Shown: one piece after another, positions 1-64,000 of the stretch | How the letters are laid out: each line of letters opens with the position of its first letter | Position numbering within the stretch: the first letter of the stretch is position 1 | Assembly (NCBI GenBank): GCA_902614085.1 | Contig: CACMJS010000003.1 | Location: 7,928 to 71,927, forward strand | DNA: 64,000 nucleotides | Reading direction: 5' to 3' | From: an uncultured Alphaproteobacteria bacterium | Lineage (GTDB): Bacteria > Pseudomonadota > Alphaproteobacteria > HIMB59 > GCA-002718135 | The notes under the pieces: model-generated | Database searches by the model: none | What the model was told of the DNA's origin: nothing | The model's input: only the letters and a program-made list of their open reading frames with translations | Made by a program: the position numbers and the translations under genes

Positions 1-1
1 T

Positions 2-1315
2 ATTAGAAAGAAAATGATAGATAGAAACTTTGTTGAATTTCAAACTCCCATTCTTACTTCATCATCTCCAGAAGGAGCAAGAGATTATTTAGTTCCATCT
101 AGAATACATCAAGGTAAATTTTATGCTCTGCCTCAGGCACCTCAGCAATTTAAACAATTATTAATGATTGCTGGTTTTGATAAATATTTTCAAATTGCAC
201 CATGTTTTAGAGATGAAGACAGTAGAGCAGATCGTTCTCCGGGTGAATTCTATCAACTAGACTTTGAGATGAGTTTTGTAACTCAAGAAGATGTGTTTGA
301 CGCTATTGAGCCAGTTTTATTTGAAATATTTGATGAAAATAAGAAAAATAATGAAATTAAAGTAAGTCCTTATCCATTTAGAAGAATACCTTACAAGGAG
401 TCAATGGAAGTTTATGGTTCTGACAAGCCTGATTTACGAAATCCACTTCTTATAGATGATTATACAAATGTATTTAAAGGTTCAAACTTTAAAATATTTA
501 GTAATCAAATAGAGAAAGGATCAGTTGTTAAGGGAATAATTGTTAAAAATACTGGCGATCAACCTAGGAGTTTCTTTGATAAATTAAATAATTGGGCAAG
601 AGAAGAGGGTGCAGCAGGATTAGGCTATATTACATTTACAGAAAATAGTTTCAAAGGTCCTATTGCAAAGAATTTAAATGAAGATCAATTATCATTATTA
701 AAACTTGTAGAAAATGATTCAATATTTTTCATTTGTGATAAATTAAAAGAGGCTCAATTATTTTCTGGTAAAGTAAGAGAAAAAATTTGTAATAATTTAA
801 ATTTGCTTAATGAAAATTCTTTTGAATTTTGTTGGATAGTTGATTTTCCAATGTATGAAATTGATGAAAAAACTAATAAAATACAATTTAGTCATAATCC
901 TTTTTCAATGCCTCAAGGTGAGATGGAATCTTTAGAAAAAAAAGATCCTCTTGATATTAAAGCATATCAATACGATATTGTGTGTAATGGTGTAGAGTTA
1001 TCTTCTGGTGCAATTAGAAATCATAAACCAGAAATTATGTATAAAGCCTTTGATATAGCTGGATATTCAAAAAAAGAATTAGAGGATAAATTTTCAGGAA
1101 TGCTTAATGCTCTCAAGTTTGGAGCACCTCCTCACGGAGGTAGCGCACCAGGTATTGATAGAATTGTTATGCTACTTGCTGATGAGCCTAACATTAGGGA
1201 AGTAATAGCATTTCCAATGAATCAACAAGCTATGGATTTAATGATGGATGCTCCTGCAAGTATTGATAAAGAAAGATTAGAAGAATTAGGTATTAAATTA
1301 ATAGATAAAAATTAA
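2..1315 (+). CDS. aspS: Aspartate--tRNA ligase, C-terminal part (5' end outside window)
   Basis: Class II motif 2 [31 protein letters not shown], motif 3 [12 protein letters not shown]. The frame is open back to the window start. Confidence 0.97.
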
Positions 1316-2194
1316 TCCTGTTCCAAAAATTGCAATAATTGTCCCCACCCATGCACCATAAGAGGGTATTTTTTTTGTTAAAATCCAAAGAAGAAATAAT
1401 ATCATTATTGGACTAGTGGATGATAAAGTCGCAACAATACCTGCATCAGCTTTTTGTAATGCGATTAAAAGTAAGCTCATACCTAAGGCCATTCCTAAAA
1501 AACCACTAAGAATTGATTGGTAAATAATTTTTGATGTAAGATTAACTTTAGTATTAAAAACTTCATAATTTAAAAAAAAAGTAAACGATAAAAAAATACA
1601 TGAAATAGTAGTCCTAATTGCTGCTGAAGCTATTGGATCTGCTCCGTCTGATAATATAGGTTTCATCATAACCAATCCAATTGCTTGGCACAACGCAGCT
1701 CCAATGGATAGAATAATTCCTACATAAAGTGGACCTTCTACTTTTTCCCATCTATGCTCTGATGATCCTTTTTTATCTCCATAGGAAATTGCAAAAACAA
1801 CACCAAAAAAAACAACAAAACATCCAATAATACTTATAGTTGAAGCAAGTTCATTTAGAAAAAAAATATTAATTACTACAGTAAAAGGAGCAGCTAATGA
1901 AAATAAAATATTATTTCTTCTCGGTCCAATTTTTTGCAAAGCAATAAATAATAAAGTATCACCTAAGAATATGCCTACAATTCCTGAAATTATAATAATA
2001 GTTAAGTATTCAACACTAATTGTATTCCAAGTATTTATATAAAATGTGTAAGTAATTAACATTATAGATACAAAAAATAATCTAAGACGATTAAAAGCCA
2101 AACCTCCAATAGTTCTAGTAACATCTGCTGATACTAAAGATGCAACTGCCCAACAGAGTGCAGCAGCCATTGCAATAAAGTAATAATAGATCAT
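1298..2194 (-). CDS. EamA/DMT family transporter
   Basis: About 10 hydrophobic helices in two repeated halves; [10 protein letters not shown] and end-of-protein pattern typical of EamA. Confidence 0.85.
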
Positions 2195-2202
2195 ATTATT
2201 TA

Positions 2203-2391
2203 TTAAAATAAACTTAAAATAAATTTAATAGGTATTGATAAATACTCACCTAAAAGATGTTCTTGTAATGCAATTCTTTTAATTAATCCTGTAGCTCTTA
2301 ATATTGCATATATTACTAAAGCCCATAAATAAATTCCAAAAATAAAATTTATGTATGATATTATTTTTTTAAATTTGTTATAATAATTCAT
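2203..2391 (-). CDS. Small hypothetical membrane protein (62 aa)
   Basis: Fills the gap between the EamA gene and alkA and has one hydrophobic helix; no family recognised. Confidence 0.45.
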   Translation of the reverse strand: MNYYNKFKKIISYINFIFGIYLWALVIYAILRATGLIKRIALQEHLLGEYLSIPIKFILSLF

Positions 2392-3009
2392 ATGAAACCT
2401 AAATATTGGAATAAAGGTAAGATTTTTCTATCAAATAAAGATAAAGTTTTGAAGAAATTAATTCAAACTTATAGGAATGAATATTTAAATCTAAATTCTA
2501 ATTATTTTCATTCATTAATTAATTCAATAATTGGTCAACAAATATCTGTATCTGCAGCTGATTCGATGAAAACTAAATTTTTTAAACTTAAAAGAAATAT
2601 AACACCACAAACTGTATCTAAATTACGTACTACAGATTTACGAAAATGTGGTCTATCAAGACAAAAAATTTTATATATAAGAAATATTTCTAATTTTTTT
2701 TTACAAAACAAGGAATTCATAAAAAATATTAATAAATCTTCTGAAGAAGAAATTTATAATAATTTAATTGAAATAAAAGGAGTAGGGAATTGGACTATTC
2801 ATATGTTTTTAATGTTTAGTTATGGAAGTTCAAATATTTTTCCAACAGGTGATTTAGGGTTTTTAAAAGCTATTTCAAAACTTTATAAAGTTCAACTTCC
2901 TATAAGTGAAAGAAAACTTAAATTGCTTTATAAAAAATGGAGTCCATATAGTTCACAAGCCACATGGTATTTATGGAGATCATTGGACCCCATTCCAGTT
3001 AATTATTGA
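2392..3009 (+). CDS. alkA: DNA-3-methyladenine glycosylase II (HhH-GPD family)
   Basis: SIIGQQISVSAA, helix-hairpin-helix IKGVGNWT, FPTGDLG with catalytic Asp, WSPYSS. Confidence 0.85.
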   Translation: MKPKYWNKGKIFLSNKDKVLKKLIQTYRNEYLNLNSNYFHSLINSIIGQQISVSAADSMKTKFFKLKRNITPQTVSKLRTTDLRKCGLSRQKILYIRNISNFFLQNKEFIKNINKSSEEEIYNNLIEIKGVGNWTIHMFLMFSYGSSNIFPTGDLGFLKAISKLYKVQLPISERKLKLLYKKWSPYSSQATWYLWRSLDPIPVNY

Positions 3010-4441
3010 TATTTGCTCCTTGTTCAATCCAAACTTTTAATATCTCTCTTTCATTTTTTGTAATACCAGTAAGATTATTTGGAGGCATAATTTCAGCATC
3101 AATAGCCTGAGCTTTGATTAATTTTATATTATTTACAATATCTTGAGCAGTGTCATATACAACTCCTTTTGGTGCTGCTTCAATTCCTTCAAAAGTTGGA
3201 TATTTAGCATGACATGTTCCACATCTGTATTTAATTATATTTTGTACTTCATTGAAACTTACTATTTCTAAAGAAAGAGATGCATTTGCATCTTTTTTTT
3301 CAAATATTGAAAGACTACTTAAAGTCATTAAAAAAAACATGATTAAACCTGCTGATGGTAAAATCCAAAATTTATATTGTTTTTTATTTCTTAAATTAAA
3401 GTAATGACGAGTTAAAATACCAGCTATTGATATAACAGCTAAAATTAACCAATTATTTACTGCTCCATACGTAAAAGAGAAATGTGAACTAATCATAATA
3501 AATAAAACAGGTAGTGTAAAATAATTATTATGAATTGATCTGTTTTTTGCTTCTAATGAAAGATTTAAATTTGGCTTTTGTTTATTTTCAGCTGATGAAA
3601 CAAGATTTCTTTGTGCAGGAATAATTACTCTAAAAACATTAGCCGCCATAATGGTGCCAATAATTGCTCCAACATGTATGTATGCAGCTCTTGATCCATA
3701 AATTTGGGTTAAAAAATAACTTAATAATATAAATAATAAAACACCAGTTGCAATCAAAGTTTGTTCATTATCTTTTAAAACATTTTTACAAAGATAATCA
3801 TATAGAAGCCAAGATCCTATAAGTAAGAATATAGATATTAATATTGCTTGAAATGGTGTTAATATAATACCGCTTGCTCCCAACATCATAGAGCTTGCAT
3901 TTAAATAATAAACTAAAATAAGTAGTATAAAACCACTTATCCAAGTTGCATATGCTTCCCATTTAAACCAATGAAGAACTTTTGGAAGTTTTTTAGGAGG
4001 TCCTTTTAATTTTTCAATTCTATAAAACCCACCTGAATGAACAGACCATAAATAACCATCAAGATGTTTAAAATCTGGATCATCTCTTTCCAGTCTACTA
4101 TCGAGCCAATTAAAATAAAATGATGTTCCAATCCATGCTACTCCAACAATTATATGAACCCATCTAACAATTAAATGTAACCACTCAGAATATACTGCAA
4201 ATAATGTTTCTGTTGGAACGCCTAAATTATAAAAAGCTGCAGTAAAAGATATGACTATAGTTATTGCAATTACAATATAGAGCCTTTGTTCTTTAGATTT
4301 TAAACTTGAAAATGCCCCGAGAATAAAAAATAATAATAAACCTAATAATACAGATGCTGGTAGTGACAAAAGTAAATTATGAAAAAAGGTTTGAAAGTCA
4401 TAAGATTGAACTGGTGCAACAATTTTAAGAAATAATTCCAT
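2999..4441 (-). CDS. puuD: Membrane urate hydroxylase PuuD (urate oxidase N domain plus cytochrome c) with N-terminal extension
   Basis: RWVHIIVGVAWIGTSFYF, WSVHSGGFY, WFKWEAYATWISGF, HNNYFTLPVLFIMISSH, C-terminal heme motif CGTCH; lies in the xdh operon. Confidence 0.92.
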   Translation of the reverse strand: MELFLKIVAPVQSYDFQTFFHNLLLSLPASVLLGLLLFFILGAFSSLKSKEQRLYIVIAITIVISFTAAFYNLGVPTETLFAVYSEWLHLIVRWVHIIVGVAWIGTSFYFNWLDSRLERDDPDFKHLDGYLWSVHSGGFYRIEKLKGPPKKLPKVLHWFKWEAYATWISGFILLILVYYLNASSMMLGASGIILTPFQAILISIFLLIGSWLLYDYLCKNVLKDNEQTLIATGVLLFILLSYFLTQIYGSRAAYIHVGAIIGTIMAANVFRVIIPAQRNLVSSAENKQKPNLNLSLEAKNRSIHNNYFTLPVLFIMISSHFSFTYGAVNNWLILAVISIAGILTRHYFNLRNKKQYKFWILPSAGLIMFFLMTLSSLSIFEKKDANASLSLEIVSFNEVQNIIKYRCGTCHAKYPTFEGIEAAPKGVVYDTAQDIVNNIKLIKAQAIDAEIMPPNNLTGITKNEREILKVWIEQGANINN

Positions 4442-4442
4442 T

Positions 4443-4910
4443 TTAATATCTTATTTTATTTTCTTCTTTTTCCCAAATATTAAATGCTTTTATTGCCTCA
4501 TCACGTGATATTTGACTGATAGGAATTTTTCTCTCTTTCATTTCTACTGATAGTTCATCATAAATAAACTTGTCATCAAATTTAATTTTTGCAGCATCTT
4601 CTCTAGAATTACCATAATATACTTTGTCTATATGTGACCAATATATCGCACTCAAGCACATAGGACATGGTTCGCAACTGGAATACAATTCACAACCTTC
4701 TAAGTTAAAGGTATTTAATTTTTGACATGCATTTCTAATGGCAACAATTTCAGCGTGAGCAGTAGGATCATTATTAAATGTTACTCTATTTACTCCTTCT
4801 GCAATAATTTCATTTTCTTTTACAATAACACATCCAAAAGGACCTCCATTATTTTTGATATTATCAATTGACAATAAAATAGCTCTTTTCATAAAATCTA
4901 TATTTGTCAT
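4443..4910 (-). CDS. guaD: Guanine deaminase, cytidine-deaminase fold (B. subtilis GuaD type)
   Basis: GGPFG, DPTAHAE, CEPCPMC zinc motifs, C-terminal Tyr; lies in the purine operon. Confidence 0.88.
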   Translation of the reverse strand: MTNIDFMKRAILLSIDNIKNNGGPFGCVIVKENEIIAEGVNRVTFNNDPTAHAEIVAIRNACQKLNTFNLEGCELYSSCEPCPMCLSAIYWSHIDKVYYGNSREDAAKIKFDDKFIYDELSVEMKERKIPISQISRDEAIKAFNIWEKEENKIRY

Positions 4911-5737
4911 ATAACTTCTTTAATTTTATTATTTGATAAATGTTTTAAGCTATTTTTTATTGATATTATTCTTGTAATTATTGAGAAAGCTATTTCATTT
5001 GGATCTTTTGAATTACCAATATCAATTCCAATCGGACACTCAATTTTCTCAACTATAGATTTATTGTGACCATTATCAATTAATCTTTTATGAAACCTTT
5101 TTTTCTTTGTAAGAGATCCAATTAAACCAACAAAAGTATTATTTTTTTTCAAAATTTCATTTAATATTTTTAAGTCATAATCATGACTGTGAGTTAAGAC
5201 TATAAAATAAGAATTATCTTCTAGTTTTGATACAATCTCCCAAGGTTTTTTCGAAAGTAAATAATTTACATCTTTGATATTTGTCATTTTTAAATAATCT
5301 TCTCTTGAATCAATTATAAAAGTATTAAAATTAATATTTTCTAATTTAGAAATTAACGCTTGACCAATATGTCCTGATCCAAAGATATATAAGTTAGGTT
5401 TAATATTATTAACAACATATTCATTTTTTAGTGCATCTTTGGAATTATTATGTAAGCTTAATTTAACTTGTACGTATCCACCACAACATTGTCCAATTCC
5501 TGGCCCAAGCGGAATATTCATTACTTTATTTGCTATATTATTATCAATTAATCTTTTTGCTTCATCGATAACTAAATACTCTAAGTTTCCGCCACCGATA
5601 GTTCCAAAGATAGTACCAGTTGAGATTAATATAATATCGTCTAAACTATTGGGCGATGATCCTTTAACTTCAATAATTTTAGCCTTAACTATTTTACTAT
5701 TAAAATTTATATTTTTACTTAATTTTTTAAGATACAT
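4907..5737 (-). CDS. xdhC: Xanthine dehydrogenase accessory protein XdhC
   Basis: GTIGGGNLE, LGPGIGQCCGG, FGSGHIG, THSHDYD, GLIGS, CPIG; directly follows xdhB. Confidence 0.93.
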   Translation of the reverse strand: MYLKKLSKNINFNSKIVKAKIIEVKGSSPNSLDDIILISTGTIFGTIGGGNLEYLVIDEAKRLIDNNIANKVMNIPLGPGIGQCCGGYVQVKLSLHNNSKDALKNEYVVNNIKPNLYIFGSGHIGQALISKLENINFNTFIIDSREDYLKMTNIKDVNYLLSKKPWEIVSKLEDNSYFIVLTHSHDYDLKILNEILKKNNTFVGLIGSLTKKKRFHKRLIDNGHNKSIVEKIECPIGIDIGNSKDPNEIAFSIITRIISIKNSLKHLSNNKIKEVI

Positions 5738-5738
5738 T

Positions 5739-8012
5739 TTAATGCAAACTTTTTAATATATTTTCAGCAGTAGCAGGTGCAATTAAATTTTCAGAATTTT
5801 TTCCTTTATTGGCATTATATACTGCGTCCTTTAATGCAATAAAACTTGAAATTGCTAGCATAAATGGTGGCTCTCCAACAGCTTTAGAGCGATTAATAAC
5901 CTTTTCTTTATTAAAACCATGATCATAAATTTCGACATTAAATTTAAATGGTGTCTCACCTGCAGTTGGTATTTTGTAAGTAGAAGGACTATGAGTTGCT
6001 AGAACTCCATTTGATTTCCAAGACACTTCTTCAGTTGTGAGCCAACCTAATCCTTGAATATAGCCACCCTCAATTTGTCCTTTATCAATTCTCTTATTTA
6101 TAGAATTGCCAACATCATGAATTATATCAACTTGAAGTATTTTATTTTCACCAGTTAATTTATCAATAATTACTTCTGTTACTGCTGCTCCATAAGTAAA
6201 ATACAAGAACGGCCTTCCTTGAAGTGTTTTTGTATTTACATTAATTTTGTCAGTTTTATAAAAACCTGAAGATGACAATGGAATTCTATTCAAGTAAGCA
6301 GTATTTATCAATTCTTTAAAAGATATTTTTCTTTTATCAAAATAAACAAAATTATTTTCATATTTTATTTTGCTATTTGTTTTAAAATAATCATAGATAA
6401 ATTCATTTAAACCTGATTTGATATTATTTATAGCATTAACAATTGCTGCTCCATTTATATCAGTTGTAGCTGATGCTGCACTTGCTGATGTGTTAGGCAC
6501 TTTTTCTGTATCCGTTGAAGAGATTTTTATATTTTCGTAATAAAGGCCAAATTCATTAGAAGCCACTAAAGCAAGTTTCGTCATTAATCCTTGACCCATT
6601 TCAATTCCTCCATGATTTAAATGAATGGATCCATCAGTGTAGATATGAACTAAGGCACCACCTTGGTTTAAATGAGTAGTTGTAAATGATATTCCAAACT
6701 TTACAGGCGTTATTGCTATTCCTTTTTTTAGAACTTTATTTTTTTTATTAAAATTATTAATTTCTGCTCTTCTTTTTTTGTAATTAGATTTCTTAATTAG
6801 TTTATTAAAAATATCTTCAATCACATTGTCAGTAATTCTCATTCCATAATGAGTAGTATTTTTAATTTTATCTTTATAAAAATTAATTTTTCTTATTTCA
6901 CTTGCTTCTCTATTTAATTTTTGAGCAATGTTTTCAATTATATTTTCAATACAAAACATTCCTTGAGGCCCACCAAATCCACGAAAAGCTGTATTAGAAA
7001 CAGTATTTGTTTTACATCTATACGAATTAATTTCTATATTTGGTAAGAAGTAGGCATTATCTATATGATAGATGGCTCTATCATTTATAGCTCCTGATAA
7101 ATCCGGAGAGATACCGCATCTCGATGCCATCATTATTTTTAGAGCAAGTATTTCACCACTATTATTAAAACCCACTTCATAATCAAATAAAAAATCATGT
7201 CTTTTTCCAGTCATGATCATATCATCATCTCTATCGACTCTTAACTTTACTGGTTTAGATAACTTTTTTGCAGCAATGCTTGTAATGGCTGCAAACAAAA
7301 AAGATTGTGTTTCTTTTCCTCCAAAACCACCACCAATTCTTCTTACTATAACATGGATACTATTGTAATTTTGTTTAAGAACTTTACCGATAATTTGCTG
7401 TGTTTCTGATGGATGTTGTGTTGAAGAATAAACTAAAAAATTATTATCTTCTTGTGGAATAGTCATTGCAATTTGACCTTCTAAGTAAAAATGATCTTGA
7501 CCTCCTGAATACAATTTACCTTTTAGAATGTTGTTAGATTTTTTAAACCCATATTTTATATTTCCTCTAGTTAGATGCTTCGGTTTTAAAACAAATGATT
7601 TTTTCTTTAATGCTTCTTCAATTGAAACAATCGGTTTAGATATTTTTAAGTCTATTTTTACTTTTAATGCAGCTTTTTTTGCTAAATTATTGGTCTTTGC
7701 TATAACTGCAAAAATTGGTTGTCCATAATATTCTATATTTTTTGAAGTAAATATTTTATCTCCCTTAAATATTGGCCCAACATCATTTATACCTTCAATG
7801 TCTTTTTCAGTAATAATGTCTACTACACCTTCTGAAGATAAAACATCTTTATAATCAATTTTTTTTATTACTCCTTTACTGCAATTACTGTATCCAATTA
7901 CTGCGTGAAGTAAATTTTTAGGCTCTGATATATCATCAGTATAAATTGCTTTTCCAGTAACATGTTTTACTGCACTTTCATGTTCAATATTTTTTGTAAA
8001 TATTTTATCCAT
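5739..8012 (-). CDS. xdhB: Xanthine dehydrogenase molybdopterin-binding subunit
   Basis: GGQDHFYLEGQ, GGGFGGKETQS, AFRGFGGPQG, HGGIEMGQG, GQIEGG, SKAVGEPP. Confidence 0.96.
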   Translation of the reverse strand: MDKIFTKNIEHESAVKHVTGKAIYTDDISEPKNLLHAVIGYSNCSKGVIKKIDYKDVLSSEGVVDIITEKDIEGINDVGPIFKGDKIFTSKNIEYYGQPIFAVIAKTNNLAKKAALKVKIDLKISKPIVSIEEALKKKSFVLKPKHLTRGNIKYGFKKSNNILKGKLYSGGQDHFYLEGQIAMTIPQEDNNFLVYSSTQHPSETQQIIGKVLKQNYNSIHVIVRRIGGGFGGKETQSFLFAAITSIAAKKLSKPVKLRVDRDDDMIMTGKRHDFLFDYEVGFNNSGEILALKIMMASRCGISPDLSGAINDRAIYHIDNAYFLPNIEINSYRCKTNTVSNTAFRGFGGPQGMFCIENIIENIAQKLNREASEIRKINFYKDKIKNTTHYGMRITDNVIEDIFNKLIKKSNYKKRRAEINNFNKKNKVLKKGIAITPVKFGISFTTTHLNQGGALVHIYTDGSIHLNHGGIEMGQGLMTKLALVASNEFGLYYENIKISSTDTEKVPNTSASAASATTDINGAAIVNAINNIKSGLNEFIYDYFKTNSKIKYENNFVYFDKRKISFKELINTAYLNRIPLSSSGFYKTDKINVNTKTLQGRPFLYFTYGAAVTEVIIDKLTGENKILQVDIIHDVGNSINKRIDKGQIEGGYIQGLGWLTTEEVSWKSNGVLATHSPSTYKIPTAGETPFKFNVEIYDHGFNKEKVINRSKAVGEPPFMLAISSFIALKDAVYNANKGKNSENLIAPATAENILKSLH

Positions 8013-9427
8013 TAATATAACGTTGATTTAATTTTATTATTTTCATATAAAAACCTCTCTAAAAGGTTTTGACTAATTTTAGTTCTATAATTTTTTGACG
8101 CTCTCATATCATCTATTGGATCAAATTCTTTTTTAATAATTTTCTTTGCTTCATTAATATTTTCTTCATTAAATATTTTATTCAATAAAAATTTTTGTGC
8201 TTTTTTAGCTATTTTTGGAGTTTCTGCTAAACCTCCACAAACAATTTTTATTTCTTTAATAATATTTTTTTCAATCCTAGCATTTATAGCCATGAAAACA
8301 GAACTTATGTCATCATCTATTCTTTTTGAAATTTTATAACATTTAAGAATATTTTTTTTATAAATGGGTATTATAATTTCTTTAATTATTTCATTATGTT
8401 TTAATTTAGTTTTTCGATAGCTGAGAAAATAATTATCCAATAATAAAGTTTTTTTAACTTTTCCTTGAATTACAATTTTACTATTGAGTGCAATTAACAC
8501 AGGCAAACTATCACCTATTGGAGATGCGCTTCCAATGTTACCTCCAAGAGATGCAGTATTTCTTATTTGCTCAGATCCGTATCTTTCAAACATTTTCGCA
8601 AATGTTGGATAAATATTTTCTAAAATTGGTAAAATATCATTTATGGGGGTAGCGGATCCAATGTGTAAATTATTGTTTTTATTTTTAACATAATTTAAAT
8701 CTTTATTTGATCCTAAATAAAAAATATTTTTTAAATCTTTTCTTTTTTTTGTTACTTCAAGTGCAAGATCTGTACCCCCGACTAGTAAATGTCCATTACT
8801 AATCTTTTGATAGTCTTTTATTAGAGAATTTAAATTATAATGGATGAAAAACTTAGAATCATTTTTTTTAATAACAATATCAGTTTTCTTAATTGATTTT
8901 AATAATCTAATAACTTTACTTTTTGAAAATTTATTACTTTTATAGCTATACATATTCTTAATTGCATTTTTAATTGGAAGATAACCTGTACATCTACATA
9001 AATTTCCAGAAAGAAATTTATCTATATTCTCTTCTGTTGGTTTTATTTTGTTTTTGTACATATTATACATAGACATAATAATACCAGGTGTACAAAAACC
9101 ACATTGAGATCCATCACTATCAATCATTGATTGTTGAACAGGATGGAGTTTATTTTTTTGTATATGCTCAACTGTAATTAATTGCTTGCCATGTAGAGAG
9201 TACAAAAAAGTAATACAAGTATTTATACTTTTATAAGAAATTTTATTCTCTTTTAATTCTCCTACAACTGCAGTACATGCTCCACAATCACCAGATGCGC
9301 AACCTTCTTTTGTTCCAGTTAACTCATGATTGTTTCGAAGATAATTCAAGACCGTTATATTTGTGTCTAAATCTTTGATAGAGATTTTTTCTTCATTAAG
9401 AAGAAAATCGACATGCGCTCTAGACAC
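8012..9427 (-). CDS. xdhA: Xanthine dehydrogenase small (2Fe-2S/FAD) subunit
   Basis: GTKEGCASGDCGACT, SQCGFCTPG, GNLCRCTGY, GGNIGSASPIGD, KISKRIDDDIS. Confidence 0.96.
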   Translation of the reverse strand: MSRAHVDFLLNEEKISIKDLDTNITVLNYLRNNHELTGTKEGCASGDCGACTAVVGELKENKISYKSINTCITFLYSLHGKQLITVEHIQKNKLHPVQQSMIDSDGSQCGFCTPGIIMSMYNMYKNKIKPTEENIDKFLSGNLCRCTGYLPIKNAIKNMYSYKSNKFSKSKVIRLLKSIKKTDIVIKKNDSKFFIHYNLNSLIKDYQKISNGHLLVGGTDLALEVTKKRKDLKNIFYLGSNKDLNYVKNKNNNLHIGSATPINDILPILENIYPTFAKMFERYGSEQIRNTASLGGNIGSASPIGDSLPVLIALNSKIVIQGKVKKTLLLDNYFLSYRKTKLKHNEIIKEIIIPIYKKNILKCYKISKRIDDDISSVFMAINARIEKNIIKEIKIVCGGLAETPKIAKKAQKFLLNKIFNEENINEAKKIIKKEFDPIDDMRASKNYRTKISQNLLERFLYENNKIKSTLY

Positions 9428-9780
9428 TAGCTTCCTCTATATGTTGAATAACTCCACGGGGTAATAAGAAGAGGTACATGGTAGTGCTCTTCTTTGTTAA
9501 TTCCAAATCTAATTATTACGTCATCAAGAAAGAATGGTTCATGAAGATTTGTAAATTCCTTAAAATAACTCCCGCAAAGAAATAATAACTCATATTTTCC
9601 AAGTATAAAATTCTCTTTACTTAATATAGGCTCATCACATCTGCCATCTTCATTGAGAATAAAATTTGAAATTTTAACTTTATTTTCACCATCAATTTTG
9701 AAAAGTGACCCTTTTATACCAGAACCAGGCTTACCATTATAGGTATCCAAAACATGAGTAGTTAAATATCCTTTAGACAT
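9427..9780 (-). CDS. uraH: 5-hydroxyisourate hydrolase
   Basis: LTTHVLD, DGR, HYHVPLL and C-terminal YSTYRGS signature. Confidence 0.96.
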   Translation of the reverse strand: MSKGYLTTHVLDTYNGKPGSGIKGSLFKIDGENKVKISNFILNEDGRCDEPILSKENFILGKYELLFLCGSYFKEFTNLHEPFFLDDVIIRFGINKEEHYHVPLLITPWSYSTYRGS

Positions 9781-9801
9781 AATACTTATTCGTTTATACA
9801 G

Positions 9802-9815
9802 TATTTAGCTAAATA
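9802..9815. promoter_or_regulatory. Perfect 14-bp palindrome TATTTAGCTAAATA in the 52-bp divergent promoter of the purine operons
   Basis: Directly visible, centred between the uraH and puuE start codons. AT-rich, so it could be chance. Confidence 0.4.
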
Positions 9816-9832
9816 TTAAATCAAGCATTTTT

Positions 9833-10744
9833 ATGAAAGACGACAGAAATTATAAAGGCTACGGAAATAATGACTCTAACTTTTATTGGCCTAATAAATC
9901 AAAACTCGCTCTTCAATTTGTTCTAAATTATGAGGAAGGTGCTGAAAATTCAATAATAAATGGTGACGAAGGATCAGAAACTTTTTTATCGGAAATAATT
10001 AATGCAAAGCAAATAATAGGTGCCAGAAATATGAATATGGAATCAATATATGAGTATGGCTCAAGAAGGGGTTTTTGGAGAATACATAATGAGTTTGAAA
10101 AAAGAAAATTACCTTTAACAATATTTGGAGTTGGTATGGCTTTAGAAAAAAATCCTGATGTTTGTGAACAAATAATTAAATCAAAGTATGAAGTAGCTAG
10201 CCATGGTTATCGATGGATAGACTATCAAAATATAACTGAGGAAGTTGAAAAAGAACATACTATAAAATGTAACAACATTATTAAAGATATTTTTGGTTAT
10301 TTTCCGTCTGGTTGGTATACTGGTAGAACAAGCCCAAATACAAGAAATATAATTTTAGAAAATACAAAAATTATTTACGATAGTGACTCCTATGCTGATG
10401 ATTTACCCTACTGGATAAAAGTAAAAAATAAAAAACATCTAATTATTCCATACACTCTAGATAATAATGATATGAGATTCTCTACCTTACAAGGTTTTAA
10501 CACAGGTGAGGATTTTTATAATTACTTAAAAAACTCATTTGATACATTATACAGAGAAGCAAACGAGTTCAATAAACCAAAAATGATGAGTGTGGGTTTA
10601 CATTGTCGATTAATAGCCAGACCTGGAAGATTTATGTCTTTGGTAAAATTTTTGAATTATGTTTCTGGTTATGATGATATTTGGATATGCAAAAGAGAGG
10701 AAATTGCCAATTATTGGTATGAAAATTTTAGTGATGAAAATTGA
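9833..10744 (+). CDS. puuE: Allantoinase PuuE (polysaccharide deacetylase fold)
   Basis: FVLNYEEGAE, ESIYEYGSRRGFWRI, HGYRWIDY, GWYTGR, PYTLDNNDMRF, GLHCRLIARPGR. Confidence 0.95.
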   Translation: MKDDRNYKGYGNNDSNFYWPNKSKLALQFVLNYEEGAENSIINGDEGSETFLSEIINAKQIIGARNMNMESIYEYGSRRGFWRIHNEFEKRKLPLTIFGVGMALEKNPDVCEQIIKSKYEVASHGYRWIDYQNITEEVEKEHTIKCNNIIKDIFGYFPSGWYTGRTSPNTRNIILENTKIIYDSDSYADDLPYWIKVKNKKHLIIPYTLDNNDMRFSTLQGFNTGEDFYNYLKNSFDTLYREANEFNKPKMMSVGLHCRLIARPGRFMSLVKFLNYVSGYDDIWICKREEIANYWYENFSDEN

Positions 10745-11243
10745 AGATATTAATAATTATAACTCTGAAAAATTTATTGATTCTTTTGAAAATATTTTTG
10801 AAGAATCTAAATTTATAACAGAATATGCTGATAAAAAGCGACCATTTAAAAATAAAAAAGAAATGATATTAATATTTTTAGAGTTGTTTGATAATTTAGA
10901 TGCAGAAACTAAAATAAATATAATTAAAAAACATCCTGATCTAGCTGATAAAATAAAAATAAATAAAGGTTTGTCTGAATTATCTGATGAAGAACAAAGT
11001 AGATCTGGTTTAAAAGATTGTTCAGAACAAGAATTTAACTTATTTAAACATTTAAATTCAAGATTTAAAAATAAATTTAATATTCCATTTATTTTTGCAG
11101 TTAGAAATAAAAATAAAAATGAAATTATAACAGAGTTTAAAAGTAGATTAGAGAATAATGATTTAAACTTAGAAATAAAAACTTCAATTTCACAAGTAAA
11201 AGAAATTGCAAAATTAAGATTAACAGAATTAATTAATGAATAA
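10734..11243 (+). CDS. uraD: OHCU decarboxylase
   Basis: ENIFEES, HPDLA, SDEEQSRSGL, KFNIPFIFAVR. Likely start is ATG 10734 (the track extends the ORF to 10659). Confidence 0.9.
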   Translation: MKIEDINNYNSEKFIDSFENIFEESKFITEYADKKRPFKNKKEMILIFLELFDNLDAETKINIIKKHPDLADKIKINKGLSELSDEEQSRSGLKDCSEQEFNLFKHLNSRFKNKFNIPFIFAVRNKNKNEIITEFKSRLENNDLNLEIKTSISQVKEIAKLRLTELINE

Positions 11244-12213
11244 AAAATACATTCAAAAAAATTATATAAACTTATGTAGTAAGGTTTTAGGTTCAAAAAT
11301 TCATAGATTTTCTGATCAGTTTTTTGGATCAGCATCCAGATTGCTTAAAGAGGAAAAGCCAATTTTTAAAGAAGGAGTATACGATAAAAATGGGAAATGG
11401 ATGGATGGATGGGAAACAAGAAGAAAAAGAATTGAAGGAAATGATTATGTTACTATTAAATTAGGCCTTCCTGGTAAAATTAATTTTGCTGAAATAGACA
11501 CAAGTTATTTTAATGGCAATCAACCTGAATACGCAAGCATTGATGCTTGTTATTTTGAAAAAAATAAATTTAATTGGGTAAATATTTTATCAAAAAGGAA
11601 ACTTAATCCAAATTATGTTCATGGTTTTAAAACTCAACAGAATAATAAAGTTTTTAACTTCATAAGATTGAACATCTATCCAGATGGAGGAGTTGCAAGA
11701 TTAAAATTATTAGGAAATTTAGATGTATCAAAATTAAAATTTCCAAATAAAAAATTTGATTTACTGAGCATCCTTAATGGTTCAAAAATTGTGGCATGTA
11801 GTGATGAACATTTTGGACGGGCAGAAAATTTATTACTTCCATTTAAATCTAAAAATATGGGTAATGGCTGGGAAACTAAAAGAAGAAGAGGATCAGGATA
11901 TGACTGGGTTATAATTAAACTTGGCAAACCTGGTTTAATTGAAAAGTTTAATATTGAAACTCATTATTTTAAAGGTAATTATCCATCTCATTGCTCAGTA
12001 CAAGGTATTTATTCAATAAAAAATATAAATATAAGCAAATTAATAAGTGAAAGCAAAAATTGGAAATTTTTGATAAAAAATAAAAATCTTAAACCTAATT
12101 CATCATTAAAAATTAATTCAACTAAACAGATTAAAAAAATAAATTATTTGAAGTTAAATATTTATCCTGACGGTGGTATTTCACGGATCAGGGCAATTGG
12201 AAAGTTTTTGTGA
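11236..12213 (+). CDS. alc: Allantoicase
   Basis: Two repeated domains, each with D/NGWETxRxR and NIYPDGG; DTSYFNGN / ETHYFKGN. Confidence 0.95.
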   Translation: MNKKYIQKNYINLCSKVLGSKIHRFSDQFFGSASRLLKEEKPIFKEGVYDKNGKWMDGWETRRKRIEGNDYVTIKLGLPGKINFAEIDTSYFNGNQPEYASIDACYFEKNKFNWVNILSKRKLNPNYVHGFKTQQNNKVFNFIRLNIYPDGGVARLKLLGNLDVSKLKFPNKKFDLLSILNGSKIVACSDEHFGRAENLLLPFKSKNMGNGWETKRRRGSGYDWVIIKLGKPGLIEKFNIETHYFKGNYPSHCSVQGIYSIKNINISKLISESKNWKFLIKNKNLKPNSSLKINSTKQIKKINYLKLNIYPDGGISRIRAIGKFL

Positions 12214-12704
12214 TATATAAAATAAAGAATATTAGTAAAGAGAATTTCAAAAATTACGGTGATTTAATTACAACATCTAATAAAAATTATGAAAGTATTA
12301 ATAAAGATACAACCGAAAGTTTTTTTGATTTAGCAAATATTCAAATAATTGGTGATGACAAAAGATCTAGATTAAATATTTTTCAGGCAAAGAAAAGAAA
12401 CTTTCCATTAAAAATTAACATGTTAGAAAATCATCCTTTTAGTTCTCAAGTATTTCTTCCTTTTAATGCTACAGGTTTTTTAGTTTTAGTTGCTCCAATA
12501 GGTAACAAACCTAAAATTGATTTAATTGAAATATTCAAAGTAAGCGGTGGTGATGGTATAAATTTTAATCCCAAAGTATGGCATTTTCCTCTAATATCTC
12601 TTGAGAATGAAAAATATATTACCATTGATAAAAAAGATGCGGATAATAATATTGAGATTTATAATTTTGAACAATCAGAAATATTTGAATTAAATTATGA
12701 GTGA
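12210..12704 (+). CDS. allA: Ureidoglycolate lyase
   Basis: YGDLI, MLENHPFSSQVFLP, GINFNPKVWHFPL. Confidence 0.9.
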   Translation: MIYKIKNISKENFKNYGDLITTSNKNYESINKDTTESFFDLANIQIIGDDKRSRLNIFQAKKRNFPLKINMLENHPFSSQVFLPFNATGFLVLVAPIGNKPKIDLIEIFKVSGGDGINFNPKVWHFPLISLENEKYITIDKKDADNNIEIYNFEQSEIFELNYE

Positions 12705-14202
12705 TACAATATTAAATATAGAAAATATTACAAAATCTTTTCCAAGAGTAATTGCAAATAAAAAGGTTACTTTTGATATTAAAAAAAATGCAGTTCATGC
12801 AATTTTAGGAGAAAATGGAGCAGGGAAATCAACGTTGGTAAAAATTCTATATGGTCTCTTAGAACCAGATGAAGGAAATATTATATTAAATAATAAGGAT
12901 TTTAAAGTTAATTCCCCAGCAGAAGCAAGGAAACAAGGAATAGGAATGGTATTTCAGCATTTTTCTTTATTTGATTCTTTATCAGTAAAAGAAAATTTAA
13001 TTTTAGGAATTGATGAAAAGATGTCTTATTCAGATTTAGAAAATAAGCTAGAAAACATAAGCTCAAGATATAATCTTCCCTTAGATTTAGATGCTCCAAT
13101 TACTGCTTTATCAGCTGGAGAAAAGCAGCGTGTAGAAATTGTAAGAATTTTATTACAAGACCCTCAGATACTTATTATGGATGAGCCAACTTCAGTCTTA
13201 ACACCACAAGAAGTTGAAAGTTTATTTGTAACATTAAATGCACTTGTCAAAGAAGGTCGTACAATATTATATATCACTCATAAACTCGAAGAAGTAATAT
13301 CAATATGTGATACAGTTACTATAATGAGAAGTGGTGAAATTATAGATACTTCAAGTACTGCAAATCAAACTGCAAAAACACTTGCAACAAAAATGCTAGG
13401 ACAAAAATTAGATGACTTAAAAACTAATTATGGACATATAAAAGACGAAGTTAACTTTGAAGTAAAAAATATTTCATGTGACTTTAATGATCCATTTTTA
13501 ACAGATCTTAAAAATATTTCTTTTCAAGTTAGAGTGGGTGAAATTTATGGCATTGCTGGAGTTGCTGGTAATGGACAATCAGAATTAATGGATATTTTAA
13601 CAGGAGAAAATATAAATATTAAATCTGGATCAATTACTTTTGATAATAAAAAAATTGAAAAGTATGGGCCACAAAAAAGAAGAGATTTATCTATTTCTTT
13701 TGTTCCGGAGAATAGATTGGGTCATAGTGCGGTACCTGAGTTAAGTTTGTCTGAAAATATTCTTTTGAGTCAATTTCCAAAAAATAATTTTATTAGAAAT
13801 GGCATAATATTAAAAAATAACGTTGATGATTTTGCGAATAATGTAATTAATGAATTTAAAGTTATTACTCCTGGTAATGATGCTAAAGCATCAAGCTTGT
13901 CCGGAGGAAATTTACAAAAATATGTCATTGGTAGAGAAATATCATCTAAGCCAAAAATATTAATTATTTCACATCCAACTTGGGGGATAGATGCTGGTGC
14001 TGAGCATTCTATAAGAGAGTCTTTGATAGAATTATCTCAAAATGGAACTTCTATAATTGTTATTTCTCAAGATCTAGATGAATTGATTGAAATTACTCAT
14101 AAAATATCTGTTATTTATGATGGTAATTTATCCAAACCTTTTAAAACTAGTGAAATAGAAATAGAAAAATTAGGATTATTGATGGGTGGAAAAAATGAAT
14201 AG
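12697..14202 (+). CDS. ABC transporter ATP-binding protein, double-domain CUT2 (nucleoside/purine) type
   Basis: Walker A GENGAGKS, LSAGEKQ, MDEPTSVLTP, second half GVAGNGQSEL and LSGGNLQK. Confidence 0.93.
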   Translation: MSDTILNIENITKSFPRVIANKKVTFDIKKNAVHAILGENGAGKSTLVKILYGLLEPDEGNIILNNKDFKVNSPAEARKQGIGMVFQHFSLFDSLSVKENLILGIDEKMSYSDLENKLENISSRYNLPLDLDAPITALSAGEKQRVEIVRILLQDPQILIMDEPTSVLTPQEVESLFVTLNALVKEGRTILYITHKLEEVISICDTVTIMRSGEIIDTSSTANQTAKTLATKMLGQKLDDLKTNYGHIKDEVNFEVKNISCDFNDPFLTDLKNISFQVRVGEIYGIAGVAGNGQSELMDILTGENINIKSGSITFDNKKIEKYGPQKRRDLSISFVPENRLGHSAVPELSLSENILLSQFPKNNFIRNGIILKNNVDDFANNVINEFKVITPGNDAKASSLSGGNLQKYVIGREISSKPKILIISHPTWGIDAGAEHSIRESLIELSQNGTSIIVISQDLDELIEITHKISVIYDGNLSKPFKTSEIEIEKLGLLMGGKNE

Positions 14203-15268
14203 TTTATTTCCATCTATAGTTTCTCGCTCACAGAGTTCGGGTTTAATGAATTTTTTTGTTCCTATAATATCAATAGTTTTAACTTTAATTACAGGTTCAA
14301 TTATTTTTGTTCTTCTTGGTTTTGATCCAGTTTATGCATTGTATACATTTTTTATTTCACCCATTTCTTCAACCTACGGTATTTCTGAATTGTTTGTAAA
14401 AGCAACACCTTTAGCCTTAATTGCAATTGGTCTCTCATATTGTTTTAAGAATAATATTTATAATATTGGAGCCGAAGGACAACTTACCATGGGTGCAATT
14501 TTTGGTGGAGGTATTGGAATATTATTTCATGATACAAATGCTTTCTGGTTGTTGCCATTAATGATTTTCGCAGGAGCAATCGGAGGAGCATTGTGGGGTT
14601 TAATACCTGCTATTTTAAAAACAAAATTTAATACAAATGAAATTTTAACAAGTTTAATGTTAGTTTATGTTGCTTTATTTATTTTAGATTATTTAGTAGT
14701 TGGACCTTGGAAAGATCCATTTGGTTATAGTTTTCCTAAATCAAGACCATTTAGTGAATCTGGAAGAATGCCTCTATTATTTGATGGTTTGAGGGTGCAC
14801 TTTGGATTAATTATAACGCTATTTTTAATTTTTATATCTTGGTTTATATTTGCAAAAACTATTTTTGGCTTTCAATTAAAAGTATCCGGTTACAGCCCCA
14901 AAGCTGCTAGATATGCTGGTTTTAATCAAACAACTTTAGTTTTTTTTGCTTTTGCAATTTGTGGTGCTTTTGCAGGTATTGCAGGTTTAGCTGAAGTATC
15001 TGGCCCAATTGGATTATTATATAGAGATATTTCTCCAAATTATGGATTTACTGCAATTATTGTTGCTTTTTTAGGTAGACTTCACCCAATTGGTATTATT
15101 TTTGCTTCTTTAGTTATAGCTCTTACTTATCTTGGCGCTGAAGATGCACAATTGTTTTTACAAATACCTTCAGCGGTAGGTTTTATATTTCAGGGTTTGG
15201 TTTTATTTTATTTATTAGGTGCGGAATTACTAATTAACTATAAATTAACTTACAAAAAATTATTATGA
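14186..15268 (+). CDS. Nucleoside/purine ABC transporter permease 1
   Basis: NIGAEGQL, NEILTSLML, GFTAIIVAFLGRLHP. Start may be ATG 14195. Confidence 0.92.
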   Translation: MEKMNSLFPSIVSRSQSSGLMNFFVPIISIVLTLITGSIIFVLLGFDPVYALYTFFISPISSTYGISELFVKATPLALIAIGLSYCFKNNIYNIGAEGQLTMGAIFGGGIGILFHDTNAFWLLPLMIFAGAIGGALWGLIPAILKTKFNTNEILTSLMLVYVALFILDYLVVGPWKDPFGYSFPKSRPFSESGRMPLLFDGLRVHFGLIITLFLIFISWFIFAKTIFGFQLKVSGYSPKAARYAGFNQTTLVFFAFAICGAFAGIAGLAEVSGPIGLLYRDISPNYGFTAIIVAFLGRLHPIGIIFASLVIALTYLGAEDAQLFLQIPSAVGFIFQGLVLFYLLGAELLINYKLTYKKLL

Positions 15269-16134
15269 ATTTAGATTTAATACTTGGAATATTACAAATT
15301 GTTTTAATTGCAACAACACCTCTAGTTTTTGCTGGTATAGGTGAATTAGTTACAGAAAAATCTGGAGTATTAAATTTAGGTGTAGAAGGAATGATGTTGG
15401 TAGGAGCAGTGTCAGCTTTTATTATCTTAGTAATTACCGGAAGTTATTTTTTAGCTTTTTTTCTATCTATATTATCTGGAATTATTATGTCTGGTTTATT
15501 TGCTTTTCTAGTTCTATTTTTAATGTCAAATCAAATTGCTACAGGATTAGCATTAACTATTTTTGGAATAGGACTTAGTTCAATGCTTGGCAAACAATAT
15601 ATTGGAACACCAATTGATGGTCTTTCACCATGGTTTTTTGTTATATTTTCTTTCTTAATTGTTTTTTTGGTTAGTTACTTTTTTTACAAAACTAAAGCTG
15701 GTTTGATTTTAAGAGCAGTAGGGGAATCTCATAATTCTGCACATGCATTAGGATATAGCGTTATTAAAATTAGATTTTTATCAATTATATTTGGAGGTTC
15801 TATGTGTGCTCTTGCAGGATCATATATTTCAATTTGTTATGCTCCAATGTGGCAAGAGGGTATGACAGCTGGACGAGGATGGATAGCATTAGCTTTAGTT
15901 GTATTTGCAACCTGGAAACCAGAAAGAGTACTTATTGGAGCTTATATATTTGGAGGTGTAACTATTCTTCAAATGAATCTTCAGGCTTTAGGTTTAAGAT
16001 TCCCTGGTCAATTTTTTAGCATGGCGCCATATGTTGCAACTATTATAGTATTAGTGTTAATTTCTAGTAATAAATTAAGGATAAAACTTAGCGCACCAGC
16101 TTCGTTAACTATTCCTTTTTATAAAGGTAGATAA
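15265..16134 (+). CDS. Nucleoside/purine ABC transporter permease 2
   Basis: EKSGVLNLGVEGMML, LRAVGE, AGRGWIALALVVFATWKP, APYVAT. Confidence 0.92.
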   Translation: MNLDLILGILQIVLIATTPLVFAGIGELVTEKSGVLNLGVEGMMLVGAVSAFIILVITGSYFLAFFLSILSGIIMSGLFAFLVLFLMSNQIATGLALTIFGIGLSSMLGKQYIGTPIDGLSPWFFVIFSFLIVFLVSYFFYKTKAGLILRAVGESHNSAHALGYSVIKIRFLSIIFGGSMCALAGSYISICYAPMWQEGMTAGRGWIALALVVFATWKPERVLIGAYIFGGVTILQMNLQALGLRFPGQFFSMAPYVATIIVLVLISSNKLRIKLSAPASLTIPFYKGR

Positions 16135-16227
16135 ATATCCACTTTTTTTTTTCTATAATCATATAGAATTATTGATCAAACCCTTTTGTATATATTAAGT
16201 ATATAGCTGAGTAATCGTTATATTAGC

Positions 16228-16236
16228 AGGTGAGGT
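16228..16236 (+). promoter_or_regulatory. Strong Shine-Dalgarno sequence (AGGTGAGGT) of the substrate-binding protein gene
   Basis: Ends 4 nt upstream of ATG 16241; one of few clear SD sites in the window. Confidence 0.65.
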
Positions 16237-16240
16237 TAAA

Positions 16241-17308
16241 ATGATTAGAATAATAACTTTTTTATCTACTTTTTTGGTATTTGCATTTGGTTCAGCATAT
16301 GCAGACCCTAAAAAAGTTGGATTTATATACATAGGTCCTCCAGGTGATCATGGTTGGACATATATGCATGATGTAGGTAGAAAATATATGGAGAGCCAAC
16401 TTGGTGACTCTATTACTACTACTTATCTTGAAAATATTCCTGAAAACGCAGATGCAGTGAGAGCAATCCGAAAACTAGCAGACTCAGGACATGATTTAAT
16501 ATTTACAACTTCTTTCAACTATATGGATCAGACACATGAAGTAGCTAAGGATTTTCCTGATATAAAATTTGAACACGCTACTGGGTATATCCAAGCAGAT
16601 AACGTTGCAACGTATTCAGCTAGATTTTACGAAGGCAGAATGATTGAAGGGCATATTGCCGGTCATATGACTGAAACTAATACTATTGGTTATATAGCTT
16701 CATTCCCTATCCCTGAAGTTGTAAGAGGAATTAATGCATTTTATTTAGCGGCTTCAAAAGTAAATCCAGATATCAAAATGAAAATTATTTGGGTATTTAC
16801 TTGGTACGACCCAGGTAAAGAAGCTGATGCAGCTAATACATTAATTAATCAAGGAGCTGACATAATTGTTCAGCATACTGATACATATGCTCCTTGCCAA
16901 GCTGCTCAAAAAGCGGGTGTTTATGCATTTGGTCAAGCTTCAAACCAAGAAGAATTTTGTCCTGATGCACATTTAACTTCAATTGAAGATATTTGGGGCC
17001 CTTACTATGCTGAAAGAGCAAAAGCTGTTGTGGACGGCACTTGGTCTTCTGGTGATACTTGGGATGGTATGGATAAAGGTATGGTTGTAATGTCACCATA
17101 TAATACTAAACTTATGCCAGCAAGTTTAATTCAAGAAGCAGTAAATATGGAAGTTGGAATTAAAGATGGAACTATTCATCCTTTCACGGGTCCAATTTAC
17201 AATCAAGCTGGTGAGCTTGTGGTTCCTGAAGGTGAAGTAGCGCCTGATGGAATGTTACTTGGAATGAACTTTTATGTTCAAGGTATTGACGGCGAAGTAC
17301 CACAATAA
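16241..17308 (+). CDS. BMP family ABC transporter substrate-binding protein (purine/nucleoside)
   Basis: Signal peptide, VGFIYIGPPGDHGWT, IGYIASFPIPEVVRGINAF, WYDPGKE, ADIIVQHTD. Confidence 0.93.
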   Translation: MIRIITFLSTFLVFAFGSAYADPKKVGFIYIGPPGDHGWTYMHDVGRKYMESQLGDSITTTYLENIPENADAVRAIRKLADSGHDLIFTTSFNYMDQTHEVAKDFPDIKFEHATGYIQADNVATYSARFYEGRMIEGHIAGHMTETNTIGYIASFPIPEVVRGINAFYLAASKVNPDIKMKIIWVFTWYDPGKEADAANTLINQGADIIVQHTDTYAPCQAAQKAGVYAFGQASNQEEFCPDAHLTSIEDIWGPYYAERAKAVVDGTWSSGDTWDGMDKGMVVMSPYNTKLMPASLIQEAVNMEVGIKDGTIHPFTGPIYNQAGELVVPEGEVAPDGMLLGMNFYVQGIDGEVPQ

Positions 17309-17321
17309 TTAAAATTGTTAT

Positions 17322-17352
17322 AACCCTCTCTCTTTTAAAGGGAGAGGTTTAA
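17322..17352 (+). terminator. Hairpin (CCTCTCTCT / AGGGAGAGG) followed by T-rich tract; intrinsic terminator or 3' stabilising stem
   Basis: About 9-bp stem with one G-U pair, 14 nt after the BMP stop codon. Confidence 0.7.
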
Positions 17353-17375
17353 TTCTTAATTTCAAAGGAAGATTT

Positions 17376-17879
17376 ATGTCTGATTTACACATTAGTTGGG
17401 AAGAATATAGAAGTAAAACAGAAGATTTAGCAAAACAAATTCATAAGGATGGATGGCAATTTAATCAGGTTGTATGCATCGCAAAAGGAGGTATGAGAGT
17501 AGGTGATGTAATGGCAAGAATATTCGATGTTCCTTTAGCAATTCTTTCTGTCGAATCATATAAAGGTGAGGGAGTAAAAAATAAAAGAGGTGCAATCACA
17601 TTTTCAAGAGATTTAGCAAAAACAAGCCCTAACATTGGATCAAAAGTTTTAATAGTAGATGATTTGGCAGACTCAGGAATTACTCTTAAAAAAAGTATTG
17701 ATTGGTTAAATCATACTTATGGTTTTTATATAGATGAACCAATAAGAACTGGAGTTTTGTTTTATAAGTCAGTATCTTCGTTTAAACCAAATTATTATGT
17801 TGATTATTTGGAAGATTCTCCTTGGATACATATGCCTTATGAGGTTTATGAAACTATGAAACCAGAAGAACTTGGTTAA
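17376..17879 (+). CDS. gpt: Purine (xanthine/guanine) phosphoribosyltransferase
   Basis: WEEY, CIAKGG, PRPP loop LIVDDLADSGITL, WIHMPYE; follows the purine importer. Confidence 0.75.
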   Translation: MSDLHISWEEYRSKTEDLAKQIHKDGWQFNQVVCIAKGGMRVGDVMARIFDVPLAILSVESYKGEGVKNKRGAITFSRDLAKTSPNIGSKVLIVDDLADSGITLKKSIDWLNHTYGFYIDEPIRTGVLFYKSVSSFKPNYYVDYLEDSPWIHMPYEVYETMKPEELG

Positions 17880-18553
17880 AAAATTGAAGTAATTTCCTTA
17901 AACTTTTTCTTTTGCTTTGCAAACTTTGGAACTTTTACATTTTTATCTGGTCGTCCAACAATAAGTAAAACAAATGGTTTTTCATTACTAGGTCTTTTCA
18001 AAATTTTATTAAGAAATGTCATTGGGCTTGGCGTGTGTGTTAACATTGCTAAGCCAGAAAAATGTAAACAAGTAATTAATATACCAGTAGCTATACCAAC
18101 AGACTCTTTTACATAATAATTTTTTATTTTCTTATTTTTTGAAACTGAAAATTTTTTCTCAAATATAGCTATTAAATAAGGTGCATTTTCAATAAATTTT
18201 TTATTTTCATCAGTTCCTAAAGGAGTTAATGCATCTAACCATTCTTTAGGAGCTTTGTACTTATAAAAATTTTCTTCTTCTTTTTCTGCTTCTATTCTAA
18301 TCTTCTTTTTTACGTTTTTATTTTTTATTACTACAAAATGCCAAGGTTGAAGATTTGCTCCACTTGGAGCTGATCCTGCAGATAAGATCGCATTTTTTAT
18401 AATATTTATATCGATTTTATCTTTTGAAAATTCACGTATGCTTCTTCTTTCTTTAATTTTATTATAAAATTTTTTTGAATTAATCTTCATTTCTTTGATA
18501 GTTTGATTTGAAAATTTTAAATCTTCAGCTATGTATTTTTTAACTTTATGCAT
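17876..18553 (-). CDS. Iodotyrosine deiodinase-like nitroreductase (IYD family)
   Basis: RRSIREFS, SAPSGANLQPWHFVV, lid EEENFY...K, YYVKESVGIATG, LTHTPSPM. Confidence 0.88.
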   Translation of the reverse strand: MHKVKKYIAEDLKFSNQTIKEMKINSKKFYNKIKERRSIREFSKDKIDINIIKNAILSAGSAPSGANLQPWHFVVIKNKNVKKKIRIEAEKEEENFYKYKAPKEWLDALTPLGTDENKKFIENAPYLIAIFEKKFSVSKNKKIKNYYVKESVGIATGILITCLHFSGLAMLTHTPSPMTFLNKILKRPSNEKPFVLLIVGRPDKNVKVPKFAKQKKKFKEITSIF

Positions 18554-18736
18554 TGGTTAGTTATTATTATTGGGATACTATTAATTTCTCTATCAATTAG
18601 TAACCCTCTATACAAACTAATTATAAAAAAACGAATAAGATTTAATCTTTTTGTTGAAATCCTGTTCAGGATAATAATGTTCTTAGTTAGTGTAATTATT
18701 ATTTTTCTAGGTTTGTACTTAGAGAGTATTTCTTAA
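18548..18736 (+). CDS. Small hypothetical membrane protein (62 aa, 2 TM)
   Basis: Two hydrophobic helices separated by a basic loop; fills the space between the IYD and rhodanese genes. Confidence 0.6.
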   Translation: MHWLVIIIGILLISLSISNPLYKLIIKKRIRFNLFVEILFRIIMFLVSVIIIFLGLYLESIS

Positions 18737-19065
18737 TATCTTCTTATATTTCTGTCAATTAAAGCAGCCCATGCATCTATTCCGCCAAGTACATTAACAC
18801 AATGATTATAACCTTGTGCTTTAAGCCATTTACATACAGCTTGGCTTCTTGTACCGGTATGACACATTACAAAAATATTTTTTTTCTTATCTAATTCGGT
18901 GTATCTTTTAGCAATCTCTGAAAGTTTCATGTGTATTGTACCTTTAATATGGGCATGATCTCTCTCAGTATCTTCTCTTACATCTATAATTTGAATTTTT
19001 TTGTCATCTTGCTTGAGCTCATTTAATTGATGAACTGTAATTTCACTGCTACTGTAAAGATCCAT
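18733..19065 (-). CDS. Single-domain rhodanese (sulfurtransferase)
   Basis: IIDVRE, HIKG, active loop CHTGTRS, NVLGGIDAW. Confidence 0.9.
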   Translation of the reverse strand: MDLYSSSEITVHQLNELKQDDKKIQIIDVREDTERDHAHIKGTIHMKLSEIAKRYTELDKKKNIFVMCHTGTRSQAVCKWLKAQGYNHCVNVLGGIDAWAALIDRNIRRY

Positions 19066-19111
19066 TTGATTATCTTATTATAAATACTACTAGATTTCTA
19101 CTATTTTAAAT

Positions 19112-19136
19112 AAATTTAATTTTATAAATTAAATTT
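19112..19136. repeat. Inverted repeat AAATTTAATTT-TAT-AAATTAAATTT in a divergent intergenic region
   Basis: Perfect 11-bp arms with a 3-nt spacer, but A/T only. Confidence 0.4.
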
Positions 19137-19174
19137 GTTATTTCTAAGTTTTTCATGTATGAGCGCATATCATT

Positions 19175-19474
19175 ATGACTAAGAAAATAACTTTTTCAGC
19201 TTTTGGTAGAGATTCATATTATCACAGAGATTGGTTCAAAAAAAATGGTTTCAAATTCGATAGAAGTTCTAGAAAATGGACTGTAGAAAATTTACCAATA
19301 GATAATGCAGAAGAATTTGCCAGTTATTGTAGAAAATACGGTTTAACATTTGAGCGATCTGATAGAATGATTACAGAATTTGATTACGCAGATTATCTCT
19401 GGGATGGAAGAAGAGATGAATTTATGAAACCTTCTGAAAATATTGAAATTCCACAACCAAAAAATAAAATCTAA
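19175..19474 (+). CDS. Hypothetical soluble protein (99 aa)
   Basis: Balanced composition and less AT-biased codons argue for a real gene; aromatic-rich, with a GFKFDxxxRKW segment. Confidence 0.8.
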   Translation: MTKKITFSAFGRDSYYHRDWFKKNGFKFDRSSRKWTVENLPIDNAEEFASYCRKYGLTFERSDRMITEFDYADYLWDGRRDEFMKPSENIEIPQPKNKI

Positions 19475-19477
19475 TTT

Positions 19478-20395
19478 TTGTTTAATAAATTATTATCAAA
19501 TAATTTAATACTTCTTATAATTTTAGCTGCAATTTGGGGATCTTCTTTTTTTGTTATTAAAATTTGTCTGTCTAGTTTTACACCTACAAGTATTGCTTCC
19601 TTAAGATTAATTATAGCATCAATTTTTTTAATTATTTTATATTATTCATATAACAATCATCCTAAATTAAATCTCGATTTAGTTTTAATTCTTTCTTTTA
19701 TTGGTATTACTGGAAATTTTTTACCATTCTATCTGATTAGTTGGGCTGAACAATACATTCCTTCTTCTACTGCAGGGTTATTAATGTCGGTTGGTCCATT
19801 AATAACATTACTAATGTCTCATGTTTTAACTTCAGACGATAAGTTTACTTGGATTAAATTTTTATCAATTATTATAGGTTTTGTAGGTATTATTTTTATT
19901 TTAGATATAAGTAAATTTAATTTTAAAGATGAAAACTACATTGGTACTTTAGCAAAAATTTTTGTGATTATAGCTGCATTTGGCTATATGATTTCAAATA
20001 TTGCTGCTTATAATAAATTAAAGAAATTAAGCCCTATTTCGATTACTACTTTTGCTACATTATTTGGGGCGATAATATCATTACCTTTTTTATTCTATGA
20101 TTTTATTAATTATGAGAATAATATTAATAAGATTTCTTTAATTTCTATTATTTATTTAGGTGTTTTTCCAACAGCTATTGCATTTCATATGCGCTATCAT
20201 ATAGTTAAACAATCTGGTCCAGTTTTCTTGTCTTATGTTGCCTATTTAATTCCTGTTTTTGCATTAATATGGGGATTCATATTTCTTTCTGAACAAATAG
20301 TATTTAGTTCTGTAGTCGGAATTATTCTAGTTTTTATTGGTCTGTTTGTTGGGCAAAAAAGATCAATGAGTAAAATATCCGTAAAAAACATATAA
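19478..20395 (+). CDS. EamA/DMT family transporter
   Basis: AAIWGSSF, WAEQYIPSSTAGLLMS, YLIPVFALIWG; TTG start. Confidence 0.9.
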   Translation: MFNKLLSNNLILLIILAAIWGSSFFVIKICLSSFTPTSIASLRLIIASIFLIILYYSYNNHPKLNLDLVLILSFIGITGNFLPFYLISWAEQYIPSSTAGLLMSVGPLITLLMSHVLTSDDKFTWIKFLSIIIGFVGIIFILDISKFNFKDENYIGTLAKIFVIIAAFGYMISNIAAYNKLKKLSPISITTFATLFGAIISLPFLFYDFINYENNINKISLISIIYLGVFPTAIAFHMRYHIVKQSGPVFLSYVAYLIPVFALIWGFIFLSEQIVFSSVVGIILVFIGLFVGQKRSMSKISVKNI

Positions 20396-20493
20396 TACTA
20401 ATAAAACAGCAATAAAAATAGACACATTTTTGAAGTTAAAGTATTTCATTTATGGTTGAAATTTAATTTTTTATAGTCCAATATACTTTTATT

Positions 20494-21858
20494 ATGAGCG
20501 ACTCAATTAAATACTTACTTGAAGAAAATAAAGCACCAAAGTTTTGGTATAATATTAATGCAGACTTACCAAGTCCACCACCACCACCATTACACCCTGG
20601 AACTAAACAACCAGCTGGTCCTGATGACTTTGCTCCTTTATTTCCAATGAGTTTAATTATGCAAGAAGTTTCTACCGAAAGAGAAATAGAAATTCCTGAG
20701 CCAGTAAGAGAAGTATACAAACAATGGAGACCCTCTCCTTTATTTAGAGCAAGAAGGTTAGAAAAGTTTTTAGATACACCAGCTAAAATTTATTACAAAT
20801 ATGAAGGTGTTAGTCCTACAGGAAGTCACAAACCAAATACTGCAGTTCCGCAAGCATTTTTTAATAAAGAAGAAGGAATTAGTAAAATTTTTACTGAAAC
20901 GGGCGCAGGTCAGTGGGGAAGTTCATTAGCTTTTGCAGGTCAGATCTTTGGTATAGATATAGAAGTTTTCATGGTTAAGGTTAGTTTTGATCACAAACCT
21001 TACAGAAAATTAATGATGCAATCGTTCGGCGCTAACTGTCATGCTAGTCCATCAAATTTAACTGACTTCGGTAACAAGTTATTATCAGAAAATCCTGATA
21101 ACCCTGGTAGTTTGGGAATAGCTATATCAGAAGCAATAGAAGCAACTGTTAAAAGTGGAGGTAAAGCAAAATACTCACTTGGAAGTGTTTTAGGCCACGT
21201 TCTAATGCATCAAACTATAAATGGTAATGAAGCTATTATGCAAATGGAGATGGCTGGAGATTATCCTGATATTATTGTTGGCTGCACAGGTGGTGGTAGT
21301 AATCTTTCTGGATTAATGTTTCCATTTTTAGGACAACAATTAAGAGGTGGTCAAAAAATTGATATAATTGGTTGCGAGCCTGCATCATGTCCTTCATTTA
21401 CTAAGGGTAAGTATGCTTATGATCATGGTGATATGGCAAAAATGACTCCATTAATTAAAATGCATACTCTTGGATCTGATTTCTTACCACCGGCTAATCA
21501 CTCTGGTGGATTAAGATACCATGGCATGTCTTATCATTTAAGCCACTTATATGAGTTAGGTCTGATGAGAGCAAAGGCTTACGGTCAAAAAGATTGTTTT
21601 GAAGCTGGTTTAACCTTTGCAAAACAAGAAGGAATTATTCCTGCTCCAGAAGGAAACCATGCAATCAAAGGTGCTATTGATGCAGCTTTAGAATGTAAAG
21701 AAAAAGGCGAGTCAAAAACTATTCTCTTTAATTTATGTGGCCATGGATATTTTGATATGTCAGCTTATGATGATTATCTAAATGGATCAATGGCTGATGA
21801 TGTTATTGATGATGATGGAATAGGTAAATCTATTTCTCAAATACCAGAAGTAGCGTAA
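20494..21858 (+). CDS. trpB2: TrpB2 (type-2 tryptophan synthase beta, stand-alone)
   Basis: 454 aa, KYEGVSPTGSHKPNTA (PLP Lys), ETGAGQWG, GGGSN, HSGGLRYHG, PAPEGNH, NLCGHG; no trpA nearby. Confidence 0.93.
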   Translation: MSDSIKYLLEENKAPKFWYNINADLPSPPPPPLHPGTKQPAGPDDFAPLFPMSLIMQEVSTEREIEIPEPVREVYKQWRPSPLFRARRLEKFLDTPAKIYYKYEGVSPTGSHKPNTAVPQAFFNKEEGISKIFTETGAGQWGSSLAFAGQIFGIDIEVFMVKVSFDHKPYRKLMMQSFGANCHASPSNLTDFGNKLLSENPDNPGSLGIAISEAIEATVKSGGKAKYSLGSVLGHVLMHQTINGNEAIMQMEMAGDYPDIIVGCTGGGSNLSGLMFPFLGQQLRGGQKIDIIGCEPASCPSFTKGKYAYDHGDMAKMTPLIKMHTLGSDFLPPANHSGGLRYHGMSYHLSHLYELGLMRAKAYGQKDCFEAGLTFAKQEGIIPAPEGNHAIKGAIDAALECKEKGESKTILFNLCGHGYFDMSAYDDYLNGSMADDVIDDDGIGKSISQIPEVA

Positions 21859-21904
21859 TTTAAGTTTAAATTTTTTTTTATTTAATTAAAGGTGTTTCTT
21901 TATT

Positions 21905-23119
21905 ATGGTTGAAATTAAACCTTTTAAAGGAACACGTCCTTACAACGAAGATGCAAAAAATTTAATTGCTCCCTCTACTGATCATTTAAGTATTGAAAAT
22001 ATAGAAATATTTAAAAGAAATAATTATTGGAATTATTTAAAAATTTTGAATCCTGTTGGCCAATTAAAAGAAGCAGATACTCTCTTAGAAGCTAAATCAC
22101 ATTTTAATGAAATGAAAGAAAATGACGTAATTAAAAAAGATAAAGAATTATTTTATTACATTTATCAAATTGAATTTAAAGGCCATACTCAACTAGGTTT
22201 TTTATCTCTTTCTAAAATATCAGATTTCGTAGATGAAAAAATTAAAGCGCATGAAAAAATTTATGAAACAAGGATGAGAGAAAGAGCTGAGCAAATGTTA
22301 AATATAAAAACACAAATTGGTCCTATTTATGTGGTATATAAAAAAAACAATAAGATAAAAGATTTATTATCCTCTATAATATCAAATACTCCAGATTATG
22401 ATTTTGAAAGTTTTGATAAATCTATTCATAAACTTTGGTGTGTCTCTGATGAATCTTTCATTAAAAAGCTATCTTCTTTGTTTATAAATGAGGTAGATAA
22501 TTTTTATATTGCTGATGGACATCATAGAATGGGTGCAATGAAAATTATTGGTGAATTAAATTATAATAAAAATATTTTACAAGAAGATTTTATGATAGCG
22601 GCGTTTCCAAGTGATCAGGCTAAAATATTTGATTATAATAGAGTTGTTAAAGATTTAAATGGTTTGAGTGAAGAAAATTTTTTAGACATTCTTTCTGAAA
22701 ACTTCGAAATTAAAAAAGAAAAAAATCCTTTCAAACCTCAATCTAATAAACAATTTGGAATGTATCATGAAAAAAAGTGGTATTCATTACATTTTAAAAC
22801 TGAATTAAAAACTGATAATTTTGTTGATACGCTAGATATTAATATTTTAAATAATTTTATTTTCAAAAAACATTTAAATATATCTGATGTTAATAATGAT
22901 GAAAGAATAAGATTTATTGCCGGTTGTCATGGTTTGGAAGCTTTAGAAAAAAAAGTTGATGAAAATAATGACAGTGTGGCATTTTCTATCTTCCCATCTT
23001 CAATAAGTGATGTTATTACAGTTGCCAATAAAAATTTGACTATGCCCCCTAAATCAACTTGGTTTGATCCAAAACCTTTAGATGGCTTAGTAGTTTATGA
23101 GTTTGAAAAAAATGTATGA
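21905..23119 (+). CDS. DUF1015 family protein
   Basis: IKPFKG, HEKIY, YIADGHHR, C-terminal MPPKSTWFDPKP signature; adjacent to serC. Confidence 0.88.
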   Translation: MVEIKPFKGTRPYNEDAKNLIAPSTDHLSIENIEIFKRNNYWNYLKILNPVGQLKEADTLLEAKSHFNEMKENDVIKKDKELFYYIYQIEFKGHTQLGFLSLSKISDFVDEKIKAHEKIYETRMRERAEQMLNIKTQIGPIYVVYKKNNKIKDLLSSIISNTPDYDFESFDKSIHKLWCVSDESFIKKLSSLFINEVDNFYIADGHHRMGAMKIIGELNYNKNILQEDFMIAAFPSDQAKIFDYNRVVKDLNGLSEENFLDILSENFEIKKEKNPFKPQSNKQFGMYHEKKWYSLHFKTELKTDNFVDTLDINILNNFIFKKHLNISDVNNDERIRFIAGCHGLEALEKKVDENNDSVAFSIFPSSISDVITVANKNLTMPPKSTWFDPKPLDGLVVYEFEKNV

Positions 23120-24279
23120 ATAAACCTAATACTAAACCTAATAATCCAAATTTTTCAAGTGGACCAACTTCAAAAAGACCAGGCTGGGACATATCTGTTT
23201 TGAGTAGTGCTTTAACCGGTAGATCTCACAGATCTGTTGAATGTAAAGCAAGATTAAAAGAAGCAATAGATAAATCTAAAGATATTCTTAAATTACCTGA
23301 TGATTATTTATTGGGTATCATGCCTGGATCAAATACTGGTGCTTTAGAAGCTGCTATGTGGTGCCTATTAGGTAAAACGGGAGTCGATATTCTTGCATGG
23401 GAAAATTTTGGTAAAGATTGGGTAATTGATGCAATCAGCGAATTAAAATTAGAAAATTTAAATATTCATGAAGAGGATTATGGGAAACTACCTGACCTAA
23501 GCAAAGTCAATTTTGATAATGACGTTATTTTTACTTGGAATGGAACAACATCTGGTGTCAAAGTTCCAAATGGAGATTGGATACCTGATGACAGAAAAGG
23601 CCTAACCATTTGTGATGCTACTTCGGCAATCTTTGGTATGCCTATAGATTATAATAAATGTGATGTTATAACTTGGTCTTGGCAAAAAATACTTGGAGGA
23701 GAGGCTGCTCATGGAATGATAGCAATTTCTCCACGCGTTGTTGAAAGATTAGAAAGTTTTACACCTAGTTGGCCAGTACCAAAATTATTTAGATTAGCTG
23801 AAAAGCAAAAATTGATAAAAGGTATTTTTGAAGGAAACACAATTAATACACCTTCAATGATATGCGTTGAAGATATAATTGATTCATTAAATTGGGTTTC
23901 TTCTCAAGGAGGATTAAACTCATTAATTTCTAAATCCCAGAATTCTTTACAAAAAATTAGAGAATGGATTAATGAGAGAGATTGGGTCACCTTTTTATCT
24001 GAAATTGAAGACGATAATTATATATCAAACACTGGAATAACTTTTAAAATTGTTGAAGATTGGTTTACTAATAAAGATGAAAGTGATCAAAGAGCTGTAA
24101 TGGCTGATATATGTAAATTACTTTCTGAAAATAAAGTTGGATTTGATTGCAATGGATATCCTAAAGCACCACCTTCTTTTAGAATATGGGCTGGGGGCAC
24201 GGTTCAAACTTCAGATGTAGAATTAGTTTTACCTTGGATTGATTGGGCTTATTCAGAAATTAAATCAAAAAATGCCTAA
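23116..24279 (+). CDS. serC: Phosphoserine aminotransferase (alphaproteobacterial/Methanosarcina type)
   Basis: FSSGPT, GRSHRS, WNGTTSGV, CDATSA, SWQKILGGE, NTPSM, FRIWAG. Confidence 0.93.
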   Translation: MNKPNTKPNNPNFSSGPTSKRPGWDISVLSSALTGRSHRSVECKARLKEAIDKSKDILKLPDDYLLGIMPGSNTGALEAAMWCLLGKTGVDILAWENFGKDWVIDAISELKLENLNIHEEDYGKLPDLSKVNFDNDVIFTWNGTTSGVKVPNGDWIPDDRKGLTICDATSAIFGMPIDYNKCDVITWSWQKILGGEAAHGMIAISPRVVERLESFTPSWPVPKLFRLAEKQKLIKGIFEGNTINTPSMICVEDIIDSLNWVSSQGGLNSLISKSQNSLQKIREWINERDWVTFLSEIEDDNYISNTGITFKIVEDWFTNKDESDQRAVMADICKLLSENKVGFDCNGYPKAPPSFRIWAGGTVQTSDVELVLPWIDWAYSEIKSKNA

Positions 24280-25210
24280 AGTACTAATATCAGATTCACT
24301 AGATAACATTGCATCTGAAATTTTAAAAAAAAATAATATCTCAGTTGATACAAAAACAAATTTATCTTCTGAAGAATTAAAAAAAATAATTGATAACTAT
24401 GATGGTTTAATTATTCGTTCTGCAACTAAAGTGCGAAAAGATTTAATTGATTCTCTTTCAAATTTAAAAATTATAGGTAGAGCAGGAGCAGGAGTTGATA
24501 ATGTTGATGTGGAAGCTGCTAAAAATAAAAACATTATCGTAATGAATACTCCAGGAGGCAATACAAATGCTACAGCAGAACACACAATTGGTTTAATTTT
24601 TGCATTGCAAAGAAAAATTACTGTTGCCAATGAGACAACTCATAAGGGTCTTTGGGAAAAAAAGAAATTAAAAGGAAATGAAATTAAAGGCAAGAAAATT
24701 GGTATCGTTGGTTTTGGTAATGTAGGTAAAAGAGTTGCAGAAATATCTAATGTATTGGGAATGCACGTTGCAATATTTTCTTCATACTTTAAAACAATTA
24801 AGGATAGCTATCCTGAATATAATTCTTGTTCTATCGATGAGATTATTAAAGATTCAGATATAATTTCTTTTCACTGTAAACCCAATAAAGATGGTAATCC
24901 GATTATGAATAAAAATCATTTATCACTAATGAAAAAAAATTGCATAATTATCAACACTGCTAGAGGTAACTTAGTTGATGAAGATGATCTTAAAAACGCT
25001 CTTGAAAAAAATGAAATTAAAGGCGCTGCATTAGATGTTTTTAAAAATGAGCCCTTAGTAGAAAGTAGGTTTTATAATTTAGATAATATAATTTTAACTC
25101 CACATATTGCTGCCTCTACTGATGAAGCACAAATAGTTGTAGCAGAAATGGTTGCTAATCAGTTTGTTGAATTTTTTAATAATAATAAAATTATAAATTC
25201 AGTTACTTAA
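24272..25210 (+). CDS. serA: D-3-phosphoglycerate dehydrogenase, short form without ASB/ACT domains
   Basis: IIRSATK, GRAGAGVDNVD, MNTPGGN, AEHT, GFGNVG, NTARG, LDVF, TPHIAAST. Likely start is ATG 24272, overlapping the serC stop. Confidence 0.88.
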   Translation: MPKVLISDSLDNIASEILKKNNISVDTKTNLSSEELKKIIDNYDGLIIRSATKVRKDLIDSLSNLKIIGRAGAGVDNVDVEAAKNKNIIVMNTPGGNTNATAEHTIGLIFALQRKITVANETTHKGLWEKKKLKGNEIKGKKIGIVGFGNVGKRVAEISNVLGMHVAIFSSYFKTIKDSYPEYNSCSIDEIIKDSDIISFHCKPNKDGNPIMNKNHLSLMKKNCIIINTARGNLVDEDDLKNALEKNEIKGAALDVFKNEPLVESRFYNLDNIILTPHIAASTDEAQIVVAEMVANQFVEFFNNNKIINSVT

Positions 25211-27062
25211 TAAAAATTTCAGTTAAATTTTCTAAGTAAGCGGATGGATTTGATAGAATGTTACCATCTAATATATTAGCTTGATCTAAAATTAAATTTG
25301 AAGCTTTTTTATGGTCAATTTTTGTTAAATTTTGAGATAAATTTACAATCATAGGATGGTTTGGATTAATTTCAAGTATCTTTTTTGAAACAGGAGTTTT
25401 TTGATTATGCATTTTCATCAGTTTTTCCATATTTATATCCATCCCAGCTTCCTCAGCAACAAGCAGAATTGGGCTTTTTGTTAATCTCTCAGATACAATT
25501 ACATCAGATATTGTCTCTTTTAGCTCTGTTTTAAGTATGTTAATTAAATCATTGATTTTACTATCTATTTCTTTTTTATTTTCATCTTTCTGATTCGATT
25601 TTTCACCAACTTTAGAAACATCAACTTTACCTTTAGTTATTGATTTAAATTCTAAATCTTTAAATTTATTTACATTTTGAATCCAAAACTCATCTACTGC
25701 ATCAACCATAAATAAAACTGGTATCTTTTTATCAGTGAAAACTTCTAATTGAGGGGAGTTCTTAATATGATCCTTATCAGTATTAGCAAAATAATAAATT
25801 TCTTTTTGATCTTTAGCCATTAATTTAGTGTACTCTTCAAGAGATATTTTTTTATCATTTAAAGAATTTTCAAACCTTAATAGCGGTAGGATTTTTTCAT
25901 GATGATCATTATGTTCATATAACCCTTCTTTTAGTACTGGACCAAAATTATTCCAAAATGTCTTAAATTTATCCTTTTCTTTCTTAGCTAAGCTATCAAT
26001 TTCACTTAAAATTTTATTTGTAATACCTTTTTTTATTTTTGTAATAATAGGATTATTTTGAAGCATTTCTCTACTTATATTTAAAGAAATATCCTGTGAA
26101 TCGACTACTCCTGGGATAAAACGTAACCAATTAGGAATTATGTCTTCACAATCATCAGTGATAAAAACTTTTTGAACATATAATTTTATTTTATTTTTTC
26201 TATCGGCATTGAATAAATCCATAGGTTGATTTGTAGGAAAATAAAGTAAAGCCTTATAACTAATGACACCCTCAGCGTTATAGTGAATAGTTTTTAAGGG
26301 ATCATCAAAATTAAATGAAATATTATTATAAAATTGTTTATAGTCTTCCTCTTTTATATCTTTTTTATCTTTTAGCCATAATGGACTACCTTCATTTATT
26401 TTTTCTTCTTTTTCTTTGTCATCAAGATCTTTAAGATAAATTGGAAAAGGAATATAATTTGAGTATTTAGTAATAATTGATCTTAATCGAAATGAATCTA
26501 AAAATTCATCAGCATCTTTCTTTATATTTAGTGTTATACAAGTACCTCTTTTATCTTTTTTAGCTTCTTCTATGGTATAATTTTCTTTTCCATTAGATGA
26601 CCAAAGATTTGTTTCTTCATTTTCAGCATCTTTAGAAAGCACTTCAACATTATCTGCAACCATATATGAGGAATAAAAACCAACACCAAACTGTCCAATT
26701 GCAGAAATATCGTTGCTTTTTTTATTTTTCATTGCTTCAATAAATTTACTAGTTCCTGATCTTGCTATAGTTCCTAAATTATCAATAAGTTCATTTTTTG
26801 ACATTCCAATTCCATTATCTTCAATTTCAATTATTTTTTTCTTTTTTGAAACTCTGATATTAATTTTTAAATCCTTTTCATCTTTCAAAAGATTTTTTTT
26901 GGAGAGTGATTGATATCTTAATTTTTCGCAGGCATCAGCTGAATTAGATATTAGTTCTCTTAGAAATATTTCCCTTTCACTATAAAGAGAATTAGCAACA
27001 AGATCTAAAAGCTTACTGACTTCAGCTTGAAATGTTAAATTTTCTTTAGTTTTTTCTGCCAT
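25203..27062 (-). CDS. htpG: Chaperone HtpG (Hsp90)
   Basis: FQAEV, YSEREIFLRELISNSADA, DNGIGM, GTIARSGT, IGQFGVGFYS, LNISREMLQ, LEINPNHP. Confidence 0.97.
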   Translation of the reverse strand: MAEKTKENLTFQAEVSKLLDLVANSLYSEREIFLRELISNSADACEKLRYQSLSKKNLLKDEKDLKINIRVSKKKKIIEIEDNGIGMSKNELIDNLGTIARSGTSKFIEAMKNKKSNDISAIGQFGVGFYSSYMVADNVEVLSKDAENEETNLWSSNGKENYTIEEAKKDKRGTCITLNIKKDADEFLDSFRLRSIITKYSNYIPFPIYLKDLDDKEKEEKINEGSPLWLKDKKDIKEEDYKQFYNNISFNFDDPLKTIHYNAEGVISYKALLYFPTNQPMDLFNADRKNKIKLYVQKVFITDDCEDIIPNWLRFIPGVVDSQDISLNISREMLQNNPIITKIKKGITNKILSEIDSLAKKEKDKFKTFWNNFGPVLKEGLYEHNDHHEKILPLLRFENSLNDKKISLEEYTKLMAKDQKEIYYFANTDKDHIKNSPQLEVFTDKKIPVLFMVDAVDEFWIQNVNKFKDLEFKSITKGKVDVSKVGEKSNQKDENKKEIDSKINDLINILKTELKETISDVIVSERLTKSPILLVAEEAGMDINMEKLMKMHNQKTPVSKKILEINPNHPMIVNLSQNLTKIDHKKASNLILDQANILDGNILSNPSAYLENLTEIFIK

Positions 27063-27163
27063 TTTTGAAATTTAAGCATTCATATCTATAATTCAATAGT
27101 AAGCAATAATTTTTTGCCACATTTAAGACTATATATGTAAAAGTTATGGTATTTAGATTCATA

Positions 27164-27778
27164 ATGAAATTTGATAACTTTTTAAAATTACTGTGCATTA
27201 CATTGTTATTTCTATATGCATGTACCTCAAATCAATTAACAAATACTGCTGATAGTTGCATAATTTTTGATGAAAAGAAAAGCTGGTATAAAGCAACTAA
27301 AAATTCTTATGATAAATGGAATACCCCAATAGCATTCCAATTAGCAGTTATAAAACAAGAATCATCATTTACTCAATTTGCAAAACCGAAAAGAAAAAAA
27401 TTTTTAGGTTTAATACCAACCTCTAGACCATCAACTGCTTTTGGTTATGCGCAAATAACAAATCCCACTTGGGATTGGTATAAGAATAAAACTGGAAATC
27501 AAAATGCATCAAGGGCAAATTTTAAAGATGTAACTGATTTTATTGGCTGGTATACAACGCAGTCCGAAAATATGATTGGAATTTCAAAAAATGATTACTA
27601 TAATCAATATTTAGCATACCATGAAGGTCAAAACGGATGGTCGAAAGAGACATTTAAAAGTAAAGATTGGTTGATTGATATTGCTAAAAATGTAGAAAGA
27701 AATACTAAGATGTTTAATAAACAACTAAAACAATGTGAAGAAAAACTAAATAAAAAAGGTTTCTTCGGAATACTATAA
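27164..27778 (+). CDS. Lytic transglycosylase-like (SLT) lipoprotein
   Basis: Lipobox LYAC after ATG 27164, catalytic IKQESSF, SSAxGYAQ-like STAFGYAQ, YLAYHEG. Confidence 0.8.
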   Translation: MKFDNFLKLLCITLLFLYACTSNQLTNTADSCIIFDEKKSWYKATKNSYDKWNTPIAFQLAVIKQESSFTQFAKPKRKKFLGLIPTSRPSTAFGYAQITNPTWDWYKNKTGNQNASRANFKDVTDFIGWYTTQSENMIGISKNDYYNQYLAYHEGQNGWSKETFKSKDWLIDIAKNVERNTKMFNKQLKQCEEKLNKKGFFGIL

Positions 27779-28956
27779 TGCCAATTTTAAACAGCATAAA
27801 TCAAATGCAAGATCAGATGACGGAATGGCGTCAAGATTTACATAAAATTCCTGAAATAGGCCTTCAAGAATTTGAAACATCAAAATATATCAAAAATAAG
27901 TTAAGTGAATTTAATATTAAATTTAAAGATGGTTACGCTAATACAGGTGTTGTTGCTTGGGTAGATGGTAATGAAGTTACTAATGATAAGACAATTGGTT
28001 TAAGAGCAGATTTTGACGCTCTTCCTATGCCAGAACAAAATGAATTTAATCATAAATCTCAAAATAAAGGTATGATGCATGGTTGTGGTCATGATGGTCA
28101 TACCACAATGCTTCTTGGAGCAGCGAAATATTTAAGTGAAAATAATCATTTTAATGGAAGAGTATATTTCATTTTTCAACCAGGAGAAGAGGGTTTTGCT
28201 GGAGGAGAAAAAATGATTCAAGATGGTATGTTTGATGATTTTAAAATTGATGAAGTTTATGCACTTCATAATTGGCCTGAGTTACCTTTAGGTACTTTTG
28301 GTGTAAATAGTGGGCCAATGATGGCAGCAGTTGATGAGTTTGATATTACTGTAAAAGGAAAGGGTGGTCATGCTGCATCACCTCATCTGGCAATTGATCC
28401 TGTAGTAATTTCTGCTCAAGTTATTTCTGCTGTTCAAACAATTATAAGTAGATCCACAGATCCTGTTGATAAGGCACTTATAAGTATTACAAAAATTAAT
28501 GCTGGTACAGCGTATAATGTAATTGATGATCAAGTTAAAATGGGTGGGACTATTAGGACTTTTCGAAGAGAAACACGAGCATATATAGAGAAAAGATTAA
28601 ATGAATTATGTAAAGGTATAGCCGATGCACATGGTGCAGAGATAAAAATTGAGTTTGATTTAGTAAATAAATATCCACCTACTATCAATTCTAAAGAAGA
28701 AACAAAATTTGCTGCAAATGTAGCTAAAGATTTAGTCGGTGAAGATAAAGTTATTACTGATATTGATCCCTCAATGGGAGGAGAAGATTTTTCATATTTG
28801 TTAGAAAAAAAACCTGGTTCCTATCTTTATCTTGGTCAAGGAGATGCAGAGCATAGCGCTCATCTACATACAACAAAGTATGATTTTAATGATAATTTAT
28901 TACCTATTGGTGTAAATTTTTGGGTGGACCTTGTTCAAAAATACTTTTCTAAGTAA
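27778..28956 (+). CDS. M20D amidohydrolase (hippurate hydrolase-like)
   Basis: RQDLHKIPE, RADFDALP, MHGCGHDGHT, FQPGEEG, GKGGHAA, GEDFS. Confidence 0.92.
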   Translation: MPILNSINQMQDQMTEWRQDLHKIPEIGLQEFETSKYIKNKLSEFNIKFKDGYANTGVVAWVDGNEVTNDKTIGLRADFDALPMPEQNEFNHKSQNKGMMHGCGHDGHTTMLLGAAKYLSENNHFNGRVYFIFQPGEEGFAGGEKMIQDGMFDDFKIDEVYALHNWPELPLGTFGVNSGPMMAAVDEFDITVKGKGGHAASPHLAIDPVVISAQVISAVQTIISRSTDPVDKALISITKINAGTAYNVIDDQVKMGGTIRTFRRETRAYIEKRLNELCKGIADAHGAEIKIEFDLVNKYPPTINSKEETKFAANVAKDLVGEDKVITDIDPSMGGEDFSYLLEKKPGSYLYLGQGDAEHSAHLHTTKYDFNDNLLPIGVNFWVDLVQKYFSK

Positions 28957-28962
28957 TCTTAA

Positions 28963-29727
28963 TTGATGTTAAATTTTAGTGCGATTTATTCAATAATCGC
29001 ATTTAGAATAAAAGAATTTCTACAAGAGTATCATTATTCTTTATTAGCCCCTTTAACTACAAATCTTTTATTTATATTAGTTTTTATAACAGTAGAAAAT
29101 TATTACTCACTTTCTATGGATTCAGGTTCTTTTGTTGAATTTATTGCTCCTGGATTAATCGTTATGATCGTTGCTCAGGAAAGTTACGATAATTCGTCTG
29201 CTACTTTAATTCATATGAAGCAAATTGGTTCTTTAGATGATTGGTTAATGGCACCTATCTATAGGATTGAAATATTAATATCTTTAATATTCACATCTCT
29301 TATTATTGGAATTATTTTAGCACTGTTTAATTATTTAATATTTACTTTTTTGATAGATATTGAAATTTATAATTTTTTTTATTTTTTTTACTACCTATTA
29401 TTAGTTATAATTTTTTTCTCATGTTTAGGATGTTTCGTAGGAATAATTTTTAATTCTTGGGATTCACAAAGTACATTCTCAAGCTTTTTTGTTGCGCCTA
29501 TTAATTTTTTATCAGGAACCTTTTTTTCAATAAATTATCTTCCTGATAATTTGAAGGCTATACTTTTATATAATCCTTACTATTATGTTGTAAGCTTTTT
29601 TAGGAATTCATTTAATGATGAATTTTCATTTAATTTAGTTGAAAATATCTTTATAATTTTTTTTATTTTATTAACTTTGATTATTACATCATTTATTTTT
29701 TTCAAAGGTTTTAAAATTATTAAATGA
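28963..29727 (+). CDS. ABC-2 type permease (YadH-like)
   Basis: FIAPGL, LMAPI, FLSGTFFSI, NPYYY; six TM helices; no ATPase gene adjacent. Confidence 0.85.
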   Translation: MMLNFSAIYSIIAFRIKEFLQEYHYSLLAPLTTNLLFILVFITVENYYSLSMDSGSFVEFIAPGLIVMIVAQESYDNSSATLIHMKQIGSLDDWLMAPIYRIEILISLIFTSLIIGIILALFNYLIFTFLIDIEIYNFFYFFYYLLLVIIFFSCLGCFVGIIFNSWDSQSTFSSFFVAPINFLSGTFFSINYLPDNLKAILLYNPYYYVVSFFRNSFNDEFSFNLVENIFIIFFILLTLIITSFIFFKGFKIIK

Positions 29728-30317
29728 TTGATGTTATTTTTAATTTTTTAATTCAATTTGATTTATTAATCAAAAATAATTTAGAATTGTCTTTAATTTT
29801 ATATTTTTTATTTTCATTTTTGTTTTTTACATTCTCTCTACCTGGTAGTTTAGTAATTATACTTGCATCAAGTTTCTTTTTTGGATTTATTACAGGTTTT
29901 ATAATTAATATAACAACTATTGTTTTAGGTAGTTTATGTTTTTTTCTTTTTTTTAAAAATCTATTTAAAAAATATTTTAATAAACAAATTGAAAAATTTA
30001 GTGATAAACTAAATACAATCATTAAAAAATCATCTTTTGAATACTTAGTTTTATTACGACTTATCTTTGGGGTGCCATTATTTGTTCAAAATTTATTTTT
30101 ATCAACATTGAATATTTCTAAAACTAAATTTATAATTTCATCTTTTATTGGTTTTACTCCTTATTTTCTTCTTTTTTCATTTATTGGTAATCAATTTTCT
30201 AATCTTATTGAAGTTAAGGAATTTCAACTTAGTAATATTTTATCATTTGAATTAATTTTAATTTTTTTAATATTAATTATTCTTTTATTAATTAGAATTT
30301 TTTTTAAATTTAAATAA
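29724..30317 (+). CDS. VTT/TVP38 (DedA superfamily) membrane protein
   Basis: FSLPG, GSLCFF, LLRLIFGVPLFVQN, FIGFTP. Confidence 0.8.
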   Translation: MIDVIFNFLIQFDLLIKNNLELSLILYFLFSFLFFTFSLPGSLVIILASSFFFGFITGFIINITTIVLGSLCFFLFFKNLFKKYFNKQIEKFSDKLNTIIKKSSFEYLVLLRLIFGVPLFVQNLFLSTLNISKTKFIISSFIGFTPYFLLFSFIGNQFSNLIEVKEFQLSNILSFELILIFLILIILLLIRIFFKFK

Positions 30318-30693
30318 ATAGTTTTTTAAATCTAATTGAAATGAATAATAAATAAATAGTAACAATTATTGCGGCATAAATAGTTATATCAATAATTATT
30401 AAATTATTTGCGGAAAATTCATTTGATATTCTTGAATATATCAAAGCTGAGGTCTGTATTATGGATGTAATAATAATAACATTAAGTAATCTGATTGAGC
30501 CCTTTGTATTTAAGTAGATCATTAAAAGACCAATAAATAAAAGACCTGTTATAGCTCCACCAAGATTTCTTAGCCATGCTATATTGGTATTTTCAGCAAC
30601 AGTTAAATTCACAAAACTATATGGAAAAATTAAAAAATAAATTCCATAAATTAAAGAAAAAATTGATAAAAATAATATGCTTAATCTGATCAT
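30310..30693 (-). CDS. Hypothetical 4-TM membrane protein (DUF4345-like?)
   Basis: Four hydrophobic helices; family assignment uncertain. Confidence 0.6.
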   Translation of the reverse strand: MIRLSILFLSIFSLIYGIYFLIFPYSFVNLTVAENTNIAWLRNLGGAITGLLFIGLLMIYLNTKGSIRLLNVIIITSIIQTSALIYSRISNEFSANNLIIIDITIYAAIIVTIYLLFISIRFKKLFI

Positions 30694-30761
30694 CTACTAA
30701 AAACTATTTATTAAGATATAATTAGTATTGCAAATTAATTTTTACTAAATATAGAAAATAT

Positions 30762-30995
30762 ATGATCCGATTGTTAATAGTTTTAATTGTTATAGTAATT
30801 ATACTATTTATTTTGAGATCAAGAGCCAAATCACAATATAATAATTATGGTAACTTTTATAGAAATTTAATTCTGATAGTCATAATTGGAGGTATAATCT
30901 TCTTCCTTGCAACAACTGGAAAATTCTTGATACCACAGTTATTAAATCTTATTAAAGTTGGTTTACCATTCTTGACAAAATTAATAGGAATATAA
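30762..30995 (+). CDS. Small hypothetical membrane protein (77 aa)
   Basis: Two TM helices; stop overlaps the next start (TAATG). Confidence 0.7.
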   Translation: MIRLLIVLIVIVIILFILRSRAKSQYNNYGNFYRNLILIVIIGGIIFFLATTGKFLIPQLLNLIKVGLPFLTKLIGI

Positions 30996-31858
30996 TGAAA
31001 TATTTTTCAACAAACGATCTACCCTTAAACGATGAAATGATTAAGTTTTGGAATGATAATGGATATTTGGTTATAGAAAATTTCAATACAGATAAAGAAT
31101 GTAATGAATTAATGGAACGGTCATCATATCTTATCGAACATAATAATTTTAATAATCAAAAATCTATTTTTGATACAGTCAATCAAGCTCATAATGATGA
31201 TAATTATTTTTTAGAATCAGGAGATAAAATTCGTTTCTTCTTTGAAGAAAAAGCTAATTTAAATGATGATAACATAGAAGAAAATAAACATTTTATTGTA
31301 AATAAAATCGGTCATGCGTTGCACGACTTAGATAAAGTTTTTTATAAATTTTCTCATAAACAAAAACTTCAAGATATTGCTTTATCACTTGGTTTCTCAA
31401 AACCAAAATTACTTCAGTCTATGTATATTTTTAAACAACCTAAAATAGGCGGTGAAGTAGTTTGCCATCAAGATTCTACTTTTTTATATACTGAGCCAGA
31501 AAGTACTATCGGTTTCTGGTTTGCATTAGAAGATGCAAATAAAACAAACGGATGTTTACAAGTTGCAAGCGGAGGTCATAAAGGCCCATTAAGAAAACTT
31601 TTTAAAAAAGTAGACGGTAAAATGCAAATGATAGATCTAAATGATGAGCCATTTCCTGAAACTGATACTTTTGTAGAAGTAAAAAAAGGATCACTTGTTT
31701 TATTACATGGTAGACTTCCTCATTATTCATGTGAGAACACAAGTATAAAATCAAGACATGCTTACACAATTCATGTAATTGATAATAACAACGAATATCC
31801 TGAATGGAATTGGTTACAAAGATCTTCAATACCTCTTAAAAGTTTTATTAATGACTAA
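30995..31858 (+). CDS. PhyH-family Fe(II)/2-oxoglutarate dioxygenase, PHYHD1-like
   Basis: NKIGHALHD, QSMYIFKQPKIGGEV, HQD iron motif, WFALEDA, NGCL, distal H in LPHYS, SR. Confidence 0.9.
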   Translation: MKYFSTNDLPLNDEMIKFWNDNGYLVIENFNTDKECNELMERSSYLIEHNNFNNQKSIFDTVNQAHNDDNYFLESGDKIRFFFEEKANLNDDNIEENKHFIVNKIGHALHDLDKVFYKFSHKQKLQDIALSLGFSKPKLLQSMYIFKQPKIGGEVVCHQDSTFLYTEPESTIGFWFALEDANKTNGCLQVASGGHKGPLRKLFKKVDGKMQMIDLNDEPFPETDTFVEVKKGSLVLLHGRLPHYSCENTSIKSRHAYTIHVIDNNNEYPEWNWLQRSSIPLKSFIND

Positions 31859-32795
31859 AAAAATAATTTTAGATTGTGATCCAGGTCATGATGATGCTGT
31901 AGCAATAATGTTAGCTGCTTCCTCTAAAGAGATTGACATACTGGGTATCACCTGTGTCGGTGGAAATAGTGGTTTAAATAATACAGTAAATAACGCTCTT
32001 AAAGTTTGTACCCTAATTGAAAGAACGGACATTAAAGTTTACTCTGGTGCAAATAAACCTATTCATTATGAATTATTTACAGCTGAATATGTTCACGGAA
32101 AAACCGGATTAGATAAAAAAGGTGATCCTATAATAATAGATACAAATTATAAACCTCAAGAAAAACATGCAGTTGATTTCATAGTAGAAACTTGTAAATC
32201 TTCAACAGAGCAAATTTATTTATGTCCAACAGGACCTCTTACAAATATTGCCTTAAGTTTAAAAAAAGATCCATCTATTAAAGAAAATATAAAAGAAATA
32301 GTTTTTATGGGTGGAGCTGCTATGTGCTTAGGAAATACTACACCATCAGCTGAATTTAATATTTATGTGGATCCACATGCGGCTAATATTGTTTTAGAGT
32401 CAGGCATTCCTTTAACAATGATGGGTTTAGATGTTACTCATCAGGTAAATGTAAATTCAAAAATTATCAAATCAATTAATGAAAATAAAAATAAAAGTTC
32501 TAAGTTTTTTGGGGAACTAATGGAATTTTATACAATATTTCATAAAGAATTATACGAAACTGAGGAAACTCCTTTGCATGACCCATGTGTTATTGCATAT
32601 TTATTAGATCCATCTATTTTTAGTGGAAAAGAAGTTAATGTCACAGTTGAAGAAAATTCTGAATTAACAAGAGGGGAGACTGTTGTTGATTGGCTAGGTG
32701 TTACTAAAAGACCAGTAAATTGTTTTGTGATGAATGAAGCTAATGATGAAAAATTTTTTAAATTACTTAAAGCTAAATTATTGTTATTACCTTAA
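31851..32795 (+). CDS. Inosine/uridine-preferring nucleoside hydrolase
   Basis: ILDCDPGHDDA (Ca-binding Asp cluster), VHGKTGL, TGPLTN, AEFNIYVDPHAA, GLDVT, LHDP. Likely start is ATG 31851. Confidence 0.94.
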   Translation: MTKKIILDCDPGHDDAVAIMLAASSKEIDILGITCVGGNSGLNNTVNNALKVCTLIERTDIKVYSGANKPIHYELFTAEYVHGKTGLDKKGDPIIIDTNYKPQEKHAVDFIVETCKSSTEQIYLCPTGPLTNIALSLKKDPSIKENIKEIVFMGGAAMCLGNTTPSAEFNIYVDPHAANIVLESGIPLTMMGLDVTHQVNVNSKIIKSINENKNKSSKFFGELMEFYTIFHKELYETEETPLHDPCVIAYLLDPSIFSGKEVNVTVEENSELTRGETVVDWLGVTKRPVNCFVMNEANDEKFFKLLKAKLLLLP

Positions 32796-33700
32796 CTATA
32801 AAAACCCTTTGCAATCTTTCCAGCTAAATTCGCATTATTAATTATTAAAGATACATTAGCATTTAGAGTTTCATTTTTTGATTGTTCGTTAATTTCTTTT
32901 ATGAGAAATGGGGTTAATTCTTTTCCACTAATATTATTTCTATCAGCTTTTATTGTTGCCTTATTTATCCATTTTTCTACGTCATTTTTATTAAGTGCTT
33001 TTTCTAATGGAACTTTATTAAATATAAGAATTGATTTTTTATTTCCCATATTTTCATTGAGTTTTAAAAAAGAAGAAATTTGATGAATTTCATCAAATTT
33101 ATTATCGACTTTATTTTCTGTTTCTTCATACCAAAAACCAGGTATATAATTTGTTTGATAACCAATTCTTGTAATTCCTAAAGTTTCAAGAAGTTCATTT
33201 GTTTTACTTAAATCTAATATAGATTTAGCACCACTACAGATTACATAATTTGAATTCTCAGAAAGTGCATATAGATCTGCAGATACATCATTGGTATTTT
33301 CAGCATTTAGATGCACACCGCCAATTCCTCCTGTTGCAAAAAATCTTATTTGAAATTTAGAAGCTATAGAAATTGTACTTGCTACTGTTGTAGCAGCATT
33401 TTCTTTATTAAATATTGATAAATTTATATTGTGGTTTGAAACTTTTTGTACATTTTTCTCTTTTGCTAATATTTGAATATCTTCTTCCGATAATCCTATT
33501 TTAACCTTACCTTTAATTATTCCTATTGTTGCAGCAATTGCACCGTTATCTTCAACAGCCTTTATAGACTCATTTGCAACTTTAATATTTTCTGGATAGG
33601 GCAATCCATGACTAATCAATGTACTTTCTAAAGCTACTATTGGTTTTTTTCTATTTATTGCTTCTTGAACTTTTTTACTTATATCAAATATTTCATGCAT
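32792..33700 (-). CDS. psuG: Pseudouridine-5'-phosphate glycosidase
   Basis: VALESTLISHGLPYPEN, ATTVAST, FATGGIGGVH, DVSADL, SGAKSILD, GKELTPFL. ATG at 33700 (track uses TTG 33712). Confidence 0.95.
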   Translation of the reverse strand: MHEIFDISKKVQEAINRKKPIVALESTLISHGLPYPENIKVANESIKAVEDNGAIAATIGIIKGKVKIGLSEEDIQILAKEKNVQKVSNHNINLSIFNKENAATTVASTISIASKFQIRFFATGGIGGVHLNAENTNDVSADLYALSENSNYVICSGAKSILDLSKTNELLETLGITRIGYQTNYIPGFWYEETENKVDNKFDEIHQISSFLKLNENMGNKKSILIFNKVPLEKALNKNDVEKWINKATIKADRNNISGKELTPFLIKEINEQSKNETLNANVSLIINNANLAGKIAKGFYS

Positions 33701-33701
33701 A

Positions 33702-34589
33702 CTATTGTACAATCACTCTCTTAGAAAGATTTTTAATTTTTAAAAAATCACTCTTAGTTTTTAGACTTTTACCACTAGCATAATAAGACCCGCATGCTAC
33801 AGAAGTTTTCAAAATATAATTCATTTTTTCATTAATACTGAACAAATACAGCATCATAGCTGCTAGTGCGTCTCCAGCTCCATTTTCGTTTACTACTTTG
33901 ATTGATGGGGGTTTTATTTTTTTTATAAATTCATTACTTCCAAAGATTACATTATTTTTTGAATTAGTAGTAATTATTTTTATTTTTTTATTTTGTTTTA
34001 ATATTTTTTTTACACCTAATATTATATTTGAAGAATTTGTAAGTTTAAGTAACTCTGCTTTATTTAAGAATATAAAATCAACTTTATTTATAATCCTTTT
34101 AATTTTAATAACTTTATGCACTGATGTTGCGCACACTATAATTTTATTTTTTTTTGATAGTTTATTTATTGATTTTTCCAAATAGGTTTTAGAAAAATTT
34201 AGATCAAATATTATATTTTTATTCTTGATGTTTGGTATTTTTAAAGATTTATTATTTTCATATTCATCTGTGTTAGCTAATCCTAATAAAAATTTATTAT
34301 TTTTATCTGATAAAGCTAAATAGTATCTATCTGCATAATCTTTATTCACTTGATGAACATAGATTTTTTTTGAGATTTTTTTTCTAATCTCTTCATTGAT
34401 AGCTAAACTATAAAATTTTACATCAACAAAATTCGAAAGCAATTCTGCAATATTGTATGCCACTCCACCAATTCTGCTTTTTTGTGTAATTTGATTAGAT
34501 CTAAAATTAATAATATTTTTTTTAAGATTTAATAAATAATCGTGATGAATTGCCCCAATACAAACGAAAATGTTTTTAGATTTCAGCAT
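33702..34589 (-). CDS. psuK: PfkB-family kinase, probable pseudouridine kinase (divergent)
   Basis: IGA..D, GGVAYNIA, LNKAEL, NENGAGDAL anion-hole motif; coupled to psuG. Confidence 0.72.
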   Translation of the reverse strand: MLKSKNIFVCIGAIHHDYLLNLKKNIINFRSNQITQKSRIGGVAYNIAELLSNFVDVKFYSLAINEEIRKKISKKIYVHQVNKDYADRYYLALSDKNNKFLLGLANTDEYENNKSLKIPNIKNKNIIFDLNFSKTYLEKSINKLSKKNKIIVCATSVHKVIKIKRIINKVDFIFLNKAELLKLTNSSNIILGVKKILKQNKKIKIITTNSKNNVIFGSNEFIKKIKPPSIKVVNENGAGDALAAMMLYLFSINEKMNYILKTSVACGSYYASGKSLKTKSDFLKIKNLSKRVIVQ

Positions 34590-37500
34590 TATGAATTATA
34601 CACCTTTTATGTCAGTTTTTGATGTTGATCCACCTATTATTGATAATAAACATTTAATTAAATGGTTAAAGATTAATTTTTCTTTCTTAAGAAATAAATT
34701 ACTCAAAATTAAACAACTTGATAGTGAAAGGGATATAAATTTTATTATATTCATAAATAATAAAAAAAAATATGTATTAAAAATTTCAAACCCATCAGAA
34801 AATATAAATATATTAAAATACCAAGATAGATTAATTAATTATTTACGAAGTGATCTTAGTCTTAAATCTTTTATACCAAAAATACACCATACAAAGATTG
34901 TAAAATATTTAGATAAAAAAAATAGAGAATGCTTTGTTAGGATCTTATCTTATATAGAAGGGCGAATGTATGGAGATACAAAAAGTAACGATAAAATTGA
35001 AAATTCTTTAGGTAAGTTACTTGGAAAAGTATCAACTAAGTTGAAAGCATTTAACGATATAGATGCCCACAGAAATTTTATTTGGGATCCATCAAATATA
35101 AAATGGATTAAAAAAGACATTAATATTTTTACAGGTTCAAAAAAATTAATTTTATTAAAATGTTTTTCAGAATATGAAAAATTTGTAAAAAATAATTTAA
35201 ATAAATTAAGATATTCAATAACTCATTCAGATCCAAATAATTATAATATTGTTATTAAAGAAAACAATGTTTGTGGTTTACTAGATTATGGAGATTCTAT
35301 TTATTCTCCAACAATAAATGATTTAGCTATATGCCTTTCATATGCATTAATGAACAATGATAATATTTATCTTACACTTAAAAATATAATAACAGAGTAC
35401 AATAAACAGTTTTCTATTAATGAGGATGAAATTAATTCATTAATATCATTATGTAAGTCAAGACTTATGATTACTGTTGTGATGGCAAAAAAACAAAGAA
35501 TTAAATATCCATCAAATCAATATTTAAGCATTAGTGAGAAAGATGCATGGTCTTTATTAGAAAAATTAGACAAAATTCCTATCAATTTTTTAATATATAT
35601 TGTTCGCGAAATATGTGGCTTTGATATTATTCACCATCATAATGAAATTATAAATTATATAAATAAATTCAACTTTGGTAATATTTTTAAATTTAATTTA
35701 CTAGATAAAAATAAATCTATCTTAAAATTAAGTTCTGATTCACCTTTATTGAAAGGTAACCCAGATAATATTTCGCTTAAAAAAAGAGTTAATAAAATAT
35801 TTAAAGAAGATAATTCTCATATAGGTATAGGCTTATACAATGAAAAAAGAAAAGTTTATAAGGGACCTAACTTTATTTCTGAATTAAATACGAATGAAAG
35901 ACGTAATATTCACTTAGGAATTGATATTTTTATTGATCAGGGAACAGATTTATTTGCTCCAATAGATGGTAAAATTATAATTTTAAAAAATAATAATTTT
36001 AAATATGACTATGGCCCCACTCTAGTTTTAGAGCATAGTTTTAAAAAATATAAATTTTATACTCTATACGGTCATTTATCTAAAATAATGTTTCAAAAAC
36101 TAAAAATTGGAAAAAAAATTAAGAAAGGTGAATGGATTGGTAAAATTGGTAATTCTAATGAAAATGGAAAATGGTTACCACATTTACATTTTCAAATTAT
36201 TTTAGATTTATTAGGACATGATAAGAATTTTCCAGGAGTAGGTGAAAAATTTTTATTCAATATTTGGAATAAAATTTCACCTGATCCAAATTTAATTCTA
36301 CGAATTCCAAAATCTTTTTATTCTAATAATAATAATTTTAAAGATACTTTAAAGAAAAGAAAAAAAAATATTTCTGATAATTTATCAATTTCTTACAAGA
36401 AACCTCTTCATATGCTTGAAGCTAAAGATCAGTATTTTTTTGATAGATATGGCAGGAGATACTTAGATTGTGTAAATAATATTTCCCATGTTGGACATTC
36501 AAATTTCTACGTCCATGAAGCTATGACTCAGCAAAATTTAAAACTTAATACTAATACGAGATATCTTTACGATACAATTAACGATTATAGTGAATTACTT
36601 TTAAGTAAGTTTCCAAAGAAATTAAATAAGATATTTTTCGTATGTACAGGATCTGAAGCTAATGATTTAGCTTATAGAATAGCCCAAACTTATACTAGTG
36701 CAAAAGATGTCTTTGTGATGGACAATGCTTATCATGGGCATACCAATGCTTTAATTGATCTAAGTCCGTATAAATTTAATAGTAAGGGTGGTTTGGGTAA
36801 AAAAGATTATGTTCATGTATTAGACATGCCTGATCCCCTAAGAGGTAAGTGGAGATATCAAAATTCAAATTGGATTCAAAAATATATAGATGAAGCTAAA
36901 ACGGTAATTAGAAATAAAATTAAAAAAACCAATATTGCATGTTTTTTTACTGAAAGTATACTTGGTTGCGGCGGTCAAGTAATTCTTCCAAAAAATTATT
37001 TAAAAGAAATATTTTCAGAAATTAGAAGAAACAATGCATTATGTATTGTTGACGAGGTACAAACTGGTTTTGGACGCGTTGGAAGACATTTTTGGTCATT
37101 TGAAGAGCATGATGTCATTCCTGATATAGTAACCTTGGGCAAACCTATGGGCAATGGTCACCCTATAGCTGCTGTTATAACTACAGAAAAAATTGCTTCA
37201 ACTTTTAATAACGGGATGGAATATTTTAACTCATTCGGTGGTAATCCTGTTTCCTGTGCTATCGGCAAAGCAGTATTAGAGACTATTGATAATAATAAAT
37301 TACAAAAAAATGCTTTGTTAGTTGGTAATTATTTTTTAAAAGAATTAAAAAAAATCCAACTTAAATATAAAAAATATATTAGTGAAGTTAGAGGTAGGGG
37401 GCTTTTTTTAGGAATAGATATTATTCAGAATAGTAATGTTTCTAAACCAAATAAAAAATTAGCTAAACTGCTTATTAATTATATGAGAAATCAAGGTATT

Positions 37501-37620
37501 TTATTGAGCACTGATGGACCTTATGACAATGTTATTAAAATAAAGCCACCTCTTGTATTTACAAAATTAAATGTTGATCAGGTATGTAAAAACTTAGAAA
37601 CTTTCTTTAAAAAATTATAA
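34570..37620 (+). CDS. Three-domain fusion: aminoglycoside-phosphotransferase-like kinase, M23 metallopeptidase-like domain, class III PLP aminotransferase/phospho-lyase
   Basis: Kinase VLKISN, HSDPNNYN, LDYGD; M23 HLGID, YGHL, PHLHFQ; PLP domain YLDCVNN, GSEANDLA, DEVQTGFGR, LGKPMGNG. Real start is probably ATG 34591 or 34609. Confidence 0.9.
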   Translation: MFLDFSIMNYTPFMSVFDVDPPIIDNKHLIKWLKINFSFLRNKLLKIKQLDSERDINFIIFINNKKKYVLKISNPSENINILKYQDRLINYLRSDLSLKSFIPKIHHTKIVKYLDKKNRECFVRILSYIEGRMYGDTKSNDKIENSLGKLLGKVSTKLKAFNDIDAHRNFIWDPSNIKWIKKDINIFTGSKKLILLKCFSEYEKFVKNNLNKLRYSITHSDPNNYNIVIKENNVCGLLDYGDSIYSPTINDLAICLSYALMNNDNIYLTLKNIITEYNKQFSINEDEINSLISLCKSRLMITVVMAKKQRIKYPSNQYLSISEKDAWSLLEKLDKIPINFLIYIVREICGFDIIHHHNEIINYINKFNFGNIFKFNLLDKNKSILKLSSDSPLLKGNPDNISLKKRVNKIFKEDNSHIGIGLYNEKRKVYKGPNFISELNTNERRNIHLGIDIFIDQGTDLFAPIDGKIIILKNNNFKYDYGPTLVLEHSFKKYKFYTLYGHLSKIMFQKLKIGKKIKKGEWIGKIGNSNENGKWLPHLHFQIILDLLGHDKNFPGVGEKFLFNIWNKISPDPNLILRIPKSFYSNNNNFKDTLKKRKKNISDNLSISYKKPLHMLEAKDQYFFDRYGRRYLDCVNNISHVGHSNFYVHEAMTQQNLKLNTNTRYLYDTINDYSELLLSKFPKKLNKIFFVCTGSEANDLAYRIAQTYTSAKDVFVMDNAYHGHTNALIDLSPYKFNSKGGLGKKDYVHVLDMPDPLRGKWRYQNSNWIQKYIDEAKTVIRNKIKKTNIACFFTESILGCGGQVILPKNYLKEIFSEIRRNNALCIVDEVQTGFGRVGRHFWSFEEHDVIPDIVTLGKPMGNGHPIAAVITTEKIASTFNNGMEYFNSFGGNPVSCAIGKAVLETIDNNKLQKNALLVGNYFLKELKKIQLKYKKYISEVRGRGLFLGIDIIQNSNVSKPNKKLAKLLINYMRNQGILLSTDGPYDNVIKIKPPLVFTKLNVDQVCKNLETFFKKL

Positions 37621-38206
37621 AATATATTCCATAACTAATCATTAGCAGACCAATGGTTAGATCAATCCAAAACCAAGTTTTATTTGAATAAATATATTTT
37701 GACAAAAACTTTGACATATATCCCAAAGAAAAGAAAAACAAAAAACTAGCTGAAATTGCTCCAACGCCAAATGAAAATTGATCATTAAAATTTGTTGATA
37801 ATGATCCCAGCAAAATAATTGTATCTAGATAAACATGAGGATTAGCGTATGTAATAAGGAATAAGGTAATTAATACTTTACCGTATTCGTTAATTATATT
37901 TAATTTTTTATTTATATCTTTAATTTGATTTAATTTTATAACTTTATTTAATCCATAAAATATAAGCCAAATTCCACCTAATACTTTTATTATTCCTATG
38001 ATACTTGGATTAATTTGAACAATATAATTAGATAGATATATTCCAATTACAATTAGTAAACTGTCAGATAGACTGCAAAATAAAGTAACTGTAAAAACAT
38101 AAGATTTTTTAAGCCCTTGTTGAATTACAAATAAATTTTGCGGTCCTATGGCTATAATTAATGTTCCTCCAATTATTAATCCTTGGATAAAATCATAAAT
38201 ATACAT
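37607..38206 (-). CDS. LysE/ArgO family amino-acid exporter
   Basis: IAIGPQNLFVIQQGL, SDSLLI, NPHVYLDT. Confidence 0.92.
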   Translation of the reverse strand: MYIYDFIQGLIIGGTLIIAIGPQNLFVIQQGLKKSYVFTVTLFCSLSDSLLIVIGIYLSNYIVQINPSIIGIIKVLGGIWLIFYGLNKVIKLNQIKDINKKLNIINEYGKVLITLFLITYANPHVYLDTIILLGSLSTNFNDQFSFGVGAISASFLFFFSLGYMSKFLSKYIYSNKTWFWIDLTIGLLMISYGIYFIIF

Positions 38207-38242
38207 ATTGCCTTAAATTATAATTACACTATTTTAAAAAAT

Positions 38243-38701
38243 ATGCATAAAATTATATTGTTTAGTTTTTTTATTTTATTATCAAAAAGTGTTTATGGAG
38301 AAATGATAAAACCAGACCCTTCAATTGGTCCTAAAGAAGTTATTTTAATTCAATTAAAAGCACTACAAAAAAATAATTCACCTTTTGACGATGCCGGTAT
38401 TGAACAAACTTGGGAATTTGCACATCCAAATAATAGAATGTACACAGGTCCTCTAGACAATTTTATTAGGATGATTAAAAATCCATCATACTCAATGATG
38501 ATTGATCACTTAGAACACAATATAATTCCAGTTCAGGAACAAGAAAAAAGTTCATATTACTTTGTAGAGCTTACAGATAGTAATGGAAAAAAATTTGGTT
38601 TCGAATGGACAGTAGAAAAAGTAGAGCAAAACGGTGAGTTTAAAGATTGTTGGATGACCGTAGGTGTTTCTAGACCAATGCCTTTATCGCAAGCATCATA
38701 G
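38243..38701 (+). CDS. DUF4864-like secreted protein
   Basis: Signal peptide from ATG 38243, QLKALQ, WEFAHP, F..MI...Y..M, W; family recalled from pattern only. Confidence 0.65.
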   Translation: MHKIILFSFFILLSKSVYGEMIKPDPSIGPKEVILIQLKALQKNNSPFDDAGIEQTWEFAHPNNRMYTGPLDNFIRMIKNPSYSMMIDHLEHNIIPVQEQEKSSYYFVELTDSNGKKFGFEWTVEKVEQNGEFKDCWMTVGVSRPMPLSQAS

Positions 38702-39357
38702 TGTGCGGAAGATTTACAAGTACTGAAGATAAAGAAAAAATTATAAAAATTTTTCCTAACTCTGAAGTTTTAAATTACGCACATAAGTCTTACAATATAT
38801 CACCGTCTAATATTGTTAATATTATTTATGAAAACAATCATAAACTTTTAATAGATACTTTTATTTGGAGTTATAGTTTTTTTAGTAAACAAAATAATGT
38901 TACTCAATTTGTTATTAATGCAAGAATTGAAACAATTAATGATAAATATTTATTCAAAGAATCATTTACTAAAAGAAAATGTCTTATTATTGCAAATGGA
39001 TACTATGAATGGAAAAATATAAATAATCAAAAGCAACCATATTTAATATCAATTCCTAGAAATGAATTATTGTTTTTTGGTGGAATTTGGAGGGAAGAAA
39101 TAAGAGATAATAAAAAAATGAATGTTGTCTGTATCATTACTAAGGAAGCAAATGAAAACCTTTCCCATATACATAATAGAATGCCTCTTATTATGTCTCA
39201 TAATGAGGGTCTTGATTTTCTTAATGATAATGAAAATGAATTCCTACATAAAAACAAAAGTATTATCGAGGATGATTTAGACTTTTATCCAGTATCAAAA
39301 ATTGTAAATAATCCAAAAAATAATGATGAAAATTGCCTAAAGGAAATATCTTTATAA
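38701..39357 (+). CDS. SOS response-associated peptidase (SRAP/YedK/HMCES family)
   Basis: GTG start giving N-terminal MCGRF, YNISP, INARIET, GYYEW, HNRMP. Confidence 0.92.
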   Translation: MCGRFTSTEDKEKIIKIFPNSEVLNYAHKSYNISPSNIVNIIYENNHKLLIDTFIWSYSFFSKQNNVTQFVINARIETINDKYLFKESFTKRKCLIIANGYYEWKNINNQKQPYLISIPRNELLFFGGIWREEIRDNKKMNVVCIITKEANENLSHIHNRMPLIMSHNEGLDFLNDNENEFLHKNKSIIEDDLDFYPVSKIVNNPKNNDENCLKEISL

Positions 39358-39414
39358 TATTTAAATTTTTTTATCGCTTTTATAATATTAATCAAATATA
39401 TAATTTTTTTTTAA

Positions 39415-40353
39415 ATGAGCCATTTATTTTATAAACCTGCTAAATCTAGATTGCACAGAAGTGAATTGGCTGTTCCAGGCTCTAATCCAAAGATGTTTGA
39501 AAAGGCATTAAAATCAAATGCTGATTATATTTTTTTAGATTTAGAAGATGCAGTATCCCCAAATGATAAAATTGATGCAAGAAAAAATGTTATTAATGCA
39601 ATAAAAGAATATAATTGGAGAGAAGAAGGTAAAACAATCTCTATAAGAATTAACGGCTTGGATACACATTATATGTATCGTGATGTGATTGAAATTATAG
39701 AAGAGGTCGGTGATAAGATTGATACATTATTAATTCCAAAAGTAGGCTCATCATCAGATGTGTATATGGTTGATTGTATGCTTAATCAAATTGAACAAAA
39801 TAAAAAATTTGAAAATAGAATAGGTTTAGAATGTTTAATTGAAACAGCACTAGGAATGTCTAATATCCAATTAATCGCAACATCAAGCTCAAGACTAGAA
39901 GCATTACACTTTGGAGTTGCCGATTATGCAGCAAGTATGCGAGCAAGAACGGTTGTCATAGGAGGTTTAAATCCTGATTATCCAGGTGATCAATGGCATC
40001 ATGGTTTATCAACTTTAGTAATGACCTGTAGATCATATGGCTTAAGAGCAATAGATGGGCCTTTTGGTGATTTTAATGACAAAGAAGGATATCTTGATGC
40101 AGCAAAAAGAGCTGCGGCAATTGGTTTTGAGGGTAAATGGGCAATACATCCATCGCAAATAGATTTAGCTAATGAAGTTTTTTCTCCACCCAAAGAAGAA
40201 ATAGATAAAGCAAAAAGAATATTATTAGAATTAGAAAAAGCAGCTTCTGAAGGAAAGGGTGCTGCTCAGCTTGATGGAAGAATGATCGATGCAGCATCTG
40301 CAAGAATGGCTGAAAATATTGTAAATATAAATAAATTAATAGAAAGTAAGTAA
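39415..40353 (+). CDS. mcl: Malyl-CoA lyase (Methylobacterium Mcl type)
   Basis: RLHRSELAVPGSNP, FLDLEDAV, RINGLDTHYMYRDV, FGVADYAAS, DGPFGDF, GKWAIHPSQ; followed by mtkAB. Confidence 0.88.
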   Translation: MSHLFYKPAKSRLHRSELAVPGSNPKMFEKALKSNADYIFLDLEDAVSPNDKIDARKNVINAIKEYNWREEGKTISIRINGLDTHYMYRDVIEIIEEVGDKIDTLLIPKVGSSSDVYMVDCMLNQIEQNKKFENRIGLECLIETALGMSNIQLIATSSSRLEALHFGVADYAASMRARTVVIGGLNPDYPGDQWHHGLSTLVMTCRSYGLRAIDGPFGDFNDKEGYLDAAKRAAAIGFEGKWAIHPSQIDLANEVFSPPKEEIDKAKRILLELEKAASEGKGAAQLDGRMIDAASARMAENIVNINKLIESK

Positions 40354-41513
40354 TGGACATCCACGAATATCAAGCAAAAAAAATATTATCTGATTTTGGT
40401 GTCAAAATTCCCACAGGTGGCATTGTTTATAGTCCGGAAAATGCAGAAAATAAAGCTAGAGAAATTGGCGGTTCAAAATGGGTTGTGAAAGCACAGATTC
40501 ATTCTGGAGCAAGAGGTAAAGCTGGAGGGATAATTATTTGCAATTCTCCTCATGAAGTTGCTTTAGCAACTGAAAAACTTCTTGGAAAAAAATTAGTGAC
40601 AAATCAAACTGGTGAAGAGGGAAAAATTGTAAATAGAATTTATATTGAAGAAGCAACAGATATTAAACATGAATTATATTTAGGATTGGTTTTTGATAGG
40701 CCTTCAGAGAGTATTATGGTTGTTGCTTCAACTGAAGGTGGAATGAGTGTAGAAGAAATTTCTAAGGATAAACCAGAAAGTATAATGAGATTAAAAATTG
40801 ATGTTGCAGTAGGTATGAGAAAATTTCAAGCCAGAGAATTAGCTTTTGGTCTTGGAATAGAAACTGAATTAATTTCAAAAGCTACTGATACAATTCGAGG
40901 TTGTTATAGAGCTTTCACTGATCTTGATGCAACAATGGTCGAGGTAAATCCTCTTGTAATTTCTAAACAAAATGAAATTTTGGCTTTAGATTGTAAAATG
41001 AGTTTTGATAATAATGCTTTATTCAGAATGAATAATATTGCTGAACTTCGTGATAAAAGTCAGGAAAATCCTAATGAAGTTTATGCTTCAGATAGAGGAA
41101 TGAATTACGTCAGTCTAAATGGAAATATTGGAAATATTATTAATGGAGCAGGCCTAGCTATGGCTTCAATGGACATGATAAAGCTAGCGGGTGGTGAACC
41201 TGCAAACTTTTTAGATGTTGGGGGAGGTGCAACTCCTGAGAAAATAGTTAAAGCTTTTAAATTAATTTCTATGGATACAAAAGTTAAGGTAATTTTAGTT
41301 AATATTTTTGCAGGGATTAACAGATGTGATTGGGTTGCAGAAGGAATTGTTCAAGCTTTATCAAAAATTGAAATTAAACATCCTTTAGTTATACGTTTAG
41401 CTGGAACTAACGTTGAAAAGGGAAATGAAATACTTAAAAAAAGCAATATTAATTACATTGAAGCATCAACTTTAGAAGATGCAGCAAATAAAGCAGTAAA
41501 GGCTCTTGGATAA
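40353..41513 (+). CDS. mtkA: Malate--CoA ligase (malate thiokinase) beta subunit
   Basis: SucC fold with Mtk-type variants GARGKAGG and IFAGINRCDWVAEG rather than GGRGKAGG / IFGGIVRCD. Confidence 0.82.
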   Translation: MDIHEYQAKKILSDFGVKIPTGGIVYSPENAENKAREIGGSKWVVKAQIHSGARGKAGGIIICNSPHEVALATEKLLGKKLVTNQTGEEGKIVNRIYIEEATDIKHELYLGLVFDRPSESIMVVASTEGGMSVEEISKDKPESIMRLKIDVAVGMRKFQARELAFGLGIETELISKATDTIRGCYRAFTDLDATMVEVNPLVISKQNEILALDCKMSFDNNALFRMNNIAELRDKSQENPNEVYASDRGMNYVSLNGNIGNIINGAGLAMASMDMIKLAGGEPANFLDVGGGATPEKIVKAFKLISMDTKVKVILVNIFAGINRCDWVAEGIVQALSKIEIKHPLVIRLAGTNVEKGNEILKKSNINYIEASTLEDAANKAVKALG

Positions 41514-41515
41514 TA

Positions 41516-42412
41516 ATGTCTATAATCATTCATAAAAATACAAAGATTTTAGTTCAAGGCTTTACTGGAAAAATTGGGAGTTTTCATGCTGAAGAAATGA
41601 TTAAGTATGGTTCAAATGTTGTTGGTGGGGTAACGCCTGGTAAAGGTGGTATCACTCATTTAAATCTTCCTGTTTTTAACACTGTCAAAGAAGCTGTTGA
41701 TCAAACAGGAGCATCAACATCAATATTATTTGTCCCTCCAGCATTTGCAGCAGACTCAGTTATGGAAGCTGCTGATGCAGGTATTAAAACGTGTGTGGCT
41801 ATTACTGACGGTATTCCTTCTCATGATATGGTTAAAATTAAAAGATTTATGAGAAGATATCCAAAAGATAAAAAAATGGGATTAGTAGGTCCTAATTGTG
41901 CAGGAATAATTAGTCCTGGTAAATCTATGTTAGGTATTATGCCTGGTCATATTTACAAAGAAGGTAAAATAGGAATAGTTAGTAGATCTGGCACTTTGGG
42001 ATATGAAGCTGCACAACAACTTAAAGATTTGGAAATTGGTGTTTCAACAAGTGTAGGTATAGGAGGCGATCCAATAAATGGAAGTTCTTTTAGTGATATA
42101 ATTGAAAAGTTTGAAAATGATGATGAAACTATTGCAGTTTTAATGATAGGTGAAATAGGAGGTCCACAAGAAGTTGAAGCTGGACAATTTGCTAAAGAAA
42201 ATATGAGTAAACCAGTAATTGCGTATATAGCAGGACTAACTGCACCAAAAGGTCGTGTAATGGGGCATGCTGGCGCAATTGTTTCTGCTTATGGTGAAAG
42301 TGCAATAGAAAAAGTAGAACTTCTTAAAGAGTGTGGAGTTACAATTTCCAAAAACCCTTCTGTAATGGGTGAAACTGTTAAAAAAGTATTAGTAGAAAAT
42401 AATTTGAATTAA
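41516..42412 (+). CDS. mtkB: Malate--CoA ligase alpha subunit (SucD-like)
   Basis: VGGVTPGKGG, KRFMRRYP, GPNCAGIISPGKSMLGIMPGHIY, SRSGTLGYE, GLTAPKGRVMGHAGA (phospho-His). Confidence 0.82.
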   Translation: MSIIIHKNTKILVQGFTGKIGSFHAEEMIKYGSNVVGGVTPGKGGITHLNLPVFNTVKEAVDQTGASTSILFVPPAFAADSVMEAADAGIKTCVAITDGIPSHDMVKIKRFMRRYPKDKKMGLVGPNCAGIISPGKSMLGIMPGHIYKEGKIGIVSRSGTLGYEAAQQLKDLEIGVSTSVGIGGDPINGSSFSDIIEKFENDDETIAVLMIGEIGGPQEVEAGQFAKENMSKPVIAYIAGLTAPKGRVMGHAGAIVSAYGESAIEKVELLKECGVTISKNPSVMGETVKKVLVENNLN

Positions 42413-42427
42413 TATAATTAAAAAATA

Positions 42428-42565
42428 ATGAAATTTTTATATAAAAATGAATTCTGGATGTTAATATTTTCTCTAGGTGTTCTTTATTGGTTATTTAATC
42501 CATCAGTCTTAACAACCTTAGTTATGATTGTGCCATTGCTATTGGCTGTTTCTTCCCGTAAATAA
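42428..42565 (+). CDS. Small 45-aa membrane protein, missing from the ORF track
   Basis: ATG to TAA, MKFLYKNEFWMLIFSLGVLYWLFNPSVLTTLVMIVPLLLAVSSRK; two short hydrophobic segments; fills the mtkB-phosphatase gap. Confidence 0.55.
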   Translation: MKFLYKNEFWMLIFSLGVLYWLFNPSVLTTLVMIVPLLLAVSSRK

Positions 42566-42620
42566 AGCTAAGTTTTATACTTACTGATGCATGAACGTTT
42601 ATCGTGTTTATAGTTAAAAA

Positions 42621-43184
42621 ATGAAATTATATCTTATTAGACATGCAGAGTCAGAAGCTAATGCAGCATCAGATTTAGATAATCCAACTTATTATTATGA
42701 TGCAAGAATTACTCAAAGAGGAGTTGAGCAAGCAAAAAAATTAAATAACAGAATTAAAAATATCAAATTTGATAATTATTTTTGCTCCCCCTTAACAAGA
42801 ACATTGGAAACATTCTCTATTGTTTTTCCATCTAATAAACCTGTAATTGAACCATTAATAAGAGAACATTTGTACCACTCATGTGATGTAGGAAGACAAC
42901 CAAAAAAATTAAAAAAAGAATTTAATGATTTTGATTTTAATAATTTAAATGATTTTTGGTGGAATAATAATAAACCTATTAATGAAAAAAAAATTATACA
43001 AGAGTCTCACAATGATATTAAAATTAGATTAAGGTCTTTTCTACTATCTATCAAAAACCTTAATTTACAAAAAATTGTATTAGTCAGTCATGGTACATTC
43101 TTAAGTCAAATAACTGAATATATGCTGGATAACTGTGAGGTATATGATTGTGAGTACAACGAGGTATACGAAAAATTTTTTTAA
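42621..43184 (+). CDS. Histidine phosphatase (phosphoglycerate mutase-like) family protein
   Basis: LIRHAES, LT..G..QA, SPLTR, RE, VSHG. Confidence 0.88.
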   Translation: MKLYLIRHAESEANAASDLDNPTYYYDARITQRGVEQAKKLNNRIKNIKFDNYFCSPLTRTLETFSIVFPSNKPVIEPLIREHLYHSCDVGRQPKKLKKEFNDFDFNNLNDFWWNNNKPINEKKIIQESHNDIKIRLRSFLLSIKNLNLQKIVLVSHGTFLSQITEYMLDNCEVYDCEYNEVYEKFF

Positions 43185-43207
43185 TTTAATTCTTGATAAA
43201 TAAAAAT

Positions 43208-43975
43208 CTAAAACATCTCATTTATTATTTTATTTAATTTTTGTGTTACTCTATCAATTATTTTTTTTCCTATCTGTGCATTGGATTTTCTAGGATCTCC
43301 AATAATTCCACTTTTACTTAATTCTTTAGTTACCCAAGCTTTCTTAATATTTTTCTCATAAGAAATGGTTTTAGTTGATAAATAATCGGAAGATAATCTA
43401 TGTTTAGAAATTTTAGATTGCCTAACTAGGTTTGGAAATAAATACAACATAATAGATGTTTCAAATTCTCCGCCGTGATAACCAAAGTCTTTTTCTTTAC
43501 TTGATATGATTCCTTTAAATTGATCAAATAAAAAATATGTGCCTTTTACTATGTTTATCTTAAATTCTGATTTCAATTCTTTAGCAATAATATCTATATG
43601 ACTAATTTGTCCACCATGACTATTTAAAAGTAATATATTTTTAAATTTCAATTTACATACATTTTCTAAAATTGACAAAGAGTGGGATATAAATTCCAAT
43701 GAATCTATACTTATTGTTCCATCAAAATCTGTATGTTCAGCAGCTGAACCAAAATATATTTCAGGCATAATTAAATATTTATTTGAATTATATTTTTTAT
43801 TGAATTCTAATAATATTCCTTCAAGAATTTTTTTATCAGTATTTAATGGAAGATGCGGACCGTGTTGTTCTATTGATGAGAATGGGAAAATTAAAACTGT
43901 TTTTCTATTTATTTTTTTAATTTCATTTGTTGTTAATTCTTCCCAAAAGTTTGTTAGCATTTTTTTATTATACAT
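43208..43975 (-). CDS. Creatininase/ArfB-family amidohydrolase
   Basis: EQHGPHLPLNTD, SAAEH..F.GTIS, NSHGG, HGGEFETS, GIIGDP. Start may be ATG 43960. Confidence 0.9.
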   Translation of the reverse strand: MYNKKMLTNFWEELTTNEIKKINRKTVLIFPFSSIEQHGPHLPLNTDKKILEGILLEFNKKYNSNKYLIMPEIYFGSAAEHTDFDGTISIDSLEFISHSLSILENVCKLKFKNILLLNSHGGQISHIDIIAKELKSEFKINIVKGTYFLFDQFKGIISSKEKDFGYHGGEFETSIMLYLFPNLVRQSKISKHRLSSDYLSTKTISYEKNIKKAWVTKELSKSGIIGDPRKSNAQIGKKIIDRVTQKLNKIINEMF

Positions 43976-43988
43976 TTATAAGTAAATT

Positions 43989-44948
43989 ATGAAATCTTAT
44001 TCTTTATGGATTGATAAAAAAAAACAAGCTAAAATTTATCAAAAAAAACTTGTTTACAATAAAAATAACAAAACAGTTTTAGTTAAAACTATTTACTCAG
44101 GTATTAGCAAGGGAACTGAAAAATTAGTTTCATCTAAAAGCGTAAGTAAGGATCAATTTGAATTAATGAAAGCCCCTTTTCAAGAGGGTTCTTTTAATTT
44201 ACCTATAAAATACGGTTATATAAATGTTGGGAATATTATCGATGGTCCAAGGAAATATATAAATAAAAAAATATTTAGTTTTTACCCTCATCAGGATTTA
44301 TATGAAATTTCTATTCAAAATTTAATTTTTTTACCAAAAGGAAATTTGAGAAAATATGTTCTAACTGCAAATATGGAAACAGCAATTAATATCTTTTGGG
44401 ACGCTCAATCTAAAAGTAATAACAAAATTCTAATTGTAGGACTTGGCTCTGTAGGATTATTAACTGCATTTTTTTTTAAAATTAATGGATATAAAAATGT
44501 TTATGTTTTTGATAATAATAAAAATAAAAGAAAAATTGCCAACTATTTAGGATTAAATTTTATTGATATAAGAAAGATTGAGAAAATAGATGTAGCAATA
44601 AACACTACAGCTAATTATAAAGTTTTAAATTCTTTAATGGAAAAATTATCTATCGAAGGAAAAATAGTAGAAGCTAGTTGGTATGGTAAAAATAAAGGAG
44701 AAGTTGCCTTGGGTGGGTATTTTCATTCTAAAAGATTAAAAATTATTAGCTCACAGGTATCTAAAATACCAAAATACATGAAAAATAAATATGATTTTGA
44801 GGGGAGATTAAAATTAGCAATTAAATCTTTAAAAAATTCACGATTAGAAAAATTAATTACTAGTGAAAGTAATTTTTTTGATTTAGAAAAAGATTACTAT
44901 AAAATCCTTAAAAATAAGGATACAATAATGCATCTAGTTAAATATTAA
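43989..44948 (+). CDS. MDR-superfamily NAD(P)-dependent dehydrogenase of the PTPS-IV cluster
   Basis: VKTIYSGISKGTE, PIKYGY, HQD, ANMETAIN, VGLGSVG, EASWYG, FHSKRLKIISSQV. Confidence 0.82.
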   Translation: MKSYSLWIDKKKQAKIYQKKLVYNKNNKTVLVKTIYSGISKGTEKLVSSKSVSKDQFELMKAPFQEGSFNLPIKYGYINVGNIIDGPRKYINKKIFSFYPHQDLYEISIQNLIFLPKGNLRKYVLTANMETAINIFWDAQSKSNNKILIVGLGSVGLLTAFFFKINGYKNVYVFDNNKNKRKIANYLGLNFIDIRKIEKIDVAINTTANYKVLNSLMEKLSIEGKIVEASWYGKNKGEVALGGYFHSKRLKIISSQVSKIPKYMKNKYDFEGRLKLAIKSLKNSRLEKLITSESNFFDLEKDYYKILKNKDTIMHLVKY

Positions 44949-44950
44949 TT

Positions 44951-45349
44951 ATGTATTCGATAAAAGTAAGAGAAAATATTCTAATAGCTCATTCTTTACC
45001 TGGAGAAGTATTTGGGCCAGCCCAAAATATGCATGGAGCTACATATTTAGTTGATGCAGAATTTTTCACTGATAAACTTAATAATTACAATATAATTATG
45101 GATTTAGGAATAGTTTCCAAAACTTTAAAAGATATTCTTAAAATATATAATTATCAAAATTTAGATGAAATTGATGAATTTAAAGGAAAAATTACCTCAA
45201 CAGAGTTTTTAGCAGAAGATATTTGTAATAAGATCTTAAATAGACTAAGAAACGAATTTTCTGAAGATTACAAATCTTTAAAAAAAATTAAAATAACCTT
45301 GCAAGAATCAAATGTTGCATGGGCATCATATGAAAAAGAGGTTGTCTAA
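44951..45349 (+). CDS. 6-pyruvoyl-tetrahydropterin synthase-like protein, PTPS-IV subtype (COG0720)
   Basis: IAHSLPGEVFGPAQNMHGATY, NLD, STEFLA, ESNVAWASY; lacks the CxxxHGH motif of QueD. Confidence 0.85.
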   Translation: MYSIKVRENILIAHSLPGEVFGPAQNMHGATYLVDAEFFTDKLNNYNIIMDLGIVSKTLKDILKIYNYQNLDEIDEFKGKITSTEFLAEDICNKILNRLRNEFSEDYKSLKKIKITLQESNVAWASYEKEVV

Positions 45350-46376
45350 AAATAAATCTGATATTTATTTTGTTTATCCAGGAAATATTAATGCAAAAAC
45401 TGGAGGATACATTTATGAAAAAAATATCCTAGAATATGCAAAGATAAGAGATATAAATATTAGACCAATTGCTCTAAGTGAAAATTATCCTTTTCCTACA
45501 AATAACGATATAAAATACTTTCTAAAAATTTTAGATAAAATTGATCCTGACTCAAAAATTATTATAGATGGATTAGCTTTAGAGGGAATGTATTCAATTT
45601 TTAAAAAAATACTTACTTATAATATTATCGCACTAATACATCATCCTTTATATCTTGAATTTAAAGGTCAAAGGTCAAAAAAATTCTTAAGATTAGAAAA
45701 AGAAAATTTCAAAAAAATAAATAAATTTATTGTGACTTCTAAAAATACAAAAAATTTATTAATAAATGAATTTAAGGTGCTAAATAATAAAATATCTGTA
45801 GTTGAACCTGGTATAGAAAGACTATCAAAATATAATTTTAAAAATAATAGTAAAATTCATCTTTTAACATGTGGAAGTATAATAAATAGAAAAAATTATC
45901 TTTTTTTATTAAAAGTTTTAAAGCCTTTAGATAATTTTATTTTAGAAATTGTTGGTGATACTACAAGAGATATAAGTTATTACAAAAAACTCAAAAAATT
46001 TATTTCTAAAAATTCAATGAACAGAAAAATAATATTCCATGGTGTTATTTCAGATACAAAATTAGCTAAACTATATTCTAAAACAGATTGTTACATTTCT
46101 GTAAGTAAATATGAAGGTTTTGGTATGTCTTTAGCTAATGCATTAATAATTAAAAAGCCAATTGTAACTTTTTTTACTAATACTATCTTAAATACATTAG
46201 GAAAAAAGGGTATTATTTATTTTAAAAAATTTGAAGTAAATGATCTTAGAAATATAATTATTAAAAATATATTAAATAAGAAAAATTTTAAAAAACTAAA
46301 TATAAATATTCATAAAAATAAAAGATATCTTCTTACTCCTCAAGAGTCAGCAAAGAAATTTGTTAAATTAATTTAA
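45330..46376 (+). CDS. Glycosyltransferase family 4
   Basis: TGGYIYE, DGLA, HHPL, EPG, RKNY, YEGFGMSL. Start uncertain (45312, 45330 or 45342). Confidence 0.85.
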   Translation: MKKRLSKNKSDIYFVYPGNINAKTGGYIYEKNILEYAKIRDINIRPIALSENYPFPTNNDIKYFLKILDKIDPDSKIIIDGLALEGMYSIFKKILTYNIIALIHHPLYLEFKGQRSKKFLRLEKENFKKINKFIVTSKNTKNLLINEFKVLNNKISVVEPGIERLSKYNFKNNSKIHLLTCGSIINRKNYLFLLKVLKPLDNFILEIVGDTTRDISYYKKLKKFISKNSMNRKIIFHGVISDTKLAKLYSKTDCYISVSKYEGFGMSLANALIIKKPIVTFFTNTILNTLGKKGIIYFKKFEVNDLRNIIIKNILNKKNFKKLNINIHKNKRYLLTPQESAKKFVKLI

Positions 46377-46377
46377 T

Positions 46378-47166
46378 ATGCATGAATTTCAAAATAAATG
46401 GTTAAATCTTAGAGAAACTGTCGATAGAAATTCAAGAAACATAAGAATACTATATTTAATTAATAAATTTTTTAAAAATAAAAAAAATATTAGAATAATT
46501 GATTTAGGTTCAGGTGCTGGATCTAATTATAGATTTCTTAAGTCGCGATTATTAAATATTCAATATTGGTCTTTTGTAGACATATCACATCAATCAACAA
46601 ATTATTTTAAAAAAAATATAAAATTATCATCTAAAATAAAAAAAACTAATTTTAAAATTGTTGATGTAATTAATAGTCTAGAAAAAATAAATTTTAATGA
46701 TTATGATTTAGTTACTGGATCTGCTTTTTTAGATATTCTTCCAAAAACATGGTTTAAAAATTTTCATAAATTAAATCTTGATACAGAAATTGTCTACTTT
46801 GCATTAAATTATAACGGTAATTTTAAATTTTTTCCAAAACACAAGGATGATAAAAAAATTCTTAATTTTTTTAATAAAGATCAAAAATCTGACAAAGGAG
46901 TAGGGGAAGTGGCCGTTGGACCAGATTGTACTGAATTAATAAATAATGTATTTGAAAGAACCCACAAAACATATGTTTTAGACTCTACATGGAATGTTAG
47001 TAAAAATTATGAATTTCAAATTTATTTCTTAAATTTTTGTAGAGAAATTATTCAAAAAAATAAACTTAACTTAGATGATTGGTTAAAATTTCGTTTAAAA
47101 TGTATTAAAGAAAAAAATTCCAGATTTATTTTAAATAATACAGATTTTTTAGCTATTAAGAAATAA
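46378..47166 (+). CDS. Class I SAM-dependent methyltransferase-like protein
   Basis: WLNLRETVD, motif I IIDLGSGAGSN, WSFVD, VTGSAFLD, ALNYNG. Confidence 0.8.
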   Translation: MHEFQNKWLNLRETVDRNSRNIRILYLINKFFKNKKNIRIIDLGSGAGSNYRFLKSRLLNIQYWSFVDISHQSTNYFKKNIKLSSKIKKTNFKIVDVINSLEKINFNDYDLVTGSAFLDILPKTWFKNFHKLNLDTEIVYFALNYNGNFKFFPKHKDDKKILNFFNKDQKSDKGVGEVAVGPDCTELINNVFERTHKTYVLDSTWNVSKNYEFQIYFLNFCREIIQKNKLNLDDWLKFRLKCIKEKNSRFILNNTDFLAIKK

Positions 47167-47982
47167 ATTAACTATAATTTCATTTTCTAATTCATTAAAA
47201 TTATGTTTCGGTCTCATAGCTTTATTGAGATTTGAGATTTCTTTTAAATTTAATGAATTAATTCCGGAACCTATTAATATTGGTGCAATCATAAATTGAA
47301 GAATATCAATATATTTATTATTTATGAATTCTGAAATAGTTTTTGATCCTCCCTCTACTAAAATATTTTTATAATTAAGTTTTTTTATTTGCGTAATTAA
47401 GTTTTTAGTAAAATTTTTTTCTTTTAATCTTATTATTATGGAATTATTCAATCTAATTTTTTTATTACTTTTTGTAAAAACTATATTTTCATTACCATCA
47501 TTAAATATTTTATATTTATTATTTAACGAAAGACTGCCATCAATAATAATTCTTTTTGGATTTGTGCCCTTTATTTTTCTTGTTGTTAATAGGGGATCGT
47601 CTTTTTTAATAGTATTTGAACCTACAATAATTGCATCACTGATACTTCGTAAACAATGTAGATAAATAATACTCTTGGGATTATTTATGTAATGTGAATT
47701 ACCATTATTTAATGCAATTCTACCATCAATACTTTGTCCTATCTGAGCTATAACTAATTTTTTGTTTTTTCTTAATATCGGCATCAGGATATTTAAGATT
47801 GATTGATAAAATTTACTAATATTAATTTTAGATACCAGATTTTTATTTTTTATGTAAAAGTTACTTTTTGTTTTTGATGTTAAAGAAATACTATTTTTTT
47901 TAACCAATAAATATAAATCATTATTCTTTTTAGAATTTTTTATGAAATCTAATAAAATTCCTATATTTTTTGATGTTATCAT
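47149..47982 (-). CDS. RibD C-terminal reductase-domain protein (no deaminase domain)
   Basis: AQIGQSIDGRIA, HCLRSISDAIIVG, DDPLLT, LVEGG, APILIGSG. Confidence 0.9.
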   Translation of the reverse strand: MITSKNIGILLDFIKNSKKNNDLYLLVKKNSISLTSKTKSNFYIKNKNLVSKINISKFYQSILNILMPILRKNKKLVIAQIGQSIDGRIALNNGNSHYINNPKSIIYLHCLRSISDAIIVGSNTIKKDDPLLTTRKIKGTNPKRIIIDGSLSLNNKYKIFNDGNENIVFTKSNKKIRLNNSIIIRLKEKNFTKNLITQIKKLNYKNILVEGGSKTISEFINNKYIDILQFMIAPILIGSGINSLNLKEISNLNKAMRPKHNFNELENEIIVNLFLNS

Positions 47983-48018
47983 TTGTTTTTATTATTATTA
48001 TATCTATATAAAGTTTTC

Positions 48019-55923: not shown

Positions 55924-57474
55924 ATGAAAAATTATCCTATCTGGAAATCATTTACAGTAATATCGTTAGTTCTATTAGGTATAATTTTTGCAATTCCTTC
56001 AATTATTTATGATGAAAATTCAGAAAATTGGTTTTTAAAAAATAAGATTAATCTAGGTTTAGACTTACAAGGTGGATCATATTTATTATTAGAGGTTCAG
56101 CTAGATGTTTTATACAAAGAAGAATTAGATAATTTTGTTGATAGCGCTCGTTTGATTTCAAGAGATCAAGCTGCAAAAATTGAAAAAATTGATGTTCAAG
56201 AAAATGAGGTTGTTGTTTTTTTTGCTAACAAAGAGAAGATAAAAGATATCAGAGATAGCTTTTTCCAAATGTATAGAGGAGTTACTTTACAAATTAATAA
56301 CAACAAACTCATTATAAAGTTAAATGATGAATATAGAAAAATTATTCAAGACTCAGCAATTAAGCAGTCACTTGAAATTGTTAGAAAAAGAATTGATGAA
56401 TCTGGCACTAAAGAACCTCTAATCCAAAGATCTGGTAAAAAGAGGATACTTTTACAATTACCAGGAGTAAAAGACCCAGAAAGAATTAAAGATTTATTAG
56501 GTAAAACAGCCAAACTTACTTTTCACATTGTTGATAATGATAATACTTCTGCTCTTCAAAATAACCTAGCTCCTTTTGGAAAAATTATTGTTCCAGATAT
56601 GTATGATGAAAACACAAAATATTTATTAGATAAAAGAGCAGTTGTTGGTGGAGAAAATTTAGTAGATGCAAAAGGTTCTTTTGATCAAACAGAAGGTCAT
56701 GCAGTATCATTCCGTTTTGATACAGAAGGTGCACAAAAATTTGGTAAAGTCACTACAAACAATATTGGGAAAAATCTTGCAGTTGTATTAGATGGTGTAG
56801 TGATCACAGCCCCTAGAATTAGTAGTGCTATTACAGGAGGCTCAGGTATTATAACTGGTAATTTTAATGCTCAAGAAGCATCTGATTTAGCAGTTTTATT
56901 AAGAGCTGGCGCCTTACCTGCACCTTTAGAAATAGTTGAAGAAAGATCAGTGGGCGCTGGTTTAGGTGCAGACTCTATAGCTGCAGGTCAAATAGCTGCT
57001 ATCATTGGTATGGTCTTAGTTTGTGTATTTATGATACTGATATATGGAACTTTTGGCGCTCTTGCTAACGTTTCGTTAATAGTAAATTTATTTATCATTA
57101 TTTCATTATTAGGAACAATTGGAGCAACATTGACATTACCTGGTATAGCCGGAATAGTATTAACAATTGGAATGGCAGTAGACGCAAATGTTCTAATTTT
57201 TGAAAGAATTAAAGAAGAAAGTTTAAAACAAACAAAAGTTTTTCAGATTGTAAAAAATGGCTTCGACAGAGCTATGTCAACTATACTCGATGCCAATATT
57301 ACAACTCTTATTGCAGCTGTGTTACTATTTGCATTTGGCTCTGGTCCAATAAGAGGTTTTTCAATTACACTTTCTTTAGGAGTGATAGCATCAATGTTCA
57401 CAGCTTTAATGCTTACAAATTTTTTAGTATACATGTACTTATCATTTGCAAATAAAAAGGAATTAAAACTATAA
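55924..57474 (+). CDS. secD: Protein translocase subunit SecD
   Basis: LGLDLQGG, RIDESG, LLRAGALPA, GAGLGADS, LTLPGIAG, AVDANVLIFER, DANITT. Confidence 0.97.
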   Translation: MKNYPIWKSFTVISLVLLGIIFAIPSIIYDENSENWFLKNKINLGLDLQGGSYLLLEVQLDVLYKEELDNFVDSARLISRDQAAKIEKIDVQENEVVVFFANKEKIKDIRDSFFQMYRGVTLQINNNKLIIKLNDEYRKIIQDSAIKQSLEIVRKRIDESGTKEPLIQRSGKKRILLQLPGVKDPERIKDLLGKTAKLTFHIVDNDNTSALQNNLAPFGKIIVPDMYDENTKYLLDKRAVVGGENLVDAKGSFDQTEGHAVSFRFDTEGAQKFGKVTTNNIGKNLAVVLDGVVITAPRISSAITGGSGIITGNFNAQEASDLAVLLRAGALPAPLEIVEERSVGAGLGADSIAAGQIAAIIGMVLVCVFMILIYGTFGALANVSLIVNLFIIISLLGTIGATLTLPGIAGIVLTIGMAVDANVLIFERIKEESLKQTKVFQIVKNGFDRAMSTILDANITTLIAAVLLFAFGSGPIRGFSITLSLGVIASMFTALMLTNFLVYMYLSFANKKELKL

Positions 57475-58373
57475 TGTTTGGTTTAAATAAAATTATTCCT
57501 GTGGAGCCTAATATTAATTTTTTAGGTTTAAGAAGAAATTTTTTAATTTTTTCTATTTTGGCAATGCTAATTTCAATTCTTTTATTAAGTATAAAAGGTT
57601 TAAATCTAGGTATTGATTTTAAAGGAGGTACTTTAATCGAGGTTAGTACAAAAAATACTTCAATTGGAGAATTAAGAGAAATTTTATCTTCTTCTTATAG
57701 TGATGTATCTTTACAAGAATTTGGTAATGAAAATATTATTTTGATTAGGCTTCAAAATAAAAGTAATCAAGAAAGTATAGAGACTGTTAATTCTGTTAAA
57801 AATTTAATTCAAGATAAAGTTGTTGAATTTAGGAGATCTGAATTTGTAGGGCCCACAATTAGTTCTGAGCTATTGTTTCGAGGTTTTCAAGCAGTCTCTT
57901 TTGCATTAATTGCTATTTTAATTTACATTTGGTTGCGTTTTGAATGGCAATTTGGTTTTGGGGCAGTTGTAGCATTAACTCATGATGTATTATTTACTCT
58001 TGGATTACTCTCTATTTTAAATGTAGAATTTTCTCTAGCAACAATAGCAGCAATTCTCACAATTGCTGGTTATTCCATTAATGATACAGTTGTGATATTT
58101 GATAGAGTTCGTGAAAATTTGAGAAAATATAAAAAGTTAGAGTTAGTAGATCTATTTAATTTATCAGTTAATAATACTTTATCCAGAACTATAATGACAA
58201 GTTTAACTACACTTCTAGCTTTAGTATCTTTATTTATTTTTGGAGGAGAGGTTATTAGACCTTTCGCCTTAACAATGATTATAGGTGTAATAATTGGAAC
58301 ATATTCATCTGTTTTTATTGCGGTCCCAACTTTATTAATCTTTAAGTTTAGACCGCAAGATGAAGATGATTAA
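57474..58373 (+). CDS. secF: Protein translocase subunit SecF
   Basis: LGIDFKGG, VGPT, RFEWQF, HDV, GYSINDTVVIFDRVREN, RTIMTS, GTYSS. Confidence 0.97.
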   Translation: MFGLNKIIPVEPNINFLGLRRNFLIFSILAMLISILLLSIKGLNLGIDFKGGTLIEVSTKNTSIGELREILSSSYSDVSLQEFGNENIILIRLQNKSNQESIETVNSVKNLIQDKVVEFRRSEFVGPTISSELLFRGFQAVSFALIAILIYIWLRFEWQFGFGAVVALTHDVLFTLGLLSILNVEFSLATIAAILTIAGYSINDTVVIFDRVRENLRKYKKLELVDLFNLSVNNTLSRTIMTSLTTLLALVSLFIFGGEVIRPFALTMIIGVIIGTYSSVFIAVPTLLIFKFRPQDEDD

Positions 58374-58966
58374 GCGTTATTTAAGTTTTCTGTAACTTTT
58401 TCCCAATTAACTAAATTATCAATAAAAGCTTTTAAATAATCAGGTCTTCTGTTTCTATAATCAACATAATATGAGTGTTCCCAAACATCACATCCAAGTA
58501 GAGGAGTGTGACCATGAACGATTGGGTTTTCTCCATTTGGTGTTTTAGTAATTTCTAATTTTCCATTATTAAGAACTAACCAACACCAACCTGATCCAAA
58601 TTGACCAATGCCTGCATTTATAAAATCTTCTTTCATTTTTTCAACTGAACCAATATCTGAAACTATCTTATTTTCGAGTTCAGAGGGAATTTTTCCATCT
58701 GGATTATTTTTCATAACTTCCCAAAAATGAACATGATTTATATGTTGTGCCACATTGTTAAATACCGGAGCATTTTTTTGATAAGACTTGATAACTATTT
58801 CATTAACGTTATCATCTGCTATATTTTGCTCTTTAATAAACTTATTTCCATTAGTAATGTAAGCCATGTGATGCTTATCATGATGCAACTCTAAAGTTTC
58901 TGCCGACATATACGGCATTAGAGCATCTTTACTGTAGGGTAGATCTGGTAACTCTAGATTTATCAT
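58370..58966 (-). CDS. sodB: Superoxide dismutase, probably Fe-type
   Basis: LPDLPY, HHDKHH, FNNVAQHINH (Gln of Fe-type), FGSGW, DVWEHSYY. Confidence 0.88.
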   Translation of the reverse strand: MINLELPDLPYSKDALMPYMSAETLELHHDKHHMAYITNGNKFIKEQNIADDNVNEIVIKSYQKNAPVFNNVAQHINHVHFWEVMKNNPDGKIPSELENKIVSDIGSVEKMKEDFINAGIGQFGSGWCWLVLNNGKLEITKTPNGENPIVHGHTPLLGCDVWEHSYYVDYRNRRPDYLKAFIDNLVNWEKVTENLNNA

Positions 58967-58981
58967 TTTATTTCCTTTGAT

Positions 58982-61786
58982 TTATAAAATTTTCTTTAAA
59001 AATTCACCTGTAAAGCTTTTTTTATTATTTGCAATATCTTCGGGGGTACCGGTTCCAACAATTTGACCACCATTTACACCTCCTAGAGGACCCAAATCAA
59101 TTATATGATCAGCTGTTTTAATAACATCAAGATTATGCTCAATAACGATTACAGTATTCCCTTCATCAACAAGAGTATGAAGAATTTTAAGTAATTTTTT
59201 CACATCATCAAAATGAAGACCGGTAGTTGGTTCATCAAGAATATATAGTGTTTTGCCTGTTGATCTTTTTGATAATTCTTTTGATAATTTTATTCTTTGA
59301 GCTTCTCCACCTGATAAAGTAGTAGCTGATTGACCTATTTTTATATAATCTAATCCGACATCCATTAATGTTTGTAATTTTTGTTTTATTGCAGGAATTT
59401 TATCGAAAAATTTATAACCTTCTTCAACAGTCATTTCTAAAACATCAGAAATAGATTTATCTTTATATTTTACTTCTAAAGTCTCCCTATTATACCTTTT
59501 GCCTTTGCAGATATCACACTCGACATAAACATCAGCTAAAAAATGCATTTCTATTTTTTTCACCCCATCACCTTCACATGATTCACATCTACCGCCTTTA
59601 ACATTAAATGAAAAACGACCTGGTTTATAGCCTCTAGCACTTGATTCATTCAAATTCGCAAACCAATCTCTTATCGGAGTAAAACATCCTGTATATGTTG
59701 CTGGGTTTGATCTTGGTGTTCTTCCAATAGGCGATTGATCAATATCAATTACTTTATCAATATGATTAATACCTTTAAAGTTAAAACGACTTTCATCTTT
59801 ATTTAAAGATTTATTGAAATACTCATCTAACCTTTGATACAATGTATCAATAATTAATGAAGATTTACCACTTCCAGATACACCTGTAACAGTAATAAAA
59901 TTACCTAAAGGTAAAGTTATATTAAGATTATCTAAGTTGTTTGTTTTTATTTTATTAAGCTTAAAAACTTTATTTTTATTAAATTTTCTTCTATTTTTTG
60001 GAACTTCTATTTCTAAGGATTTATTCAAATATTTTGCTGTCAAACTTTTATTATTTTTAAGTATTTTTTTAAGTCCTCCCTCTGCAATTATGTGCCCTCC
60101 ATTAACTCCTGCTTTAACACCAATATCAATTATATGATCAGATTGTCTAATTGCATCCTCATCATGTTCAACAACAATTACAGTATTTCCTAAATCTCTT
60201 AATCTAAATAAAGTTTCAATTAGTTGCTGATTATCTTTTTGATGTAATCCAATAGATGGTTCATCCAAAACATATAAAACTCCTGTTAAACCTGAGCCAA
60301 TTTGACTTGCCAATCTAATTCTTTGACTTTCACCTCCAGACAAAGTTTTACTAGCTCTTGCTAATGATAAATAATCTAAACCAACTCTATTTAAAAAAAC
60401 TAATCTATCTTTTATTTCTTTAATAACTCCTTCAGCAATTTTTTTATTATTTTTATCAAGTTTACTTTCAAGTGATGAAAACCAGTTTAAACATTCGCTA
60501 ATTGATTTTTTAGTAATATTTCCAATATGATTTTCATCAATTCTTACGGCTAAAGCTTTTTCGTTAAGACGGAAACCATTGCAAACTTCACAGTCTCTTT
60601 CAGATAAATATTTTTCTAATTCATACTGAAGCCACCATCTCTCAGTTTCCTCATATTTTCGATCAATAAAGTTAATTATTCCCTCAAAATCATATAAAAA
60701 ATTTAGTTCACTATTCTCATCTCCATAAAGAATTATATTTTTTACTTTTTTTGGAATTTCACTCCATGGAACATTTTTCTTAATTTTGAATTGTTTTAAA
60801 ATTTTATCTATTGTTTCAACAAAATATTTTTTTTGATAACCAAATACTTTTGTTTCCCATGGTTTAATAGCTCCATCAGAAATTGATCTAGTCTCATCTG
60901 GCACAATCTTGTTTTCGTCAAAATATTTTTCAACTCCTAACCCATCACACTCAGAACATGCACCCTGCGGTGCATTAAAACTAAATAATCTAGGTTCAAT
61001 CTCTTCAATACTAAATCCAGACACTGGGCATGCAAATTTTGATGAAAATATCGATATTTTATTCGTATCTAGATTTTCTAAATACAATAAACCATCTGAT
61101 AAAGTTAACGCAACTTCTATACTTTCACTCAGTCTTTGTTGGATATTTTTTTTTACAACAAGTCGATCAATTACAACATCAATATTATGTTTAAAATTCT
61201 TTTTAAGTGAAGGCACTTCATCAATATCATAGACAACATTATCTACTTTAAGTCGTTGATAACCTCTTTTTTTTAAATCTTCGATTTCTTTTCGATATTC
61301 ACCTTTTCGATCTCTAACTATTGGAGATAAAATATAAATTCTTTTATCAATATTATTTTTAATGATAAGATCAGTCATTTCACTAACTGATTGTGATTTA
61401 ATTGGTTTACCTGTTGCTGGAGAGTAGGGAACGCCAACTCTAGCATAAAGCACTCTTAGGTAATCGTAGATTTCTGTGACTGTACCTACGGTACTTCTTG
61501 GATTTTTTTGTGTAGTTTTTTGTTCTATAGAAATAGCTGGTGATAGACCATCAATACTATCTACATCAGGCTTATTCATCATTTGAAGAAATTGTCTTGC
61601 ATATGCTGATAGACTCTCAACATATTTTCTTTGTCCTTCAGAATAAATTGTATCAAATGCTAAAGTTGATTTTCCTGAGCCACTTACACCTGTAATTACA
61701 ACAAGTTTATTTTTTGGTATTTCTAAGTTGATATTTTTAAGATTGTGCTCTCTTGCACCTTTTATAACAATTTTATCTAAATTCAT
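58982..61786 (-). CDS. uvrA: Excinuclease ABC subunit A
   Basis: GAREHNLK, two GVSGSGKS Walker A motifs, [12 protein letters not shown] / LSGGEAQR, zinc fingers. Confidence 0.98.
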
Positions 61787-61843
61787 GAATATTAGTGTTA
61801 TCTAATAACGTTAATATGTTATATGGATATATATTGAATTCTT

Positions 61844-62317
61844 ATGGTTGGTAGTGTTAATAAAACAATTTTATTAGGAAACTTAGGAAGAGATCCTGAA
61901 ATTAGGTCTATGCAGTCTGGAGCTAAAATGGCTTCATTTTCAATTGCAACTTCAAAAAGATGGAAAGATAGAAATACTCAAGAACAAAAAGAAAAAACAT
62001 CTTGGCATAACATTGTTGTTTTTGGAGACGGCTTAGTTGATATAGTAGAAAAATACGTAAAAAAAGGATCTAAAATTTACGTTGAAGGAGAGCTTCAGAC
62101 AAGGAAATGGCAAGATAAAGATGGAAATGATAGATACACCACAGAGGTCATTTTACAGGGATATAATTGTAATTTAACCCTCTTAGACAGCAGAAATAGT
62201 AATTCTCAGGTATCTGATAATTCACAAGAAATGGATCAATCTAAGCCTATTGAGGACAATTCTTTTGGAAATCAATCAGGTGATTCTGAAGATTTAGATG
62301 AGGATATCCCTTTTTAA
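61844..62317 (+). CDS. ssb: Single-stranded DNA-binding protein
   Basis: SVNKTILLGNLGRDPE, KGSKIYVEGELQTRKW, acidic tail DEDIPF. Confidence 0.97.
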   Translation: MVGSVNKTILLGNLGRDPEIRSMQSGAKMASFSIATSKRWKDRNTQEQKEKTSWHNIVVFGDGLVDIVEKYVKKGSKIYVEGELQTRKWQDKDGNDRYTTEVILQGYNCNLTLLDSRNSNSQVSDNSQEMDQSKPIEDNSFGNQSGDSEDLDEDIPF

Positions 62318-62460
62318 ATATTTTCATTAGATATTATTATTTAATTACTGAAAAATATAGTTTTTTTAATATAACTTAATCATTTATTTATATTGGTTTA
62401 AATTCTGCTTTTTGATATAAAAAAATTCTTAATTTTTCTTAGAAAACTTGGATTTTTTTA

Positions 62461-64000
62461 GTGCCTGACGATATAGATACATCAAATAACGACAATCAAG
62501 AGCCTACTAATATACCTTCAGTAAGTTTAGAGCAAGAAATGCAAAAATCCTATCTGGATTATGCAATGTCTGTAATAGTTAGTAGGGCACTTCCAGACTG
62601 CAGAGATGGTTTAAAGCCAGTTCATAGAAGAATATTATACTCTATGAGTGAGTCAGGGTACAATTTTAATAAAGCATACAAAAAATCTGCAAGAATAGTG
62701 GGTGATGTAATGGGTAAATATCATCCTCATGGAGACTCAGCTATTTACAATTCTATGGTTAGAATGGCACAAGATTTTTCTATGCGATTAGAGTTAGTTG
62801 ATGGTCAAGGCAATTTTGGATCTTTAGATGGCGACCCTCCTGCAGCAATGAGATATACTGAAGCACGACTTGCTAAAGTATCTGAGAAGCTAGTTGAAGA
62901 TATAAATAAAAACACCGTTTCGTTTCAACCTAATTATGATGACACAACAACAGAACCCTCAGTTTTGCCATCCCAATTTCCAAATCTTTTAGTTAATGGT
63001 GCATCGGGAATTGCAGTTGGAATGGCGACTAATATTGCCCCACATAATTTAGGAGAAGTAATAGATGCATCTTTGTATCTTATTAAAAATCCAGAATGTA
63101 ACATCTCAGACCTTCAAAAATATATTTTTGGTCCTGATTTTCCAACAGGAGGACAAATAATTGGTAAAAAGGGCATAACTGAAGCTTTTGAAACAGGAAA
63201 AGGAGGGTGTGTAGTTAGATCGAAGACTAGTATTGAAAATTTTAAAAAGGATAGAGAAGCAATTATTCTGCATGAAATACCTTACCAGGTTAATAAATCA
63301 AAATTATTAGAAAGGATTGCAGAAATTGTAAAAAATGGAATTGTTGAAGGAATTTCAGATCTAAGAGATGAGTCAGACAGAAACGGTGTTAGGGTTGTTA
63401 TAGAATTAAAAAAAGATGTAGACTCAAATATTATTCTCAATCAATTATATAAACATACTTTAATTCAAACAACATTCAATTCTAATATGCTTGCTTTAAA
63501 TAAAGGTAAGCCGGAACAAATGAATTTAAAAGAAATTTTATCTTCATTTTTAGATTTCAGAGAAGAAGTAATTATAAAAAGAACATTATTTGATCTTAAT
63601 AAAGCTAGAGAAAAAGCTCATATCTTAGTTGGATTGGTTGTTACTAATGAGCATATTGATGAAATTATAGAATTAATAAAAAGTTCAAAAGATACAAAAG
63701 AAGCAAAAGAAAAATTAATTAAAAAGAAATGGAAAGTATCTAAACAAAATCTTAATTTTATTAAATTAGTTGAAGATGATACTGTAGAGTTAAAAAGTAA
63801 CACTTTTAATTTTTCTGACGCACAGGCTAAAGCTATTTTAGAATTAAGATTGCAAAAATTAACTGCTTTAGAAAGAGAAGATATACAAAAAGATTTAGAA
63901 AGTTTAATTTTAGAAATTAAAAATTACCTATCTATACTTAATTCTAGGGACATTCTTTTAAAAGAAATAGAAAATGAATTAACTGAAATAAAAAAAGAAT
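62461..64000 (+). CDS. gyrA: DNA gyrase subunit A, N-terminal part (runs off the window; absent from the ORF track because it has no stop)
   Basis: GTG 62461 then [78 protein letters not shown]. Confidence 0.96.

What the first reader, a model, noticed from the sequence alone, without database searches (positions are those of the whole stretch)
30995..34589. Candidate catabolic locus for modified RNA nucleosides: PHYHD1-like dioxygenase, nucleoside hydrolase, PsuG and PsuK
Seen: the dioxygenase overlaps the nucleoside hydrolase start (8 nt), and this unit converges on psuK-psuG with overlapping stops. The dioxygenase closely follows the human PHYHD1 pattern (KIGHALH, QSMYIFKQP..GGEV..HQD..FLYTEP). 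Established: PsuK/PsuG degrade pseudouridine. I recall a recent report that PHYHD1-type enzymes demethylate 2'-O-methylated nucleosides; this needs verifying. Inference: the four genes let the cell eat the two most abundant rRNA/tRNA modifications, 2'-O-methyl nucleosides (demethylate, then hydrolyse) and pseudouridine, from dissolved organic matter. This complements the purine pathway at 3-18 kb.
Basis: partly seen in the sequence, partly recalled or inferred. Interest (0 to 1): 0.68.

Follow-up and report, generated by a model that had tools for sequence, protein, structure and literature searches.

The report
Modified-nucleoside breakdown genes in a marine bacterium
A streamlined ocean bacterium of the HIMB59/AEGEAN-169 group carries, side by side, a bacterial copy of the human PHYHD1 enzyme (recently shown to strip 2'-O-methyl groups from free nucleosides), a nucleoside hydrolase, and the two pseudouridine-degrading enzymes. 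Related bacteria place the same PHYHD1-type gene inside ordinary nucleoside-breakdown operons, which suggests it is a general but so far unannotated step in recycling modified RNA building blocks.

Summary
Four genes lie at 30995-34589:
- a PhyH-family dioxygenase, 41% identical to human PHYHD1;
- an IU-type nucleoside hydrolase that overlaps the dioxygenase by 8 nt (ATGACTAA);
- convergent psuK-psuG, whose stop codon overlaps the hydrolase stop.

It shows that PHYHD1 and relatives demethylate free 2'-O-methyl nucleosides. It says nothing about gene context, and it tested only the distant FJS-type bacterial enzymes.

The window protein belongs to a bacterial clade that is sister to the eukaryotic PHYHD1s, all of which were active when tested. 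It keeps the iron triad, the 2OG arginine and the ribose-contact residues predicted by docking.

The dioxygenase-hydrolase pair, with its 8-nt overlap, is conserved across the HIMB59 clade. It is absent from 62 other bacterial species loci. In 18 of those 62, however, the orthologue sits on the same strand next to deoA, deoB, add or a 5'-nucleotidase, and in one more it sits next to psuK-psuG. That is independent support for a role in nucleoside catabolism.

Metatranscriptome contigs cross the dioxygenase/hydrolase junction.

The pathway logic is well supported. Enzyme activities, hydrolase specificity and the seawater (DOM) source remain untested. I rate it a new variant of a known kind, of moderate interest.

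The parts
30762..30995 (+). 77-aa predicted two-helix membrane ORF of unknown function. Its stop overlaps the dioxygenase start (TAATG). It is possibly the first gene of the transcription unit.
   Evidence: ORF. Junction sequence. Conserved at 42-100% identity in 24 HIMB59-clade loci. Called as a gene with no Pfam hit in relatives. One metatranscriptome contig runs from 30273 to 31308 across it.
30995..31858 (+). PHYHD1-type Fe(II)/2-oxoglutarate dioxygenase, the predicted 2'-O-methyl-nucleoside demethylase.
   Evidence: PhyH 2.3e-39. Human PHYHD1 structure match E 1.6e-53. 39-45% identical to six experimentally active PHYHD1s and about 25% to FJS. H158/D160/H243 triad, R254, and K104/H107/Q141/F163/W273 are conserved.
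31851..32795 (+). IU-NH family (group I, RihA/RihB-like) ribonucleoside hydrolase, translationally coupled to the dioxygenase.
   Evidence: IU_nuc_hydro 3.1e-104. Best PDB matches are RihA at 1e-75 and RihB at 1e-68. 42% identical to E. coli RihB, with DCDPGHDD, His82 and His239-Asp240 equivalents present. It scores below every NCBIfam equivalog cutoff. The 8-nt overlap is conserved.
32792..33712 (-). Pseudouridine-5'-phosphate glycosidase (PsuG). The start is either TTG 33712 or ATG 33700.
   Evidence: Indigoidine_A 8.2e-100. E. coli PsuG structure 4gij E 5.7e-72. The ALESTxISHG and GAKSILD motifs are shared with E. coli PsuG (translation compared).
33702..34589 (-). PfkB-family kinase, probably pseudouridine kinase (PsuK).
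   Evidence: PfkB 1.3e-15. GAGDA motif and 22% identity to E. coli PsuK. With a clade profile, the best named PDB match is E. coli pseudouridine kinase 7vkp, E 1.7e-12 over the full length. It abuts psuG as in E. coli.
12697..17308 (+). Context only. A Bmp/PnrA-type ABC transporter (ATPase, two permeases, binding protein) 14 kb away, a candidate nucleoside or purine importer.
   Evidence: ABC_tran, BPD_transp_2 x2 and Bmp (PnrA-like) hits. No direct link to the cluster was shown.
2999..12704 (.). Context only. A purine catabolic block: PuuD-type urate oxidase, deaminase, XdhC, XdhB, XdhA, PuuE-like deacetylase, allantoicase and ureidoglycolate lyase. It could consume purine bases released by the hydrolase.
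   Evidence: Pfam hits.

Best explanation
This is a small island for breaking down modified ribonucleosides in a HIMB59/AEGEAN-169-type marine alphaproteobacterium.

Step 1 (inferred from homology). The PHYHD1-type dioxygenase uses Fe(II), 2-oxoglutarate and O2 to hydroxylate the 2'-O-methyl group of a free nucleoside. The product collapses to the plain ribonucleoside plus formaldehyde, succinate and CO2.

Step 2 (inferred from gene coupling and family chemistry). The translationally coupled IU-type hydrolase cleaves the unblocked nucleoside to base plus ribose. From my knowledge of this family, which was not tested here, these enzymes hold the ribose through a Ca2+ that binds the 2'- and 3'-hydroxyls. 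A 2'-O-methyl group would therefore normally block them, which is why a demethylase upstream makes sense.

Step 3 (PsuG is well supported; PsuK rests on context and a profile). [quoted passage not shown]

Released purines could enter the Xdh/urate/allantoate pathway 15-28 kb away.

Shown here: gene identities, conserved catalytic residues, conserved coupling within the clade, transcripts that cross the junction, and recurrent linkage of orthologues to nucleoside catabolism in other phyla.

Not shown: any enzyme activity, the order of steps 1 and 2, or the source of the substrates.
For: (1) Published biochemistry. FJS and PHYHD1 from human, mouse, zebrafish, fly, a fungus, two plants and a giant virus demethylate Cm, Um, Am and Gm as free nucleosides, dependent on 2OG and releasing formaldehyde. 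Human PHYH does not (PMC12709175).

(2) Similarity to tested enzymes. The window protein is 39-45% identical to those PHYHD1s, against 23% to PHYH.

(3) Phylogenetic bracket. In a distance tree its bacterial clade is sister to the eukaryote/virus PHYHD1 clade, with the also-active FJS type outside both. It is therefore bracketed by active enzymes.

(4) Conserved residues. The triad H158/D160/H243 and R254 are conserved. So are the equivalents of hPHYHD1 K102/H105/Q139/F161/W277, which docking places on the ribose and base.

(5) Coupling. The 8-nt ATGNCTAA overlap with the hydrolase is kept in the 22 related loci down to about 70% dioxygenase identity. Gene order is kept down to 64%.

(6) Independent context. 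In 19 of 62 other species loci the orthologue lies on the same strand within 2.5 kb of deoA, deoB, add, a 5'-nucleotidase or psuK-psuG. These loci come from Kiloniellaceae, Pelagibius, Denitrobaculum, Dongia, Ferrovibrio, Asaia, Acidimicrobiales and Ca. Tethybacter. All 43 such gene hits fall within 2.5 kb, and none falls in the 717 kb of outer flanks.

(7) E. coli K-12 also groups rihB-nupX with psuT-psuG-psuK.

(8) Transcription. Contigs from three marine metatranscriptomes span the dioxygenase/hydrolase junction, and one spans psuG/psuK.
Against: - No bacterial PHYHD1-type enzyme has been assayed. The bacterial enzymes in the paper are the FJS type, about 25% identical.
- The pairing with a hydrolase was found only in one clade whose wider neighbourhood is also syntenic (M20 amidohydrolase through the APH-M23-aminotransferase gene). 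Conservation there is weak evidence of selection for the pairing.
- 43 of the 62 other loci show no nucleoside gene nearby. Their neighbours include GNAT, chromate transporter, LexA and DUF1572 genes.
- Only the best 80 of at least 597 GTDB matches were inspected.
- Some NH-family enzymes (LbNH, AgNH, RK9NH) hydrolyse 2'-O-methyl nucleosides directly, so the demethylase is not strictly required and the order of steps is open.
- The hydrolase has His where RihB has Gln227, and it fails every equivalog cutoff, so its specificity is unknown.
- PsuK similarity is weak.
- Metatranscriptome contigs can contain DNA.
Confidence: 0.66

Rival explanations
1. Same enzymes, different purpose. The island clears or salvages modified nucleosides released by the cell's own rRNA and tRNA turnover, as PHYHD1 does in zebrafish. 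It is not for foraging on dissolved organic matter.
For: - In zebrafish, PHYHD1 loss raises free endogenous 2'-O-methyl nucleosides (abstract).
- No transporter gene lies in the cluster; the nearest candidate is 14 kb away.
- No riboswitch or other known regulatory RNA lies upstream.
- A full-text search found no paper that mentions pseudouridine together with seawater/DOM terms; 2'-O-methyl nucleosides in seawater were not searched for.
Against: - Bacterial RNA carries few 2'-O-methyl groups, so the internal flux would be small. Keeping three or four genes for it in a streamlined genome is harder to explain (my inference, not tested).
- The neighbouring purine-catabolic block with its own ABC importer points to a nucleobase or nucleoside foraging lifestyle.
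Confidence: 0.3
2. The dioxygenase has another substrate. It could act on 2-O-methylribose after direct hydrolysis of the methylated nucleoside, on another modified nucleoside, or on an unrelated small molecule. In that case its position next to the hydrolase reflects lineage-specific synteny rather than a two-step pathway.
For: - PhyH is a large family with many activities (4020 library representatives with E up to 0.001).
- No hydrolase lies near the orthologue in 62 other loci.
- 43 of those 62 have no nucleoside gene nearby.
- NH-family enzymes that cleave 2'-O-methyl nucleosides directly are known.
Against: - Every tested member of the sister PHYHD1 clade and of the outgroup FJS clade has the demethylase activity.
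- All predicted ribose and base contacts are conserved.
- The overlap with the hydrolase start is conserved.
- Orthologues join nucleoside operons repeatedly and with different partners.
Confidence: 0.12
3. The dioxygenase-hydrolase pair and psuK-psuG are two unrelated units that merely abut. There is no single modified-nucleoside island.
For: - They are convergent and cannot share a transcript.
- The arrangement is conserved only within one syntenic clade.
Against: - Ca. Tethybacter has dioxygenase-psuK-psuG on one strand.
- E. coli places rihB beside psuTGK.
- All four enzymes act on RNA-derived nucleosides.
Confidence: 0.25

Closest known systems
Human PHYHD1 and eukaryote/giant-virus PHYHD1-type 2'-O-methyl-nucleoside demethylases (Stonkus et al., NAR 2025, PMC12709175; structures 2OPW/3OBZ)
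   Same: PhyH fold. 39-45% identity over nearly the full length. HxD...H triad, 2OG arginine and K/H/Q/F/W substrate-pocket residues are conserved.
   Different: It is bacterial, from a sister clade that has not been assayed. Position 156 is Val, where human has Ser154, proposed to hydrogen-bond purines; the active Arabidopsis enzyme also has Val. Here the gene is translationally coupled to a nucleoside hydrolase. The paper does not address gene context.
FJS and FJS-type bacterial demethylases (Acidisoma, Poribacteria, Sphingomonas)
   Same: Same Pfam family and the same published reaction on free 2'-O-methyl nucleosides.
   Different: Only about 25% identity over the C-terminal half. They lack the K/H/Q/W pocket residues. 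They form a separate clade.
E. coli rihB-nupX / yeiL / psuT-psuG-psuK neighbourhood
   Same: A pyrimidine nucleoside hydrolase of the same family (42% identity) lies next to psuK-psuG, and psuK and psuG overlap.
   Different: E. coli has dedicated NupC-type transporters and a regulator but no dioxygenase. The window has the dioxygenase but no transporter or regulator in the cluster.
deoA-deoB-add type nucleoside catabolic operons
   Same: Orthologues of the window dioxygenase are embedded in such operons in Alphaproteobacteria and Acidimicrobiales. This gives the same logic of unblocking the ribose and then cleaving the glycosidic bond.
   Different: Those operons cleave by phosphorolysis (thymidine/pyrimidine phosphorylase plus phosphopentomutase). 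The window uses a hydrolase and has no deo genes.
RK9NH-DERA-like cluster, LbNH and AgNH (direct hydrolysis of 2'-O-methyl nucleosides)
   Same: An NH-family enzyme dealing with 2'-O-methylated nucleosides.
   Different: That route keeps the methyl group on the ribose and needs no oxygenase. I could not compare sequences because RK9NH is not held in the tools.

Membership tests
PHYHD1-type 2OG/Fe(II) 2'-O-methyl-nucleoside demethylase | PhyH (PF05721) double-stranded beta-helix domain over the full length | tested here: met
   136 bits, E 2.3e-39, profile positions 1-213 of 213.
PHYHD1-type 2OG/Fe(II) 2'-O-methyl-nucleoside demethylase | HxD...H iron triad and 2OG-binding arginine | tested here: met
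   H158, D160, H243 and R254 are invariant in 52 clade representatives and align to human PHYHD1.
PHYHD1-type 2OG/Fe(II) 2'-O-methyl-nucleoside demethylase | Pocket residues that docking places on the ribose and base (hPHYHD1 K102, H105, Q139, F161, W277) | tested here: met
   K104, H107, Q141, F163 and W273 are present. Human S154 is Val here, as in the active Arabidopsis enzyme.
PHYHD1-type 2OG/Fe(II) 2'-O-methyl-nucleoside demethylase | Closer to PHYHD1 than to phytanoyl-CoA hydroxylase PHYH or to the FJS type | tested here: met
   186 bits to hPHYHD1, against 35 to hPHYH and 31 to FJS. The distance tree places it sister to the eukaryotic PHYHD1s; no bootstrap was run.
PHYHD1-type 2OG/Fe(II) 2'-O-methyl-nucleoside demethylase | 2OG-dependent demethylation of free Nm nucleosides with formaldehyde release | not testable with these tools
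   Needs an enzyme assay or E. coli pyrF complementation.
IU-NH family nucleoside hydrolase (group I, RihA/RihB-like) | Full-length IU_nuc_hydro domain with the N-terminal DxDxxxDD Ca2+/ribose motif | tested here: met
   349 bits. DCDPGHDD at residues 8-15 aligns to RihB D9-D16.
IU-NH family nucleoside hydrolase (group I, RihA/RihB-like) | Catalytic His-Asp near the C-terminus (RihB H239-D240) and His82 | tested here: met
   PLHDP and VHGKTG align to RihB PVHDA and IHGETG.
IU-NH family nucleoside hydrolase (group I, RihA/RihB-like) | Equivalog-level identity with a characterised isozyme (RihA, RihB, RihC or UriH) | tested here: not met
   The best is RihA at 342.6 bits, against a cutoff of 433. 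The RihB Gln227 position is His. Base specificity is therefore unassigned.
PsuG pseudouridine-5'-phosphate glycosidase | Indigoidine_A domain with strong similarity to characterised PsuG, including the ALESTxISHG and GAKSILD (catalytic Lys) motifs | tested here: met
   334 bits. 4gij E 5.7e-72. Motifs were read from the translation against the E. coli sequence. That the Lys is catalytic is from my memory of the E. coli structure.
PsuK pseudouridine kinase | PfkB fold with the GAGD catalytic motif | tested here: met
   PfkB 58 bits. NGAGDA aligns with E. coli PsuK TGAGDA.
PsuK pseudouridine kinase | Specific similarity to characterised PsuK/PUKI rather than to other PfkB kinases | tested here: inconclusive
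   As a single sequence it is 22% identical (E 4e-5) and retrieves no PsuK from the PDB. The clade profile ranks E. coli PsuK (7vkp, 1.7e-12, full length) as the best named hit, behind an unnamed kinase 2nwh. No NCBIfam model passes its cutoff.
PsuK pseudouridine kinase | Adjacent to or overlapping psuG in one operon | tested here: met
   33702..34589 abuts 32792..33712 on the same strand, as in E. coli. One metatranscriptome contig spans the junction.

The most novel reading that the evidence does not exclude
PHYHD1-type dioxygenases are a general, so far unannotated component of bacterial nucleoside catabolism. They are recruited repeatedly next to whichever glycosidic-bond enzyme a lineage uses: phosphorylase/deoB/add in Rhodospirillales-type Alphaproteobacteria and Acidimicrobiales, psuKG in Ca. 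Tethybacter, and a hydrolase in HIMB59.

In the abundant HIMB59/AEGEAN-169 bacterioplankton the demethylase-hydrolase-PsuK/PsuG island would let cells harvest carbon, nitrogen and ribose from the two commonest eukaryotic RNA modifications in seawater. That would be a DOM pool nobody has budgeted.
Probability: 0.35. Interest if true: 0.72.

Novelty: new variant of a known kind. Interest (0 to 1): 0.55.

Why it matters
The 2025 discovery of PHYHD1's activity left its physiological setting in bacteria undescribed. The only bacterial enzymes tested came from a different subfamily, on a 1.2-kb insert with no context.

The gene neighbourhoods found here give the first comparative-genomic evidence I could find that the true PHYHD1 orthologues of bacteria work in nucleoside catabolism. 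They also give a concrete, assayable two-step route: demethylate, then cleave.

Many genomes still label these genes 'phytanoyl-CoA dioxygenase'. If the prediction is confirmed, that label could be corrected. It would also add 2'-O-methyl nucleosides and pseudouridine to the substrates of an abundant oligotrophic marine clade whose metabolism is poorly known. The main AEGEAN-169 genomics paper mentions none of these genes.

Tried and rejected
- A 52-sequence alignment was too diverse for the search for related loci. An 11-sequence subset sharing NKIGHALH and QSMYIFKQ worked.
- The promoter/terminator scan was uninformative in 25% GC DNA: it found fewer promoter-like sites than in shuffles.
- The Rfam scan of 30000-35000 found no riboswitch or other RNA.
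- Longer homologues were checked for informative fusions. The only results were one NUDIX-PhyH fusion and a tandem PhyH.
- A single-sequence PDB search with the kinase did not retrieve PsuK. A clade profile was needed.
- A literature search for pseudouridine/nucleosides in seawater DOM with SAR11 terms returned nothing holding 'pseudouridine'. The AEGEAN-169 genomics paper mentions no nucleoside, purine or phytanoyl genes.
- Apparent 'joints' and a depth spike at about 33900-34060 in metatranscriptome contigs trace to a T-rich low-complexity stretch and are not a real deletion.
- I considered that the hydrolase might be an RK9NH-like 2'-O-methyl-nucleoside hydrolase.
- No structure prediction was run, since a crystal structure of a 41%-identical homologue already exists.

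Full report
**What is in the sequence**

The window is about 27% G+C. The region is 95-99% identical at the protein level to single-cell genomes labelled 'uncultured Alphaproteobacteria bacterium AG-911-C02' and others. More distant relatives are labelled HIMB59 and MarineAlpha5. The organism therefore belongs to the HIMB59/AEGEAN-169 group, formerly SAR11 subclade V.

The four ORFs exist as described:
- Dioxygenase, 30995..31858 (+), 287 aa.
- Hydrolase, from ATG 31851 to 32795 (+), 314 aa. The mechanical ORF list starts it at an upstream TTG, but the conserved protein starts at MTKKIILDCDPGHDD.
- A PsuG-like gene, 32792..33712 (-).
- A PfkB kinase, 33702..34589 (-).

The junctions read directly from the DNA:
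- ATGACTAA at 31851-31858 is the 8-nt stop/start overlap.
- The two convergent stop codons overlap at 32792-32795.
- A 77-aa membrane ORF (30762..30995) ends in TAATG on the dioxygenase start.

Pfam gives PhyH (2.3e-39), IU_nuc_hydro (3.1e-104), Indigoidine_A (8.2e-100) and PfkB (1.3e-15).

The paper exists: Stonkus et al., Nucleic Acids Res 2025, PMC12709175.
- A soil metagenomic dioxygenase, FJS, and PHYHD1 from human, mouse, zebrafish, fly, a fungus, two plants and a giant virus remove the 2'-O-methyl group from free nucleosides. The reaction depends on 2-oxoglutarate and releases formaldehyde.
- They do not act on nucleotides, on 3'-O-methyl nucleosides, or on RNA.
- Human PHYH is inactive.
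- Zebrafish phyhd1 knockouts accumulate free 2'-O-methyl nucleosides.
- The paper contains no analysis of gene neighbourhoods. FJS came on a roughly 1.2-kb insert.
- The bacterial enzymes it tested (Acidisoma, Poribacteria, Sphingomonas) are FJS-like.

**Which kind of PhyH protein is this**

The window protein matches the human PHYHD1 crystal-structure sequence at E 1.6e-53, against 3e-09 for PHYH.

I compared it with the sequences printed in the paper's supplement. These are machine-read, so identities are approximate:
- 39-45% identical to the Arabidopsis, human, zebrafish, fly, fungal and Fadolivirus enzymes.
- About 25%, over the C-terminal half only, to FJS, Acidisoma and Poribacteria.
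- 23% to PHYH.

A neighbour-joining tree without bootstraps places the window with other bacterial PHYHD1-type proteins. That clade is sister to the eukaryote/virus PHYHD1 clade, with the FJS type outside both and PHYH as root. Both flanking clades are experimentally active, so the window's clade is bracketed by the activity.

The iron triad (H158, D160, H243) and R254 are invariant in 52 representatives. So are K104, H107 and W273, with Q141 nearly so. K104, H107, Q141 and W273 are the equivalents of the human residues K102, H105, Q139 and W277, which the paper's docking places on the ribose. F163 matches the stacking F161. Every bacterial orthologue examined keeps these residues. The FJS type lacks them.

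**Is the pairing with the hydrolase more than chance?**

Within the clade, yes, as an arrangement. All 24 related loci show small ORF, dioxygenase and hydrolase, then convergent psuG and psuK. Their dioxygenases are 64-99% identical to the window's. The 8-nt ATGNCTAA overlap is kept in the 22 loci at 70% identity or above.

The wider neighbourhood is conserved too, from the M20 amidohydrolase to the APH-M23-aminotransferase gene. This conservation alone therefore says little about selection on the pairing.

Outside the clade the pairing was not found. I scanned one genome per GTDB species with the motifs NKIGHALH and QSMYIFKQ. This returned at least 597 matches, of which the best 80 were kept. 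In the 62 that lie outside the HIMB59 clade (45-53% identity), no nucleoside hydrolase lies within 10 kb.

**Independent context evidence**

I clustered and annotated the neighbours in those 62 loci. There is no universal partner. There is, however, a recurrent set of nucleoside-catabolic genes on the same strand and tightly spaced:
- Thymidine/pyrimidine phosphorylase, phosphopentomutase, dioxygenase, and in some loci adenosine deaminase: Denitrobaculum, Ferrovibrio, Dongia and several unnamed Alphaproteobacteria.
- Phosphorylase, dioxygenase, 5'-nucleotidase: Pelagibius and Kiloniellaceae.
- Phosphorylase, adenosine deaminase, dioxygenase: Acidimicrobiales.
- Dioxygenase, PfkB kinase, PsuG: Ca. 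Tethybacter.

NCBIfam scores for thymidine phosphorylase, phosphopentomutase and adenosine deaminase are above the curated cutoffs.

I then searched all 62 loci with examples of these genes:
- 19 loci have at least one within 2.5 kb of the dioxygenase.
- All 43 hits lie in that inner zone, which is 29% of the sequence.
- None lies in the 717 kb of outer flanks.
- The nominal binomial p is 7e-24. This is inflated because related lineages are not independent.

The partners differ between lineages, which points to repeated recruitment.

E. coli K-12 also groups rihB-nupX with psuT-psuG-psuK. A hydrolase next to the pseudouridine genes is therefore a known theme.

**The other three enzymes**

Hydrolase:
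- It is 42% identical to RihB and carries the DxDxxxDD motif and the His82 and His239-Asp240 equivalents.
- Its best PDB matches are RihA and RihB.
- It falls below every NCBIfam equivalog cutoff and has His at the RihB Gln227 position. I do not assign a base preference.

PsuG is secure: E 5.7e-72 to the E. coli structure.

The kinase is very divergent:
- It is 22% identical to E. coli PsuK, and a single-sequence search finds no PsuK in the PDB.
- A profile of clade members ranks E. coli pseudouridine kinase as the best named, full-length match at 1.7e-12.
- It abuts psuG as in E. coli.

**Expression**

Marine metatranscriptome assemblies hold 42-67% of the sampled words of the dioxygenase-hydrolase stretch. 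Contigs from three runs cross the dioxygenase/hydrolase junction. One crosses psuG/psuK, and one runs from the upstream membrane genes into the dioxygenase. This fits co-transcription, with the caveat that such libraries can contain DNA.

**Mechanism proposed**

The pathway is demethylation of free Nm nucleosides, then hydrolysis to base and ribose, alongside the PsuK/PsuG route for pseudouridine.

The reason to couple a demethylase to this type of hydrolase rests on my knowledge of the family, not on a test here. IU-NH enzymes hold the ribose 2'- and 3'-hydroxyls on a Ca2+ ion, so a 2'-O-methyl group should block them.

Purine bases released could enter the xanthine dehydrogenase, urate oxidase, allantoicase and ureidoglycolate lyase block at 3-12.7 kb. 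That block is followed by a Bmp/PnrA-type ABC importer and a phosphoribosyltransferase.

**What remains open**
- Enzyme activities and the hydrolase's specificity.
- The order of the two steps. Direct hydrolysis of Nm nucleosides by other NH-family enzymes is documented.
- Whether the substrates come from seawater or from the cell's own RNA.

**Verdict**

The enzyme family and each reaction are known. The operon-level coupling of a true PHYHD1 orthologue to nucleoside cleavage enzymes, and its hydrolase version in an abundant marine clade, are not in the literature I could search.

Noticed in passing
window 30762-30995 (+): A 77-aa predicted two-helix membrane ORF whose stop overlaps the dioxygenase start (TAATG). 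It is conserved across the HIMB59 clade, has no Pfam family, and its function is unknown.
   Followed up: partly
window 34570-37620 (+): A 1016-aa fusion of an APH-type kinase domain, an M23 peptidase domain and a class-III aminotransferase (NCBIfam PRK06148, 1020 bits, just under the cutoff). Its start overlaps the psuK start head-to-head by 20 nt. It is conserved next to psuK in all relatives.
   Followed up: no
window 2999-17879: A complete-looking purine catabolic block: PuuD-type urate oxidase, CDA-fold deaminase, XdhCBA, PuuE-like deacetylase, allantoicase and ureidoglycolate lyase. It is followed by a Bmp/PnrA-type ABC importer and a phosphoribosyltransferase.
   Followed up: partly
L065 7369-11815; L049 7444-10858; L037 8484-12404; L027 7600-10837; L071 2373-5318: In other bacteria the PHYHD1-type gene is embedded in same-strand operons: deoA-deoB-dioxygenase-add, deoA-dioxygenase-5'-nucleotidase, deoA-add-dioxygenase, or dioxygenase-psuK-psuG.
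   Followed up: yes
proteins P0166 and P0121: P0166 is a NUDIX-PhyH fusion of 466 aa. P0121 is a tandem double PhyH protein of 600 aa. Both are among the closest 50%-identity cluster representatives. Their origin is unknown.
   Followed up: partly
window 33960-34010 (inside psuK): A T-rich low-complexity stretch produces spurious contig joints (30367 to 33974) and a 539x depth spike in one metatranscriptome. It is an assembly artefact, not a deletion variant.
   Followed up: yes
L026, L043, L055-L057, L062, L063, L069 (Acidobacteriota and MAGs labelled Heliomicrobium): In these lineages the PHYHD1-type gene is instead flanked by a chromate-transporter-family gene upstream and by DUF1572/DinB-like or GNAT genes downstream. 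The nucleoside model does not explain this context.
   Followed up: no

What the first reader, a model, noticed from the sequence alone, without database searches (positions are those of the whole stretch)
34570..37620. Kinase-M23-phospholyase triple fusion with an intact, unexplained cytoplasmic M23 zinc site
Seen: one 1016-aa ORF with no signal peptide and intact motifs for all three domains, including M23 HxxxD (HLGID) and HxH (HLH). Established: kinase plus class III PLP phospho-lyase pairs degrade 5-hydroxylysine or ethanolamine-type amino alcohols (AGPHD1/AGXT2L2-like), and M23 domains are normally extracytoplasmic peptidoglycan or Gly-Gly endopeptidases. The architecture exists in other bacteria, but I know no role for the middle domain. 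Inference: a three-step assembly line in which M23 frees a hydroxylated diamino acid from a peptide or cross-link, the kinase phosphorylates it and the PLP domain eliminates phosphate. The convergent LysE/ArgO exporter would suit a lysine-like, possibly toxic substrate.
Basis: partly seen in the sequence, partly recalled or inferred. Interest (0 to 1): 0.6.

Follow-up and report, generated by a model that had tools for sequence, protein, structure and literature searches.

The report
Kinase-M23-phospho-lyase fusion enzyme, known family
This is a real, intact gene for a three-part cytoplasmic enzyme that most likely phosphorylates an amino alcohol and then splits off phosphate and ammonia. The architecture is widespread and already catalogued, so the only open question is what its strictly conserved zinc-peptidase-like middle module does.

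Summary
Window 34570-37620 (+) is one open frame of 1016 aa, with a likely true start at M8 or M14. It carries an APH-fold kinase, an M23 module with all five catalytic residues, and a PLP domain closest to human ETNPPL (E 1e-123). It matches NCBIfam PRK06148 end to end. This scan has met the same architecture in at least 47 other genomes, so it is a new member of a known but unassayed family.

New here:
- The M23 part is a roughly 235-residue module (352-585) of a distinct subfamily with no signal peptide. It is as conserved as the lyase (42% vs 46% identity; kinase 26%).
- The module also exists alone as roughly 230-aa proteins, mainly in Bacteroidota, in genomes that lack the kinase and lyase.
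- Nine of ten genomes with kinase-lyase pairs that lack M23 have no such module anywhere.
- A sister clade (PRK06149 type) keeps the domain but has lost the zinc site.

So the M23 module is probably an active but separable accessory hydrolase, not an obligatory pathway step. The LysE link is not conserved. The substrate is unproven; candidates are hydroxylysine-type or ethanolamine-type amino alcohols.

The parts
34570..37620 (+). Whole ORF, 1016 aa (P0001). The likely true start is M8 at 34591 or M14 at 34609.
   Evidence: Matches NF004799/PRK06148 end to end at 1019.8 bits. Full-length AF2 model has pLDDT 91.9 and pTM 0.84, with residues 1-15 below 50.
34570..35619 (+). APH-fold small-molecule kinase domain (residues 1-350). 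Key residues: K71, H219/D221/N226, D239/D242.
   Evidence: Pfam APH. Motifs conserved across homologues. A profile of the domain matches amicoumacin kinase 6sui (5e-16), homoserine kinase 2ppq (3e-14) and 6ef6 (5e-14).
35623..36324 (+). M23 module (residues 352-585): an N-terminal helix-strand-helix extension, the M23 core, and C-terminal helices ending in the FPGV...PDPN motif.
   Evidence: Module-only AF2 model has pLDDT 94.2 and pTM 0.90. Only about 125-143 of its 251 residues superpose on solved M23 domains. The same module occurs as standalone proteins of about 230 aa.
35887..36204 (+). M23 catalytic core (residues 440-545). Presumed Zn ligands are H448, D452 and H540; presumed catalytic residues are H502 and H538. 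E425, R427, R445, N532 and W535 are invariant within this subfamily.
   Evidence: 141 of 150 subfamily representatives keep the full HxxxD...GH...HxH pattern.
36340..37617 (+). Class-III PLP domain of the ETNPPL/PHYKPL (AGXT2L) phospho-lyase type (residues 591-1016). Key residues: D828 and K858.
   Evidence: 6tor 1.2e-123, aligned over query residues 591-1003.
37607..38206 (-). Convergent LysE-family gene that overlaps the ORF's 3' end by 14 nt. It is listed only as a neighbour; a functional link is not supported.
   Evidence: Pfam LysE. Present in L031 and L032 but absent from L033 and L034. Not among the 25 Pfam families listed for neighbours at the 8 Pseudomonadota loci.

Best explanation
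The gene encodes a cytoplasmic three-domain enzyme of the architecture modelled by NCBIfam PRK06148.

Core reaction (strongly inferred from homology). The N-terminal APH-fold kinase phosphorylates the hydroxyl of a vicinal amino alcohol that has a terminal amine. The C-terminal PLP domain, an ETNPPL/PHYKPL-type phospho-lyase, then eliminates phosphate and ammonia to give an aldehyde. In a streamlined marine cell the main gain would be ammonium, by a B12-independent route.

Substrate (not shown). 5-hydroxylysine and ethanolamine/aminopropanol-type compounds are the candidates.

Middle module (inferred). It belongs to a separate M23 subfamily with no signal peptide. It keeps every catalytic residue and is packed rigidly between the other two domains. 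Most likely it is an active zinc hydrolase for a small soluble amide or peptide. When fused, it may widen the supply of free amino alcohol, for example from hydroxylysine-containing peptides. It is an accessory, not a required step.
For: - Lyase identity: 6tor 1e-123 and 5g4i 8e-87, against 3e-43 or weaker for all other class-III enzymes. D828 and K858 are invariant.
- Kinase: APH motifs are intact. The nearest solved relatives are small-molecule hydroxyl kinases.
- Kinase-lyase coupling: they are fused with M23, fused without it, or encoded by adjacent genes in many genomes.
- M23 under selection: over 35 full-length representatives the median identity is 42% for the M23 module, 26% for the kinase and 46.5% for the lyase. 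Sixteen columns, including all five catalytic residues, are invariant in 48 fused and standalone sequences. 141 of 150 representatives keep the pattern.
- Rigid integration: the full-length model has pTM 0.84 and no disordered linkers.
- Separable module: 74 standalone ORFs of 219-298 aa have no hydrophobic N-terminus and sit in housekeeping contexts. All 5 host genomes tested lack the kinase and lyase. Nine of 10 genomes with kinase-lyase lacking M23 have no such module.
- Hydroxylysine hint: in L144 the fusion is followed on the same strand by a GH2 beta-galactosidase and a GH63/MGH1-like glucosidase. These fit the Glc-alpha1,2-Gal-beta-Hyl unit of collagen (linkage as described in PMC8626586).
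- EutB was not found in this 96%-complete genome.
Against: - No member of the bacterial family has been assayed in anything I could find.
- The substrate is undetermined. Neighbours of the fusion are not conserved, and this window's neighbours (pseudouridine genes, LysE, SRAP) give no clue.
- M23 is dispensable for close lyase orthologues.
- The sister clade keeps the domain after losing the zinc site. That shows a non-catalytic role can be enough.
- Standalone homologues occur without kinase or lyase, so the module's native substrate need not be tied to amino alcohols.
- I could not inspect model coordinates, so the geometry between the active sites is unknown.
Confidence: 0.6

Rival explanations
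1. The M23 module is a non-catalytic structural or regulatory spacer. It holds the kinase and lyase in a fixed geometry or mediates oligomerisation. Its zinc site is kept only for fold stability.
For: - The PRK06149-type clade (L019, L025, L026, L149, L150) keeps a domain of the same size that has lost HxxxD and HxH. It forms one supported clade, 97/93.
- The full-length model is compact, with pTM 0.84.
- Degenerate LytM domains such as EnvC are well-known non-enzymes and are among the best structural matches (Z 12.7-12.9).
Against: - The two presumed non-ligand catalytic histidines (H502, H538) and further subfamily-specific residues (E425, R427, R445, N532, W535) are invariant as well.
- The module is as conserved as the lyase.
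- It exists alone with intact residues in genomes that have nothing to scaffold.
- Where only a structural role was needed, in the PRK06149 clade, the residues decayed.
Confidence: 0.25
2. M23 cuts a hydroxylated diamino acid out of a peptidoglycan peptide or cross-link, the kinase and lyase degrade it, and the convergent LysE exporter handles the lysine-like compound.
For: - M23 enzymes normally cut peptidoglycan peptides, and the best sequence matches are Pgp3, ShyA and MepM types.
- YkuD and SLT genes appear near some Rhizobiales copies.
- LysE is adjacent here and in the L031 and L032 relatives.
Against: - LysE is on the opposite strand, is absent from L033 and L034 and does not appear among the 25 Pfam families listed for neighbours elsewhere.
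- The YkuD hits number only three among 49 neighbour ORFs, several of which come from loci of one genus, so they may not be independent.
- Phospho-lyases of this type act on terminal amines next to a hydroxyl, which does not fit beta-hydroxy-alpha-amino acids such as hydroxy-DAP (established knowledge of ETNPPL/PHYKPL, from memory).
- M23 is not needed by close orthologues.
Confidence: 0.05
3. The PLP domain is an ordinary omega-transaminase (database names for relatives include 'DavT') and is not functionally coupled to the kinase.
For: - Several relatives are named 5-aminovalerate aminotransferase by their sources.
- The fold and the PLP residues are shared by all class-III enzymes.
Against: - There is a gap of about 80 orders of magnitude in E-value between the phospho-lyase matches and any transaminase.
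- Kinase and lyase are repeatedly fused or adjacent in independent lineages.
- The source names are automatic annotations.
Confidence: 0.05

Closest known systems
NCBIfam NF004799 (PRK06148, 'hypothetical protein') and its sister NF004800 (PRK06149)
   Same: Same three regions in the same order. The match covers residues 46-1014 of the protein and positions 29-1009 of the 1015-position profile. Homologues with the same three Pfam domains are very numerous: 7916 of the 8000 candidates scored reached E <= 0.001, and all but two shorter entries among the 120 listed carry them.
   Different: The score of 1019.8 bits is below NCBI's cut-off of 1128, probably because of the very AT-rich composition (GC 21-30%). 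PRK06149-type proteins have a degenerate middle domain, whereas this one is intact.
Vertebrate hydroxylysine kinase (HYKK/AGPHD1) with 5-phosphohydroxy-L-lysine phospho-lyase (PHYKPL/AGXT2L2), and the paralogue ETNPPL/AGXT2L1 (PDB 6TOR). Source: Veiga-da-Cunha et al., J Biol Chem 2012;287:7246; reference confirmed, text not held.
   Same: The PLP domain aligns end to end with human ETNPPL at E 1.2e-123. Both use the same two-step logic of kinase followed by phosphate and ammonia elimination. From memory, that paper used bacterial bi- and tri-functional fusions as its lead.
   Different: The animal enzymes are separate proteins and have no M23 domain. Which of the two animal specificities, if either, applies here is unknown. 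I had no HYKK or PHYKPL sequence to compare.
Arthrobacter aurescens phospho-lyase A1RDF1 (PDB 5G4I/5G4J)
   Same: It is the second-best solved relative of the PLP domain at E 7.9e-87, aligned over nearly the full length.
   Different: It is a stand-alone protein of 446 aa with no fused kinase or M23.
Amino-alcohol and related small-molecule APH-fold kinases: PDB 6EF6 (from memory, the Mycobacterium smegmatis 1-amino-2-propanol kinase), homoserine kinase 2PPQ, amicoumacin kinase 6SUI
   Same: They are the best solved matches to a profile of the kinase domain, at 5e-14 to 5e-16. They share the catalytic HxDxxxxN and DxGD motifs.
   Different: They are only distant relatives, and a single-sequence search found none. 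Substrate specificity cannot be transferred.
Extracytoplasmic M23/LytM peptidoglycan peptidases (LytM, lysostaphin, Pgp3/Csd3, ShyA, MepM) and degenerate LytM factors (EnvC, DipM)
   Same: Same core fold, with Z 10-13 and 125-143 aligned residues. The HxxxD, H and HxH residues are the same.
   Different: This module has no signal peptide and sits inside a cytoplasmic PLP/ATP enzyme. It has about 100 extra residues in N- and C-terminal extensions, for which none of the solved M23 domains found in the searches supplied a counterpart (TMq <= 0.38). It also has extra invariant residues (E425, R427, R445, N532, W535). The PRK06148 profile matches standalone members at 1e-46, against 1e-9 for any peptidoglycan-type model.

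Membership tests
NCBIfam NF004799 / PRK06148 (kinase-M23-lyase architecture) | End-to-end match to the 1015-position profile, with the three regions in order | tested here: met
   Residues 46-1014 match profile positions 29-1009, E = 0. The whole-genome search gives the same result.
NCBIfam NF004799 / PRK06148 (kinase-M23-lyase architecture) | Score at or above the curated cut-off of 1128 bits | tested here: not met
   The score is 1019.8 bits or 1020.3. I therefore file the protein under the architecture, not under NCBI's curated name. Ten of 301 genomes of the phylum exceed the cut-off.
ETNPPL/PHYKPL (AGXT2L) PLP phospho-lyases | Class-III aminotransferase fold with the PLP lysine and aspartate | tested here: met
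   Aminotran_3 scores 258.5 bits. K858 and D828 are invariant in 40 sequences.
ETNPPL/PHYKPL (AGXT2L) PLP phospho-lyases | Closer to characterised phospho-lyases than to any transaminase, racemase or decarboxylase | tested here: met
   6tor 1e-123 and 5g4i 8e-87, with the next best match at 2.8e-43.
ETNPPL/PHYKPL (AGXT2L) PLP phospho-lyases | Elimination of phosphate and ammonia from an O-phospho amino alcohol | not testable with these tools
   This needs an enzyme assay.
APH-fold small-molecule kinases (hydroxylysine kinase / homoserine kinase II type) | APH fold with the ATP lysine, the HxDxxxxN catalytic loop and the DxGD metal site | tested here: met
   Pfam APH scores 39.4 bits against a cut-off of 23.2. 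K71, H219/D221/N226 and D239/D242 are present.
APH-fold small-molecule kinases (hydroxylysine kinase / homoserine kinase II type) | Orthology to animal hydroxylysine kinase HYKK | not tested
The PDB profile search gives only distant kinases.
MEROPS M23 metallopeptidases | M23 fold with HxxxD and HxH zinc ligands plus two catalytic histidines | tested here: met
   Pfam scores 62.9 bits. H448, D452, H502, H538 and H540 align with solved enzymes. Z is 12-13 to M23 domains.
MEROPS M23 metallopeptidases | Export signal and extracytoplasmic action on peptidoglycan or secreted peptides (the usual setting) | tested here: not met
   There is no hydrophobic N-terminus in the fusion or in 74 standalone homologues. 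The module is embedded between ATP- and PLP-dependent domains.
MEROPS M23 metallopeptidases | Zinc binding and peptide-bond hydrolysis | not testable with these tools
   This needs metal analysis and activity assays.

The most novel reading that the evidence does not exclude
The middle module defines an uncharacterised clade of cytoplasmic M23 zinc hydrolases. Members are standalone proteins of about 230 aa in Bacteroidota and other phyla, and fused modules in PRK06148-type enzymes. They would act on small soluble peptides or amide conjugates rather than on the cell wall. In the fusion the module would release peptide-bound hydroxylysine (from collagen or similar sources) for the kinase-lyase pair.
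Probability: 0.3. Interest if true: 0.6.

Novelty: new member of a known kind. Interest (0 to 1): 0.33.

Why it matters
The kinase-lyase pair gives very abundant marine bacteria a B12-independent way to strip ammonium from amino alcohols, which matters for nitrogen scavenging in the ocean. The family has never been assayed.

The more general point concerns the M23 module. M23 peptidases are treated as cell-wall or secreted enzymes. Here a strictly conserved cytoplasmic M23 subfamily, fused or free-standing, has no known substrate. Finding that substrate would extend what this fold is known to do. It would also settle whether bacteria have a dedicated route for peptide-bound or glycosylated hydroxylysine.

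Tried and rejected
- Literature. Ten full-text searches found no paper on the bacterial fusion or on a cytoplasmic M23. The founding paper PMC3293546 is not held.
- A single-sequence PDB search with the kinase domain found nothing. A profile was needed.
- Conserved operon partners. Neighbours of 8 Pseudomonadota loci and 10 Bacteroidota loci are mostly unrelated, so no general context clue emerged. Only L144 shows the GH2/GH63-like pairing.
- Standalone M23 context. The neighbours are housekeeping genes (leuS, lolE-like, ftsX, ruvB, rbfA, uppP), and these look like lineage synteny. I rejected the FtsX and UppP neighbours as functional evidence because of their distance and opposite strand.
- The promoter and terminator scan was uninformative in this AT-rich DNA: 27 promoter-like sites found against 34 expected, and 0 terminators.
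- Foldseek and VIA searches for a solved counterpart of the whole M23 module found only the core.
- I did not run complex prediction. No claim here depends on a binding test.
- I could not read model coordinates, so distances between the three active sites were not measured.
Full report
**Observation.** One search lists a single ORF at 34570-37620 (+), 1016 aa, in DNA of 21-30% GC. Pfam finds three domains:
- APH at 64-261.
- Peptidase_M23 at 447-544.
- Aminotran_3 at 613-1011.

NCBIfam PRK06148 (NF004799, 'hypothetical protein', 1015 positions) matches residues 46-1014 at 1019.8 bits, just under its cut-off of 1128. The sister model PRK06149 scores 540 bits.

Close relatives start at the equivalent of M8 and more distant ones at M14. 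Residues 1-15 are the only disordered stretch in the model. The true protein is therefore probably 1003-1009 aa. There is no signal-peptide-like stretch.

**How common it is.**
- A search of the 5.8-billion-protein set scored the 8000 candidates that shared most words with the query, and 7916 of them reached E <= 0.001. All but two shorter entries among the best 120 carry the same three Pfam domains. They come from marine Alphaproteobacteria, including Pelagibacteraceae.
- In 301 genomes of the phylum, 33 have a strong match and 10 exceed the NCBIfam cut-off.
- In 251 Bacteroidota genomes, 7 exceed it.
- Earlier notes of this scan describe the same fusion in at least 47 genomes.

This ORF is another member of a catalogued, unassayed family.

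**The two outer domains.** The PLP domain aligns over its whole length with human ethanolamine-phosphate phospho-lyase (6tor, 1.2e-123) and with the Arthrobacter phospho-lyase (5g4i, 7.9e-87). The next solved class-III enzyme scores only 2.8e-43.

A profile of the kinase domain matches small-molecule hydroxyl kinases:
- Amicoumacin kinase 6sui, 5e-16.
- Homoserine kinase 2ppq, 3e-14.
- 6ef6, 5e-14. From memory, this is the mycobacterial aminopropanol kinase.

Kinase and lyase occur in several arrangements:
- Fused with M23.
- Fused without it (L021, L137, L138).
- As adjacent genes (L022, L023, L136).

This is the pattern that, from memory, led Veiga-da-Cunha et al. (J Biol Chem 2012) to the animal hydroxylysine kinase and phospho-lyases. 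I confirmed the reference, but the text is not held. I take the two-step reaction, phosphorylation of a vicinal amino alcohol followed by elimination of phosphate and ammonia, as strongly inferred but unassayed.

**The M23 module.** Aligning fused and free sequences shows that the unit is about 235 residues (352-585), not just the 100-residue Pfam core. It has an N-terminal helix-strand-helix with an invariant GxY-E425-x-R427 motif. Its C-terminal helices end in FPGV...PDPN.
- Modelled alone, it folds with pLDDT 94.2 and pTM 0.90.
- Only 125-143 residues superpose on solved M23/LytM domains, at Z 10-13. None of the solved M23 domains found in the searches supplied a counterpart for the extensions.
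- Sixteen columns are invariant in 48 sequences. They include both presumed catalytic histidines as well as the three zinc ligands.
- 141 of 150 representatives keep the full pattern, and most of the exceptions are short sequences of under 270 residues.
- Over 35 full-length representatives, the module is 42% identical to the query, the lyase 46.5% and the kinase only 26%.
- The full-length model is compact, with pLDDT 91.9, pTM 0.84 and no disordered linkers.

These facts argue for a working zinc site rather than a relic.

**Distribution shows the module is separable.** A whole-library search with the module returned several forms beside the triple fusions:
- Proteins of 570-590 aa, with the M23 match at the C-terminal end. 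The two I read, P0124 and P0130, are kinase-M23 proteins that end after the module.
- An M23-lyase protein without a kinase (L020).
- Many proteins of about 230 aa.

The standalone form has these properties:
- The 80 best loci in the species-level genome collection are nearly all Bacteroidota, with some Acidobacteriota and Ignavibacteria.
- 74 of 75 ORFs are 219-298 aa and have no hydrophobic N-terminus.
- They lie among housekeeping genes.
- In five such genomes the best lyase-region match is 192 bits or less, against 400-750 bits for true orthologues. No kinase match appears.

Conversely, of ten genomes whose kinase-lyase lacks M23, nine have only ordinary peptidoglycan-type M23 hits (46 bits or less), and one has a standalone module.

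A lyase tree places the forms without M23 among the intact triple fusions. All forms with a degenerate middle domain (L019, L025, L026, L149, L150; no HxxxD or HxH) form one supported clade (97/93) that spans two phyla. Several genomes carry both an intact and a degenerate paralogue (G318, G345, G525).

My reading is as follows:
- The module has its own activity.
- It has been added to or dropped from the kinase-lyase pair repeatedly.
- It is not required for that chemistry.
- In one old lineage it survives only as a structural piece.

**Substrate.** The window's own neighbours are unhelpful:
- Divergent pseudouridine kinase and glycosidase genes.
- A nucleoside hydrolase and a PhyH protein.
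- The convergent LysE gene.
- DUF4864 and SRAP.

The synteny is kept in relatives of 61-64% identity, but LysE is missing in L033 and L034. Neighbours elsewhere vary.

One Bacteroidota locus (L144) has the fusion followed on the same strand, 24 nt downstream, by a GH2 beta-galactosidase. A GH63/MGH1-like glucosidase follows immediately after that. These two enzymes fit the two glycosidic bonds of collagen's Glc-alpha1,2-Gal-beta-hydroxylysine (linkage and GH63 specificity as described in PMC8626586). This reproduces, for one locus, a lead in earlier notes e1-2454335 and e1-4220498. It favours hydroxylysine at least in that lineage.

For this streamlined marine genome, ethanolamine-type substrates remain equally possible. 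EutB was not found in the 96%-complete assembly.

**Verdict.**
- The idea that M23 is an obligatory first step, the peptidoglycan source and the LysE link are not supported.
- A role for M23 in freeing a peptide-bound amino alcohol stays possible, but it is an inference.

The gene is a new member of a known, catalogued kind. The residual interest is the unexplained, strictly conserved cytoplasmic M23 subfamily.

Noticed in passing
L045-L124 (genome-contig loci), e.g. L067:6001-6666, L051:6001-6639: A standalone, signal-peptide-less M23 protein of about 230 aa with all catalytic residues is widespread in Bacteroidota, and also occurs in Acidobacteriota and Ignavibacteria. It sits among housekeeping genes (leuS, lolE-like, ftsX, ruvB, rbfA, uppP). 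No NCBIfam model names it; its best match is the middle of PRK06148.
   Followed up: partly
L144:1951-10006 (G504:C8): Three same-strand genes with a 24-nt gap and then none: the kinase-M23-lyase fusion, a GH2 beta-galactosidase and a GH63/MGH1-like glucosidase. This fits catabolism of glucosyl-galactosyl-hydroxylysine.
   Followed up: partly
L139/L150 (G318), L140/L149 (G345), L141 (G525): Single Bacteroidota genomes carry two paralogues, one with an intact M23 site and one of about 965 aa with a degenerate middle domain. This suggests two different substrates or roles.
   Followed up: partly
window 30995-34589: A block of PhyH dioxygenase, inosine-uridine nucleoside hydrolase, pseudouridine-5'-phosphate glycosidase (Indigoidine_A) and PfkB kinase lies upstream of, and in part divergent from, the fusion. 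The same order is conserved in relatives of 61-64% identity (L031, L033).
   Followed up: no
window 34570-34589 and 37607-37620: With the longest ORFs, the fusion overlaps the divergent PfkB gene by 20 nt at the 5' ends and the convergent LysE gene by 14 nt at the 3' ends. The 5' overlap vanishes if the fusion starts at M8 or M14, as in relatives.
   Followed up: yes
window 50560-51837 (G000:C3:58487-59764): A second class-III aminotransferase of about 450 aa (165 bits to the lyase part of PRK06148, so not a phospho-lyase orthologue). It is kept in the same neighbourhood in relatives (L031:13202-14536, L033:11278-12615).
   Followed up: no

What the first reader, a model, noticed from the sequence alone, without database searches (positions are those of the whole stretch)
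39415..42412. Serine-cycle-type mcl-mtkAB in a streamlined heterotroph: possible ATP-conserving sink for purine-derived glyoxylate
Seen: an operon of Methylobacterium-type Mcl and a CoA ligase with Mtk-specific motifs, with no other serine-cycle gene beside it. Established: Mtk plus Mcl interconvert malate + CoA + ATP with acetyl-CoA + glyoxylate, and both steps are reversible in vitro; AllA (12.2 kb) releases glyoxylate. Inference, two alternatives: forward, it makes glyoxylate (hence glycine) from malate; reverse, it assimilates glyoxylate with acetyl-CoA and recovers ATP, replacing malate synthase, which wastes the thioester.
Basis: partly seen in the sequence, partly recalled or inferred. 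Interest (0 to 1): 0.55.

Follow-up and report, generated by a model that had tools for sequence, protein, structure and literature searches.

The report
Malyl-CoA lyase plus malate thiokinase operon
Three tightly packed genes in this small-genome ocean bacterium (AEGEAN-169 / "SAR11 subclade V") encode a well-known enzyme pair that interconverts malate with glyoxylate plus acetyl-CoA; here the pair was probably acquired from true SAR11 and seems to stand in for the missing malate synthase, but the enzymes are ordinary and already annotated in public data.

Summary
Window 39415-42412 carries mcl-mtkA-mtkB. Mcl best matches the Methylobacterium extorquens enzyme. The ligase beta subunit passes NCBI's malate-CoA ligase cut-off and groups with Hyphomicrobium/Aminobacter MtkA, not SucC.

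No malate synthase, isocitrate lyase, glyoxylate carboligase, Sga/BhcA-type aminotransferase, PEP carboxylase or Ccr was found in this 96%-complete genome. There is therefore no serine cycle, and Mcl-Mtk is the only recognised glyoxylate-assimilating route.

In the same genus, 30 of 30 Mtk-positive genomes lack malate synthase, and 6 of 7 Mtk-negative ones have it. In three of those, the cassette is part of a 9.7-kb insertion/deletion. The cassette is 79-86% identical to Pelagibacteraceae copies while neighbouring housekeeping genes are 37-65%, and tree tests support transfer.

In true SAR11, however, the cassette co-exists with malate synthase (21 of 23). It often sits beside ppc, pyc or serC, which fits the opposite direction. 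Direction therefore remains inferred, and the link to purine-derived glyoxylate is plausible but not specific.

This scan had already found the same cassette in three other genomes. It is a new member of a known kind, of moderate interest.

The parts
39415..40353 (+). [quoted passage not shown]
   Evidence: HpcH_HpaI and C-C_Bond_Lyase domains. 388 bits to M. extorquens Mcl 5UGR. 97-99% identical in congeners and 78-82% in Pelagibacteraceae.
40353..41513 (+). mtkA: malate--CoA ligase beta (ATP-grasp) subunit (386 aa)
   Evidence: NF010647 625.5 bits, over the 604 cut-off. MtkA clade has 100 SH-aLRT support against SucC-like rows. 63-66% identical to Hyphomicrobium/Aminobacter MtkA and 38% to the genome's own SucC. 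Nine clade-diagnostic residues.
41516..42412 (+). mtkB: malate--CoA ligase alpha subunit (298 aa)
   Evidence: SucD-family models and CoA_binding plus Ligase_CoA domains. GHAGAI phosphohistidine motif; 54% identical to the genome's own SucD.
40465..41215 (+). Mosaic tract inside mtkA (about aa 37-290)
   Evidence: G000 and L028 are 75-88% nt identical to congeners here, against 94-99% in the flanks. This points to an imported allele segment.
39415..49140 (.). About 9.7-kb segment (cassette plus 8 further genes) absent from malate-synthase-positive congeners
   Evidence: In L020, L021 and L023 (G020, G019, G021), homologs of window 31779-39357 are followed directly by homologs of 49143-58966.
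11236..12704 (+). Allantoicase and ureidoglycolate lyase: a glyoxylate source encoded in the same window
   Evidence: TIGR02961 356 bits, over its cut-off. Ureidoglycolate lyase models 138 bits and PF04115 126 bits.

Best explanation
The operon encodes a genuine malyl-CoA lyase (Mcl) and malate-CoA ligase (MtkAB). They catalyse: malate + CoA + ATP <-> malyl-CoA + ADP + Pi <-> acetyl-CoA + glyoxylate.

In this AEGEAN-169 (GTDB genus AG-337-I02, order HIMB59) genome the pair is not part of a serine cycle. It most likely works as the cell's only glyoxylate-assimilating route. Mcl condenses glyoxylate with acetyl-CoA, and MtkAB releases malate while conserving the thioester as ATP. The glyoxylate could come from ureidoglycolate lyase in purine breakdown, and perhaps from glycolate or other sources. 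The pair thus takes the place of the malate synthase that Mtk-negative members of the genus carry.

The module is near equilibrium, so mass action sets the net direction. With no other sink, glyoxylate would push it towards malate.

The cassette was probably acquired horizontally from Pelagibacteraceae (true SAR11) as part of a variable 9.7-kb segment.

Shown: gene identity, paralogy with sucCD, gene content, distribution, synteny and phylogeny. Inferred: substrate specificity, direction and ATP gain.
For: Identity:
- establish the three genes as Mcl and MtkAB.
- A separate mdh-sucCD-sucA operon exists.

No alternative glyoxylate route found in G000 (96% complete):
- malate synthase
- ICL
- glyoxylate carboligase over cut-off
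- Sga/BhcA homolog; the only hit is PhnW
- Mcl2-type thioesterase paralog; the other HpcH proteins are HpaI/GarL-type aldolases

No serine or ethylmalonyl-CoA cycle: no Ppc and no Ccr.

Glyoxylate source: the xdhAB-PuuE-allantoicase-AllA cluster is in the window.

Distribution in the genus: 30 of 30 Mtk-positive genomes lack malate synthase. Of 7 Mtk-negative genomes, 6 have malate synthase G. No ICL was found in any of 46 family genomes, so malate synthase there is a pure glyoxylate sink.

Synteny: three malate-synthase-positive congeners lack window 39415-49140 between conserved flanks.

Transfer:
- The cassette is 79-86% identical to Pelagibacteraceae copies, while flanking housekeeping genes are 37-65%.
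- AG-337-I02 rows nest inside Pelagibacteraceae rows.
- An AU test rejects monophyly of the HIMB59-order rows (p = 3e-13).

Precedent: Mcl run in the condensing direction gives an 'apparent malate synthase' in R. sphaeroides and M. extorquens (PMC2948502).
Against: - In true SAR11 the cassette co-exists with malate synthase: 21 of 23 Mtk-positive genomes in a sample of 201. It co-exists with ICL in 4 of 5 genomes checked. It is therefore not generally a substitute.
- In other marine lineages it is fused into operons with OAA-forming carboxylases or serC: ppc in L051 and G001, pyc in G050. This is the serine-cycle (cleavage) arrangement. G000 has Pyc and Mdh, so cleavage is also possible here.
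- Mutual exclusion would also arise if Mtk/Mcl ran forward, because malate synthase would then close a futile cycle.
- The exclusion may reflect a single evolutionary event. An AU test does not reject monophyly of the Mtk-positive rows on a flanking-gene tree (p = 0.07).
- Two relatives (G018, G039) have AllA but neither sink.
- Thermodynamics, from textbook values recalled by me: at a high ATP/ADP ratio, ATP-forming condensation needs glyoxylate comparable to or above malate. The driving force is small.
- No expression or enzyme data exist.
Confidence: 0.5

Rival explanations
1. Forward (serine-cycle) direction. Pyruvate is carboxylated to OAA (Pyc), reduced to malate (Mdh), activated by MtkAB and split by Mcl. 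This gives acetyl-CoA plus glyoxylate without CO2 loss. The glyoxylate is aminated to glycine or used otherwise.
For: - This is the established role of Mtk/Mcl in methylotrophs, and the closest non-marine relatives sit in sga-hprA-ppc clusters.
- Marine relatives link the cassette to ppc, pyc or serC, and one SAR11 context lies beside methylamine (N-methylglutamate pathway) genes.
- G000 has Pyc and Mdh.
- Co-existence with malate synthase in SAR11 shows the cassette adds something malate synthase cannot do.
- At high energy charge, cleavage is the thermodynamically easier direction (my recollection of standard values).
- Malate is the most concentrated of the serine-cycle metabolites monitored in M. 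extorquens (PMC2948502).
Against: - G000 lacks Ppc and any Sga/BhcA-type glyoxylate aminotransferase.
- It has SerC and a SerA-like gene (SerC over its family cut-off, SerA-like below its cut-off), so glycine need not come from glyoxylate.
- Without another sink, the glyoxylate produced would have no recognised fate.
- The relatives that lack the cassette carry malate synthase, which is an irreversible consumer, not a producer.
Confidence: 0.25
2. Bidirectional buffer. The near-equilibrium pair simply equilibrates the malate, acetyl-CoA and glyoxylate pools and has no fixed physiological direction. It consumes glyoxylate during purine or glycolate use and supplies it at other times.
For: - Both enzymes are reversible in vitro (established knowledge).
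- The cassette is found both with and without malate synthase/ICL.
- It sits in at least four unrelated genomic contexts.
- No regulator or riboswitch lies beside it.
Against: The strict exclusion with malate synthase inside the genus suggests overlap with one defined function. Otherwise this reading is hard to tell apart from the other two without flux data.
Confidence: 0.15
3. Other substrates. The lyase works mainly on beta-methylmalyl-CoA or citramalyl-CoA (propionyl-CoA or pyruvate chemistry), and the ligase activates another C4/C5 dicarboxylate.
For: [quoted passage not shown] Weaker matches go to itaconate-degradation RipC and CitE models.
Against: No mesaconyl-CoA hydratase, Ccr or CoA-transferase partner lies beside it. 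The ligase passes the malate-CoA ligase equivalog cut-off. The RipC and CitE scores are far below their cut-offs.
Confidence: 0.05

Closest known systems
MtkAB + Mcl(A) of serine-cycle methylotrophs (Methylobacterium/Methylorubrum extorquens AM1; Hyphomicrobium, Aminobacter)
   Same: Orthologous proteins. Mcl scores 388 bits to 5UGR. MtkA is 63-66% identical to Hyphomicrobium/Aminobacter copies, falls in the same clade and passes NF010647. The genes are adjacent.
   Different: No sga, hprA-type neighbour, ppc or Ccr. The host is a 1.65-Mb heterotroph without a serine or ethylmalonyl-CoA cycle. The likely net direction is the opposite one.
Apparent malate synthase: Mcl1 + Mcl2 ((3S)-malyl-CoA thioesterase) of Rhodobacter sphaeroides and M. 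extorquens (Erb et al. 2010, as cited in PMC2948502)
   Same: Mcl condenses glyoxylate with acetyl-CoA to malyl-CoA in an organism that lacks malate synthase.
   Different: Here no Mcl2-type paralog exists. Malyl-CoA would be released by an ADP-forming ligase, conserving the thioester as ATP instead of hydrolysing it.
Malate synthase G (GlcB) of Mtk-negative AG-337-I02 congeners and of SAR11
   Same: Same net carbon conversion (glyoxylate + acetyl-CoA -> malate). The two are mutually exclusive within the genus.
   Different: Unrelated single enzyme, irreversible, no ATP gain. In SAR11 it co-exists with the cassette. No glycine riboswitch precedes either gene in this genus.
Succinyl-CoA synthetase SucCD
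   Same: Same fold and two-subunit architecture, same phosphohistidine chemistry. About 400 bits to E. coli SucC.
   Different: A distinct paralog: 38% (beta) and 54% (alpha) identical to the genome's own SucCD. It forms a separate clade. The housekeeping copy lies in mdh-sucCD-sucA.
Synthetic reverse glyoxylate shunt / malyl-CoA-glycerate pathway (e.g. PMC5964204)
   Same: Uses Ppc/Pyc-Mdh-Mtk-Mcl to turn C3 + CO2 into acetyl-CoA + glyoxylate. The natural operons mcl-mtkAB-ppc (SAR11, G001) and mcl-mtkAB-pyc (G050) look like this.
   Different: Those are engineered pathways. G000 itself has no ppc, and its pyc is unlinked.

Membership tests
Malate--CoA ligase MtkAB (EC 6.2.1.9) | Beta subunit scores above the curated equivalog cut-off (NCBIfam NF010647) | tested here: met
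   625.5 bits against a cut-off of 604. The genome's own SucC scores 413, and none of the 14 control genomes passes the cut-off.
Malate--CoA ligase MtkAB (EC 6.2.1.9) | Groups with MtkA of serine-cycle methylotroph genera, apart from SucC | tested here: met
   MtkA clade of 37 rows has 100 SH-aLRT support against 14 SucC-like rows that include the genome's own SucC. A single 50%-identity cluster representative scores 517 bits and the next hit 399 bits.
Malate--CoA ligase MtkAB (EC 6.2.1.9) | Paired alpha subunit with catalytic phosphohistidine loop | tested here: met
   MGHAGAI motif aligned with the genome's own SucD. SucD-family models score 425 bits. No Mtk-specific alpha model was available.
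Malate--CoA ligase MtkAB (EC 6.2.1.9) | Second copy alongside a housekeeping SucCD | tested here: met
   mdh-sucC-sucD-sucA on C1:344372-348550.
Malate--CoA ligase MtkAB (EC 6.2.1.9) | Preference for L-malate over succinate | not testable with these tools
   Only sequence signatures are available: nine clade-diagnostic residues, including A320 and N323 in the IFGGI-type loop. That this loop lines the succinate site of SCS is my recollection and was not tested.
[quoted passage not shown] | CitE/HpcH TIM-barrel with the C-terminal C-C_Bond_Lyase segment, and closest to characterised Mcl | tested here: met
   PF03328 133 bits and PF15617 41.9 bits. 5UGR 388 bits and 4L9Y 283 bits, well above citrate lyase beta hits at 115 bits or less.
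[quoted passage not shown] | Passes a curated equivalog model | tested here: inconclusive
   NCBIfam holds only a haloarchaeal Mcl model (139 bits, cut-off 500). No bacterial model is in the library.
Serine cycle | Serine-glyoxylate aminotransferase (Sga) | tested here: not met
   tblastn with two Sga-like proteins from methylotroph-type loci finds only a 21%-identical gene, which is PhnW.
Serine cycle | PEP carboxylase | tested here: not met
   No tblastn hit at E < 1e-5 with SAR11 or methylotroph-type Ppc. Pyruvate carboxylase is present instead.
Serine cycle | Hydroxypyruvate reductase and glycerate kinase | tested here: inconclusive
   Several D-2-hydroxyacid dehydrogenase paralogs are 30-34% identical to an HprA-like query. 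Glycerate kinase was not searched.
Ethylmalonyl-CoA pathway | Crotonyl-CoA carboxylase/reductase | tested here: not met
   Best TIGR01751 hit is 40.8 bits against a cut-off of 378.
Glyoxylate shunt | Isocitrate lyase and malate synthase | tested here: not met
   No PF00463 or PF01274 match in G000. ICL was found in 0 of 46 genomes of the family.
Mcl1 + Mcl2 apparent malate synthase | Malyl-CoA thioesterase paralog (Mcl2) | tested here: not met
   The other HpcH_HpaI hits in G000 are HpaI/GarL-type aldolases, plus one weak 23-bit hit.

The most novel reading that the evidence does not exclude
Within one genus of the abundant AEGEAN-169 bacterioplankton, a horizontally acquired Mcl-MtkAB cassette (donor: SAR11) displaced malate synthase G. 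It now runs 'backwards' as an ATP-yielding malate synthase bypass. This would be a natural case of substrate-level phosphorylation on glyoxylate assimilation, trading driving force for energy yield in an energy-limited oligotroph.
Probability: 0.35. Interest if true: 0.6.

Novelty: new member of a known kind. Interest (0 to 1): 0.42.

Why it matters
AEGEAN-169 and SAR11 are among the most abundant heterotrophs in the surface ocean. How they dispose of glyoxylate from glycolate, purines and other algal products bears on marine carbon flux.

The main genomic study of AEGEAN-169 says the clade mostly lacks the glyoxylate shunt and discusses only aceB and ghrA (PMC10308909). Full-text searches found no paper that links malyl-CoA enzymes with SAR11 or HIMB59 metabolism.

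If the cassette really replaces malate synthase and recovers ATP, metabolic models of these organisms need correcting. It would also be a natural example of a yield-over-rate solution.

If it runs forward, about a tenth of the sampled SAR11 species own a carbon-conserving C3+CO2 -> 2 C2 route. In nature that route is known only as part of the serine cycle; as a stand-alone route it has only been engineered.

Tried and rejected
- **glcB-locus replacement.** I asked whether the glcB locus of malate-synthase-positive congeners is the site where the cassette sits (in-situ replacement). It is not: no synteny between those loci and the window.
- **Glycine riboswitch.** I looked for one before mcl or before the congeners' glcB, as in Pelagibacter. 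There is none. The genome's single glycine riboswitch precedes gcvT.
- **Promoter/terminator scan of the operon.** Fewer hits than in shuffled sequence, so uninformative.
- **AllA against the sinks.** I tested whether AllA presence tracks the presence of a sink in the family. It does not discriminate: true AllA is present in 34 of 46 genomes of both kinds, and two genomes have AllA with neither sink.
- **Number of gain/loss events.** I tried to count events on a flanking-gene tree. The topology suggests interleaving (SH-aLRT 93), but an AU test does not reject a single Mtk-positive clade (p = 0.07).
- **GlcD-like oxidase.** The hit on C1 (336 bits, below cut-off, no GlcE/GlcF beside it) could not be called glycolate oxidase.
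- **'These are the only sucCD genes'.** Rejected.
- **'Part of a serine or ethylmalonyl-CoA cycle'.** Rejected for this genome.
Full report
**What is there**

Window 39415-42412 holds three same-strand ORFs of 312, 386 and 298 aa, with a 1-nt overlap and a 2-nt gap.
- **ORF1 (mcl).** It has the HpcH_HpaI and C-C_Bond_Lyase domains. [quoted passage not shown] R. sphaeroides Mcl1 follows at 283 bits and Chloroflexus MCL at 153 bits.
- **ORF2 (mtkA).** It scores 625.5 bits on NCBIfam NF010647, 'malate--CoA ligase subunit beta' (cut-off 604).
- **ORF3 (mtkB).** It is a SucD-family alpha subunit with the phosphohistidine loop GHAGAI.
- **Upstream region.** The 57-nt stretch is AT-rich and holds no Rfam element.
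- **Neighbours.** They are unrelated to C1 or C2 metabolism: a LysE-type exporter, a DUF4864 protein, an SRAP peptidase, a His phosphatase and a creatininase-fold protein.

**Not the TCA-cycle enzyme**

The genome (1.65 Mb, 11 contigs, 96% complete) has a second SucC-type gene in an mdh-sucC-sucD-sucA operon on contig C1. The two beta subunits are 38% identical and the alpha subunits 54%. The housekeeping SucC scores only 413 bits on the Mtk model.

A tree of 51 rows was built, with these results:
- The window protein falls in an MtkA clade (100 SH-aLRT) with Hyphomicrobium, Aminobacter and Pseudaminobacter sequences. This clade is separate from 14 SucC-like rows that include the genome's own SucC.
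- A search of 1.84 billion cluster representatives gives one representative at 517 bits, then a gap to 399 bits.
- Nine positions are shared by at least 36 of 37 MtkA rows and by none of the SucC-like rows.

Substrate specificity itself cannot be tested here.

**Who carries it**

Close homologs are named 'malate--CoA ligase subunit beta [Pelagibacteraceae bacterium]' in NCBI. The 91%-identical copy lies in single-cell genome AG-337-I02. That name is also a GTDB genus of order HIMB59, the AEGEAN-169 group or 'SAR11 subclade V' (PMC8692485).

The order-level search fits this placement. It returns two families, one of them a single genus that includes a closed 1.4-Mb genome.

**Gene content**

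None of the following was found in the genome:
- malate synthase
- isocitrate lyase
- crotonyl-CoA carboxylase/reductase
- glyoxylate carboligase over its cut-off
- PEP carboxylase
- an Sga/BhcA-type aminotransferase; the only weak hit is PhnW
- an Mcl2-type thioesterase; the other HpcH proteins are HpaI/GarL-type aldolases

Present are:
- pyruvate carboxylase and malate dehydrogenase
- SerC, over its family cut-off, and a SerA-like gene that stays below its cut-off
- a glycine riboswitch before gcvT
- in the window itself, xdhAB, PuuE, allantoicase and ureidoglycolate lyase, which release glyoxylate

The serine cycle, the ethylmalonyl-CoA pathway and the glyoxylate shunt are therefore all absent. 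Mcl-Mtk is the only recognised way to assimilate glyoxylate.

**Distribution in relatives**

The GTDB family has 46 genomes at 80% completeness or better.
- Mtk passes its cut-off in 31 of them: 30 of the same genus, plus G001.
- Malate synthase occurs in 12, and ICL in none.
- Inside the genus, none of the 30 Mtk-positive genomes has malate synthase.
- Of the 7 Mtk-negative genomes in the genus, 6 have malate synthase G. G018 has neither.
- G001, of another genus, has both.

Relatives are not independent. On a tree of a 1016-aa flanking gene, the malate-synthase-positive G002 branches between two Mtk-positive lineages (SH-aLRT 93). However, an AU test does not reject one Mtk-positive clade (p = 0.07). 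One displacement event cannot be excluded.

**Synteny**

The glcB loci of malate-synthase-positive congeners are not syntenic with the window.

At the window's own locus, G019, G020 and G021 keep homologs of 31779-39357 directly next to homologs of 49143-58966. The cassette plus eight more genes (39415-49140, 9.7 kb) is thus an insertion/deletion.

**Origin**

Cassette proteins are 79-86% identical to those of true Pelagibacteraceae. The housekeeping genes that flank the cassette in those SAR11 genomes (his genes, ftsK, HIT) are only 37-65% identical to their orthologs in this genome. In this genome the his operon lacks the cassette.

In the MtkA tree, the AG-337-I02 rows (97) nest within the Pelagibacteraceae rows (97). 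G001 and the HIMB59-family copy (L084/G050) lie outside. An AU test rejects monophyly of all HIMB59-order rows (p = 3e-13). For the family-level rows the result is borderline (p = 0.059).

The cassette sits in at least four different contexts across these lineages. Transfer between SAR11 and AG-337-I02 is the simplest reading. I infer the direction, SAR11 as donor, from the nesting only.

**Evidence that cuts the other way**

In a sample of 201 Pelagibacteraceae species:
- 23 have Mtk over the cut-off
- 193 have malate synthase
- 21 of the 23 Mtk-positive genomes also have malate synthase
- ICL is present in 4 of 5 Mtk-positive genomes checked

These counts include the unpublished genomes G072 (locus L062) and G119. 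G072 is one of the two Mtk-positive genomes without a malate synthase hit, and L062 is one row of the tree. Removing them does not change the conclusions.

Several marine operons add an OAA-forming carboxylase or serC:
- mcl-mtkAB-ppc beside N-methylglutamate-pathway genes in SAR11 (L051)
- mcl-mtkAB-serC-ppc in G001
- mcl-mtkAB-pyc in G050

The nearest non-marine relatives sit in sga-hprA-ppc clusters. These arrangements fit the cleavage (serine-cycle) direction. Mutual exclusion with malate synthase would also follow from avoiding a futile cycle.

AllA does not discriminate either. A true copy is in 34 of 46 family genomes of both kinds, and G018 and G039 have AllA with neither sink.

**Mechanism and direction**

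Both reactions are reversible (established knowledge). Mcl in the condensing direction already gives an 'apparent malate synthase' with the thioesterase Mcl2 in R. sphaeroides and M. extorquens (PMC2948502).

From textbook values that I recall, not computed here:
- Malate synthase is about -44 kJ/mol and ATP hydrolysis about -30 kJ/mol.
- Condensation coupled to ATP formation is then only about -10 to -15 kJ/mol under standard conditions.
- It is close to zero at physiological ATP/ADP.

Direction should therefore follow the glyoxylate/malate ratio. This agrees with the report that malate is the most concentrated of the serine-cycle metabolites monitored in M. extorquens and that Mtk is 'energetically demanding'.

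This genome has sources of glyoxylate and no other sink or aminotransferase. Net flux towards malate is the best-supported reading, at about 0.5. The forward reading is at about 0.25 and a bidirectional buffer at about 0.15.

**Known or new**

The enzymes are textbook and correctly annotated in public records. The scan had already reported the same cassette in three other genomes (e1-4926599, e1-2316234, e1-5148600), with the same 'stands in for malate synthase' idea.

The searched literature does not describe it. Three papers hold 'malyl-CoA lyase' together with 'SAR11'; in the one I opened, the two terms are unrelated. No paper holds 'malyl-CoA' with HIMB59 or 'malate thiokinase' with Pelagibacter. 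The AEGEAN-169 genomics paper discusses only aceB, aceA and ghrA.

- the genus-level exclusion pattern
- the 9.7-kb insertion/deletion
- the evidence for transfer from SAR11
- the co-existence with malate synthase in SAR11
- the ppc/pyc/serC linkages

Verdict: a real operon, a new member of a known kind, and of moderate interest.

Noticed in passing
window 40465-41215 (inside mtkA): This genome and AG-899-F03 (L028) carry a tract of about 750 nt that is only 75-88% identical to congeners, while the rest of the cassette and the flanks are 94-99% identical. It looks like an imported allele segment covering the ATP-grasp domain. It explains why MtkA is 90-91% identical to congeners while Mcl and MtkB are 97-99%.
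   Followed up: partly
window 42621-49140: The other eight genes of the 9.7-kb insertion/deletion are a His phosphatase, a creatininase-fold hydrolase, an ADH-like protein, a PTPS/QueD-like protein, a GT4 glycosyltransferase, a methyltransferase-like protein, a RibD_C reductase and a GTP cyclohydrolase II with an N-terminal extension of about 190 aa. Together they look like a pathway from GTP to a modified or glycosylated pterin- or flavin-like compound.
   Followed up: no
window 42430-42567: A 45-codon, strongly hydrophobic ORF lies in the gap between mtkB and the His phosphatase gene.
   Followed up: no
L051:251-10760 (Pelagibacteraceae SAG AG-414-D15): In one SAR11 context, mcl-mtkAB is followed by ppc and preceded by genes of the N-methylglutamate/gamma-glutamylmethylamide methylamine pathway (GXGXG, GATase, GlnA-like, DAO). 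This is a serine-cycle-like neighbourhood in a group thought to oxidise C1 compounds for energy only.
   Followed up: partly
L109:4472-11447 (G001) and L084:5040-11605 (G050): Other HIMB59-order genomes have mcl-mtkAB-serC-ppc and mcl-mtkAB-pyc operons. G001 also has malate synthase A.
   Followed up: partly
L078:5060-8059, also L077 and L079: In a third SAR11-type context, a TauD-family dioxygenase, not mcl, lies directly upstream of mtkAB, with DUF3604 and GST-like genes before it.
   Followed up: no
L015-L019 (glcB loci of malate-synthase-positive congeners): No glycine riboswitch precedes malate synthase in these AEGEAN-169 genomes, unlike the conserved arrangement reported for Pelagibacter. 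The one glycine riboswitch of this genome precedes gcvT.
   Followed up: yes
L061 and L077: Contigs carrying SAR11-type cassettes (82-86% identical) are filed under a 'Dokdonia sp.' MAG and a 'Gammaproteobacteria' MAG. They are probably mis-binned SAR11 contigs.
   Followed up: no
window 34570-37620: A 1016-aa fusion of an N-terminal part with a class-III aminotransferase domain (PRK06148 type, 1020 bits, just under its cut-off) is conserved next to the insertion/deletion in all congeners.
   Followed up: no
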